Assembly: GCA_016748015.1 (NCBI GenBank)
Contig: JAAOMT010000718.1
Coordinates: forward strand, 372,001 to 436,000
DNA from: Geosiphon pyriformis uo1
Taxonomy: Eukaryota > Fungi > Glomeromycota
Reading direction: 5' to 3'
Length of the DNA: 64,000 bases
The notes below the pieces were generated by a model that worked only from the letters and a program-made list of their open reading frames with translations, did no database searches and was not told the DNA's origin. Positions 1-64,000 of this stretch are shown here, one piece after another. The translations under genes were made by a program, and so were the position numbers. The number at the start of each line of letters is the position of its first letter. Position 1 is the first letter of the stretch.

Positions 1-1
1 A

Positions 2-2895
2 AAATTTAAAAATTTACGTAGAGAAGTTGGAAATTCTGTAATATATTTTGATTCAGAATTACCAAAACATCATATTTATGGTAGTGACTATTTTGATATA
101 ACATTTTCAGAACACGCTGCAATCAAAAGAAGAGAACGTTTATTAAGAAAATTAACCGGAATATTAGCAACTAGTGTAATAGGTGCTCTATTATTCTATA
201 TCTGGTTCTCTTCAAAAAATATCTCAACTACACGTGCTTACCCTATTAGCAATCAGTTTGTTCCACCACCCCTTCATATACCAGATCAAATTCTTTTATA
301 TCGTATTCTCGGAAATGATTTACCTCCTCGTCATAAAACTGGTCAAACTTTAAAAAATGTTCGATTCATTCTTGATAATGAGCCAAAATTTCCAAATACG
401 AAAAAGTGGTGGATTCTAAATCGTATTGTGGACTTGGAATATGAAGCCGCACTAATTAATTTATTGAAACACCATAAGCAAGAATATATTAGAATCCCTT
501 TTGACCCGGATGAATACATGAAACAAGATTTCCGTCTTGAAGATTTTCCTGAACCTGATTTTTTTCATAGTGATGAATACATGAGGTTCACAAAAGTCGC
601 TAAATTAAGAACTATAGATTACACCTACCATGAAAAGAATCTTTATGCCATGAATAATGTGAGTTCAAATGTTACTTTTCAATTTATCTCTCTAATTAGA
701 TTTTAATCATTTCTTTCATTTCACTTTTTTTTTTTTTTTCAGAACGGTGGTCGGAATACCGCATTATTTCATGGCAAAAGTCAACCTCGTGCTCGATGGA
801 TTTTACCATTTGATGGAAATTGTTTTGTGACCACTAATGCGTTTGCCGAAATTTCCTCTAAATTAGAACAATGGGGTGATAATTACAAATACTTTATTGT
901 TCCAATGGCAAGGTTACTTAATAATACTGAATTGTTGAGTGGACTTGACCGTCGTCCAGTCACTCCTGAAGAGCCACAAATCATTTTTCGAAATGATGCC
1001 GATGAAGCTTTTAATATAGATATGAGATATGGACGCAGATCAAAGGTTTGTTTTCTCAATTACTCTATCGATATTTTTTCATACTTTTTTTGGGAGAGGG
1101 AAAAATTTCAATTTTTATATCTCATCTCGAACAGCTTGAACTATTATGGCGTCTTGGAGTTATTTCACCGAGAAAATTGCAAGATAAACCATTTATCCCA
1201 TGGGAATCTAGAGAAGTAGAATTTTCTCAGGATATAAATCAATATAAATCAATCGGTTGGGTATTCCGTCTCTTCTCGGGACAAATTCAACAAGAAGAAA
1301 ATAAAAAGGAGGCCTCTTATCTGCGTGCATTAAATCGTTTGTTAGCTATACAAGAGTTTCTTGATAGTATTGACGAACGTTTGGCTAGAAAATCTCAAGG
1401 TTTTGACTCAAAAAGCCTATTTCAATATGATGAAAAACTAATGAATCGTGAACGACTTCACTATTGGTCTGGAGATGCAAAGGTTTCCCGGGTCGTCAAT
1501 CAATTGATTAAGCATTGTGATCGTCTGGTGAAGGATGTTTCTTACATGTTTCAGGAGTCGACAATCTCTGTTAATAACAATTCGGCCGTTCGCTATTTGG
1601 AATTAAAAAATCCAGAAAATGTTGCTTCTCAGGAAAATTTTATAAGCTCGGAGAATTTAAATGAAAATACCGAAGAATCTATGGACATCTTACTAGATAA
1701 TGATGATTCAGTTGATCAAAATGAATCATCATCATCATCATCACCATCATCACCACCGCCACCACCACCGCCCGCTACTACCAATTATATCAATGATATA
1801 CTGTCTCCAAAAATTAATCTTCCAATATTGTTTGAGAACGTTACCACCTTGGCATTGGCTCATTATTTTTCAAATCATGAGCCGTATGCTCGATGGGCGG
1901 CTAATCTTGTCCGAACATTTCTTTTGTCCACTTATTCTGTCGGTGATCCTAATGACCTTGAAGTGGGAAGCTCTAGTGCCGATTTCGACGCTTTGAACGA
2001 CGAAGGATACAATTTTCCAAGGCTAAATAAAGTTCCCCGTATACTTAAAAGATTCTCGAGATTGGAACCTCAGTTTATTGACCAGTTGCTCTCTATTAAC
2101 CCTAGTAGCTTTTTTGATGCATGCCGGCTACTCTATCGTTCTCGCAGCCTCACCCATAGAGAATTTACTGAACTTCGTTTAATAGCTTCTGATTGGCTCG
2201 AATATCTCCTGAATTCAAATGAAGGTTTGAATAGGGCAAGATTACCTGATCATCGGGGTACTCTCTACGATCTTCAAGTCGTATCTTTAGCTAGTTTCGT
2301 AGATGACTTGAGACTTTATCTTCGGGTAGTTAACCGAATAAGAATGCGTATTGGCAAACATTTTTATGCAGGAAAAAGCGGTAGTCTTTCAGGAATATCG
2401 CAGCCACAAGAGATTTCTTTCATTCAAAAAGAAATGGATTCAGGTCGCTTACTATTTTCTGACTTTGACCAAAACAGTTTCCGATATACGACATTAAATC
2501 TTCAATACTGGATGTTATTGACGAGAGGAATTCAAAATTCCGGTGTTGGTGTTGATTTATGGCAATACACCGCAAAAGATGGACAACGTTTAAGCAAGGC
2601 AATGATGGGACATATTGGGTTGCATGCCGGACGACTAGAAAATGACGTATTAAAACCCTTATTGCATATTGCACAGACGGCTCATAAGGCTAGTGATGAA
2701 AAACGTGGAATATGGCATGAACATGGGGATGAACATGATTATTTCCAGCATTTCTTGAAAAGTATTGGGGGTAAAATGGATATTTTGAGAAAAGACAATT
2801 TAGAAGAAGATGCCCAGATGGATTTACGGGTGGGAATAGGCGAAGAAGCAAGGAAACAGGGTATTCCTCCTTTCTGGATGCTTGGAGTAGCATGA
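2..2895 (+). CDS. Type II membrane protein with glycosyltransferase-like N-terminal region and C-terminal alginate-lyase (PL5/PF05426-like) fold; 5' partial; exons <2-658, 743-1045, 1135-2895
   Basis: Frame is open from the window start. TM segment LTGILATSVIGALLFYIWF. Family motifs YRILGNDLPPRH, NNNGGRN, LPFDGNCF, EEPQIIF and YGRRSK-LELLWRLGV join across GT-AG introns 659-742 and 1046-1134. C-terminal DHRGTLYDLQ, QPQE, NLQYW and GVDLWQY resemble alginate-lyase motifs. Confidence 0.7.
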
Positions 2896-4190
2896 GGAAA
2901 CGAAAGCTATAATAGGCTTTTAATTATATATATATATATATATGTTTGATTAAAATTCGATTACCATAATTATTTGTATATTTTTCTTTTTGGGATCATT
3001 TACGAACGAGTTCTGTTATTAGATGGATTAAATAGACAATGGATATGTCAAACTACTCTAATTAAGAATTTTCTAAATAAAAAAATCCCATCCAAATTTC
3101 TTAGCATAAAATCCCGTCCTAATCCAATTTGTTCTTTGTTTGGTGTCATTTGTTTGTTCGTACCTATTGAACAAAAAAAACATTTCCCAAAATCGAAAAA
3201 AACTAGATGAAAATGTAATATATTTTTTAAGTAGCCTATTTTACCTGATAAAATGAATTTCTTAAATGGGGCTATTTAATTGTAAAATTTCTTATTTGAG
3301 AGAGTTAAATCAATGAAATGAATCAGGTTGAGAACTTTTTTTTTTTTTTTTCTAATACTCCTATAAAAAAAAAAACCAGTAAAATCTGGGAAAAATAAAA
3401 TAAAATAGAAAAATCTGCAACTACAATTAATTAATTTTTTTAATTTTTTTAATTTTAGAATACATTAATTATTTATTACATGTATTTTGTTTTAAAAGAA
3501 AATTAAATTACTTATTTTTATATTAATCATATAACTACTGTATAAAAGATATATACATCATGCATCATGCAAAAATTTTCATATTGAATGGGAAGTTTCC
3601 CAAAAATAATTGTCGTTAAAAAATATCATCTAAAAGAACATAGAGATTACACCACATCTCATGTTATCATAAAATATGACAAATATCGTCATATTTAAGA
3701 GTTCGAGAGTTACTTTTTCTTTTGCTAATCTTATTTTAAATAGGTGGCATCCTTATAGAAAGCATGTGTAATCTATAAACAGAATTCTAAAGCTTTTACT
3801 GCAGCTATAGACTTTCATCTGTGATTTTTTTTATTTTGGGAGGCGAACAATATATGTTGATGCTATAAATAATGGTAACACGTCTATGAAATGATAATCC
3901 GATCAAGGAAGAAAGCCTAAAAATGTGGTGATATCAAAATGAATTATTTACATTTCTAGCCTTTGACATTGGAAAAACGGTGCTCTACAATTAATTTTAT
4001 TTGATTTTGAATTATCGATATCATTAATCAATGCAAAAGTGGTTATGTAACAACAATTTGTTTCTATTTCCAAGCTCTAAAGATCAAAAACAAAACGAGA
4101 ATACGGATTATTATGGGTTACTTGAAAATTCATGTTCATTTAATTGTTTAAGGTCCTTTGAGATATCATTGAATTTAAGTGAAATTTTCA

Positions 4191-6656
4191 CTAATAGTAA
4201 CGCCTTCTTTTATCATCTCTAAAGTCTCCGGATTCACCTCGCCGATGATCTCGAGAGTATTGTCTCCTTCCTTTATCTGAGAGATCAGATTCTGAGGAAC
4301 TATATTTTTTATGAGATCTGCTCGGCTGCTTCCTTCTATCTTTTTCTTCTGATTTATAATGCTGCTTTTCATGAAGTCTAGGTTGATATTTCCTAGCTCG
4401 ATCAATTTGGTCAGAATCAGAATCAGAATCGTGCTTATTTCGCAAAGAATGTCTTGGTTTTCTAAGCTCTTCTTCAGATTGTGATGAAGTCTCTGAATCT
4501 GAGGAATCTGAATCATCATTAGAAGATTCAGATGAAGACTCTGAACTCTCCGCTACATCAATTTTCCTTTTCTGTGACATAAGCAGCTTCTGCATATTCT
4601 ATTATTTAATCAAGGAAAAATCAGGGGTCATATCAATTTTTAGTAAAGACAAATTATTTATAACTTTTAAATAATACCTGTAAATGTTCTCTCAATTCGT
4701 CAGTTAAACCACCCATCTCAATACTAGTGAAGTAATTGATGGCAAATCTGGTATTTCGTGGATTGTCTTTTGGGAAAAGACCAACAAAATATTCTTGCAT
4801 GGTTGGAATCTGCAATCTTTCTTTTAATTTTATTAAGCCAAGAGAGCTTTTGAGCTCTTCGAATAATATCTTTACAAATATTCGAGAGCTAGAGGTAGTA
4901 TCGTCTTCATTCAACCGAATCACCTTGAATACTTCCCATGATATGGCGTCCGAACCAAGAAGATGTCCAAAATATTTGGATATGTTTCGTAATCTGTTTG
5001 TCTCATATCGATGAATCGTATCGTAGTATTGTATGAAGCATTGCTCAAACGATTTGGCCCAGATCAGGTTGATCTTTGCAAGCCGTTCACCGACCAGCCC
5101 AAAGAATTTTTCATAAGTTCTTTCTTGAGAACAACACTCGATTATCATGTTGCAAAGTTCCATCTAGTGATGATAAATTAAAAGGTCATCCCTTGTGTGG
5201 CTTAATAGTAAAATTGAATCAAAAGCGATATTATGCAGAAAGTCTTCACATACCTCTTGGCCTTCTTGAATATTTAGTTTCATGAGTTTGTGGCAGCATT
5301 CCTCCATATCAACACTTGACTTGATGGTAAGGTAAATAGTTCTCCTCAAATTTATTAAATTTGTATTGGTCTGATCATGTATTTGCATTTTTTGAGCAGC
5401 AGCTAAAAGTCAAGTTCTTAATTAACGTTATTAAAAATAATTAAAACGGTTCCCAAGAAATTTAGGATACCTTGTTCATCTTCTTCCTCCTCATCGCTTT
5501 CATCAGAATTTGAAGAATCGTTTTCTTCTTCAGAATCCTCCCCCAAAATTTGTTTTTTGATTTCAGCATATTTTTCTTGGTTTTTTATATAATCTTCATC
5601 ATATCTGAAGATACCTACGTTATAAGAACATAAAAGTTAGGCATTATAACAAAATATGATATCTAAATAAAGGTTGTAATCAAAATACATACCCAGTGTT
5701 TCTTCGACATCTAATTGCTCATCAAGGGATAAATGGTGAGTAATTTGATCCTCTTCTTGGACTAAATCTAATGCGGCAGCTATTGGTGGATTGTCTTTGT
5801 ACTTATCTTTCCGCACTTGAAATAAAACCTCGACCATATATTGCACTCTAGTCTCTACATTCCCTTCATGCAAGATCGCACGAAACCTGTCGTATACATC
5901 ATTGTTTGCTTTTGGGGATACTTCAGCTAGATGGGCTCCGCATTCCCGCATGAATCCCACAGCAACCTCAACTGAATCGCTCGTGGGCTTTTCGAGCAAT
6001 AATACAAGAATTTGCAAGGCAACAATCTCATGTGCTACAAGATGATTACAGAGATGTGCTAAAAATGTCGTTGCAGCCAGACAGGTCGTCTGTAAATGGT
6101 TTGAAATTAAATATAAATTTCAAAAAATGCGCAGTATTATGCAAAATCCGATAAAAATGGTTTACCTTATCATTTCGTTTATATGCTTTTCGAAATTGAA
6201 CAATCAATCTAGTTAATACAAGTTCCCCTACTTGTGGAAGTTTCGTGTTGATAATAGCGACGAGGGCAGCGTAGACGGGTGTGAAGGGAAGAGAGGCAGA
6301 TTGTGCTTTTATTATTGATCTTGCGAAAAGTCCTCTTCCTCTGATCAAGTTTTCGTTCATAAGTTCAAAGACAATACTTTTGATATTTGATGTGTTCACC
6401 TGTTACCAATGATGATGATGATGATGATCAAATCTATATAAACTTCGAGTCAGGACTTTAGGTTTGGTTTAAAACATACCTTGTTGATGAGACCATTAAT
6501 ACTCTTTTTGAGAGCTTCCCAAGTTATACGTTGGTATTGTTCACTATTGGGATCAGTAATCTCTTGTTGCATCATCTTTAGGCGAGCAGGGGGAATGTAT
6601 ACTCCCCCTGCCCTGGTGTTCACAATCACTTGCTGATTGGTTTTGATAAGAGACAT
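4191..6656 (-). CDS. CWC22: Pre-mRNA splicing factor Cwc22 (MIF4G + MA3 domains), multi-exon
   Basis: [70 protein letters not shown] and FAINYFTSI are hallmark Cwc22 motifs. Confidence 0.96.
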
Positions 6657-7192
6657 TCTGGACTTTCACAATTTAGAGAGAAGCTTTAGCGAAGTAATTT
6701 AGAAAATAGACTTTTAAATTGTATACAATCACTAAATTCGAAAATGAACTTATGACATCATATGCGATAACTTGGCGATCAGATGACGTTACTAAGAAAT
6801 TTTATCGCTACATGCCTTATTGGATTTTTCTTTCCAGCCTTTAAAAGTTATAAAAATCTATCATTTTTATGTATTAATGATTTTTTTTTCAATTAATTAT
6901 GCAGTTATTTAATAATAACCAGTTGCAAATATTTTATTAATATAAAAGATTTGTATATTTCGAAATTACACATAAAATGTTATTATTTAAGAAAGACATT
7001 TTTGTAAATATTAAAACTTTAAAAACACACAATTATTGAAAAATACTTTTATTAAGTAAAAATATTACTTTGAAATTATTTTAGCTTTACATTTATAATT
7101 TACAATTAAGATTTAAAACTTATAAAGTAAAATTTATTTATTTATAAAAAAACATTTGTTTTACATTTTTACAAATATTAAAAAATACATTT

Positions 7193-7193
<1 letters not shown>

Positions 7194-7234
<41 letters not shown>
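7194..7234. repeat. (TAA)n microsatellite
   Basis: Direct inspection. Similar tracts at 19201-19238 (TAA) and about 26156-26182 (CAA). Confidence 0.9.
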
Positions 7235-7808
7235 TAAAATCAAAAGATTCAGTAAATAATTTAAAAGATACAAATTTTAATTTTAATTTGCTATTTGAAT
7301 AAATATATTATTTAATATATATTACTTTATTATTTTATTTGTAAAAAAATTTAATAATTATTAATTAAAAAATTAATAATAAACAATATTAATCTTTAAA
7401 TATTTTAAATTAAGTTAATTTTGGTATTAATTTTACATAATATTTTGTTATTTATTTAATAATATAAAAATACATAAAAAAAAAAAAATTAATAATGCAA
7501 AATAAAATAAACTTTAAACAAAAAAAAACTTTCATTACTTTAATATTATAAATTTTATTAATAAACTTTTTCATAAATTTAGTTATCATTTTCAGTGGTG
7601 GTGCCTTTTCCTTTGGAATTCAAGTATTAAGAATATTTTTACAATAATATTTGGCCATTTGTCAAAAACAGCACCTGTTCAAAACCAACATGTAACGCTA
7701 ATGAATATCGTCTATTTTGCCAGTCACGAATATTTAAAAAATATACAGATTTTGCAACGGATAGAACGATAAAACTAAAATACAATGGAATCCCGATCGC
7801 TAAGCCAG

Positions 7809-7816
7809 TGACGTCA
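7809..7816. promoter_or_regulatory. CRE/ATF-type palindrome TGACGTCA upstream of the aminopeptidase P start
   Basis: Exact consensus about 60 bp before ATG 7869; function not shown. Confidence 0.3.
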
Positions 7817-7868
7817 TAAGTTTACTGGATTATCAGTTATCAGTTGAGTAAAAGACTTTATTTATTGA

Positions 7869-10856
7869 ATGCATGCAGTTTTTCGTTCCAGGCTAATTAA
7901 CATTCAAAGTTTTTGTGGTTCACGCATTTCACCGCTTCACCTAATGGCTGCTAAAAATAGGCCGAGTGTTGTAGACACAACTGGGAAATTGGCAAGATTG
8001 AGAGAATTATTTACCAAAGAACAATACAACCTCACTGCCTAGTAAGTTTTCTTTTTAACAGAGTTCCAAGAATTCATAACAATGACCCTCACAATTTCTC
8101 GAAATTTACCAACAGTATTATTCCTTCTGAAGATGCCCACCAGGTTGGATCAAAACGCAATTTTGATCATTATTACTTTTTTGAGTTGTGAAGATTATTT
8201 ATATGAAGTGCCTCAAATTATTCTTGTTTTTTAGAGTGAATACATTGCAGCTTGCGATGGTCGCCGCGGATTTATATCTGGATTCACCGGTTCTGCAGGT
8301 GGGTTTTCCCAATCTTCGATTGATTTGTTGGTTTTTAAATTAAACCTCCACCCTTTCTTTTCAGGCCTTGCTATTGTAAGCAAAAATAGTGCGGCCTTAT
8401 TCACTGATGGTCGTTATTTTCTGCAAGCAAGCCTCCAGCTCGATTCCAACTGGACTTTGATGAAACAAGGTTTGCCATGTGTGCCTACTTGGCAAGAGTA
8501 TCTCGTCCAGGTAATTAATTGTCATTTTGACCCCCAAATTTTAAATTGAGGACTTTTCTTTGATTAATAAATATCTTAGGAACTTCCCGAAGGATCTAGG
8601 ATTGGTATTGATCCTACCTTGATAAGCGTGTGTAAGTGTTTTTTTTTTCAGGAAAATTTAGATTAAATTCAGGTTCGTTAAAGTTAACTTTAAATCTTGT
8701 TTTTCTTTTAGCTGAGGCCCGAAATCTCTCAGAATCATTGGGAAAGGTTGGATCTTCCCTAGTAGCGACTGATAGAAACTTGGTTGACATAGTTTGGGGA
8801 GAAGAGAGACCTAGCCGTCCTGCACACCCAATTATTGTGTTGCCAATAGAATATGCTGGTATTTTTCTCAAAAGAGAATAAATATATTTGTAGCTATCTG
8901 TTAATATTCACATATATTTTTTGATTTTTAGGTCGATCACATACCGACAAAATAGCAAGCCTTCGAGAGGAATTAGCTAAAGCTAATGTTTATGGTTTTG
9001 TAGTATCTGCGTTAGACGAAATTGCATGTAACAAATAATTTTATCATTCCTCAACTGCTTTTTTGCCAATATAATACTAATAATTCAATAATTTTATTAG
9101 GGCTTTTTAATCTTCGTGGTTCTGACATTGAATGCAATCCAGTCTTTTTTGCATATGCACTTGTTACCAAAGAAGAAGTCGCACTGTATACAGACGCAGG
9201 CAGGCTCACGAATGAGGTCAAGCATCAATTAGGATCAGAAATAAATTTCCATCCTTACGAAGCTATATTCAACGATATAAGGGGGTTAAAAACGACCCTT
9301 AAAGCGGAAAATCAAGTTTTTATCTAATAAACTCACTATTTATTTTTGCTCTTTATTTTCCTGACTCGCAAAGTAATTGTTATTTCATTCTTGTACTGCT
9401 TAGAAAATATTGCTTTCAAATCGAGCAAGCCTTGCTTTAGCTCAAGCGGCTGATGAGGTGGGAGTAGTTATGAAGACGGCCTTTTTTTTTGCGATATTTT
9501 AACTTAGATTACTATTTTACGTAGGGGAACGTTGAATTAAATCGCTCTCCTTTATTAGAGCCCAAAGCAATTAAAAATGAGGTGGAATTGGAGGGGATAA
9601 GACAATGTCATTTAAGAGACGCAGTTGCTGTGGTAAGCGATCGGCAAATTTTTTTGAAGTGATTTTGGGCAAAAAAAATTCATGACTCGACCAATTTTAT
9701 TCAGATAAATTATTTCGCATGGCTAGAAGAGCAACTTGCTTTGGGGAAAAATTTGACAGAATTAGATGGGTCAAATCGCCTTGAAAAATTCAGAGCGTGA
9801 GTCTAGGTCCATATATATTTTTTCAAATATGTTTAAATAACATTTCTATTTGATTTTTTGCAGTGAACTTAAAGATTTCGTTGGACTCTCTTTTGAGACA
9901 ATTTCGGCATCTGGGCCAAATGGCGCTATAATTCATTACAAACCTGAGCCAGAAACATGCGCCCTGATCGATCCATCTCTTCTTTATCTATGTGATTCCG
10001 GTGGTCAGTACAGGTATACTTATTAGTGGACTTTTTTGGCATCTTTTATTGCATCCACCAACATCTAGAGTTGAACTGTAGTTTCTTTTTTAAAGAGATG
10101 GTACAACTGACATAACGCGAACAATTCATTTCGGCATCCCAACCGAGCAAGAGAAACATGCTTTCACACGTGTCCTACAAGGGCACATAGCCATTGATCA
10201 AGCTATTTTCCCACAAGGCACTACAGGCAAGCTTTTTATTTAAAAGAATTTTTAGGCATTTGTTCACCTCCATCTCGTGAGAATATGTCTCAATTTTTTT
10301 TGATTTTCAGGTTACAATCTGGATGTCCTCGCTCGAGCAGCTTTATGGAAAGATGGGTTAGATTTTCGCCATGGGACTGGTCATGGAGTTGGTCATTATT
10401 TGAATGTACATGAAGGTAAGCTTTTTAATGGCCGAAACCTCCAACTATCCACAATTTGAAATATTCAAATTTGATTTTTCCCCTTGGTCATCAGGCCCTC
10501 ACGGAATCGGGACTCGAATCACGTTCAATGATACACCACTTCAAGCTGGTATGACTGTGACTGATGAACCTGGCTACTATGAGGATGGAAAATTCGGCAT
10601 CCGCATTGAATCAGTATTATTAGTTTGTGGAAAGAAGACTCCACATAACTTTGGGGAGCGAGGCTATCTTGGCTTTGAGCATGTCTCTATGGTGCCTATC
10701 CAAACAAAACTTATTGAAAATTCTTTGTTGAATCCTGCTGAACGGCAATGGGTCAACGATTTTAATGCCGAATGCCTACAAAAGGTGAGGCCATTATTGA
10801 AACCTCATAGTTTGGGTTTGAAATGGTTAGAAAGAGAGGCTGTATCTTTAAAATAA
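7869..10856 (+). CDS. Xaa-Pro aminopeptidase (aminopeptidase P, M24; XPNPEP1/Fra1-like), many exons
   Basis: [77 protein letters not shown]. Confidence 0.95.
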
Positions 10857-11212
10857 GGTATAAATTGAATAATTGATTTCGGATTAGGTTAGAAACATTA
10901 GATGATAATCATTTAATACAAATAATAAATACATTCTATTATTTAACTTGATTATTTGATCTCTTTTAATCAGCCTTTTTATTGTTCGAATTATTATCAC
11001 TTGAAACTGATGTGTTTACTGACTATCAATCAGATTGTGTCAGGCAGATTATTTAATATCAGATATCGGGCATAAATGATTTTTTTCAGAAAAAATTTTC
11101 ATCATTTTCTTTCGAGTCTTGTAAACGTGCGTCTTTCTCTTCCTCACCTTCGTTTAATATTTTCTCCTTATAAACCTCAAAATCGTCGTGCAAATTTAAC
11201 GTTGCTCAAAGT

Positions 11213-13322
11213 ATGTCTACAGATTATGGAGGTGCTATTGGTATCGATTTAGGAACTACCTATTCGTGTGTCGCTGTATGGGAAAATGAACGAGTTGGTA
11301 AGTTCTTTTGGGTTTGCTACTCCCCTATAGAACGTTTCTTCTTTCAGCAACACGAGCGACAGCCAAGTGAGAGACCTAATCTTTCTTGAAATTTTTTGGT
11401 TTGTAATTAGAAATCATTGCGAATGAGCAGGGTAACCGAACAACTCCGTCTTATGTGGCTTTCTCCGAAAGTGAACGCCTCATTGGTGACGCTGCAAAGA
11501 ATCAAGCGGCTATGAACCCGAAAAATACGGTATTCGATGCCAAACGGCTAATTGGTCGTCGATTCGATGATCCTGAGGTTAAATCAGATATGAAACATTG
11601 GCCTTTTAAAGTAATTGAAAAGGATGGATCGCCATTGATTCAGGTAGAATATCAGGGTGAACAAAAGAGTTTCACTCCGCAAGAGATTTCCTCGATGGTG
11701 CTGGTTCGAATGAAGGTAACAAAAATCATGTTCGAGGTCAGTTTTAATCACCATCATTGCTAACCCCTACTTTTGATTTTATTTAGGAAATTGCTGAAGG
11801 CAAACTGGGGAAAAAAGTTAAAAAGGCTGTTATTACTGTCCCAGCTTATTTTAACGACTCACAACGTCTAGCCACAAAAGACGCGGGCGCCATTGCCGGA
11901 CTCGAGGTTTTACGTATTATTAATGAGCCTACGGCTGCTGCGATTGCTTACGGACTTGATTCTAAAGAGTCGAAAGAAAAGAATGTGCTTATTTTTGATT
12001 TGGGAGGAGGTACATTTGATGTTTCGCTTCTAAATATCACTGGAGGTGTATTTGCCGTAAAAGCCACAGCTGGTGACACACATTTGGGTGGTGAAGATTT
12101 TGATAATAACCTGCTTGAACACTTTAAGCAAGAATTCAAGAGAAAGCACAAAAAAGAAATTTCGGATGATGCGCGCGCTATTCGTCGTTTGCGAACAGCT
12201 TGTGAACGTGCAAAGCGTGCTTTATCATCACTTACTCAAACTAGCGTTGAAATAGATTCATTGTTTGATGGTAATGATTTTCAAGCAACCATTACACGGG
12301 CCAAGTTTGAAGAATTAAATTCTTCACACTTTAACTCAACATTGGAACCGGTGCGAAAAGTTTTGAAAGATGCAAAGATGGAAAAGAAAGAGATTCATGA
12401 AATTGTATTAGTTGGTGGCTCTACGCGAATTCCTAAGATACAATCCCTCTTGCAAGACTTATTTGATGGAAAAGAATTGAACAAATCTATCAATCCTGAT
12501 GAAGCTGTTGCATATGGGGCAGCTGTCCAGGCAGCTGTGCTCACTAATCAAGCCGGTAATGAAAAGACTCAGGATCTTTTATTGTTGGACGTTGTCCCGC
12601 TCAGCTTGGGAGTGGAGACACAGGGTGGAGTAATGGCAGTTGTAGTTCCTCGAAATACACCGATTCCTACTATCAAGAAAAAAGTTTTTACGACTGCAGA
12701 AGAAAGTCAAACAATTGTGGAGTTCCCCGTGTATGAAGGAGAACGTCCAATGTGCAAAGATAACAATCTTCTCGGATCATTCGAGCTCTCTGGTATCCCA
12801 CCAATGCCTCGTGGTGAAGCCGAACTCGAATGCACGTTCGATCTCAATGCTGACGGTATATTGAAAGTGACAGCCAAAGATAGGGCGACTGGAAGAAAAG
12901 CGAATATTACTATTTCAAATTCTGCTGGTCGTTTATCTGCCCAAGATATTGAACGTATGGTTGCAGAATCAGAGCGATTCAAAGAAGATGACAAAAAAAG
13001 TCAAGAGCGGGTGGAGGCTAAACAAGAACTTGAAAATTATTTTTATCAAGTATTTGATTTTATAATTTGAATAATGGTTTTTTTTGGCATAATTGATATT
13101 GATTAGTTTTTCAATCTATAGATTCAAAACACAATCAGCGAACCTAACGTTGCTATGAAATTAAAAAGCGGTGACAAAGAATCGATTGAGAGCGCTTTGG
13201 CAGAGGTGGAGGCATTCTTTGAAAATTTCAATGATCCATCAGTGGGCAAGGATGAAATCAATGCTACAAGAAAGAAGTTACAACGTATAGTTACTCGCGC
13301 TTTCGCTTCACTGAATCGTTAA
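11213..13322 (+). CDS. SSB1: Ribosome-associated Hsp70, Ssb type; 4 exons
   Basis: [48 protein letters not shown]-terminus [14 protein letters not shown] lacks EEVD and resembles the Ssb tail. Confidence 0.9.
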
Positions 13323-13989
13323 GCTTCCTGTTGATTATGTATGTCATGGACAAAATAGGTAAAATCTTATTTTTGTAATATAGGGCATGCTGTAACAAAA
13401 CCAAACAAACTGAACATTATGTCGCAGGGAATTACAAGGCTCAAATTTGTATTATCAATATGAAATTAGTGGTTTTATAATGGTTTACTTATTTAAAATT
13501 AACTAATTTAAATAAAAAATATATTATGAAGCTTAAACACTGTTAAATTAAATTATTATTTATACATATTTATTGACATTAATAACAATTAAAATATTGT
13601 AATTAAGATATTATTTTTGAAGGTCTAAAAATCTTAATTTTAATTTTAATCCTTATATTTATGATTAATAATACGTTTAATAATAATATAATAAATTTAA
13701 AAAGCTTGAATATTTTAAAACGCACGATCCACATCTATAATAACTAATTTGTAACTAGAACACATCACACTTTGTCAAAGCAATAAAACCAAACTTAATA
13801 TTAAATAAATAAATTTTAATTGTACATTATATATTAAAATTTCTTATGTTTTATTAATAAAGTTTAATATATTTCATAAGTTTGAAAATTTGAAAAACAA
13901 TAAATAATTATTACACAAAATAAAATTTGTTATATTTAAATATTATTTTAAAATGTTAAAATTTGTGTTTTTTAAATACATATATCCAT

Positions 13990-14902
13990 TTAATACTTTC
14001 GAGAAACACTAAATTCACCTTTATAAGCGTTACTCGGGCCAGATGTCAATGAAACTCCAGCTGTTTCCAAGGCACTTTCCATTAAGGTACCATAATCTTT
14101 GACCAATTCAGCTTCTTTCTGTCGCATGATATTATCATAATCTCTCTTTGATTGTTCAATAGCCGTCAAATATTCATGTCTCTCAATGGAAAATGGATCA
14201 TTGATGAGAAGATTATTTCGCTTTTATTGGGTTCAGTCACAAAAGAAGGAGTCCTAGTAGGGTAAGTTCACTGAGGACAATCATTACGGTTTATTTGAAA
14301 TATAAGATCAGAAAAAGCTTACCATTCTGAATTCACTTAATTCCTCTCTGATTTTCTCGAATTCGTTTTTTGAAGCTTTTACTTATGTATCAAGATAAAT
14401 TGAAAAATTCATTTTAGTCCATAAAAACAAATGATAGGGGTAGTGAATGCCAAAAAAACTATAGAGATTTCCCAATCACTTACATTTTTCTAAAACGCCA
14501 CTTAAATTTCTATTCAAAGATGAAAGACCCCTGGCAAAGCTTTCTGGTGCATCTTGGATCAATAAAACGGACTTTTCTAAAGTATCACGTTCTCGGCCAC
14601 TTCTGGAAGTCTTTTAAATCAAGGTCAAGATGAAGCCAAAGTTCAACTCTCCATAGACTATTCTTTTAGGCTAGAGATCCTTGCAAAAATGTGGGCGAAA
14701 ATTTGGTCACCTCAAATTCTCGCACATAATTCTTCACTTCAAGCTCAACATTCTCTTTGGGGTGACTGAACAGAGTATTGTAAAAATTTCCAATTTCTAT
14801 TTGACATAAATAATAGGTGTGTGGTTTTACGAGAAAAAGTTAACAGACGATTAAAAGTAAATAGTGACCTCGAATAACATTTTTGGGATCGATTTCAAGC
14901 AT
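13990..14902 (-). CDS. BLOC1S5: BLOC-1 subunit 5 (Muted)-like coiled-coil protein, 5 short exons (absent from ORF track)
   Basis: Manual splicing gives MLEIDPKNVIREIGNFYNTLFSHPKENVELEVKNYVREFETSRSGRERDTLEK..., which aligns by eye to Muted LIIKDLGEIHSRLLDH...RYFVKEFEEKRGLRE. GT-AG junctions keep the frame to TAA at 13990. Confidence 0.65.
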
Positions 14903-15060
14903 AATGGGGATAAGAAACCTTGAGAATTCGCGATAACAATCGCAAACTTTTCATTATATAACACCTGATCCAAATAGATCTGCAAATCAATGTTTAAAGG
15001 TTAAAAGTTTCTAGTTAACATTGAAGGTTTCTGTTTCTGAACTTGCGTGGAGACTTTATT

Positions 15061-16140
15061 ATGTTAGTATGATTTCTACCAGAATGTGTAAAATAGTTGA
15101 AAACTTGTTGGTAATCAACTGATCTTTCTTTATTTTAAAATCTTGACCAACTTCCACAGGCCTAGAGCCACTTCCCGTGTAGGGAGCAGATCCCGCTCGC
15201 GGACACGCAGCCGCTCTCGTAGCCGTTCACTAAGAACCGTGTCGCGTTCGCCTTCTCGCTCTCGGACTCGTTCTTATTCTTATTCTTCTAGGAGTCGTTC
15301 TCGCTCTTACTCCCCTAGTCGTTCCCGTTCTTTAACTCACTCACGCAGCCGCTCTCGTTCTCCCTATCAACGTAGGAGGGCTTCCCCACCACCATTAACG
15401 AAAATTATTGTAGAGAAGTTAACGAAGAACGTCACTGTTGCACACTTGACCGAAATATTTGGTTCCTTTGGTCATATCAACCATATTGATTTGCCGACCA
15501 ATAGAAAATGTAAGGTCTAATCATTAGACCAAAGCTTTCTATTTTCGACTTATTAATTGGATTCTCTTTGAAATTAGGGAACGCCAACAGAGGGATTGCC
15601 TACATAGAATATGCATCAAGGGCAGAAGCTGAAAGGGCCATCAGTTATATGGATGGGGTACTATGAAAATTTTTTCTTCGAAATTCTTACTTATTAATTG
15701 CTGATTTGTATTAAATGCAATTCTTTAACACAGGGTCAACTTGATGGCTCTGAGCTCACATGTTCATTGGTTCCGAGGCGCCCTTCTCCACCGCCACCTC
15801 CGCGCCGCAGAGGTATTTAAATTTTCACATTGAATATTATAATCTCATGAATCTCAAACTAATTCAAGTTTTATTTTATTAAATCAAAGTCCCAAGATAT
15901 AACTCTCCTCCACGTAGGTTCGGACCAAGTAGTTATCGAGCTCGTGGGCGGTCTCCGATTCGTAGAAATTCACGATCTAGATCTCCGCGAAAGCGCCATT
16001 CATATTCTTACAGCTCTTATAGCTCTCGTAGTAGATCCAGAACACCTTATTCCAGAAGTCGCAGCAGAAGTTATTCTCGAAGCCATTCCAGGAGCCGATC
16101 TCGAACTCGCAGCAGGACTGAAAGTCGTAGTCGCTATTGA
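15061..16140 (+). CDS. RNPS1: RNPS1-like SR/RRM protein; start codon probably split AT|G by intron 15063-15159
   Basis: Ser/Arg-rich N-terminus; RRM TKIIVEKLTKNVTVAHLTEIFGSFG...RGIAYIEY...AISYMDGGQLDG; RS/P-rich tail. The start position is inferred. Confidence 0.85.
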
Positions 16141-16971
16141 GTGCTATGAAATATCTTGCTTTTCTTCTAAATTGTCATATCTGTTTGATTCTTGTTGCTT
16201 TGCAAACGATGACATTTCCACTCAATATTATGGATTTTCTCATTCACGTTTAAGTTACTAATCTTTTTCATTACAATCACTAACAACCATTATATCTCAC
16301 TCATCTTGATAGTGTATTCACTTTTTCTTTGCGAAACTTGAAAAAATAATCGCATATTTCAAAACAGAGCTCTTTTGTCTACAAAAAAAAATAAAAAAGC
16401 GATTAAACCAAGTTCCTGATCTCCAAATGGCTACCTGTTGGTTTGCAATAGGTAAGTATAAAGATAATTATCGAGAGTAAAGTTTCTTATCAAGGGCGAG
16501 ATAATAGTTATTAACAGAGATATTATTTTACATTTATTTTTCTCCTAATAAATGTCACCCAAATAGATGGAATATTCAATTATAACAGAATTTGAATGAT
16601 TTGGTTTATCAAATAAGAAGTAATAATAAATTCACTCCTGTCAGTTACAAGAAAGGTATGTATTTGAGCCTTTTAATTTTTGAATTTGTTGGATATAGTA
16701 TTCTACACAGCAAAGAGATTTTCGATTTGATTATAATATTGATTATTTAATTCCAAAAAATTCAAACTTCCATAATCCCATTGACAAATTTTCTAGGCGA
16801 ATCTTGCGTTCCTCATTCCCCTTTCTGAATTTAACACGAAAGCTTACATTTTCTTTTTGCCTATGATTTATTACAAAATTTTCATAGTATTTATGATTAC
16901 CTTTGCATAAGCAAAAATATTGTAGTCGACGCTTTCTAAACTCAAAGGTGGCGAGGATTTTGACAGTTTGG

Positions 16972-18475
16972 TTACGAAGCTCTTGTAATTGGGGGTATGT
17001 TTTTCAATATGACAGAGGGCACACATCCACCTATAAATCGACAGGAAATAAGCTTATTTTTAATGTTAGATTCTAAAATGGCCTATAACCACCACCAAGA
17101 TCTTATTACCAGGTATGTGGGAACAGGTACAAGCACCTCCAAGGAATGAGGGAAGATTTTCTTCCGGAATATGTTCTAAAAGTGTTTTCTAATGAAATTG
17201 AAATCAGTATTTAAATTAAAATTTAAATAAAAACAACCTTATTTATACCTTGTAATCTTTCCCGAATATGTGTACTTTTTCCAATGTCCTGGGCTCCAAC
17301 CATCTCTTTGCAATAGCCCATATACTTACAAAAATAAATGGTGCATTCACTATAAAAAGTTTTCCCAATCTTTCGGGATAATGCATTTGATCTAAATCAA
17401 TCAATTCGCGAAACATATTCATTGCGGCCATATTTAAATCTATTTAATTTTCGGTTCTTCCATTAATAATCAATCTTTCAACAAAAATTAGAAGCAGGTA
17501 AAATGAAGAAATTTTCTGAATTACAATGAAAGCCCATCCCCTCACAATCAAAAATGGCAATATGTTTGTCAATAATCTTTCCTGTGCGTGCACTCAATTC
17601 AGGCATGATAACACGATTTGTTGTTTCTTGGCATTTAAGATGCCAAGAAATTAAATCTTCTAGTTTGATAAATTTTGCAAAGTTTTTTAGATCATGATAG
17701 CCCTAAATTCTCCACGATATTAATAAGAGATGAAGAATTAAAATCTAGTTTTGAACAAAAGCATTCAATTGAAACTCACCAAGCGTTCAATGAAGAGAGC
17801 TTGACCATATTTATCAGTTTTATGCAAAGCGTGCCCCCCAAAATAATTGTAAATTAGCAGGATAAAATCAGGCACTCCTTCGACACCTTCCACGTTAGCA
17901 TCTGGCAAAAATGGCTCCAACCCACGGACCGGGTATGGTATTGGAGTCCCGGGATTAAGAACAGGCAAAGGAATAGAATCTATTTGTTTCTCAAGACGCC
18001 ATTTTGTGGTTTCTAAGAGCTGTTGTTTTGCGCTTTCCTATATTTCATGGAAAATTATATGAATATTTAAGGATGAATTATAATATGTAATACTCCATTA
18101 AGAAATAACATACCAGTTGAAAATTCTTTGCAACCAAATATCGTAATAAAGCCTAAAGTAATAATTACAAATTCAACAAGTTAAACCATATTCAAACTAT
18201 TGCGAAATTAAATGTTTTGGTTGGAGTACTAAAGATATTTTCTTCAAAAATTAAATTGAGAAGTTATTCTTGATTTTTTGGCGTTGAAACTTTAATCAAG
18301 TTACCTGATCATCATATAATATATTATCCTCACCCAACAATTCACGAAACTTGTTTAAAAACTGGGTCTCTTTGTCGGGGGTCAATTGGGATATATCATC
18401 TGTAAGAATATTTGATGATTCCCTGCTTTTTGTAGTTGAGTAGACATTAGTTTCGGTTGAAGAACGTAGCCACAT
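16972..18475 (-). CDS. Sec14/CRAL-TRIO lipid-binding protein, multi-exon
   Basis: LLRYLVAKNF, HKTDKYGQALFIERL, IFDCEGMG, DQMHYPERLGKLFIVNAP, IPEENLPSFLGGACTC. Confidence 0.9.
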
Positions 18476-19200
18476 TTTTAATTATAAAAAGAGAAGTAAA
18501 GAAAATTGAAAAAAAAAACAGGTACAAACCAAAGAACTTTAAATGATAAACCAAGAGACCACGCGTAAAAGATCTCGGATCTAATAGTTACAAAAAAATT
18601 TAGATAAGGTGTCATATATCTCACATTTTAAATTAGATGAACATGGCTTGTAATACTATTGATAATTTTAATTTAATTTAAAATACAAGAATAGGACAGA
18701 GAATTAGAGTAAATAATAAGCAATGCCCTATTTTCACAATAATATCAATGTTCATTAAAATAGCAAAAAATTCAAAAAAATTATAAAATTTATATACATA
18801 ATGTTTGATAAAAATTATATTACTATTATATGTGAAAAGATTAATACAATTAATGATTGTTAAAAAAACCATAAAGACCCGCCGATCGAAATTAAAAATA
18901 TTTAAAATTTTTATCTTTTAATAAAATGAATTAAAAAGTTATCCAAATTTAAAATACAAAAAAACTTGAAAATTTAGGTAGAGTAAAAGTTTATTTAATG
19001 AAAAAATGAATTATTAAAAAGAGTATTAATTAATGGGATTAATTTTAATGTAAAGTTTATTAAAGTTTATTAAATACTTGTTTGAAAAAAAATCGTCAAA
19101 TATATAAGATACTATTGTTTTTTGTTTTAAAGTTTTAATAAATAAATTACAATATGAAAATGTCTTTAATTATACAATACACGCTTTTTTTTATATAAAA

Positions 19201-19239
<39 letters not shown>

Positions 19240-20001
19240 TGCTAAAAAAAAATTTATAATATTTGTATTTACAAATGAAAAATACATAATAAATGTATAT
19301 ATTTATCAAAAAAATTACTTATTTTATAAAATTATTTCTTATTTTAATTATATTTAATATTTTATATTAAATAATTAACTAATTTATAAATTTCAATTTT
19401 AAAAATTGAACTAAAACTTACAAAGACTTTAAAAAGCTTATTTCAAAACTTTAAATTGTAAAAATATTTGCAAAACACTTTTGGCTAAAACAATTAGAAT
19501 TCGCACCTACTGATGAATTAAAAGTGTTAAAAAATTTTGCAACTGAACGGACTAATTAAATAGTCTATCCATCATGTATGAAAGATATTAAACTTTGAGA
19601 GTTCGAATACTTGGTACATACATTTCAGAATAACCTAATATAACTCAATTGTCCTGAAAAATCCTTTAATTAAATCTCCTTAACAACTTTGCACAATTTG
19701 GGAATTATTCTCGAAAGAGACATTACTTGAGGAATCAAAACTTTAAAACCAAAGACTCCCAGTACTATTATTTTTGTAAAACAATGTTTTATGAATAATA
19801 TGACAAAATCCATTCGTTTGTTCCCTGAAAGTAAAAATTCCCAAGGAAAAAATTCCCACATAAATATTTAAAATATATCCAACTCATGTATTTTCAGGAA
19901 ATATCTTTTTAAGCTGGCCATTACCCATACCCAATATTTCAAATATTCATTCCTCTGTTAATATCTTGGGTGTACGCCAAGTTCATGTTCATCGGTGAGA
20001 A

Positions 20002-20814
20002 TTACCGCAACAGCAAATTATTGCCGGCTATAGTCTGGATGAGGGTAGTAATCATTCCCATTTGTTCAGGAGTGAGATTTGAGTTTAAAGTTTGAATAGG
20101 AATGTCGTTGTCAAGGGATGTATTTGAATTAAAAACTAATGGAGCCGGAGCTAATTGCGACCCTGGGGATGGCTTTGATACATTATTCATCTTTTGATGA
20201 CAAATCGAGGAACGAGAGTTATCAATAGCACTAGGCAAATTAGCTCCATACATGACATTGAATTTAGGTTGTCTGTTCAGAGAATTGACAATAACCAGCC
20301 ATTCCTTCATTTGATGGACTCGCATATATTCAAATTCGGATCTTTGGCTTATGCGCAACATTTTGTGCTCTTTAATGTATTGCCCGTTCAAATCATCAAT
20401 ATTAAGATATGATTCATCCTCTAAAGGATTTTCGATTAAATGTGAGATGGCTTCATTGACATCAAAGAAGCTTGAGGATGTGAAAGTATCAATTTTAGCC
20501 GAGTTTGGATCATTTCGTAGAAAATTACAAAATGTTTTATCAAAGGTCATCCCATTCAAAGGAGAAGTGTATGAATGTTGTCTGGTGAGGTTCTGATCAA
20601 TACCCATGTAGAAATTTTTGCGTAACTCCTGGGTTTCACGAGCATGTCTTGCAGCAAGCTTTTGTAGCTGCTTTTGGTGTTTTGCTTTATGGTAGGTAAG
20701 CCTTTGGCAATTGTAATTGGCTTCTTCTCTAGCGTTGCTAGGTGGCTTCAGAAGTCCTTCTTCGTCGTCACTTTCTGGAATTTCTTCCAACATTTCCCAG
20801 AATAAATCCTCCAT
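20002..20814 (-). CDS. Hypothetical protein, 270 aa, single exon
   Basis: Long ORF starting at ATG with gene-like composition; divergent from the proteasome gene; no motif recognised. Confidence 0.6.
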   Translation of the reverse strand: MEDLFWEMLEEIPESDDEEGLLKPPSNAREEANYNCQRLTYHKAKHQKQLQKLAARHARETQELRKNFYMGIDQNLTRQHSYTSPLNGMTFDKTFCNFLRNDPNSAKIDTFTSSSFFDVNEAISHLIENPLEDESYLNIDDLNGQYIKEHKMLRISQRSEFEYMRVHQMKEWLVIVNSLNRQPKFNVMYGANLPSAIDNSRSSICHQKMNNVSKPSPGSQLAPAPLVFNSNTSLDNDIPIQTLNSNLTPEQMGMITTLIQTIAGNNLLLR

Positions 20815-21045
20815 TCTACTCTATATGGGAAGGAAGGAGTTGGAAAAATTGCAGACCAGAGGGAACGTTTATAGGCTTTACACATAAATCCATTTAAAAA
20901 ATGAGCCTAGTTTGAAAGCTCAAATTATTTTAGCATATTCAAATTCCATAGATTTTACACGCACATCTAATTTCAATCAACCTATAGAAAATCAAACAAA
21001 GCTTACGCAACTTACCATTCTTCCTTTCTAAACCAAAGATCCAAA

Positions 21046-22112
21046 ATGTCTTTGAAGTCTGGCGAAATCAATTTAGGAGCAAGTATTTCTAATCCTTTTC
21101 CCTTTCCTATTATCTGTTGATTAAACTTACTGGGTGCCCCTCATTTATAAGACATCCATTATGGCAGTGCAATTTGCCAAGGGTGTCGTTATTGGAGCTG
21201 ACACACGTACTACAACTGGTTCTTACATTTCTAACCGGGTTACCGATAAACTGACCCCAGTTCACGAAAAGATTTATTGTTGTCGCTCTGGGAGTGCAGC
21301 AGATACTCAGGCAATTGCAGATATAGTTCAATATTATTTGCAAATGTATCAGTAAATATCGCCCCTCGAAATGTTTTTCAACGGCAAAATTCATTTTTTT
21401 TGGAAGATAGAAATTTAAATTTGTTTTGAAAATAGCATGCAACTAGGAGAGCTTCCTACGGTGCAAACAGCTTCAGCCTTGTTTCAAGAAATTTGCTATA
21501 CAAACAAAGACAATCTTATGGCTGGAATTATTGTAGCAGGATGGGATGAGCATGATGGCGCAAGTGTTTATAATGTTCCTCTTGGTGGGTCACTACATAG
21601 ACAGCCGTTTGCAATTGGAGGTAATGTGGGGATGATTTTTTGTTTTAATCATCATTGGGAATTTATTTACCAGAGGAAAATGGCTACTTACATGAGTTTT
21701 TTCATTCATTCATTCATTCATTCTACTAGGAAGTGGTTCAACTTACATTTACGGGTATTGCGATGCTAGCTATAGAACCGGTATGACGCAGGATGAATGT
21801 GTAGATTTCGTAAAAAATGGTGAATATATAATAGAAAAATAATTGCATTACACCGAGATTTTGTTTTAAACATCTATTCACAATTTCAAATAAATAGCTC
21901 TCGCTTTGGCCATGTCTCGAGATGGATCTTCAGGTGGATGCATTCGGTTAGCGATCATTACAGAAACTGGAGTGGAAAAAATATTCATCCCAGGAGATCA
22001 ATTGCCAGGTGAATTTAAATCTCGATGTTCTTAAATATACGCATTTTCTAGTTCAACATTGCAATTAAAATATATACAATTTTTACTATATTTAGTATTC
22101 TGGGAAGGTTAA
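21046..22112 (+). CDS. PRE3: 20S proteasome subunit beta1 (Pre3/PSMB6)
   Basis: [11 protein letters not shown]|TSIMAVQF...[56 protein letters not shown]. Confidence 0.96.
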
Positions 22113-22305
22113 ATCAGTGTTAAATACATTAATATAATATAAAATCTTGTCTTATTAAAAAATTTGTCTCGTTAAAGTTTACATATGACGGGAAACTTAA
22201 TAATAACTATAGATAATCTGAGATCTAGCACGTGACATTTAAACGTTTTCGTTGATTGACATTTCTCGAAAGGAAAATTTTATAGTATTTGACATTTTCA
22301 CCATC

Positions 22306-23879
22306 ATGAGCAGACTTTCGCAAGTGGGCATTCGTTCGCGCTTCTTTGCTACCTCTCTTACCCCTATTATACGCTTTACACCAGTACAAATTTCGACTCG
22401 GTTATTCAGCTCAAGCATTGAAAAGTCTAGTGTTGAAGTTGAGCCCGGTACGAAAAAAGAATCAAATGCGGAAGGCATTCACCAAAATGAAAAATTGGAG
22501 ACGGACACGTCAAATCCGATTAGCGATTGGAAAGCAACTCTGCTGAAGGCAAACAGTAATCCTCCAACGTCTCAAAGAGAACCTCGTGCAAGAGATCCTC
22601 GTGCAAGAGATCCTCGTGCAAGAGATCCTCGTGCAAGAGATCCTCGTGCAAGAGATCCAAGATTTCAAAAAGAAACTGTTGCAAACGATTCGATTGCTCA
22701 AGAAGACAAGAGTGTTAAAAAAGATCAAACATTCCTTCAAAAGAAGAGTTTTCAAGGGGATTCAACACTTCCAATAACTCAAGATTTTACAAGGAATCAA
22801 GTTTCTAAAGAAAGAATAGAACCCCTCGCAAGAGACGTTACGAGAGACGAAACTAAGCCTGCTTTATTTGCGAACTCGAAAAGGATAAAAACACCTAGCC
22901 GCCCACAACCCTCTCAACTATTAAGGTCCTGGGACCCGCCTAAAGCTGAAAGTGATTTATCCGATATTGGTTTGCATGAGCTCTTTTGTAAAATCCTTTA
23001 ACTTTTCAATCTTTCCCAACTTCAAAAACATTTTTGTTTGTTTAAAGATACGCCAAGAGTCACTCCTTACGTATTGATAACCCAGTTGCCCATAAGTGTT
23101 CTTCCGGGTGATATCCAACGAATGACGCTCATGGACAAAGAATTAAAAAATAGTATTATTGAATGTAAAATTTGACCTGGATTCATTCTAATTCTTATTA
23201 GATATCAGGAGAATTTCCTAGACTAATAACCATTTCTTACCTATTACAATTCCCCCCCCCCTTTTACTATGATTTCTAAATAGTATGTTATTGGAGGACC
23301 GGGTTTTTCCAATTCCAGGGGAGAATAGCCGTAAAATTTGCTAATGATCAAGTTGCTGATAGATTCATGCTAAGGAATAGGTTAACATTTGTGGGAGGAC
23401 AGAAAATCGGATTTGATACCATAGTGAGTATTTCAACCCCAAATTATGAATTTTCTCCTGTCCAGGGCTTGATAGATAATTTACTTGTTTTAGGGAGAAG
23501 CTTTATACCAGAAAAACCGTAAACCAGAACTTTTGGAGTTTCCTGGCCAACATGTGCAGTTAGTAGGAGTACCGAAGAGGGTAAGTCCTGAGGAATTGAG
23601 ATTCTTACTTGGTGAATTCGATATAACAGATTATGGAATTCAAGAATTACGTTGGTAGGTTAAAATGATTTTTATTTCCTATTTTTGGGTTATTATGCAT
23701 AAAATTAATTCTTTTATGATGCATTATATAGCATCGAAAGAGAGATATCTGCTAAATGGCTTATCAGATTAGAGTCCAAATCTGAAGCGTATCGCCTTGT
23801 ACGCTCTGTACATAATCGTTATTTCCAACCTGACATCTATCAGAAAGATTTTGTAGTAAGAGCTAATGTTGTCTATTAA
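22306..23879 (+). CDS. Probable mitochondrial protein with C-terminal RRM-like domains, multi-exon
   Basis: Arg/Ser-rich presequence MSRLSQVGIRSRFFATS; spliced C-terminus ...WLIRLESKSEAYRLVRSVHN...RANVVY*. Confidence 0.6.
22582..22656 (+). repeat. Perfect 15-bp coding tandem repeat x5 (PRARD)
   Basis: (CCTCGTGCAAGAGAT)5. Confidence 0.95.
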
Positions 23880-24421
23880 ATGGGTATATGTCTCCTCGTT
23901 TGCAACTAGATTGTGGGTTTCGTATAAGAAATGAAAGAAATTTATAGATGGAGATCACGATTATGGAGACAAGTTAGTCTCAAAAAGTTTTTCGCGGGAA
24001 ACTATTTTAGAATGCGTGATAAATGTGACACAAATTAAAGTTTCTTCTTATATTTTATTATTTCAAACTTATTTTATAAATTTTTTCTAAAAGTTTCTTA
24101 TTTTCAAGGATATAAGTGCACCTGCATTTATTGTTTCACAGTAAAAACTTGCACTTTTACACGTGACTAGCCACCAAGCCAATCAAAACATTACCTAACA
24201 AACTTCTGATTGGTCATTATTATGAGTATTTTAATATACTTGGGAATTTGCACATGCAGAATATAGAGAGTGCGCGCGCTTAGCCCTAAGTCCCGAACTT
24301 GGGACCGGGCTATAGCATGCATATAGAGAGTATGCATATAGAGAGTATGCATTTATAGAGGGTATTGAAGTTCTTGAATTTACGGGAACCTCATTACTGT
24401 ATCATTCGGAAATACAAAATC

Positions 24422-25344
24422 ATGTCTTCTCGCCACGACCTAATCTTAAAATTTTTTAATGTCATTTCATTCATATTAGTGTTAGTGATAAACTTCTGGC
24501 ATCCCAAACAACATTATGACGAAGAAGAAAAAATAATACTTCTTGCACCTACTGAGTGGGCGTTTTTAATTTGGCCACTCATTTATACTTTATTAGGAGG
24601 GTTTTTACTGTATCAATGGTTCCCGGCTGGTAATGATGCGGCTGTTGACGGTGTGAAGTGGTATTTTGTCGTTTCGAATGTGTTTAATATTTCGTTTATA
24701 CTTTTTTGGGTAAGTGTTATCGAATGAGAAGTTGTGGTAGAGTAGGGTGGGATAGGGCTTTATTTGAAGCGTATTTCTTGAGGGTACTATTGAAATTCAT
24801 CTCAAGAATTAAATAACTGAATTTTTCTTCCCATTAATCAATTTTTGTTTGATAGGACAAGAAATTTCAACCCCTCCAAACCCTTCTTCTCTTGGCTCTC
24901 TTTGTCACCGTAGCAAAAATATACTATAATCTCAGCTTTTACCCACCCAAGAACATTTTTGATCGTCTCTTCCTCCACTACCCATTCGCAATTTACACAG
25001 CATGGACCGGATTTGCAACCGTGCTTATTTTCTGGATAACCTTCCGTTCTGTTCTTAACACTGTTCTTCTCTCAACTATCGCGATCGGTGTAATTGGAGT
25101 AATCACTCTATATTTGGTTGATTATCATGACCGTCGTGATTTTGTTTTGGGTTCTACGGTTGTATGGGCATTAAGTGGAATTGCATTGTATCATCAAGAT
25201 CAGTTGGAAATATTGTTAGCCTCGTCTATTGCCGGTGGTCTTATTTTTGGGGCAATTTTGAGAGTTTGGGTCGTACAGACCGTTTCTTGGTGGCGATTGA
25301 GGAATCAGAGTTTGGAGGAGAGCGCTTCGTTGTTAGGAAATTAA
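24422..25344 (+). CDS. TspO/MBR-related multi-pass membrane protein, 2 exons
   Basis: APTEWAFLIWPLIY, YQW and HYPFAIYTAW motifs; several hydrophobic helices; intron about 24710-24855. Confidence 0.7.
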
Positions 25345-26453
25345 GCTGGGAATTGGGTTTATGCATTTGAAATTAGAAATCTTTGAGGGATTCTATAACA
25401 TTATTATAGGTTAAATATCACATTTTTATTTTGGTCTTTCTATTTTTTATATATATTAAATGTGATTAAAATTAAAGAAAAACTGCAAATTTTAAATGAT
25501 CTCGAAAAGTTTGGTGTTTCACAATATTAGCCTCCTGGATATTCATAATTATTAGTATTATGGTGATTTCGCGTATAGCGTAAATGCTTCACGGCCATTT
25601 CCGTTTATGAGGGTGAACGCATGATGTCTGATGATCATCAAATTCTAAAACTAATTTCTAGAAGTTATTGTTCCGTTGATAGTGAAAAATTGCTCTATTC
25701 TCTTGTTCGCCCAAACACAATAAGGACAACGACCAAGTCGTTTATATTTCTTTCGTCATTACTTTGATTAAGATCTCAGGTTTCAAAAGAAATTGACGCA
25801 TGCATTAATATTATTAATTATACTATTTTTGAGCTGGGATCTCTGATTTTGAATGCTTTTTTACAAAATTAAATTATGGAGTATCTGGATTGAGAAAAAG
25901 TTCTTGAATCGTTATCAAACAAAATTTTGTTATTGAAAATCTAAATTTTGAAAGTTCGTTTTGAAAATTCAAAAAAGACGACTGGCACACTAAACATTTG
26001 AGATTGAAAACTTTGATATCATGATCGCTTAGTGATAAATAAATGAACGTTGAAACATATTAATAAAACAAAGATTACAGATTTTCTAGCTAATTCAAAA
26101 TTCAAATCCATGGACATTTGTAACGATTGATAATAACCCTAGTTAAAAGCATAAATAACAACAACAACAACAACAACAACAAAAAATGAAGACGTTCAAC
26201 CAATTATAAATTAATTTGATGAAAGATATATACTAGAATCATGGGGACGGTTTTTTTGAGTGGATTTCTTTGATCCCATTTTGGTTCTTTTTTCTTTTAT
26301 TGCAACCATTTTTTGGCGTCTTTTTACTCTAATTTTTTGTGAAAGAGCGGGTTCTCTATCGTATTAATTTATTCTTTTTTGATTCAAAGCGGGTTTTCAA
26401 AAGATCACTCTCCCCTAAACCTACTTTCTTCTCTTTCCTAATTTATAACAACC

Positions 26454-27511
26454 ATGCGAAAACTGCTAACTACACTCCTACAAATCTTTTTCATATTCCT
26501 CCTTATAACCTACCTAATCGTAAACACTGTTCTTGACATTGCACGAACTAAATTAGTCTACACTTCACTCTCGTTCGAAACCGCCTCTGAACTTCCACCA
26601 CCAGCCTTCACACTCTGTAGTGATGACGTGAAATATACGTTTAATTGTACCATTTATGGAAATGTGACCAAGGGTTGTTCTGGGTTAATAACACCAGTAG
26701 ATGTCTCAAAGGACGAAAATTATAATGGGTGGTTTACACAGTGTTATGTGAGTGAGTTTGTCTAAAAAAAACATTTGCATTTTAGATTTTCTCATTACTG
26801 AATCGTTCTCAATTTTTGGATACTTAGGTATTTCAAACAACTGAATCACTAATTAGTCAGGAACCGAAAACACCCCCAAAACAATGGACCGCTTTCCAGT
26901 CCCCGTTTTTTATTCGATACGCGTTAAACAACGCGTCTACAATTTCAAAAATGAATCTAATGGTTTGGAATCCATTCCTTTTACCCTCGACCACTTCCTC
27001 CTCATCTAAGAATATTTCAATAACGGCAGCACAAATTCTAAGCCCCTACCAAATCACACAAATGGATGCATGTCGTGAACGGGTATTTACATTCTATTGG
27101 CGTAAACACGTGTTCCTGAACGGTTCGGAAAAATGGGACGTGGATTGGCGTGCTGAATTTGGAGTCGCCTCCAACGCGTTTGGAACAAATATGAGCGCAA
27201 TCGGAGTAATTCATTTTAAACCGGGGACGTTCGAAATTCCAACTACTCGTGAATATCGTATTTTGCCGGTGCTATCAATAATCACTACTTTCCTGGTACT
27301 CCTTGCCGCATTATATTCTACATATTACGCAATATTATGTGGGAGGGGAAAATATCGTATTTGGGGATTGGCTCATGAAATAACGCGATATTTTCCTCAA
27401 CAACATTTGCAAAGATCGGCGGAGAATAAAGAGATAGACATTCCGACGGCGGATGATATTTTGAAAGTGTATTTGGATGGATTGGATAAAGCTGAGTTTA
27501 AGAAAAAGTGA
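26454..27511 (+). CDS. Two-TM protein with a Cys-containing ectodomain, 2 exons
   Basis: N-terminal TM, ELPPPAFTLC motif, N-glycosylation sequons, second TM ILPVLSIITTFLVLLAALYSTYYAIL; intron about 26748-26827. Confidence 0.7.
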
Positions 27512-28094
27512 TGAGCTTTAGTACAAAGACCGAGTGGTTGTAATAACAATATTGTGGTGCCAATTTGTTTTAATTAAGTCCGACATCAATATCTATTTAT
27601 TTAATTTTGTGTAAAATAGGCTTTTTGATTTACTTAATTCTATATTGTTCTATTATTTCTATATCCCAGTCCTCTTATAATCTGTATAGTCATCCCGGAT
27701 CGCAACTCCCAGTTGTGAATGAATTTTTTAAGTAGAATATGCAAGTTATTATCATTTTTAGCGTTTCTCGTTATCGCTTTTCTGAATGCTGATGAACAAA
27801 TGATAAAGTTATTTCAGGGTAATAGGGAATTTGTTGTGAAAATGGAAGAAAACCACTATATGAAAAGTACTCACCAAGTACTATTCAAGATTTATCGTGA
27901 TTTGAAAGTTGATATGTTCTTTGATTTATTTTATGTAAAATTTTTGAGTTTTGAGTAAAGGCTCAGTATCTTTTCGTTATTCTAATTTCTATCCTCTTTA
28001 CCAAAATGGCATTATCCAAATTCAGCCAATATCAAAATGAGAATTTCAAATATACTTGATACTTTATCTTCCAATTGACTCGATATTCTTTAAA

Positions 28095-28578
28095 TCATGG
28101 TGTTTTTGTTTGCTTCTGCTGTTTTGAGTTTTCTGTAAGCGTGATTCCGGGTGGTAGAGGAAACCCCATATTAGAACTGTAATCGAACATTGACGATGGT
28201 TGTAGATCCCTTGTAATGATAAATAATAGGGTCAAAAAGAGGAAAAGCAAAATTCATAATTATAAAAGGTAATTGGTAGAATACTAGTAGTGAGAATTTG
28301 AAACTTACTCTGAATAAACTATGTCTTCATAAACAGGTGTTACTTCTATTGTTGGTTTTCCTTCGCATCTTTTTTTTTATAAAAATCCCAATAAAAAATG
28401 CATTCATAAACCATATTTGAATTATTCTTTTGGAATCCTACTTTTTAAATAATCTCGTAAACGGAACACACACAACCCTGTTGGGTTCTAATAATTGACA
28501 TTGATATTGCACGATTTCAGCGTATTGGCATTTTAGAGGTAAATTTGTAGAGTCTTGGGTGGGTTTTTTGGGAGACAT
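28095..28578 (-). CDS. SOM1: Som1-like mitochondrial inner membrane peptidase subunit, 3 exons (absent from ORF track)
   Basis: Manual splicing gives MSPKKP...KCQYAEIVQYQCQLLEPNRVVCVPFTRLFKKCEGKPTIEVT. This matches the Som1 pattern C-x5-QYxC...CxPFxRLFxxC...EVT. Confidence 0.75.
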
Positions 28579-28851
28579 TCAGTGAGAGGGAATTAGAGTA
28601 GGGGAAGTGAAGCTTTAAAAATCAAGGTCAACTAGATTAAGTTCTCGGAAGATAGATCCTCATTTACTATATATCCGATCAAAAAAAATACCAGTTGCAA
28701 GCGATTGGATGTAATTAGTTTACTTTTATGTGGATTGTATTTCAGGCTTTAATCTTCATCGTGTTACCATATTGAGCGTCCAAATACTCAACTTACACTA
28801 CAAAAAATCTGTTCTGCTCATTCTATCCCAGATCTATCATCTATCAAACTA

Positions 28852-31140
28852 TTAAACCTGAATTTCTAATGCTTTCCTGGCCATTTCCAGTGCTCCTTCT
28901 CGTGTACTGTTTCCCCCGATAAACCTATATTCAAAATAGATTGATTAAATTAAAATTCGACAAATTAAACTTTTCAGGAAACCTCTTTTTTTTTTGAGAT
29001 ACCTACCTACCGATATGAACAAACACACATTGCTGCCAAAATTGAATAAAGATATTAATAAACGCTCCATAAAAAGCCCAATTAATCGAAAGACTAACCT
29101 CAATCCCAGTTCGTTCTGATAACTCAGCATCTCTGAATCCTTTCCATCTATAGTTCCCACAAGATGAATAATTATTAGCTAAAACTTGACAAAAAAAAAA
29201 AGAATTACGTCGAATTCAAAATACTAACGCTTCGGGTAACAGCTTCCGTGCATCGAACGAATTTAAAGTGATAGGAACACATTGAACTCGCCATTCGTTT
29301 CTATCTGGGTACACTGTGTAGAGTATATTAGCTTCCGGATTTATTTTTAGTTCTTCCTCTCTGTTAAATAAATGTTCCTGTTTGAATTGATTACAAGGAA
29401 TTAAAAAAAATCGATAGATGATTCAGCAAGACATCATCCTTTTGTAAAAATATACCTTCCAAGGACACGCCTGATCTAACAAAATTATCCGTCCACTTTT
29501 ATCCACATCATATCTCTCTTGGAATGCCTTCACGACCAAATCTCTCGCAGGCAACCATGCATGTCCAAGGTAATCTATTTTATCTAGTAACTCCCCACCT
29601 GTTAATTCTACAGCTTTACTAAATTGGGCCTAAAAGAGAAAAAACAATTGAGGATGATTATTTAAAGTATAGGTGTAAAATAAGATAGATGAAACCATTT
29701 TTGTTGATAAGAAGGATAACCTACATCCTCGTCGACATCCTTCTGATTCCACCATGAATTGAGACCACGTACTCGATGTGATAGGTTAGTGGTATCATTG
29801 TATTTTCTACTAATTTCTGGTGGATATTGACTTATTCCATTATCGATTGCTAAACAGGAAATTAAAGCGAGAAGAGTGTTACCAATTGTGTTCTCTTAAA
29901 GTGTCAACCCAGTTTAAAAGATTTCATGCCTACCATCCAATGCCTCTATGAAATCCTAAAATAAATAATCAATATCATGTTTGAGCAATAAAAACGTCGA
30001 TCGTGAAATAATTTTACCTCATATATTTTTTTAAATAAAGTTTCCAGTTTCGGATCTGTCTGGATGATCCCTAACCGACTGGAAATTATTTCTTTTCCAA
30101 AATGTCTAGCATTTCAATTAAACTGTGAACTTTGAAATCTCAAAGAAACATTTCCATCTTTAAAATCATCGAGATTTATCGAAACCAAGAACTCATACTT
30201 GTACACCAATCCAGCACTGCTTAATTTCGTCTGGTAATCAGGTGTAAACGTTTCAAAAAATCCTCGCTGATCAAGAAATGAAAATATTTCACCAAAAACG
30301 TTTCATTAAATGTTAAACAAAGAAATCGGGTCTAGCCTGATTACCTGATGATGATCGAACCGATTTTCGGCCGGGTCATATACTCCTCCCACATCCACGA
30401 CCACATCACAGCCTTTTAATTTTTCGGGATCTCGAGTTCGGATTAGTTCTGTATAATTTTTAAAATTAAAAAATCAATACTTTCTCTTTTAAACAAGATA
30501 ATGAAGTAATGGAAAAAATCATGAAAAAATGAATTGAAATGCCAATCACAAATAAGGGACATAATGCGAGGGTTCGCAAAGGCAAAACGTACGTGATCCA
30601 CGAAATGCCTCTGTCTGTCGAAGCATGAAAACTGCTAAAGATTCATCGCTGTAATCGAGAAAATTCAGTAAGATAATAGCATTGCAAAGTCAATGAGAAG
30701 AAATCAAGAAAATAAACTGGATATTACCAATGAAATTGTCCATTATGTGTTCCGATAAGCTATTCAATTCCAAAAAGACAATATAAATCAAATATGGTTA
30801 CAATAGACACATAGATAGAAAATTACAAAGCTTCTCGTTCTCTTATACCCTCTATCAGAAGTTGCCTATATTTGCACAACCATTTTTCTGCAAAAAATAT
30901 ATCTTTTAATTATTTCCATATTGGTATTTTTTCTATCAAATATTTTCTAACAACCATCTTGATATTGACCCACACTAAAGTTTGAAATCCAGCATATATG
31001 TTGTCAGTATTGTTTTTTACCTTTGCCATATTAGACACTAATCTTATGTGACTTTGACTTGAAATTTGACTTTTGGTTAATCTAGCATTAAAATTCCTAG
31101 AAATTGATTTGTGGATTAAGATGCGGACAGAAAGAAACAT
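28852..31140 (-). CDS. MYG1: Myg1 (UPF0160) exonuclease, many short exons
   Basis: [69 protein letters not shown]. Confidence 0.93.
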
Positions 31141-31666
31141 AATTGGTAATGTGGGATCATCTGATGCGCACTTTAAAATCCCCAAGGTAAAAAATAGCTG
31201 GGAAAAAAAAATGAAATGCAAGAAAAAAATTTTCAACAACAATGTTACCCAATTTTTTTTAAGATAAATATAATTTTTATTTATCTATACATAATACATG
31301 TGACCAGCCACCCAATTTAATTTTCAAAATTAATAAAATTATGTGAAATTTTAATATTAAATTTAAATTTATTTTATTTAAGAATTTTATTTTAAAATAA
31401 CAATTAAAATCCAACAATTAAAAAAAGAAATTAATTATATTCAAAATTTTTGATTTTAGAAAATAAATTTATCCCCAAGAATTTCAATCTCGGATTGGTA
31501 ATTAAATGGAAATTGGTTTTTACATTAAAACTTCTCAAATCAGTAAGTTTTATGCTGAGTCTGAAATATTATTCAAGTACGTAATTGAAAAATGTACAAA
31601 AAATAAAATATTTTCAAGAATTTCATCAATTGTCTTGTAAACACCAACATAAGAGAATTTATATTT

Positions 31667-32914
31667 TCAATTTATATTTTCCGCCCCGCCATCCGGGGGC
31701 AGGCTAGTCTGTTGTGTGACTGCCTGATCAATATTCCATTCATCAACTCCCGTGCCATCCTCCCCTATCAAATGCTTAAATTTTGCACGCTCTTCATTAA
31801 TCTTCTCCCACTTTTTAACCATTTCCAACCCAAATCCAACATTATGACCGGTACCCGCATCCTTACCCTCCCATACATCCATAATTCTAGCCTGACGCTC
31901 TTCTAACTCCCTCTTTCCGATAACTCCACCCCCCTCTTGCAAATCCGCCTGCCAATCTTGTAACGTCGTCCATACTGGCCTTTTTAGAATTCCAGGTGAG
32001 AAAACATGATTAACCACTGTATCTAAATTCTTTAGGGTTACACAATGTGTGGCTGAATGATAGAGTTCAAGTATGTGTTGGAGACGTTCGTCACGTAGTT
32101 TTGATTGATAGTTGTGTAAATTCTCGAGACCTTGTGATCGTTTTCTATCGCGATAGGCATCAAAGTCAAATTTATGGGCACTGGAAAGGGAGAGAAGGGA
32201 ATGGGTTTTATCAAGAAGATGAAGTTCCGCTTCTCTTTTTGAACTTGGTGTCTCAATTATGCTGTCGCGATTTTTAAAACTACTTTCAAAATCATTGTTT
32301 CTCCTGACATAATTATTAATATTTGTGTGATATCTATCATTATTTTTATAATAAATATCAGGTTGCTTAATATCTATTTTATGTTTTTGTCGATAGGGAC
32401 CCCATAAACCGCGGCCTTTTGTCATATCACGACCTTGCTTTTTTAGTTCGGACCGTTTCGGAACCGTTGCAAACTCTAATGCATACTGAGATCGCAACCG
32501 ACTCATTTCGTGTTTGAATACTGCTCTCTCATTTTTTTTTTGTGTTTCTGTAAGGATAGCATTCCGTTTCGGTAGTAGCTCTACCGTATTTCTCAAAAGG
32601 ATCTCACTTTTTGATGAGATTGGGTTACTAGTTATAGTAGCAGGTCTTTGGAGCGCATGTGAAGATGGCTTTTCGGTGGTAGCAGGTCTTTGGAGCGCAT
32701 GTGAAGATGGCTTTTCGGTGGTAGCAGGTCTTTGGAGCGCATTTGAAGATGGCTTTTCGGTGGTGGTGGTGGTAGCGGTTTTAGAAAATTTTGATTGTTC
32801 TTTAATACTTCTGCTTCTGGTAACGCTTCTTTTTATCCTCTTTTTCTTCGGTCCTTGTCTTCTTGGCCTCACTGGAGGTATATAACCCTCTAGGATTCTT
32901 GCGGTTCTTATCAT
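31667..32914 (-). CDS. Basic protein, possibly mitoribosomal mS26/Pet12-like
   Basis: Long ORF from ATG 32914. FKHEMSRLRSQY and ILELYHSATHCVTLKNLDTVVNHVF resemble fungal mS26 motifs from recall; not verified. Confidence 0.45.
   Translation of the reverse strand: MIRTARILEGYIPPVRPRRQGPKKKRIKRSVTRSRSIKEQSKFSKTATTTTTEKPSSNALQRPATTEKPSSHALQRPATTEKPSSHALQRPATITSNPISSKSEILLRNTVELLPKRNAILTETQKKNERAVFKHEMSRLRSQYALEFATVPKRSELKKQGRDMTKGRGLWGPYRQKHKIDIKQPDIYYKNNDRYHTNINNYVRRNNDFESSFKNRDSIIETPSSKREAELHLLDKTHSLLSLSSAHKFDFDAYRDRKRSQGLENLHNYQSKLRDERLQHILELYHSATHCVTLKNLDTVVNHVFSPGILKRPVWTTLQDWQADLQEGGGVIGKRELEERQARIMDVWEGKDAGTGHNVGFGLEMVKKWEKINEERAKFKHLIGEDGTGVDEWNIDQAVTQQTSLPPDGGAENIN
32637..32762 (-). repeat. 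42-bp coding tandem repeat x3 (TTEKPSSHALQRPA)
   Basis: Near-perfect triplication visible in both DNA and protein. Confidence 0.92.
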
Positions 32915-34269
32915 TGAAGAATCGTTTTTAAAATCTTGCAAAAGCAAAAAGAAAATGATAATTATATTTATGCTAAAGTTATAAATATTTAATTTATTAA
33001 TTAAAAAAAATAATTCATATGTATATGAATTATTTAAAATATTATAAATTTAATTATATTTTTTAATTAACTTGATTTTTGGTAAACTTTTAATTTTTTA
33101 ATACTCAATCATTAATTTTAAAAAAAATTACATAATAAAAATATTTTTGAAATTAATTGTTTTTTAAATACTTGCAATTACCAATTATTATTATATATAT
33201 TTTTATTTAGTAAAATCTAAAAACTTTTTCTTTCATTAATTTTCAAACCATAAAAAAAACTAAAAAAGCCAAAAAAATATCTTACTACTTTTTTTTTATC
33301 TTAAACTATTTTTTTTAATATATTTTTTGTAAAACTGATTATAATAAGCACTTTTGTTTTAAATATAACCAAAAGAAAAAATAGAAAAAAAACTCACTTT
33401 GGTGTTAAAAAAAACATAATTTTAATAAAATAAACAAAAATACCAAAAAATTTAATATTAATATAAATTTGGTTTTAAAACAGTAAAATAAACAGCTTTA
33501 TAATAATATTAATAAAAAATTAAATATTAAAAACATAAAAAAATATTATATTAAAAAAACAGAATAACTAATAAATTTTGTTTTTTAACATATAAATTTT
33601 AGTAATTATTTTTTAAATTGGCCAAAATTTTTTTTATTAAAATTATATTTTATTATAATATGTTTATATTGTTTATAAATAATACAAAAAAACAAATTAA
33701 CTTAATTCAACACAAATTTATTTTTTTAAAACCAAAAATTATAATAAATACAAATTTTTGTAATTTTTTAATTTTAAAATAAACAATTATGTATTTAATA
33801 TAATTATATAAAACAGAATTTTAATTAAAAATTATACAAGTTTTTTATTATACAATACCAAAAAAATAAATGAATTATAAACAATTATATTTATTAAGAA
33901 TATATAAAAAAACATATAATATTAATTTTTTAATATTTATATATGTTTATTAATATTAATTTTTATTATATATATTGATTTTTTTTAATTAAAACAGATT
34001 ATAGTTAAATCTAAGATAACTTATACTAAAATAACCTATAATTTGTAATAAGTTATTGCATTTTGAATTTACCAATTTGGTAATTAAAAAATTTTTATGT
34101 TTATAAATCATATCTGTAATACTTAATAAACTATAACTTTTTACTGTTAATATGAGTTATTTTAAATGCTAGATTTAGTTTAAATTTTGCTAATTCTAAT
34201 AAAACAAACCAATATTTCTATAACTAAAAATACTATATAATAATATAATATTACTTATTTAACAAAATG

Positions 34270-34870
34270 ATCATTAATTATATAAATAATCAAATCAAAA
34301 TTTTAAATTGTTCCAAGTTTTAAATTATCATTAATTGTGTGAATAATCAAATCAAAATTTTAAATTGTCCTAAGTTTTAAATTATTACTAATTTTGTAAG
34401 TAATTAAGTTATAGTTTTAAATTGTCCCAAGTTTTAAATTATTATTAATTATATAAGTAATCAAATCAGAATTTTAAATTGTTTCAAGTTCTAAATTATT
34501 ATTAATTATATGAATAATTAAGTCAAAGTTTTAAATTGTTTTAAGTTTTAAATTATTACTAATTTTGTAAATAATTAAGTCAGAGTTTTAAATTGTCCCA
34601 AGTTTTAAATTATTACTAATCTTATGAGTAATTAAGTTAAAGTTTCAAATTGTTTCAAGTTTTAAATTATTATTAATTGTATAAGTAATCAAGTCAAAGT
34701 TTTGAATTGTTCTAAATTTTAAATTATTATCAATTATATAAGTAATTAAGTTGGAGTTTCAAATTGTTCTAAGTTCTAAATTATTATCAATCATATGAGT
34801 AATTAAGTTAAAGTTTTGAATTGTTCCAAGTTTTAAATTATTATCAATTATGTAAGTAATTAAGTCGAAT
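34270..34870. repeat. Degenerate 57-bp minisatellite, about 10 copies
   Basis: CAAATCAAAA at 34291 and 34348 gives period 57. Unit approximates AAGTCAAAGTTTTRAATTGTYCCAAGTTTTAAATTATTAYYAATTATRTAAGTAATT. Confidence 0.9.
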
Positions 34871-34989
34871 TTTTGGATTAGTTTTATCTGATCAGAGTTT
34901 TAATTGTACTTTTTTTTTGTTTTTTAATTCTATTATATCTAATAATAAAAAGCATGCTATTTTTTTAGCTTGTGTTCCACAAAGTCATA

Positions 34990-36233
34990 AAAATACTACA
35001 TTTTATAATAAGCTTATGGTGCTTAATTAATATTATGTAAATGATAAAAACAAATCAAAAACTACAAAACATTTTAAGAAAAACAGTTTTTTATACATAA
35101 AACAGTTTTTAGTTTTAGCTTAAGTCAAAGATGAACCAAATTTTTGTCTATAAGCAAATATAATACATAATTTAATTAGCAAGTATATATACATAGTATG
35201 TAATCTTAACTTTAATAAAGCACTTGTTATTTTTTGTTTAAAAGACAGAATTACATGAAATGATACTTATTAGAAATATAATTTGAGCTGTTGGCATAAA
35301 GTTCTATAATTAATTGAATATTTCAGAAGATAAGTACCAAAAACTATCTAATAGCTGATTTAAAAGCTTTAAAAACCATGTTAAATTACATTTATTTTAT
35401 TTTTATGATAATATATTATTAGCCAATATTGAATATATTAAAAATAAATAAATACATATAATAATATTTCTTGTTAATTGAAAATTATATAATATTTTTA
35501 ACATGGATAAAACTGCACCATTTTATGTTATATTACCAAATTAAGATTTTGCTATAATATTATATTATAATATCAAACAATCAAAAGTGCAATTAATACT
35601 TGTTTTTACAATTAATGTTGATAAAACTGAGTATTTATTATTATTTATTATTGGTTATACTAAACATCTATGCTGTTTTTAAAAGAAAACAAAAAAGCAA
35701 CTTGGTTTTCAGTATTATTTAAACACTTATGTTTAGATAATTGATAATATTTTTCAATAATAGCTTGTTGATTGGGACTATTAACTACATAAAAAAAACC
35801 AAAACATATTGTTATTAGTAAACAAATTTGCTAATTATAATTATAATATAAAATCTATTACAAATATTTATGTAAAACAATTTGCATCTAACTTAACAGC
35901 ACATATTTAGTTTATGAATATTAAAATTATTTATTGTTTTAAGGCATATTATTATTGCTATTTTTTTTATTATATATTGAATTTTTTTGATAATAATATT
36001 AATAATATTTATGTAATTAACCAACTTTAAGCAATATGTCTAAACATAGAATATAAAAAAATGTTTTAAATAAAATAATTACTTATTGTTGACACAAAAT
36101 TGGCATTTTTCTAATTAATACAAATAACAATTTTTAAAATAAAACTGCAAATTTGGAAATAATAACTAATTATAATCAAAAAATAGTATTAGAAAAGATT
36201 AAAAATTACTATAAAAAGTTCAATTATATACAA
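34990..36233 (+). pseudogene. Heavily mutated pogo/Tigger (CENP-B HTH + DDE_1) transposase relic, interrupted by element A; probably resumes after 62117
   Basis: KLSNS*FKSFKNH (~FSNGWLxxFKxRH), NIFNMDKTAPFY (~FNMDETGLFY), SKVQLILVFTINVD, KQLGFQYY, NILLLVNKF (~LLLVDN), FASNLTAHI*FMNIKIIYCFKAYY (~PNxTxxLQPMDxGIIxxFKxxY), ITYC*HKIGIF. Confidence 0.8.
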
Positions 36234-39200
36234 TATTATAGTTCAAGAATTTAATAGGAATTATAAATAATATAAATTAGCCAATCATAAAATAACACAG
36301 CAACAATTTATAAAAAAAAATGATTTACAAATAACAACAAGCATATTGTACAAAAGCAGCAAGCACTATTTCACAATAGCAGCAAGTACTATTTAGAAAT
36401 AATAGAAATAGAGTATTACAAGACGTTATTTTGTAAAACAATAATTATATATATATACAATAGTTTTTAATGATGAAGAAAAAACAGCTTCAACTAAAAA
36501 CAACAAATATCTAAATAAAATCTTATTCAAAAATAATTAATAAAAAAAAATAATAAATTGAATAAACATCACAATTACAAGATTAACAATAGAATTTACA
36601 TATCCTTTCTAGCAAATGAAACTATCATTCCATCTTTGAACCTTTTGGAAGAATAATTCCTGATCAAGATTATTCATGTAATTACTAATTAAATTAAAAA
36701 AGCTTTATTATATACTTAGGAAAATCACGAAAAAGCCATTAACATTCTATGTTTTTAGATTAAAAAAACACATTAAGCAATTGCAAGAATAGCCTCAGAG
36801 AAGACCCCAAACAGTGGATAGATTTCAGATTAGCCTCTGGGAAGGAGTATACAATATACAAAGACAACTAGAATTAAAGAAAAGACTTATATCACAATAT
36901 CAAGAAAAAACCTTCAGTACATTATTATTAATATCCAACACATAAAATTGAGAAACTCACAAGAGACTGATTGTGATTAAAACAGAAGATCAACAATTAA
37001 AATATACTAAGAAAACACTCCCATAACATTTGGTAAACCCTACAAGGAAAAAAAATCAAAAAAAAATAATAATTAGCAATAATTCATTGCTAAAAAAGAA
37101 GAAACAAAAGTGGCAACAAAAACTCCTAATCTCACTGTTGTTGAATTCTGCCATGCCCTTTATTTACAACATTAAAGTAATTTTGGATTACCAGAAAAGT
37201 GTTGTTCAGCTGAAAATGCCCTCACTTATTACATTAACATTAGAATAAATTATCATATAAAAAGAGAAAAAGAACCAAATGATGCAAAACATCAATTATA
37301 TAGGGAATTATCTCAATTTACTACAAAAGAAACAACAGCATTAGCTGTGACTATTGTTCAAATTCATTGTAAAATTGAGCAATACGTCAATGAAAATTAC
37401 CCAATATCCACAAAAAACACTAGAGAATGCGTCCATAATTCAGAAATTAATCACGAAAAAAATCAGTAAAAATTAAGAACACTCATTCAAATGCTTAAGA
37501 AAAACGATGTGCAATTAGTAAAGAAACAATGCCTTCATTCGCCAGAAGAAAGATCTTACTATTTTTCCCCAGATAATAAAATCCAACTTCTATTAGGAGC
37601 TGTATTATCATTTACATCAATCCCAGAAATGCTGAAAACTCCTAATTACACTGAGAAGCTTAAACAACACAATTGGGGAGATATACCAATTACAGAAGGA
37701 TATTTATTGCTATTCTAAAAACTCTTTTTTCAACCAAAATTTGGAGCGGAGTTTGAAAACCATGAAGAGGAGTCTGAATCAGAATCCGAAGAAACCAGTG
37801 AAAAAACAAGCATAAGACCAGTCACTAAAACAAGCAGCCAGTTTAGAAACCAAGAAACTCATGATCAAGAAGAAGAAGTAATACATACCAACCATCTTAG
37901 AGATACAACTAGGAATTCAGCAGCAGCCAAAATAATCACTTGTCGCACCAGAACTTCAGAACAGAAACACATGCCTGCTATTTTTACAAATGTGTAGAAC
38001 ATTTGATTAGTCAATGTCAAATGCAAATAATGCATGAAAGACATGAGAATAATTATTACGTGCCACTCCAAATGCCCAGGAATTAATACACACCAATACC
38101 ATGTTAATATCCCACCATGTACCAAAATCAAGAAACTTATCAGCAACAGCCCAGAATAGCCAACCAAAATTGGCATTTTGAGTCCTGAAATTAGCCCATG
38201 TGGAATCAAAATGCGTTGGTTTATAAAAACCCAAACTGCATAGGACCTAATCAGCAAACAAATACAAACTACCCAAACTACCCAAATTTCTAGCCAATTC
38301 ACCTTAATATATCGGAAAACTTAAATCTCAGAAATATTAATGGTAATGTATCTGGAACCAAAAATATTACCAATGCTGACTGCTTGTTGCGAATGAGACA
38401 CACATAAAAAAAACAACAACCAATTCATAAACAATGGACAATTACCTTTACAAAAATCTTGGCCAATACTTAAAAACACTACAGCTAGATGAAGACACAC
38501 CAATAAAAGAACTAATTAAGTTCCAGAAATTATCAAAACATTATTTTATTCAAAACCACATACTTTATTACCAGAATTAACAAAATTCAGATAATTCATT
38601 GAAAGTTATAACCGAAAATAAAAAAAAAACTATCTTATTTAACATGCACTCAGATATCTATTCAGGCCACTTTGGAAAAGAAGCAACTATTCAATGTACA
38701 ACTAGTCATTATTATTGGCCAAAAATGCACTCAGATATTATCTAATACATAAAAAATTGTGACTCATGCCAATAAAAAGAAGGAACAAAAACAACAGAAC
38801 CACTAAAACCCATAAAAGTTGGACAACTATTTGATAAAATTGGAATTGATTTAATTGGACCATTACCAATAACAGCAAAAAACAATTATTATATTGCAGT
38901 AGCAGTAGATTATCTCACTAAATAGCCAAAAGCCAGAGCTATTCAAACAGCTAATGCTATATCCATAGCCTACTTTGTACATAAAGATTTAATTTGCTGC
39001 CATGGATGTTCACAAGAATTGCTGTCAGACCAAGGAACATATTTCATAAACAGTACACTAAATAAGCTTAGCCAAAGATTTAAAATTAAATAACCATTAT
39101 TATTACTATACCACTCCCAAACAAATGGATTAGTTGAATGATTTAACCATACACTATGTGAAGCATTAGCCAAAATCAGCAATGAACATAAAAAAGAATG

Positions 39201-39856
39201 GAATTTGTTCATACCATCAGTTTTATTAGCATATAGGACATTAAAACAAGATATTATAAAATTCACACCATTTGAATTGGTTTATGAAAGGAAAACCATA
39301 TTACTAATTGAACTTATTATTCTAACTTATCCAAATGAAATTATTACAGAAACAACATTCCACAAAACAATACTTAGAAGAACATATGAGTTAATGGAAA
39401 TTTTGGAGAACAAAAAAAGAAAAACAGCTCAAAATATTAAACAATCACAAGCACAACAAAAAGTGAGACATGATAACCAGTTATCAGATAATATAATTAG
39501 CTATAAAATAGGAAACAAAGTATTGTTGCATTGCACCAAAGCAGAAAAGCAATAGAATGGAAAGTTTGACCACAAGTGGGATAAACTATTCTATATTCAT
39601 GAAATACTTGGCAATGGAGCATACAAGTTAAGACTAGATGAGAAAATTTTAAGAAAAGCAGCACATGACAACCAGCTGAAATTATATTACAACAAACCAG
39701 TAATAATAATACAAACACTTAAAATTGGAACACAAATACTACTAGTATCATCAGATCAGATTCTGCAAAATTTAAAACCAGTAGTTTTAATTGAACATTA
39801 TATAAAAAGATAATTAATCTTAAATTACACCAAGAAACAGTTAACAAAGCATAAAA

Positions 39857-40450
39857 ATGTATGCAAAAGAGCCCAAAAAGCAGTCAGAAATTAAAACAAT
39901 GACATATATTTCAGAAAACATTAGTAAGTTAACCCAACAACTATGTCAAAACTTACAACAATCAAATTCAGATTTGAAAATTACAATCAATAGTTCCGAG
40001 ATATCATATAAAAGAAAAATTATACCAAATTCTATGATAAATGAGAAATCTAGTTTTGCACCATATATTATTATTGCCAAAAACAGTAATAGCTTTATCA
40101 ACAAAACCATTAAAAATTTAGAAATAGCATTAAACAATACATTGATAACAAAAGAAATAAACATAGTAGAATTAACACCAAGTATATTTAAACAGCTGAA
40201 GGAAAAATTCCCCATTAATTATTGTTATTACCAATTGGAAAAACAATTAAATATACAAACATTATACTCAAAAAATTCAGTTAAAGTATTCAGCAAAACA
40301 ATAATACAACAATTGGAAAGTTTTATTGGAAAAACCAACAATATACTTTATATAAAAGCTGTTCACAGAATTTTTAAGACTTTCGAAAACTGTCACAAAG
40401 TACTATTGGATCCAACTATGAATATTATAACAATTAATAGTATTGAATGA
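39857..40450 (+). pseudogene. ORF3 of element A (post-integrase accessory ORF); continues at 61162-61284
   Basis: 197-aa ORF cut exactly at the element C insertion site; homologous to ORF3 of B and C. Confidence 0.75.
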
Positions 40451-41319
40451 TGTTACAGATGATTATTTGGAGTCTCAAATCAAATAACAAATCTGTAACT
40501 TGGTGCTCAATATCTTGACAATACTGGTGTTATCAGTACATTGGTTGTATCTGAAGGTTTTAGCATTGAGTTTTTTGTATACTGAACAAAGATTCAATGA
40601 CAATGTAGTTGGTTGGTAAGTTGTGTTCCCAATTTTTGTCTTCAGCTTAGTGGCCGGTTTATTCTGACATTCATGCTCTTCTGGTAAGCTATCTGTTAAT
40701 ATATATATAATTTTACTCTTATTTCTGGGTTTTTTACCAGGCTATCTGTAATGTTAATTACTCAGTGCTTTAATCCTTAATCGGTTAATATACAACAATA
40801 AAATCAAGAAAAGAAATAAAAAAAAAATAAAAAAATAAGCCAAGACAATACACAAGTTAGTATTTATCAATAGCCATGATCAAGAGCTATTGTTCCAGTG
40901 TGGTTAAGTATTGATTACTATCAACATAAAGTGTTGATAATGAAGAGTGGATTTGGATGGTGAATGATTTATTTATTTGATATTTTTGGATGAAAAATTT
41001 CTAACTAAAAAATTCTGCTCTTTCTACTTCTAATATTACCACTATATATACATAATTGATGTTCTATAAGATTGCTCACATTCCCAAGCAATGTGCTATG
41101 ATTTCTTGAGCAATGCTCACATTGCTGAACAATGTGCCCTAATTTTCTAATATCACTTCATATTGCTGACATTGCTCCATATTGCTGAGCAATGTGCCAT
41201 GATTTCTAATATTGTTTTACATTGCTGAGCAATGTGCTTACATGCTAAATATTATTTTCTTATTGGTCTGCTATTTTCTATATCTGTTTTCTTTTTATAA
41301 GTAACATTATCTTTTCTTA

Positions 41320-41955
41320 TTAATATTGAGCTCCGTCAAAATTTTTGTTTTGAATTAATTTTAATACTTTTTTTTCAAGTATTGTTTGTTCGACTCTGTT
41401 TTTCATATTTTCTATTTGTGTATTGTTCATTCTTCCCCATTGGTTAATGGTTATGGTTTCTATGTCAGAGTGTAACAGTATTTCTGGATAGTTCTGAAAT
41501 ATGTTGTGTAGTTGGTAAATTGTTCTTATATGTAATGTTGAGTTTGTTTTTTTTCTCATAAATTCTTCAATTTGCTGTATTATGTTCTGGTTAAATATCC
41601 TCTTGGATTTGTTGATATATAACTCTTGAATATTCAACTTTCGACCTAATTGGTAGTAACAGTATGATATTGGAATTTGGTCTGTCCATTGCTTCTAATT
41701 CTCTTTTGTAAGTTTTTCTATTGGTGCCATAATAGGTATTTTCCCAAAAGTGTTTTTTACTTTTTCTATTATGTTATCTGACCAGTTTTTATCATTCTTT
41801 GGTAACTGCTAATATGGTGTATTCTTTGTCTTCTTTTTAGTGTTTTTATAGCAGATTGTTTAGTTGTTAATGATAATTTTCATGTTTAAAAGTTGTTGAC
41901 TTAAGGCCTAGAACAATTGTTGAGCTATAGTGTGAATATGATCTGGTATTTCCAT
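41320..41955 (-). pseudogene. ORF3 of element C
   Basis: MEIPDHIHTIAQQL...PISYCYYQLGRKLNIQELY...RTIYQLHNIF...FDGAQY; stop abuts the PPT. Confidence 0.75.
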
Positions 41956-44900
41956 TTTTTCTTGGTTGCTTTTGTTGTGTGTACTGTGTCTTTATATATT
42001 CTTTTGGTTGTTCAATTTGCCATGTTTGGTTCAATAACTATAATTGGTTCCAAATCTCGTGGAATCTCATCTGGTTGAACTAGTATTCTTTGTACTCCCA
42101 GTTGTGGAATGTTATTGGTGAATGATGATGCTATCTGGTGATATAGTTTCAGTTAATCACTATGTGTTGCTTTGGTTAAGATTTTGTTGTTACATCTTAA
42201 TTTATAAGCTCCATTTCTTAGAATTTCTTCTATGTGAAATGGTCTGTCCTATTTGGAGTCAAATTTTTCACTCCATTGTTTTTCCGCTTTGGTACAGTAT
42301 AATAGTACTTTGTTTCCAATCTGAAATTCAACTAGTTTATTTGGTAGTTGGTTATCATGTCGTTCTTTTTGCTTTTTTTGTGACTTTTGAATGTTGTTAG
42401 CTGCTTTTCATTGTCTGTTTTTTAGTGTTTTCATCAAGTCATATGTTTTTCTTAACAATGTTTTCTGAAAATTGTCTTCAATTATTGGTTTTGTTAGATA
42501 AGTGTTGACTTCTATCTCAACTGATAATGTTGCTGTTCTACTATATACTAATTCAAATGGTATTGTTTGTGTAGTATCTTGTCTCATTGTCTGATAAGCA
42601 AATAATACTAATGGTATAAACAAATTCCATTCATTCTAATTTTTTTGACTAATCTTGGCAATTGTTTCACACAATGTTCTGTTAAACCTCTCAACTAACC
42701 CATTTGTTTGTGGATGGTATGGTAATAATAATGGTCTTTTGATTCCAAATCTCTGACTTAATTCTGCTAATGTTCTGTTCACAAAGTGAGTTTTTTGATC
42801 TGATAATAGTTTTTTTGGATATCCATGTCAACAAATCAAATCTTGATGAACGAATTCAGCAACAGATTTTGCATCTGCTCTTTGAATGGCTTTTGCTTCT
42901 GGCCATTTAGTGAGATAGTTCATGGCTATTGCAATATATCTGTTGCCTTTACTGGTAATTGTTAATAGTCCAACTAAGTCAATTCCAATGTGATCAAATG
43001 GTTGTTTTACTTTGATTGGTCTTAATGGTTCACTTGGTCTTGTTTCTCTTCTTTTTTGACAGACATTACAATTTTGAACATATTAGATGATGTCTGGATA
43101 TATTGATGGCCAATAATATTTTTTTCTGGTTTTTTCTATGGTCGTTTCTTTATGAAAATGTCCTGCTGTTGGATTTGAGTGCATGTTAAATAGTATTGTC
43201 TCTTTTTCTGGTTCTGTGATTACTTTGGTTGGTTGATTTGGATTTCTTCTGTTCTTTCAGTAAGTATATTTTAATGATTGATAAAATATTTTAATTGTTG
43301 TTTTATGTTGTTTTGTTCTTTTTGAGATAATTTCTTCTTGAACAATTGGGTATTTATATAATGTTGTAGTTGTTGGTATTTTTGTATATTCATCTTTTAT
43401 TATATTTTTGGATTGAAATGTTCTTAGATTTGTCTCATTCATGACAATCCATCAGTATTTTCATTGTCTTTTTACTTTTTATAATGTACTGTATAATTGA
43501 ATAGTGAAAGTTCTATTTTTCATCTGGCATAATGATTGTCTGGAAATTTTTGTTTCTGGATTGAAGTCAATCCTTTGTAATCAGTATACACTTCAAACTT
43601 TTGACTCAAGTACTCTTTCCATTTAATAACAGTCCAATAGATAGCTAAGTGTTCTAGTACTGAAGTTCTATAGTTCTTTTCAGCTGGGCTTAAGCTTCTA
43701 CTGGCATAAGCTACTGGATGTTCTCTTCCATCTGGTCTTTTTTGTGCTCCCAATGCTTGACCTGATGCATCAGTAGTAATGATGAATGGTTTGTTGTAAT
43801 CTGGATACATCAATACTGGAGCTTGGATAAGCTTTCTTCTCAATGTGTTGAAAGTTTTTTGTTAAGCTTCAGTTCATTTATACTTCACATTCTTGGTTTG
43901 TAGATGGTGAAGTGGCTAAGCTAGTTTAGAAAAGTCTTTGATAAAGTGATGATAGTAGTCTGTAAATCCCAAAAATGCTCTTAGTTCTGTCAAGTTGGTT
44001 GGTACTAAAAAGTTTTTAACTACTTCGATCTTGTCTGGATCTGTTTTGATTCCATTTTTGCTTACTACATGTTCCAAAAACTTGAGTTCAGTTTTTCCAA
44101 AGAAATATTTGGTTGCATTTAGTTTCAATCTGGCTCTTCTTAATCTTTTAAACATTTCTTGAAAATGGTGCAGATAATCATCAAATGTTTTTGAGAACAC
44201 ATTGGTGTCATCCAAGTATATGACTACTGATTTCCATAATAGTTCAATATAGACAATTTCCATAAGCTATTGGAATATTGCTAAAGTATTTATCAAGCCA
44301 AATGGCATGACTTCGAATTCAAAATTTTTTTCTCTTGTGGTAAATGCTGTTTTTTCTTTGTTGGCTGAATTCATGACTACTTGTCAATATTCACTATCTA
44401 GATCTAATGTTGAGAACCATTTATTTTCACCAAAAGCATCGAATAGTTCTTGGATCTTTGGAATTAGATAACTATCATCTTTAGTTACTCCATTCAGTTT
44501 TCGATAATCCACACAAAAATGGATTTTTCTATTCTTCTTATGAACTAGTACTACTGGTGACAACTATGGACTCATTGATGACTAAATTAGCCTGTTGTCA
44601 AGCATCCGGTTGATTTCTTGACAAATGATTTCATGGCTAGCTGGTGGTACTCTGTATGCTCTTTGTTTAATTGACATTGCATCTCCAGTCTTGATCTGAT
44701 GCTGGATGATGTTGGTTTGGCCAAATTCATTTTTGCTAGCAAAGATGTCATTGAAATTGTTGAGTAACATTTTGAGCTGCATTTGTTGAAGTGGATCTAG
44801 ATTCTCCATGTTTATCTGTTCCAATTGTTCTGATTAGAGCAAATAACATTCATTTCTTCCATAGATGGTTTGTGATGTAATGTCTACATATTTGCAAAGC

Positions 44901-45244
44901 TGTGGAAAATCTGGAATGTGGTTTGGTGGTTGATCCTCAACTTTGGTGGTTAAATATCCAATGATGGTTCTCTTTGGTATTTCGATGACTTTTCTAGTTG
45001 CATTATAGATGAGAATTTTGATGTTTTTGAGACTTTTAGCTGCTATGTAGAGATTAGTAAGTCCAATCTCCTCTGATTCACAAATGATGACTTCTGCTTC
45101 AAACAATTAAGCTTGATCTTTTATTTCCCTTTTTATGGCTAACATATACTGGTCATATGATGAAATAGAAATTGTTTGACGAGTTGAGATAATTTCTCCT
45201 TTGTCTACAATTTTTTTTTCTGCCATATTAACTGGTATGTCTAT

Positions 45245-45640
45245 TCTACCCATTGATCTAAATTCCTGTATCCCTCTTACTGTTATACCTAGTTCTTTCC
45301 TCTTTTCCACTGAAACTAACTGAGCTATTTTTACCAGAGGTAAGAATATTGCCTGTGCTATCTTTTCATTTGGCTTTATAATATAGGTCTTTTCTGAGTC
45401 ATTTTGTAGCATGGCGATGATATTTTCTATGTATCCTGCATCAATTATTCCTCCTCTGATGTTGATTCCTTTTTTCACTAAACTACTCTTAGATGCTAAT
45501 TGGATCATGGTTGTTGCTGAGATTTCCAGAGCTATTTTAAGATCAATACATGTATGCAAATTTGGTTCCAATTTAATGGCTTCTTTTTCTGAATATCTTA
45601 GATCAAACTCTGTGTTAGTATCATGTGCACATTCTGGCAT
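45245..45640 (-). pseudogene. dUTPase domain within element C pol
   Basis: Motifs I-V: EFDL, KSSL, GGIIDAGY, KIAQAI, RGIQEFRSMG. Confidence 0.9.
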
Positions 45641-46243
45641 AATACCTTTATTATTATTACTATATCATTTGAGTTCCTGCTTTTTAGAGAGATCAAGAAG
45701 TGCAATGTATATTTTGTGGTTTGAATCAGAGTCCGAATTATTGATATTTTTGTTGCCATATTGCATGGAGCTAGAACTGGTGTTTTCATTGTTGTCATTG
45801 TTGGAGTTTGAATCAGGATTGAAAACTGATTCCAATTCTGATACACAACTGCTGATTGGTTTCTCTTCTGGGATCATGTAGATCATGCATGGTAGTGGAT
45901 TGTAAATGAAGTCATACTCATTACAATATTGAAAATCACAGGGAATTAAGCAATATTGACATAACCGAGTATTTAACTGCTCTAAACACTGTTCTTGTTC
46001 TTCCCTGGTAGGTGCTAGCTCTTGGTAATATTTGTGGAATTGTTCTGGATCTAAGAGATTTATGACTGGTTTTGGGTCACAGTCAAGTTTTATAGGTTCA
46101 GATGGGTTATTTTTAATTGTTTTTATTTCTTCTGGGGTTGCTCTTTCGATTTTGGCAAGTGCCATTTGCCAGATTTTGTCATCATCGTGTGGGCATCCAT
46201 CTAGACATTTGATGGCTCATCTCTAGGCAGCATCTATGGACAT

Positions 46244-47132
46244 TGTTACAGGTGATTATTTCTGGTGTGGAAATAAATAAAAAACCCGTAACTTGGTGCT
46301 CAAAAGCTATTGATTTCTGTTAATGTTGGTAATCTGAAGGTCTTATGTGATCTGAAGAGTTTTGGTGGAGTTCTTTGTATAATGAACAGAGATTCAATGG
46401 TATTTGTAATAGTTTTCAGAATCACAATTCTGTCCAATTTCTTTCTCAGTGTAGAGGCCAGATTTAGTCTGGCAGTCATGCCCTTCTGGTAAGCTATTCA
46501 ATAATATATAAAATTCTACCCTTATTTCTAGGTCTTTTATCAGGCTATCCATAACGTCAATAATTCAGCACTTTTAATCCTTAATTAATTAGTATACAAC
46601 AACAAAACAACATGAAGAAAAAAAAGAAAAGAAAGAAAGAAAAGAAAATGAAATAAAGAAAATAAGCCAAGGCAATTTTGATTCATATCCTGTCAATAGC
46701 TGTGATCAAGAGCTATTGTTCCAGTATGGTTAAGTATGTGCTATTATCAACATGAAATGTTAATAGTTGGGAATAAATTTGAGATAATAAATTATTATTT
46801 ATTTAATATTTGTGATGTGGAAGGTTGCTTAAATTAAATCTAAACTGAAAGGTCTGCCTTTTCAGCTTCTAATACTACTGCTATATATACATAATTGAGA
46901 TTCCTCAATTCCTCAATTCTTTATAACAGGAATCCTGGAATTCCTGGAATCCTGTAATTCCTTTGAGAGGAATCCTGGAATTCTGGAATCCTGCAATTCT
47001 TTGTGTAAGAATTCTGTAATTCTTGGAATCCTGCAATTCTTGAAAGAAATCCTGGAATTCTACATTTATTACATCTACTTCTGATTGACTAATAATCATG
47101 CTAATATATTTTCTATATTTCTATGAGTAACA
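46244..47132 (-). mobile_element. Solo LTR D (C-related family) inserted in the Cys-rich domain of C
   Basis: TGTTACA...GTAACA termini; TSD ACAT/GCAT; shares R/U5 blocks with the C LTRs. Confidence 0.9.
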
Positions 47133-50100
47133 GCATTCCTTTTCTTATCCAGTCACTTATGACAATTGTGTATTAACACAACTCATTGCACATTCCTCCT
47201 TGTTCAGAAATGTCATTTCACATTCCTTTATCCAGAAAAGTTTCTCCACAAGCCAAGCATGGTTCATTGTCCCATTTTCCAACCTGTTTTGGCCTTCTAA
47301 AGTGTTTAATGATGTATGGGCAGCAGTAAAATTTTGTTGCCGAAGTGTATTCCTCATTGTTGCCATAATAAGCACCTATTAACGACAATTTTTTGTTGCA
47401 ATCAATGCATATTAGTTTAGATCAGTGATAGATAGACTGTTGTGATGGAGCGTAAGTGGCTGGAATATATGTGTTGTTAGCTTGGATGGTGTTTTTTTTT
47501 TTCTCTTTCTCTTTGTCTCTTCCTTTATCTTTTTCCCACTCTCAATTTGATGTTGGTTTGTTGTCATCATAGATAAGTAATTCTGATGATATGTTTCTGA
47601 GTTTGGTGGGTTATTTGGAATTTGAAACCGGCAATCAGGGTTTGATATTGATTTCCTGATCATTGGTTATTTAAGTGATGGCAGCAATCAATTTGTAGGT
47701 GTCCTTGTCTACCACAATAGTGGCAACCATGTGTTTTCTGTTGCCACTGTTGATTGGTCAATGATAATGGACGCTGTTACCAACTGAAACTTGAGATATT
47801 AATTAACATAATATTACCTTTAAAATTTCTACCATTAAATTAACATATATTATTGTTCAAATTATCACTTATTATTTAATCAAATTATTGAATATTATTA
47901 ATCAATTAATAACCTAATTTGTACTATAGAAATTAGAATAATCAAATTACACAATACTCCGAACTATTTAATATTCAAGAGTTCACCGAAATTTGTAGAA
48001 ATTCACCAAAATAATTAATAGTTCACCAAAATATTCAATAGTTTGTAGAAATAATTTGTAAGTTCGCCAAAAGGTATCTTTAGTTCGTTGAACTATAGTA
48101 AAGAAAATAATTCAAGTTCATAGACTAGTATTACAACAAGTTGTATAAAAAAAAAGCTTCTCTCTTCAAAAAAATGTATCTTTACCTTTAAATATTTTAC
48201 TTTAGATTTATCACTTAAAACCATTCCTATACACACAAAAAAAAATAAATATCAAATAATTCAAAAAACCAAATTCTTTAATTATTGCACTTGGAAAATT
48301 CTCAAAACCCAACTAACATTTTGAAATTGATTAGCTACCAATTTTAGTAAAACTGTTAGTGACCCCAGGCCTAGATAGAAAACGTTTCCCTTGATAAAAT
48401 CCTATTTTTTTTACATTTCTTTTATTTTTATTTTTTTTTCTTATTATCATTATTTAGGTAGCCTACAGACAAGATTCCTGTAGAAAAGTTGACTTTCACA
48501 GCAAAATAACTACACATTTTTATTGAGCTTTCAGATGAGCAATTCCTGGGAAAAAGTTGACATTTACTACAATGTAACTATACAAGTAACTGGCACAGAA
48601 TTGGCCATTCCACTTATAAGCCCAGCAGTTCAAATTATAGGAGATAATTTGAAGATAAATTCAGTTACTGGAGGTTCAACTACTTCCTGAAAACGTAAAT
48701 TTACAGCAAATCAACAGTAACAACATTCAAGAAAAGAGATCAAAAATCTCTGGTAACATTTGGTGCTCTCCCATGAAAATAACACAGTGACAACAACTTC
48801 AAAAGTGGCAACTCAAACAGATTCAAGAACTCTAAAGTATTATCAGTCAATCTACACTCACTGCAAGCAGAGATTTAATATCCCAGACAGAATTGAAACA
48901 TTCAAGAAAACACTTTACTAGTACATTGAAAATTATATCAACAATTATCTTTTTGGAGACTACAACATTTCAGAAGTTAAACACAACTTATATGAAAGCT
49001 TAGTACATCACTCTCATTTAAACACTCAGAATTTTAATAGTCAAATACTTGAAACATACTTCCAAGAACTCAACTTCAATATCATTCAGTATTGTGAAGA
49101 AAATTACCCAGTAGAACAGAAATTTTCTCTTAGTTTTGAATCAGAAACAGAAGAAGGGAAAAGAAAAAGGAAACAAAAACTCAGAACTACTCCAAATACA
49201 CCTAAAACCACTACCAAACATTTACAAACTCCAGAACAAGGAACCAGCTTTAAATTACCATTCTCAATCACACCATTTCCAGCTTCACTTGCTCAACTGC
49301 AAACACCAAGTTTATCACTTCTTTGGTTTTCAAGAATAGAAAATTTTCAGTCACCCAAAAGTCCTATTCAACAACAGAAACCAATATCAACCAGCACAAA
49401 TCTTATTGACTACTTAACAGAAAATCAAAGTGAAGAGACCAAATCAGAACAAGAAACAGAAGACTCAGAAAATGAAGAAGAAATGGCCTCCACATACATC
49501 ACAAAAATCCCTGAGTTCACAAGAGAAGACAGCAAAACCAGTCCTCAAGAATGGCTTGACAAAGTTTCAAAAGCAGGAGATGCAAATAGTTGGAATGCTG
49601 TCAAAATGTTAAAAGCAATTCCATATTTCTTATAAGGAATGGCTGACAAATGGTTTGAAAACTTGGAAGTTCTACCAAAAAACTGGGAAGCATTCAAAAC
49701 TGCTTTCCTAGAACAGTTCACTAACAATAACACTTCTATTACCCTTCAAAATCGGTTCTGAAATATCAAACAAGAACCAAGTGAATCAGTTATGACCTAT
49801 CTTGGGAAATTTAACAAACTGTTTAGAAGGATTTGCCAATTGGAAACCAATGAATACTACTCCAATGCACAAATCTTGGATCAATTCATTGCTGGATTAA
49901 AAGACAAACTTATCAAGAAAGTTTGCCCACATGTACCAGAAGATTTAGCCATTGCTATTCAACAGGTGAAAAACTATAAAATGGCCATGGAAGAAGCCAA
50001 CCGTACCAAACTTGTTAATCTGGCTATTGGAGAAACCAGCTCAGCAGCTGAAGAAAAAATTGACCAATTAACCAAAAAAGTTGAAAACTACTTTACCAAC

Positions 50101-52129
50101 CAACAGCAACAACAGCAGCTGTAGTAATCACAACAACTACAAAGATACCAACCTCTACAATGACACAATCAAAACAACTTTGGACCACCATCCAACAACC
50201 AAATCCAAAATTGTCATTATTGTGGAATTCCAGGACACTGGAAACACGATTGTAAAAAATTGCAATGAGACCAACAACAGAGGAATAATCAATGTTATTC
50301 CCAACCACAACAATCATATTATTCAGCACCACCAGCTCAATATTTACCAAGGTCACAATATCCAAACCACTATTATCAATCTGCTCCACAACCAATCCAA
50401 CAACAGTATCAACAACCATCTATACTACAATATTAAGTGCCAGCCAGAAGATTAATTCAACATAATCAATTTACACCACAAAACTATTTTTTAACAAACA
50501 ACAACAGATTTAATTCCAACAACCAATTAACCACTCAAAATTCGAATCAACATAGACCCACACACTATCACACTCAACCCAGTTATCTTACAATATCAGA
50601 GGAATCAAATTTTCAGCAAACTGCACTTTTTGAAGGTAAAGCTGCAGCACCAAGGCAAAACCCTTTCAACAATACTATCCCACCAGCCAGAATTGCTTGA
50701 AATGCCAATCTTTTAGACATTTTTCCATTCGAATTTGAAGCCAATGAATCACCATCTCTACTCAGCAATGTAGCAGTTAATAAACAAAAAGCTATTACAA
50801 CAATGTATACTGAAGCTGAAGTAGAAGGAAAACCAATTTGCTTAATATTAGACAGTGGATCTGCCAAAAGTATTATCATCTACCAATTAATGCAACAGCT
50901 TCAACGAACTGTTGACAGACCAGCTCAAACTGTCATCATTATGACAGATAGTATGAAGAAAACATTAGTAGGAGAAATTGATAATTTTCCATTTACCATT
51001 GATGGAATCATTATTCCAGTTAAAGTCCTAGTCATAGATGCACCCCAATACCAAGCTCTTATCAGAAATAATTGGCTTCTCAAGGCCAATGCAAATTTAG
51101 ATTGGGAAACTCAAGAATTAAAAATCTCATATCAAGGACAACACACTATAGTATTTGTTACATGTGAAACTTTCAACAAACAATCAGAAAAAGCCCCAGT
51201 ACTTGAATTTGAAGAAGAGAAAGAAATGCCACTCACTGAAATCTACATGGCTCTTGGATTAACATCCAATTGGGCTGAGGAAACAGAACAAAAAATCTTT
51301 GAAGAATCAAGAGAATAGAAGAAAGTTAGATATTTTACACCAGAACCATGAAAACAATCACTCTATATTCCACTTAAATGCAGAGATTGTAACAAAAAAC
51401 TTTTATCAATGAGAGTCTGCATTTCACCTGAAGAAGAATATAAAAATTATACTTGTTATTATTGCAAGGCTTGCCACAGAAAACAATGGGACCATCTAAT
51501 AAAAAGAAGTGGAAAATGGGACAACACTCCTTGTTTGACTTGTGGAGATATGCTACCAGAAGAATGCAATTGAATTGATGTAGCAATGAGAGGAGGAGTC
51601 TGTGATCAAACCTGCCAATATGCTTTATCAATCTCAGAAAAAGTCAAAAGAGGAACACCCTTTGAGGCAGCATACAACAGTGCTCTCAACAAATTTTATC
51701 ACTATCCCCATGATGCTGAGATGATTTTCGACCTAGCAATGGCATTAGTTAATGGAGCTGCCAAAGAAAATGTTTGTCAAATGAAAGAAGCAGAATACAT
51801 TGAATACACCTTAGAATTAGTTGGATTTGATTATGAAGATGAAGTAGAAGTCTATCATCAAATTGCAAGTCACACCTACCTGACCCAAGAAGCTCAAATT
51901 CAATGACTAGAGCAAATAAACATTAGACTATGCGAAGAATGCATAATGCCTTATGATGAACAGTGGTGTCCCGAATGCTATGCCCTTAGTATTTTCCTAC
52001 CAATCGAAGATGACCAGAACAAAATTGAATTCAGAACCTAAGAGGAAAAAATCCCAGTAATTCCCTTTTACCTTACCAAAAATCAGTCTGTCATAATACT
52101 CAATATTTTAACAATAAAAGACAGGGAAT

Positions 52130-52523
52130 TAAGCCCAAGAAAGCCCATGAGATTGACACTGGATATGATCTAAGATACCCAGAAAAAGAGACCTTCATCC
52201 TTCAACCAAAATCTCTTACAAAAATCAACTTAAAAATTGCCCTTGAAATTCCACCAGGAGCAATGATACAAATTGTCTTCCAATCCTCCCTGGCAAGCAA
52301 AAAAATCAATGTAAAAGGAAGAATTATCAATGCTGGATATACTGGAGACATCACAGTGATGCTTCAAAATGAAACTGACAAACCATTCAAGATCGAACAT
52401 GCTGAAAAAATTGCCCAAGCTATTTATTTACCCCTAATCCACATTTCGAGTTTGCAACTAGTCAATTAAAGAGAACAATTAGGAAAAAGTAATAGAAAAA
52501 CCCAAGGTTTTGGTTCAACTGGA
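52130..52523 (+). pseudogene. dUTPase domain within element B pol
   Basis: TGYDL, QSSLA, GRIINAGYTG, KIAQAI, RKTQGFGSTG. Confidence 0.92.
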
Positions 52524-55500
52524 TGATTCACAGTTCTAGTTAATATAGCTCTTAACACACAGAATGAATCTTACCAGATTCTCAGACTTCCACAACCAAT
52601 TACCATCTTATCCTTTGGAGAACATCATGAAATCTATACCTGTAAGAAACCCACTACCACTCAACAAATCTTCGAATCCAATAAACAAATCTGCACAAAA
52701 CATGACATTTCAATTCCAAACATTTACATCCCAAAATAAATGAAGAAAGTCTGAGTCACTTTTTACAATCCCAACCACTACTTTATCATTTTATTAAATA
52801 ATTTGGAAATCGGAATTATTTACAGTAATATCTTTCAACAAGAATTACTCCAAACAGTTTTTAACTTTTTGGAAATTATTGAACATTCTCTCCTCAGAAT
52901 AAACCCAAAACCCAGTTCTGAAAACTATCACATTGTTGTTGAAAAATTATTTCGAATCAACATGGGACAACTAGAGTCCCAACAACAAAACCAGCTTAAG
53001 GAGTTAATCGTAAAACATGCAGACATATTTGCTGAAAACAATAATGATTTAAGAAGAACTGATTTGGTCCAACATCAAATCTACACAGGAGATGCCAAAC
53101 CTAGGCAACAACAAGCATACCGAGTTGCCACAGAAAGCCACCAATTTATTTGAAAAAAAGTTCAAAGAATGCTCAACAATGGGCTCATCCAACCATTAAT
53201 GAGCCCATGAGCTTCACCAGTAGTACTTGTTAAAAAGAAAAACGAAAAAATCTGATTTTGTGTTAATTATTGACAACTAAACAATGTCACAATTGGAGAT
53301 GCCTACTCTCTTCCCTGAATTGATGATATGTTAGATGCACTTGGAAAATCCAAATACTTTTCAACATTAGATTTAGAAAGTGGATACTGGCAAGTTGTCA
53401 TGGATCCCAAGGATTGCCCCAAAACAGCATTTACAACACAAAGAGGAAACTACAAATTCAATGTAATGCTCTTTGGATTATGCAATGCGCCAGCAACATT
53501 CTAAAGACTCATGAATGTTGTATACACTGGACTCCTTTGGAAATCAGTAGTTGTCTATCTTAATGACACTGACGTTTATTCCTCATCTTTCGAACTTCAT
53601 TTAATTCACCTGTGAAAAGTTTTTCAATGATTATGAAAAGCAGGATTAAAATTAAACATTGAAAAATGTCATTTTGGAAAAACAAGCTTGGCCTTTCTTG
53701 GTTACATAGTTAGTGGAGAAGGAGTCAAACCAGACCCAAGAAAAATCAATGCTGTTAAAAATTTCAAAGTTTCACAGAATACCACAGAATTAAGAGAATT
53801 TGTTGAATTAACTTCTTATTATCGGAAATTCATCAAAAGATTTTCGGAAATATCAAAACCTCTTAACCAGTTCAACACTAAAAACACCGAATACAAATAG
53901 ATGGAAAAACACCAAAATGCCTTTGAAATACTCAAAGAAAAGCTCATTACAGCTCCAATTTTTGCTTATTCAGACTTTAGCAACCAATTCCAATTAGCCA
54001 CAGATGCCTCTTATACTGTCTTTGGTGCCATCTTATCATAGTTAGATGACAATGGCAATAAATGAGTAATTGCTTATGTAAGTAGAACATTAAAACCAGC
54101 AGAAAAAAACTATCCAGCAACAGAATTAGAGACTGCAGCAGTAATATAAGCCTTATACTACTTTGACCTTTATCTCAAATCTAAGGAATTCAATATTATT
54201 ACTGATAATATTGGACTTAAATGGTTACAAAACAAAAACATGAAGTTGAATGCAAAACAAACCAGATGGACAGAATTTTTAGCAAATTACCAATATATAG
54301 TACATCACAAACTAGGAAAACTCTACACTAATGTTGACTGTCTCTCCAGAATGAGACAAGATTAGAAAACACAAATCAACACTCAAACCTAACAACCAAC
54401 AAACAATGAATTTAAAAGACTACAACAATCTCAAACAATATTTGAAGACATTAACAATCCCAACAGATTGGTCTTCAAATGAAAACCATTGATTACAACA
54501 ACAAGCCAGACAATATTTCCTACACAACAACATTATTTATCATCGAAATTTCAAAAATCCAGACAAACCATTCAGATTAATACAAGAATACAAAAAAGAG
54601 ACTATATTATACAACATGTACTTAGATCTTTTATCAGCACACTTTGGAAAAGACAACACCATCCAAAGAACACTAGAATACTATTTTTGGCTCCGAATGA
54701 GAAGAAACATACATCAATATGTTAAATCTTGTAATAGTTGTCAAAGAAGAGGAAGAACACACCCTACTGAACCTTTAAATCCAATCAAAGTTGAACAACC
54801 TTTTGACTGGGTTGGTATTGATTTAGTTGGACCACTACCTATCACCACACAAGGAAACTAATACATAGCAGTAGCAATAGATTATCTTACCAAATGGCCT
54901 GAAGCCAGAGCTATTCAATGAGCAGATGCAAAATCAGTAGCAAATTTTATCTATGAAGACATTATTTGTAGACATGGATGCCCAATTGAACTTTTATCCA
55001 ATCAGGGAACACATTTTGTGAACAACTTGATATAAGAAATTTGTGAACGATTTAATGTCAAGAAACTTTTATCTTCGCCCTACCATCTATAAACAAATAG
55101 ATTAGTGGAACATTTCAACAGAACATTGTGTGAATCACTAGCCAAAGTCTCAACAGATTTTGAGCAGAAATGAGATATCTTTATTTTATTAGTGTTACTA
55201 GCATATAAAACACTAAAACAAGATACAATGAAACACATACCATTTGACCTTACTTATGGAAGAACAGCAAAACTACCAATTGAATTTACAGTGGAAACAT
55301 ATCCAGTACAACCAATCACAGAAGAAAACTTACAAGAAACACTTCAGTGAAGAGCTTATACTCTTCTCAGTACTTTAGAAGAAAAAAGATGTATAGTAAC
55401 CATCCATATTGAAAATTCACAAGCCCAACAAAAAAAAAGACATGACAACAAACTGCCACCAGTTACAAACGAATTTAAAGTTGGAAATAAAGTTTTTTTA

Positions 55501-55910
55501 CACTGAATTAAGACTGAAAAACAATGGAGTGGAAAATTTGAACATAAATGGAATGAACCATTCTTTGTTCATGAAATCTTAGGAAATAGATTATACAAGT
55601 TAAGACTTGATGGAAAAATACTAGCAAAAGTTGCACATGGAGATTGATTGAAACATTATCACTCCAGAACACATCCTAAACTATTAATCTCACAAATTGG
55701 TACACATTCTCCTTTAATTAACCCCAAAGATATTCCATGAAATTTGGAACCAATAATTGTCATTGAACAACCTCCCAACTTGAACACTTCATTATTATAG
55801 TTATTCTCCTATAAAAATTCGGAAACAATCCTACAAAAATAACATAAAAATCCACATACCCAAAAATAATTTCACTTAGGAAAATTTTTAGTTTCTTAAA
55901 AATCATTATA

Positions 55911-56587
55911 ATGACTATTTCACAAAACATTTAACAATTATCCCAAAAATTAATGTTAGCTTTAAAAACAATACCTGAATTATCTATTACTATTACAGAA
56001 AAACATATTAATTATACTCAAACAGAAACAGTCACAACCTTATCTCCAAAATCACAAAATTATCACCCTTATAAAAAAAACACTAGAAGTTATTCTGGAA
56101 TTCACCTACCAGAACTTTTGAAGCTTGCCTTGAGAAAAAATTTGTTGCTCCCACCTATTGACATTTCACCAAATGCCACAATTCAACAAAAACTTTGACA
56201 GTGTCTTAATGAAGAAAACAATGAATATTTTTCAATCTATAGATATTTTCACATTGAAAAAACACTGCATGAACAAAAACTAGAACTCACAACAGCCAAC
56301 CTCACAAAAGAAGCCATTCAGAAACAATTTTACAACAAATTTAAGACAACAGCTGAACCAACAAACAGTTACTACAAACTTAGAGCAGCTTTTAGACTTT
56401 ATGACCTATTTCACACCTGTGAAAATGTTCTACAAAACCCAATTTTACAACTACTGAAGATCCAATACATTGGAAAACTCACAGAACTGAAATTTTAACA
56501 ATTTTCAGACCAAATTTCTTCAGTAATTTTGGATTACTATCTGGAATGTACAGATAGTACTTGGACTTCGATGGAGCTTAGTCTTGA
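55911..56587 (+). pseudogene. ORF3 of element B
   Basis: MTISQNI*QLSQKL...YRYFHIEKTL...LRAAFRLYDLFHTCENVL...IQYIGKLT; homologous to ORF3 of A and C. Confidence 0.75.
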
Positions 56588-59500
56588 GGAGGAGGTTATG
56601 TTACCAACTAAAACTTGAGATATTAATTAACATAATATTACCCTTATAATTTCTACCATTAAATTAGCATATATTATCATTCAAATTATCACTTATTATT
56701 TAATCAAATTATTGAATATTATCAATCAATTAATAACCCGATTTGTATTATAGAAATTAGGATGATTAAATTACACAATACCCTGAACCATTTAATATTC
56801 AAGAGTTCGCTGAAATTTGTAGAAATTTGCCAAAATAATTAATAGTTTACCAAAATATTCAATAGTTTGTAAAAATAACTTGTAAGTTTGCCAAAAAGTA
56901 TTTTTAGTTCATCGAAACCATAGTAAAGAAAATAGTTCAAGTTCATAAACTAGTACTACAACAAGTTATATAAAAAAAAAGCTTCTTTCTTCAAAAAAAT
57001 ATATCCTTACCTCTAAATATCTTATTTTAGATTTATCACTTAGAACCATTCCTATACACACAAAAAGAAATAAATATCAAATAATTCGAAAAACCAAATT
57101 CTTTAATTATTGCACTTGGAAAATTCTCAAAATCCAACTAACATTTTGAAATTGATTAGCTACCAATTTTAGTAAAACTGTTAATGACCTCAGGCCTGAA
57201 TAAAAAACGTTTCCCTTGATAAAATCCTATTTCTTTTACATTTCTTTTATTTTTCTTTTTTTTTCTTATTATCATCATTTGGGTAGCCTACAGACAAGAT
57301 TTCTGTAGAAAAGTTGACTTTTACAGCAAAGTAACTACACATTTTTAGTAAGCTTCCAGATGAGCAATTCCTGGGAAAAAGTTGACATTTACTACAACAT
57401 AACTACACAAGTAACTGGCACAGAATTGGCCATTCCACTTATAAACCCAGCAGTTCAAATTATAGGAGATAATTTGAAGATAAATTCAGTTACTGGAGGT
57501 TTAACTACTTCCTGAAAATGTAAATTCACAGCAAATCAACAGTAACAACATTCAAGAAAAGAGACCAAAAACCTCTGGTAACAACGCAACTGATTCTAGA
57601 AGCGATTTGCGTTTCCAGAATTATTGCATTGTTGTGGTGGTTGATAAATTGTGCAATTGTCAGCTAAGTATCCCTCTAATTTTTGATTGATGAACTCACT
57701 AAATTGTTTCAATTTGGAATCCAATTCAGATGATTCATTCATTACTAGATTAACTGCTTAAACATGGTTGACTTCTAATTCAGTGGCTTTAAAATCTCTG
57801 GTGTTTGTGATGGCTGCTTGCAGATCGACAGAATGCATTGGATATACACGTTGCAGAATGCTGCTATGTAATCCACAAATAAACTGATTTAGGATCTGGG
57901 CCACTATGAAATAATTGGCATTGATGGCTTGGATCTAGTGCAGATTCCTGTGAAAGCATCCTAAATAAGTAGTGACTGCTTCATTTTCTTCTTGTTTGAT
58001 GGTAGTAAAAGTGTTTGCTAGCCTGTTAATGCTGTTATTATTGCTGAAGTATCTTAAGAACTCAATTTTAAATGCATTAAAATTTTGGGGTTTGTTGACC
58101 AGGCTTTGGTACCATGAATTGGCAGTATCCTGGAGAAAATATGGAATGGTTTGCATGGCTCTGGTGTCATTCCATCCATTAGCTGCAATGGCTTTCTTCA
58201 CATTATTTAGTTATACTTGGGCATCATCCTCTTCACTGGTAAATTTTTTGAGTTTGGTTATTGGTGTGTATGCTATTAGATCTAAGTTGGATTGTGATGG
58301 TTGTTGAAGTAATACTAGTGGCTGTTGAATCTGCTGGTGTGGTTGTTGTAGTGGCTGGCCAATTGGTTTAACTGGTGGTGAGTTAATAATAATAACAGGA
58401 GGTAGGTCTGGTTGATTAGTTAGATTGGAGTTTTGATTGTTCTGATTATACTGCATTTGAAAATTCGAAGTTTCAATTTCCGGATTTTTTAAATTTAGAT
58501 TTTGCTAAGTCTGAAAGTTCAGGTTTTTGATTTCTGGATTTTCAATGATCAGGTTCTGGTAAGTAAATTCTTGATCTTCAGAGTCTTGTTTCTCTTTTTC
58601 TTGGTCTTCTTCTGATTCCATTACTTCTTAGAGACTTGTGGTTCCGAAATCTGGTTGGAGTAGTGGAGATTAGAGTCTTAATGACATAGGTGATTGAGAC
58701 TTAAATCCTTCAAAATACACGCCATATGGTCCTAGAAGATCTTTTTTCCTTTGTTTACTCTGAAATAGAAATTGTCCAAAAGTTGATGTTATGTTTGATA
58801 TAGACACACCTGTAATATTGATGGCACTTCTGGGTGTATAATAGTATAATAGATTAGTTGGTGATTCAACTCTTGTTTTCTTTCAAGTGGGTGGTGTATC
58901 CTTTAAAGTGTTACTGCTGGTGTTTGTAATTTTCCTTTGCCTTTGTTTGCATAGATAATTGGATATCTTTGTTGAGTGTGAATTTCAATTTCTTTATTGA
59001 TTTTAGTGAGAATTGTTGTGAAATTGTAATTTGTTGGTAGGCTGGTATTCTGGATTAATTCATTGTAGAAGTTTCCTCTGGCTGAGTCAGTTTCTACTAG
59101 TACTCCTAATAAATATAAGATTATCTTGTGGACATAGAAATTGAAAGCTAATTCTGCTGATAAGTGGTTGTCGATTAATCTTAAATGTTAACAATAGTGT
59201 TGGAATAAAGATTTTGCAAATCCTAAATGGTTTGTCTCTGTTTTTTCAGATTCTGTCACTGTTTGAATGGGTGTTATTGGTGCTGGTTCTCTGTAGGATT
59301 ATACCTCACAGGGAGTACCAAATATTACAAATGATTATTTGGGGTCTCAAATCAAATAACAAATCTGTAACTTGGTATTATCAGTATGTTGTTTGTATCT
59401 GAAGGTTTTAGCATTGAGTCCTTTGTATAATGAACAGAGATTCAATGACAATGTAATTGGTTAGTAAGTTGTGTTCCCAATTTCTGTTTTCAGCTTGGTG

Positions 59501-59882
59501 GCTGGTTTATTCTGGCATTCGTGCCCTTCTGGTAAGTTATCTGTTAATATATATATAATTTTATCCTTATTTCTAGGTCTTTTACCAGGCTATCCATGAT
59601 GTCAATTACTCAGTGCTTTAATTCTTAATTAGTTAATATACAACAATAAAATCAAGAAAAAAAATAAGCCAAGGCAATATGCAAGTTAGTATTCATCAAT
59701 AGCTGTGATCAAGAGCTATTGTTTCAGTATGGTTAAGTATTGATTACTATCAACATTTTATATTAATAGTAAAGAATAAATTTGGATGGTGAATGATTTA
59801 TTTATTTGATATTTTTGGATGGAAGATTTCTAACTAAAGAATTCTGCTCTTTCTACTTCTAATACTACCACTATATATACAT

Positions 59883-60883
59883 TGTTACCGGAGGTTTTTG
59901 GTCTCTTTTCTGTAATGTTGTTGATACTTATTTGCTGCGAATTCACGTTTTCTGGATGTGGTTGAACCTCCAGTAACTGAATTTATCTTCAAATTATCTC
60001 CCATAATTTGAACTTGCTAGGCTTATGAGTGAAATGGCCAATTCCATGCCAGTTGCTTTATGTAGTTATGTTGTAGTAAACGTCAACTCTTTCCCAAGAA
60101 TTGCTCGTCTGGAAGCTCACTAAAAATGTGTAGTTACTTTGCTGTGAAAGTCAACTCTTCTACAGGAATTTCGTCTGTAGGCTACCCTAATAATTGTAAT
60201 AAAAAAATAAAGAAAAATAAAAGAAGTGTAACAGAAATAGGATCTTATCAAGGAAAACGTTTTCTATCCAGGTCTGGAGTCACTAACAGTTTACTGAAAT
60301 TGGTAGCTAATCAATTTCGAAATGTTAGTTGGGTTTTGGGGATTTTTCAAGTACAATAATTAAAGAATTTGGTTTTTCGAATTATTTGATATTTATTTCT
60401 TTTTGTATGTATAGGAACGGTTTTTTTTAAGAGATAAATCTAAGGTAAGATACATTTTCTCGAAGAGAGAAGCTCTTCTTTTATACAACTTGTTGTAACA
60501 CTATTCTATGAACTTAAACTTTGCTATTTTCTACAATTTTGTTGAACTAAAGATACATTTCAGCGAACTACAAGTTATTTCAGCGAACTATTAGATATTT
60601 TGGTAAACTATCAATTATTTCGGCGAATTTCTACAAATTTCGGCGAACTTCTGAATGTTACATAGTTTGGAATATTGCATGATTGATCATTGCAATTAGG
60701 TTACATTTGTGTTGTGTACAATTTGAGTTATTAATTAAATGATAATTTCAGACATTTTTTTTTTTATTTTATTTTTTTCTAATGTAATAAGTGATCATTT
60801 GGAACGATAATATATGCTAATTAATAATAGGAATTATAAGATAATTTCATGCTAAATAATATCTCTAATTTCATCTGGTAACA
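59883..60883 (-). mobile_element. Solo LTR of the B family inserted in the 5' LTR of C
   Basis: Reverse-complement homolog of the B LTRs; perfect TSD ACAT; retains many CpGs. Confidence 0.95.
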
Positions 60884-62835
60884 ACATAATTGATGTTCTA
60901 TGAGATCGCTTACATTTTCGAGCAATGTGCTATAATTTCTTGAGCAATGCTCACATTGTTGAACAATATGCCCTAATTTTCTAACATCACTCCATATTAC
61001 TGAGCAATGTGCTATGCTTTCTGACATTGCTCCACATTGCTAAGCAATGTGCCATGATTTCTGACATTGCTCTACATTACTGAGCAATATGCTCACATGC
61101 TAAATATTATTCTCTTATTAGTCTGCTATTTTCTATATCTGTTTTCTTTTTATGAGTAACAATAATTAACCAATTTACAATTTCAAAATTTACAACAACA
61201 AATTAATAATACAGTATTAGATTATTATAGTAATATAAAAATCAATAAAAAAATTAACTTTGATTTTAACAGAGCTCAATCTTGAAAAGAAGAGATAATG
61301 TTATAGTTCAAGAATTTAATAAGAATTATAAATAATATAAATTAGCTAATCATGAAATAGCATAGCAACAATTTATAAAAAGAAATAATTTACAAATAAC
61401 AGCAAGCACTATTTTACAATAGCAGCAAGCATTATCATGCAAAAGCAGCAAGCACTATTTCATAATAGCAGCAAGCACTATTTAGAAATAACGGAAATAG
61501 AGTATTACAAGACATTATTTTGTAAAACAATAATTATATATATATACAATAGTTTTTAATGATGAAAAAAAAACAGCTTCAACTAAAAGCAACAAATATC
61601 TAAATAAAATCTTATTCAAAAATAATTAATAAAAAAAAACCAATAAATTAATAAACATCACAATTACGAGATTAACAATAAAATTTACATACTCTCTTTA
61701 GTAAATGAAACTATCATTTCATCTCTGAACCCTTTGGAAGAATAATCCCTAATCAAAATTATTCACATGGTTACTAATTAAATTGAAAAAGCTTTATTAT
61801 ATACTTAGAAAAATCATAAAAAAGCCATTAATATTTCGTGTTTCTAGATTAGAAAAACACATCAGACAATTGCAAAGATAGCCTCAGAAAAGACTCCAAA
61901 CAGTGAGTAGATTTCAGATTAGCTTCTAAAAAGGAGTACACAACATACAAAGACAATTAGAATTAAAGAGAAGACTTATATCACAACATCAAGAGAAAAT
62001 CTTTAATACATTATTATTAATATTTAACACATAAAATCAAGGAACTCACGAAAAACTGATTGTGATTAAAATAAGAGATCAACAATTAAAATATATCAAA
62101 AAAACACCTCTGTAACAACAGTCTAATTATATATACTTATTAATTAAAGAGTTAATAAATTTATTTGAAAAAACAATATAATTACTTTGAAATATTTGAA
62201 TAATAATAAGATTATAAATTATCTTATAATAAATTATAAAACAAAGCATAATAGTTCTGATAAAGAACAAAAAGTAAAAATAATGAGTATTAAGAATATA
62301 TTAACATTTTTTACAAATTTTAAACAATTTATAAAGCTTAAAAATAACAAAAAATTTTATGATACAACTAATAAATTTGTTTATATTTTATAAAAAATAT
62401 AAAATAAACAAAAACAAATAACTTTTACAAGTTTTTTTAATATTACATAAACTATTTAAAAAATTTTATAAGAATATGTAAATAATTTATTTTTTAATAA
62501 TATTATATCTATTTTTATTATATGTATACTATATATATTTAAACTTAAAAAAACCTATAACCTATAATAATTTATAATAATTTGTATTTACCAAGAAAAT
62601 AAGTTATCTCAAGTTTAATTGAACTTAAAACCTATTAACCCAACAATTTTAAACTTAAAAAATTTTAGTATAATTTTTTTTTATAAATTAATAAATTATA
62701 TTTTAATTAATATTATTTTATTAGACTTAGTAAAAACAAATTTTAATAATTATTTTTTAATTTATATATATATTTATATACTTTATATTAATATTTATTA
62801 TAATATTTATTTTTATAACCAATTTTTTAATTTTG

Positions 62836-64000
62836 TTTTTTTTTTTTTTTATTAGAGTTTTAACGAGCAAGGCCCAATCACTATTTAATACCATAAGACT
62901 ACATAGAATCTTAAATTAGATGTAGTTCATGCGTTTTCTACATGTAACCAGTTACTCAAGCCAGTTCAGGCTATACTATGTTGATGTACCAGAAGAAAAC
63001 TTATCCAAAAATGACATTTTTTGAATAACAAAAAACAGAGTCGCACTACAAGGAACCAATCCAACCAGCCATTCAGCTGTTTTTAAGGCATCAGCTTTAA
63101 CATCAATAGGCCCATGTTCCCAAAGGAACAGCAAGTTAGAAAACACCTTATCATCCAAACCAACTGGATGCTCTGAATCACCAGACATATTAATATCCTC
63201 CATGCAGCATTCTTTTTTTAAAAAAACCACTTCTCTTCCCAACTTACCAACAATCTTGCTAAAAGAACCCATATGTACCATAACCTCATTGACCTTAAGG
63301 CCAAGTTTACTGCTTAAGACCAAATTTTCATTAATAAATTGCTCAAACAATTTGACCAAAGAACCAACTGGTTTAACAATAGACTCAACCAAAATAGAAA
63401 GCTTGACCAAATCAGATTCCAAAGAAGCCAACTAGAAAGACACTAAGGAATCACCAACAACCATAGAAGGGGAAGTAGAAGCCACCAAGGGAGGAAACTC
63501 AGAAGAATCCAGGGAAGCAAAAGCTTTTACATAAGAAACACCATCCACAAAATAAGACTTGAAGATCTTGGAAGTAGAAGGTGGGGAAATCTTGCAATCC
63601 ACAGCCAGATGGCCTATTTCTTGACACCTAAAGCAGTGCTGGCAGCCAGGAGTTTCCCACCAGATACGACATTTCCTTAGAGTACCAGTCTTGACTATAG
63701 CAGAATCCAAATCACCTTGAGATTCAAATATAACCAAAGCAAACTGGGAACAATGACCAAAATCAGGAGAACAAGAGATGAAACATGTTTGATCACCAAT
63801 CTGAGAAATCATATTACTGATTTCAAAGGTGGTACAATCAGGGGAAAGGTTGACCAATTTGGCCTTAAACTTATTACGAGACAAAATAGTCTTATTTTGA
63901 TTCACCAAAGGGAGGATTTTAACACTATTCTTGCTTATCAAGACTGACCAATGCTTCAAGGCAGACACAGCAGAGTCCAACTTTTCAAAATAAACCACCA
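62836..64000 (-). mobile_element. Non-LTR retroelement 3' end: ORF1-like gene (RRM-like region, CCHC knuckle, coiled coil), short 3' UTR and poly(A); 5' part outside the window
   Basis: ORFs 63432-63998 and 62976-63431 are one frame broken by a single TAG; CFRCQEIGHLAVDC; tail GGGCCTTGCTCGTTAAAACTCTAAT(A)15 ending at 62836. Confidence 0.8.

Follow-up and report, generated by a model that had tools for sequence, protein, structure and literature searches.

LTRs of four retrotransposon families in one stretch of the Geosiphon pyriformis genome carry a hairpin with a self-complementary loop, which raises the question of what such a structure does and whether it acts as RNA. The stretch analyzed here, referred to as the window, is 64 kb long. 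A first-pass annotation had likened the hairpin to the dimerization initiation site (DIS) of HIV-1 and had proposed that its loop hexamer determines which families are packaged together. We think it reasonably likely that the hairpin is an RNA dimerization (kissing-loop) signal, convergent with, and not homologous to, SL1 of HIV-1.

Nested elements and their hairpins

The region from 36.2 to 62.1 kb of the window is a nest of decayed Ty3/gypsy elements, in which gag, protease, dUTPase, reverse transcriptase (RT), RNase H, and integrase domains were found. Element A (plus strand) encloses element C (minus strand), which in turn holds the solo LTR D, a full-length B element, and a solo B-type LTR. 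The order of gag followed by protease, RT, RNase H, and integrase, together with TG..CA LTRs, a PBS, a PPT, and a target duplication, places these elements in Ty3/gypsy. All elements of the nest have LTRs ending in TG..CA, with one change each in the 5′ LTRs of A and C, and the target duplications are 4 bp long, exact for both B insertions and with one mismatch each for A, C, and D. The parts of the nest needed below are as follows.

36234..37028 (+): 5′ LTR of A; the 3′ LTR of A is at 61299-62117
46244..47132 (-): solo LTR D, ~70% identical to the C LTRs
47775..48758 (+): 5′ LTR of B, TGTT..AACA, with a 4-bp target duplication shared with the 3′ LTR at 56599-57583
48759..56598 (+): internal region of B with gag, protease, dUTPase, RT/RNase H, integrase, and an extra open reading frame (ORF), interrupted by stops
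48761..48778 (+): PBS-like TGG... stretch of B, ~430 nt 3′ of the loop hexamer
50212..50253 (+): zinc knuckle CX2CX4HX4C in the broken gag of B, coordinates counted from the alignment
59323..61161 (-): 5′ LTR of C, split by the solo B-type LTR (59883-60883); the 3′ LTR of C is at 40451-41306

Differences between paired LTRs are nearly all transitions (64 of 67 in B and 84 of 85 in A), and the observed/expected CpG ratio is 0.20 in the nest versus 0.91 in the gene-rich part of the window. This transition bias and CpG depletion suggest that defects in single copies are probably the result of decay after insertion. LTR sequence has been reported to make up 41.2% of the Geosiphon genome (PMC11952901). 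Where the two align, the protease region of B agrees at every position with a G. pyriformis protein, and all of the 120 relatives listed, out of 264, come from G. pyriformis.

Several other features of the window and its elements were observed. The solo B-type LTR (59883-60883, minus strand) interrupts the C 5′ LTR immediately ahead of its TATA box. Element A (37029-40450 and 61162-61298) seemingly lacks the protease-RT-RNase H part and may be an internal deletion or a non-autonomous element; one could speculate that C and D, which have the same hexamer, supply A in trans. A dUTPase lies between protease and RT in B (52029-52469, plus strand) and in C (45107-45664, minus strand), and no match to it was found in the scanned ORFs of three relatives (L020, L042, and L048). 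An additional ORF separates integrase from the 3′ LTR at 39845-40450, at 41320-41694 (minus strand), and at 55935-56498, and one also follows integrase in relatives (L001:2456-3145 and L017:4809-5498); it had no Pfam match, and an Atlas look-up returned nothing for it. Outside the nest, a 57-nt tandem array occupies 34151-35005 in adjoining, very AT-rich DNA, and an ORF at 1015-2895 (plus strand) has a Pfam match to alginate lyase (E = 6.7e-12).

The hairpin is present in all eight LTR copies of families A, B, C, and D in the window, and seven of these copies are intact. On the sense strand, it is built of a 7- to 8-bp stem and a 9-nt loop comprising 2 nt, a palindromic hexamer, and 1 nt (2+6+1).

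36651..36675 (+): A 5′ LTR hairpin, loop CC-UGAUCA-A
40868..40892 (-): C 3′ LTR hairpin, with a U-G closing pair
46694..46718 (-): solo LTR D hairpin, with a GAA/A internal loop and a lower stem
48312..48360 (+): B 5′ LTR hairpin, lower stem ACTAACA/TGTTAGT (48312-48318/48354-48360), upper stem-loop 48323-48345, loop AU-UAGCUA-C
48332..48337 (+): loop hexamer TAGCTA of the B 5′ LTR, a palindrome
57148..57170 (+): B 3′ LTR hairpin
59697..59721 (-): C 5′ LTR hairpin, loop CU-UGAUCA-C
60296..60318 (-): solo B-type LTR hairpin, 7-bp stem, all Watson-Crick
61740..61764 (+): A 3′ LTR hairpin, decayed

The first-pass annotation had located these eight sites correctly, with 60296-60318 reading on the minus strand. 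Its two G>A changes in the A 3′ copy were borne out, the other seven copies keeping the 2+6+1 palindromic loop, and its ACTAACA/TGTTAGT extension of the B stem was found as well. It was mistaken about a family-specific palindrome for three of the four families, as A, C, and D all have UGAUCA, with UAGCUA in B. The nucleotides flanking the hexamer are mostly pyrimidines (CC/A in A, CU/C(U) in C and D, and AU/C in B). The GAA/A internal loop, which had been ascribed to both A and D, folds over a lower stem in D and in the A 3′ copy but not in the A 5′ copy or in either copy of C, and the internal loop below the upper stem of B differs from it.

A sequence-blind scan of both strands of the 64-kb window (stem of at least 7 bp, at most one G-U pair, and a hexamer with at least two G/C), with criteria set after the motif was known, returned eight matches; the LTRs, 7,166 bases in total, hold seven of them, each on the sense strand, and one lies elsewhere. 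Loops with symmetric spacing (1+1, 2+2, or 3+3) gave no match in the same window scan. Among 1500 dinucleotide-shuffled versions of each LTR, a match appeared in 5 for the A 5′ copy, 9 for the B 5′ copy, 12 for D, and 4 for the C 3′ copy. Isolated segments of 71 to 76 nt were mostly no stabler than their shuffles (z = +1.17 to -2.73, with only the solo B copy below -2), so the evidence for the hairpin lies in recurrence and compensation and not in stability.

The same arrangement could be read as a dyad site in DNA, be it the target of a homodimeric factor, a cruciform, or a single-stranded DNA hairpin, with a role in transcription or reverse transcription. It is a near-perfect inverted repeat of 25 bp, and folding of the opposite strand likewise predicts the stem for several copies (0.9 to 1.0 in the solo B copy, C 5′, and D). 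However, TGATCA and TAGCTA, taken with their arms, have little sequence in common, and the dyads of hexamer and stem are half a base pair apart, the sense strand reading 2+1 in every case, which suits RNA better than it would a symmetric site in DNA. The U-G closing pair of the C 3′ copy, which pairs on the sense strand only, also speaks for RNA, although a single pair, and one at a CpG site, counts for little; its G is the commoner allele (~53% of C-like contigs), and no change of at least 33% is listed for its partner. We regard a DNA-level site as distinctly unlikely.

Covariation, conservation, and range

The A and C/D hairpins align in register and without gaps, and three of their eight stem pairs are altered on both sides, with 39 of 40 cells pairing. 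The claim that the stems differ and yet pair is supported: the covariation score was matched by 7 of 500 shuffles, and controls slid along the sequence pair at 17 to 48%. The number of pairs altered on both sides did not by itself exceed that of shuffles (276 of 500). The five rows of this A/C/D set amount to two lineages, and the kinship of the rows inflates the other measures.

Family B cannot be aligned to A, C, and D by sequence (MAFFT displaces it by 7 columns); its hairpin is homologous by position, with the register anchored on structure. In the register of the loop, B and the A 5′ copy differ by double changes in four of the seven innermost pairs. The hexamer of B departs from UGAUCA at four of six positions, equivalent to two compensated intermolecular pairs, with the palindrome kept. 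Because there are only three lineages, this compensation rests on one contrast, for which a rough estimate of the chance probability is 0.02 to 0.05.

The families diverged long ago. DNA identity between their integrases is only ~67 to 69%, and the best local matches among the A, B, C, and D LTRs are short AT-rich stretches outside the hairpin, indicating that the shape of the hairpin outlived its sequence. A quick integrase tree (78 of 84 rows, leaving out six rows shorter than 200 aa) gave the topology (B,(A,C)), with a support of 98 for A plus C, B outside, and L001 in the sister position (99), in agreement with the distribution of the two hexamers. Between the C 5′ LTR and D, the hairpin is 100% identical (7 of 811 windows were equally good) versus 71% across the LTR, and it ranks first in conservation between C and D (100% and 92%, versus ~70% overall). 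Within B, it is no conservation peak (242 to 265 of ~960 windows were equally good), nor is it one within A.

Contig data gave a similar picture for C. In run X1, from which the window itself may derive and in which depth does not equal copy number, summed contig depth peaks on the C hairpin (0.70 to 0.84M versus 0.02 to 0.18M in adjoining bins); on the B hairpin, it is the second highest of 30 bins, one of several peaks. Across 1058 contigs, a single variant over the solo B hairpin reached at least 2% (G-C to G-U in the closing pair, 3.5%) and none fell in the hexamer, a table of little weight that apparently covers the middle of the stretch only and missed an expected change at the edge. Derivation of TGATCA by CpG decay was considered and rejected, with no allele of at least 33% at those positions and four of the five A/C/D copies identical.

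Templated repair yields double changes without selection, and the hairpin might accordingly be a functionless quasi-palindrome whose symmetry is kept by template-switch repair during reverse transcription. The double changes seen here are possible by that route, and the z-scores of the isolated folds are unremarkable. Repair of this kind would, however, tend to even out the 2+1 asymmetry, yet three lineages have it in identical form; such repair is also at odds with a position fixed relative to the TATA box and AATAAA and with the hairpin's first rank in conservation between C and D. We consider this the least probable of the alternatives. The hairpin is a real, selected structure.

The hairpin had been described as conserved in all LTR families, which holds for the four families of the window but does not extend to more distant relatives. 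A metagenome scan for integrase relatives yielded the best 80 of 96 loci. In 12 related LTRs (8 complete and 4 partial), folded from the TATA box onward, no 2+6+1 palindromic loop was found; two of the 12 carry some palindromic hexamer in a loop, and the sole geometric match in a pattern scan of these LTRs (in L013) was AU-only and did not fold. The 12 folded LTRs belong to other integrase clades, and the closest relative, L001, is uninformative on the hairpin because its sequence stops 58 nt past the TATA box, before the expected site. The hairpin therefore looks restricted to one clade, on thin sampling. Pattern scanning of the metagenomes for the C/D hairpin gave no matches; viral contigs gave none to the B hairpin and no integrase relatives; prokaryote genomes gave two loci, both irrelevant; and Rfam (positions 35500 to 64000) gave six weak, unrelated matches at E ≤ 10, none at the hairpins. 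In a literature search with most subscription journals outside its coverage, no description of the Geosiphon hairpin was found.

The related LTRs have features of their own. Three of them (L013:3025-3075, L017:6065-6100, and L020:25-60) share, as read by eye, a hairpin whose lower stems differ and still pair, with a RAGCGCC..GGCA core and non-palindromic loops. In the U5 of L010, L013, L021, and L046, an 8-nt stretch recurs ~40 to 60 nt before the LTR end; in the first three, it repeats part of the element's own PBS and is possibly a second primer contact.

Placement in the leader and predicted pairing

The position of the hairpin in the LTR is constant. In all eight copies, a TATA box precedes the hexamer by 166 to 215 nt; the hairpin lies 155 to 205 nt past that box, close to the 150 to 200 nt given in the first-pass annotation. 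AATAAA lies 88 to 109 nt upstream of the hexamer, also in all eight copies, so that the hairpin is ~80 to 100 nt past it; the end of the LTR and the PBS follow ~360 to 465 nt downstream of the hexamer. In the B 5′ LTR, these motifs are as follows.

48144..48150 (+): TATA-like box, putatively in U3, with an equivalent motif in all eight copies
48244..48249 (+): AATAAA, likely poly(A) signal, putatively in R, 88 nt before the hexamer

LTRs have a standard U3-R-U5 layout. Combined with this layout, the order of TATA box, AATAAA, and hairpin suggests that transcription would start past the TATA box and that 3′ cleavage would follow AATAAA, which would probably place the hairpin in U5, so that each genomic RNA would have one copy of it, in the 5′ leader. 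If 3′ cleavage instead came downstream of the hairpin, near a T-rich tract, the hairpin would lie in R and its 5′ and 3′ copies could kiss, circularizing the RNA and aiding minus-strand transfer. The T-rich tract 3′ of the hairpin in B, C, and D is compatible with such a position, whereas A has no such tract and AATAAA precedes the hexamer in every copy; in 11 of the 12 related LTRs, moreover, AATAAA follows the TATA box at 54 to 177 nt, the twelfth LTR being incomplete. A location in R is thus very unlikely.

Other repeated and paired sequences occur in U5. In B, a two-copy direct repeat (48455-48610, plus strand; 60032-60188, minus strand) carries a short inverted pair in each copy, the arms of which have changed and still pair; these are candidate tandem Gag-binding stem-loops. 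A TAGCY motif is found 120 to 210 nt 3′ of the hexamer in all families (59440-59600, 46400-46560, and 40590-40760 on the minus strand; 36780-36850 on the plus strand), and in C and D two copies of it flank a 7-bp helix. A switch between the hairpin and long-range pairing with the downstream TAGCY was rejected, the complementarity not exceeding that of shuffles (z = 0 to -1.6).

Under the dimerization reading, the leader would have to fold the hairpin with its loop free. In a 451-nt leader, imposing the open-loop hairpin is predicted to cost 0.1 to 0.8 kcal/mol in six of eight copies, 3.1 in the A 5′ copy, and 1.6 in the A 3′ copy, and the stem of the B 5′ hairpin has a pair probability of 0.98 in context. 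With a 200-nt span limit, the stem was lost in A 5′, C 5′, and C 3′ (P ≤ 0.21); the hairpin is opened in the consensus folds computed for C/D and for A and retained in that for B.

Two genomic RNAs could then pair loop to loop through UGAUCA or UAGCUA. Both hexamers have two G-C pairs, and their self-duplexes are weak, at about -5 kcal/mol and ranking 34th and 37th among 64. Predicted loop-loop energies are -6.4 to -7.0 kcal/mol for self pairs, -6.7 to -6.8 for A with C/D, and -1.7 to +0.3 for B with the others. Gag/NC, represented by the CCHC knuckle found in the nest, may melt the weak, A-U-rich stems to give an extended duplex, which is predicted to be ~10 to 12 kcal/mol stabler than two hairpins for self pairs and for C with D, 3.7 to 5.8 for A with C/D, and at most 2.8 for B with intact others; the dimer would then be packaged. 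Because the geometry of a kissing complex is outside the ViennaRNA model, these duplex energies are guides only. As predicted, only B would be excluded at the kissing step, and A and C/D would become separable only at the extended-duplex step. Partner choice may thus have two tiers, in which the hexamer bars B from A, C, and D and the stems favor self over A with C/D. The earlier proposal that the hexamer sorts the families would therefore apply at most to B against the rest and not to A against C/D, whose loops are predicted to pair as self pairs do.

The weakness of the hexamers also fits a different function, that of an intramolecular leader element, such as a Gag-binding packaging stem-loop or a TAR-like protein site, with an incidental or secondary palindrome. 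Other U5 helices with changed but paired arms agree with such an element, as do the by-eye hairpins of L013, L017, and L020 with their non-palindromic loops, and the extra ORF without a Pfam match that follows integrase could encode the protein of a TAR-like site. What tells against it is the hexamer itself, which is altered at four of six bases with its self-complementarity kept, whereas a loop read by a protein would conserve sequence and not symmetry. We therefore judge an intramolecular element unlikely and retain the dimerization signal as our interpretation.

Comparison with known dimerization systems

The resemblance to SL1/DIS of HIV-1 holds for the spacing of the loop. The DIS loop consists of two purines, a hexamer, and one purine, with a G × AGG loop beneath (PMC10483063), and the Geosiphon hairpin likewise has a 9-nt 2+6+1 apical loop (in seven of eight copies) on a stem of similar length. 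Shared as well are a 5′ leader placement, which is putative here, a CCHC nucleocapsid, and two alternative hexamers across lineages. A purine internal loop below the stem is seen in D and the A 3′ copy only (two of eight copies), with a 3 × 1 form (GAA/A) that is the reverse of G × AGG. The resemblance does not extend to the flanks, which are not purines, or to the base composition of the palindrome, which has two G-C pairs compared with four to six in HIV-1; the G-C pairs are central in UAGCUA only, and UGAUCA has central A-U pairs. Replication of HIV-1 is poor when the palindrome holds more than one A-U pair, and the virus needs G-C pairs at the center of the hexamer and purines beside it (PMC5874298). 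Nor does the position agree, as SL1 lies in Psi, 3′ of the PBS, and the Geosiphon hairpin lies inside the LTR, upstream of the PBS. With the spacing alike and the flanks, GC content, and position different, the hairpin is not a member of the SL1 family but may work like one.

In HIV-1, the DIS governs recombination between subtypes, and a DIS mismatch reduces it (PMC3187697). A more far-reaching reading, which we offer tentatively and think doubtful as a whole, is that a fungal gypsy clade independently evolved an HIV-1-like 2+6+1 kissing loop in U5, with A-U-rich, pyrimidine-flanked palindromes of a kind that HIV-1 does not tolerate, and that the switch between UGAUCA and UAGCUA forms a co-packaging barrier isolating lineages within one genome. 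If this is true, the 2+6+1 loop would be a recurrent structural solution and not a lentiviral peculiarity, weak palindromes would suffice, and the Geosiphon genome would be a natural test of dimerization signals as recombination barriers between co-resident families.

Other systems share parts of this design. MuLV has self-complementary leader hairpins, SL-A and SL-B, in which loop contact leads to an NC-driven extended duplex (PMC5874298); unlike those of Geosiphon, its palindromes are 10 and 16 nt long and are aided by GACG tetraloops, none of which were noted in Geosiphon. RNA dimerization of LTR retrotransposons is described as little known (PMC6844567). In Ty1, PAL1/PAL2 (SL1) form an A-U-rich, self-complementary hairpin in the 5′ untranslated region that gives an extended duplex with Gag (PMC6844567). 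The Geosiphon hairpin is similarly A-U-rich and self-complementary, but the Ty1 palindromes make up the stem under a non-palindromic 3-nt loop, and Ty1 belongs to the Ty1/copia superfamily.

The closest parallel in element type is Ty3, a member of the same superfamily, in which the DS/PAL6 palindrome, a hexamer in the apical portion of a small hairpin, is needed for dimerization in vitro and a kissing loop has been proposed (PMC11381356). A hairpin-borne, apical hexameric palindrome is thus common to both. In contrast to the Geosiphon hexamers, PAL6 is GC-rich (CUGCAG) and lies at nt 391, among palindromes of the 5′ end that extend into GAG, and UAGCUA is one of five Ty3 palindromes without a dimer-linked change (PMC11381356). 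The portion of the Ty3 account considered here describes neither covariation across families nor a 2+6+1 geometry (PMC11381356). The Ty1 and Ty3 examples are single elements mapped by mutation, and the Geosiphon candidate was picked out by natural compensation across families. Because palindromic dimerization in Ty3 and Ty1 has already been reported, the kind of signal is known, and the Geosiphon hairpin adds a variant to it.
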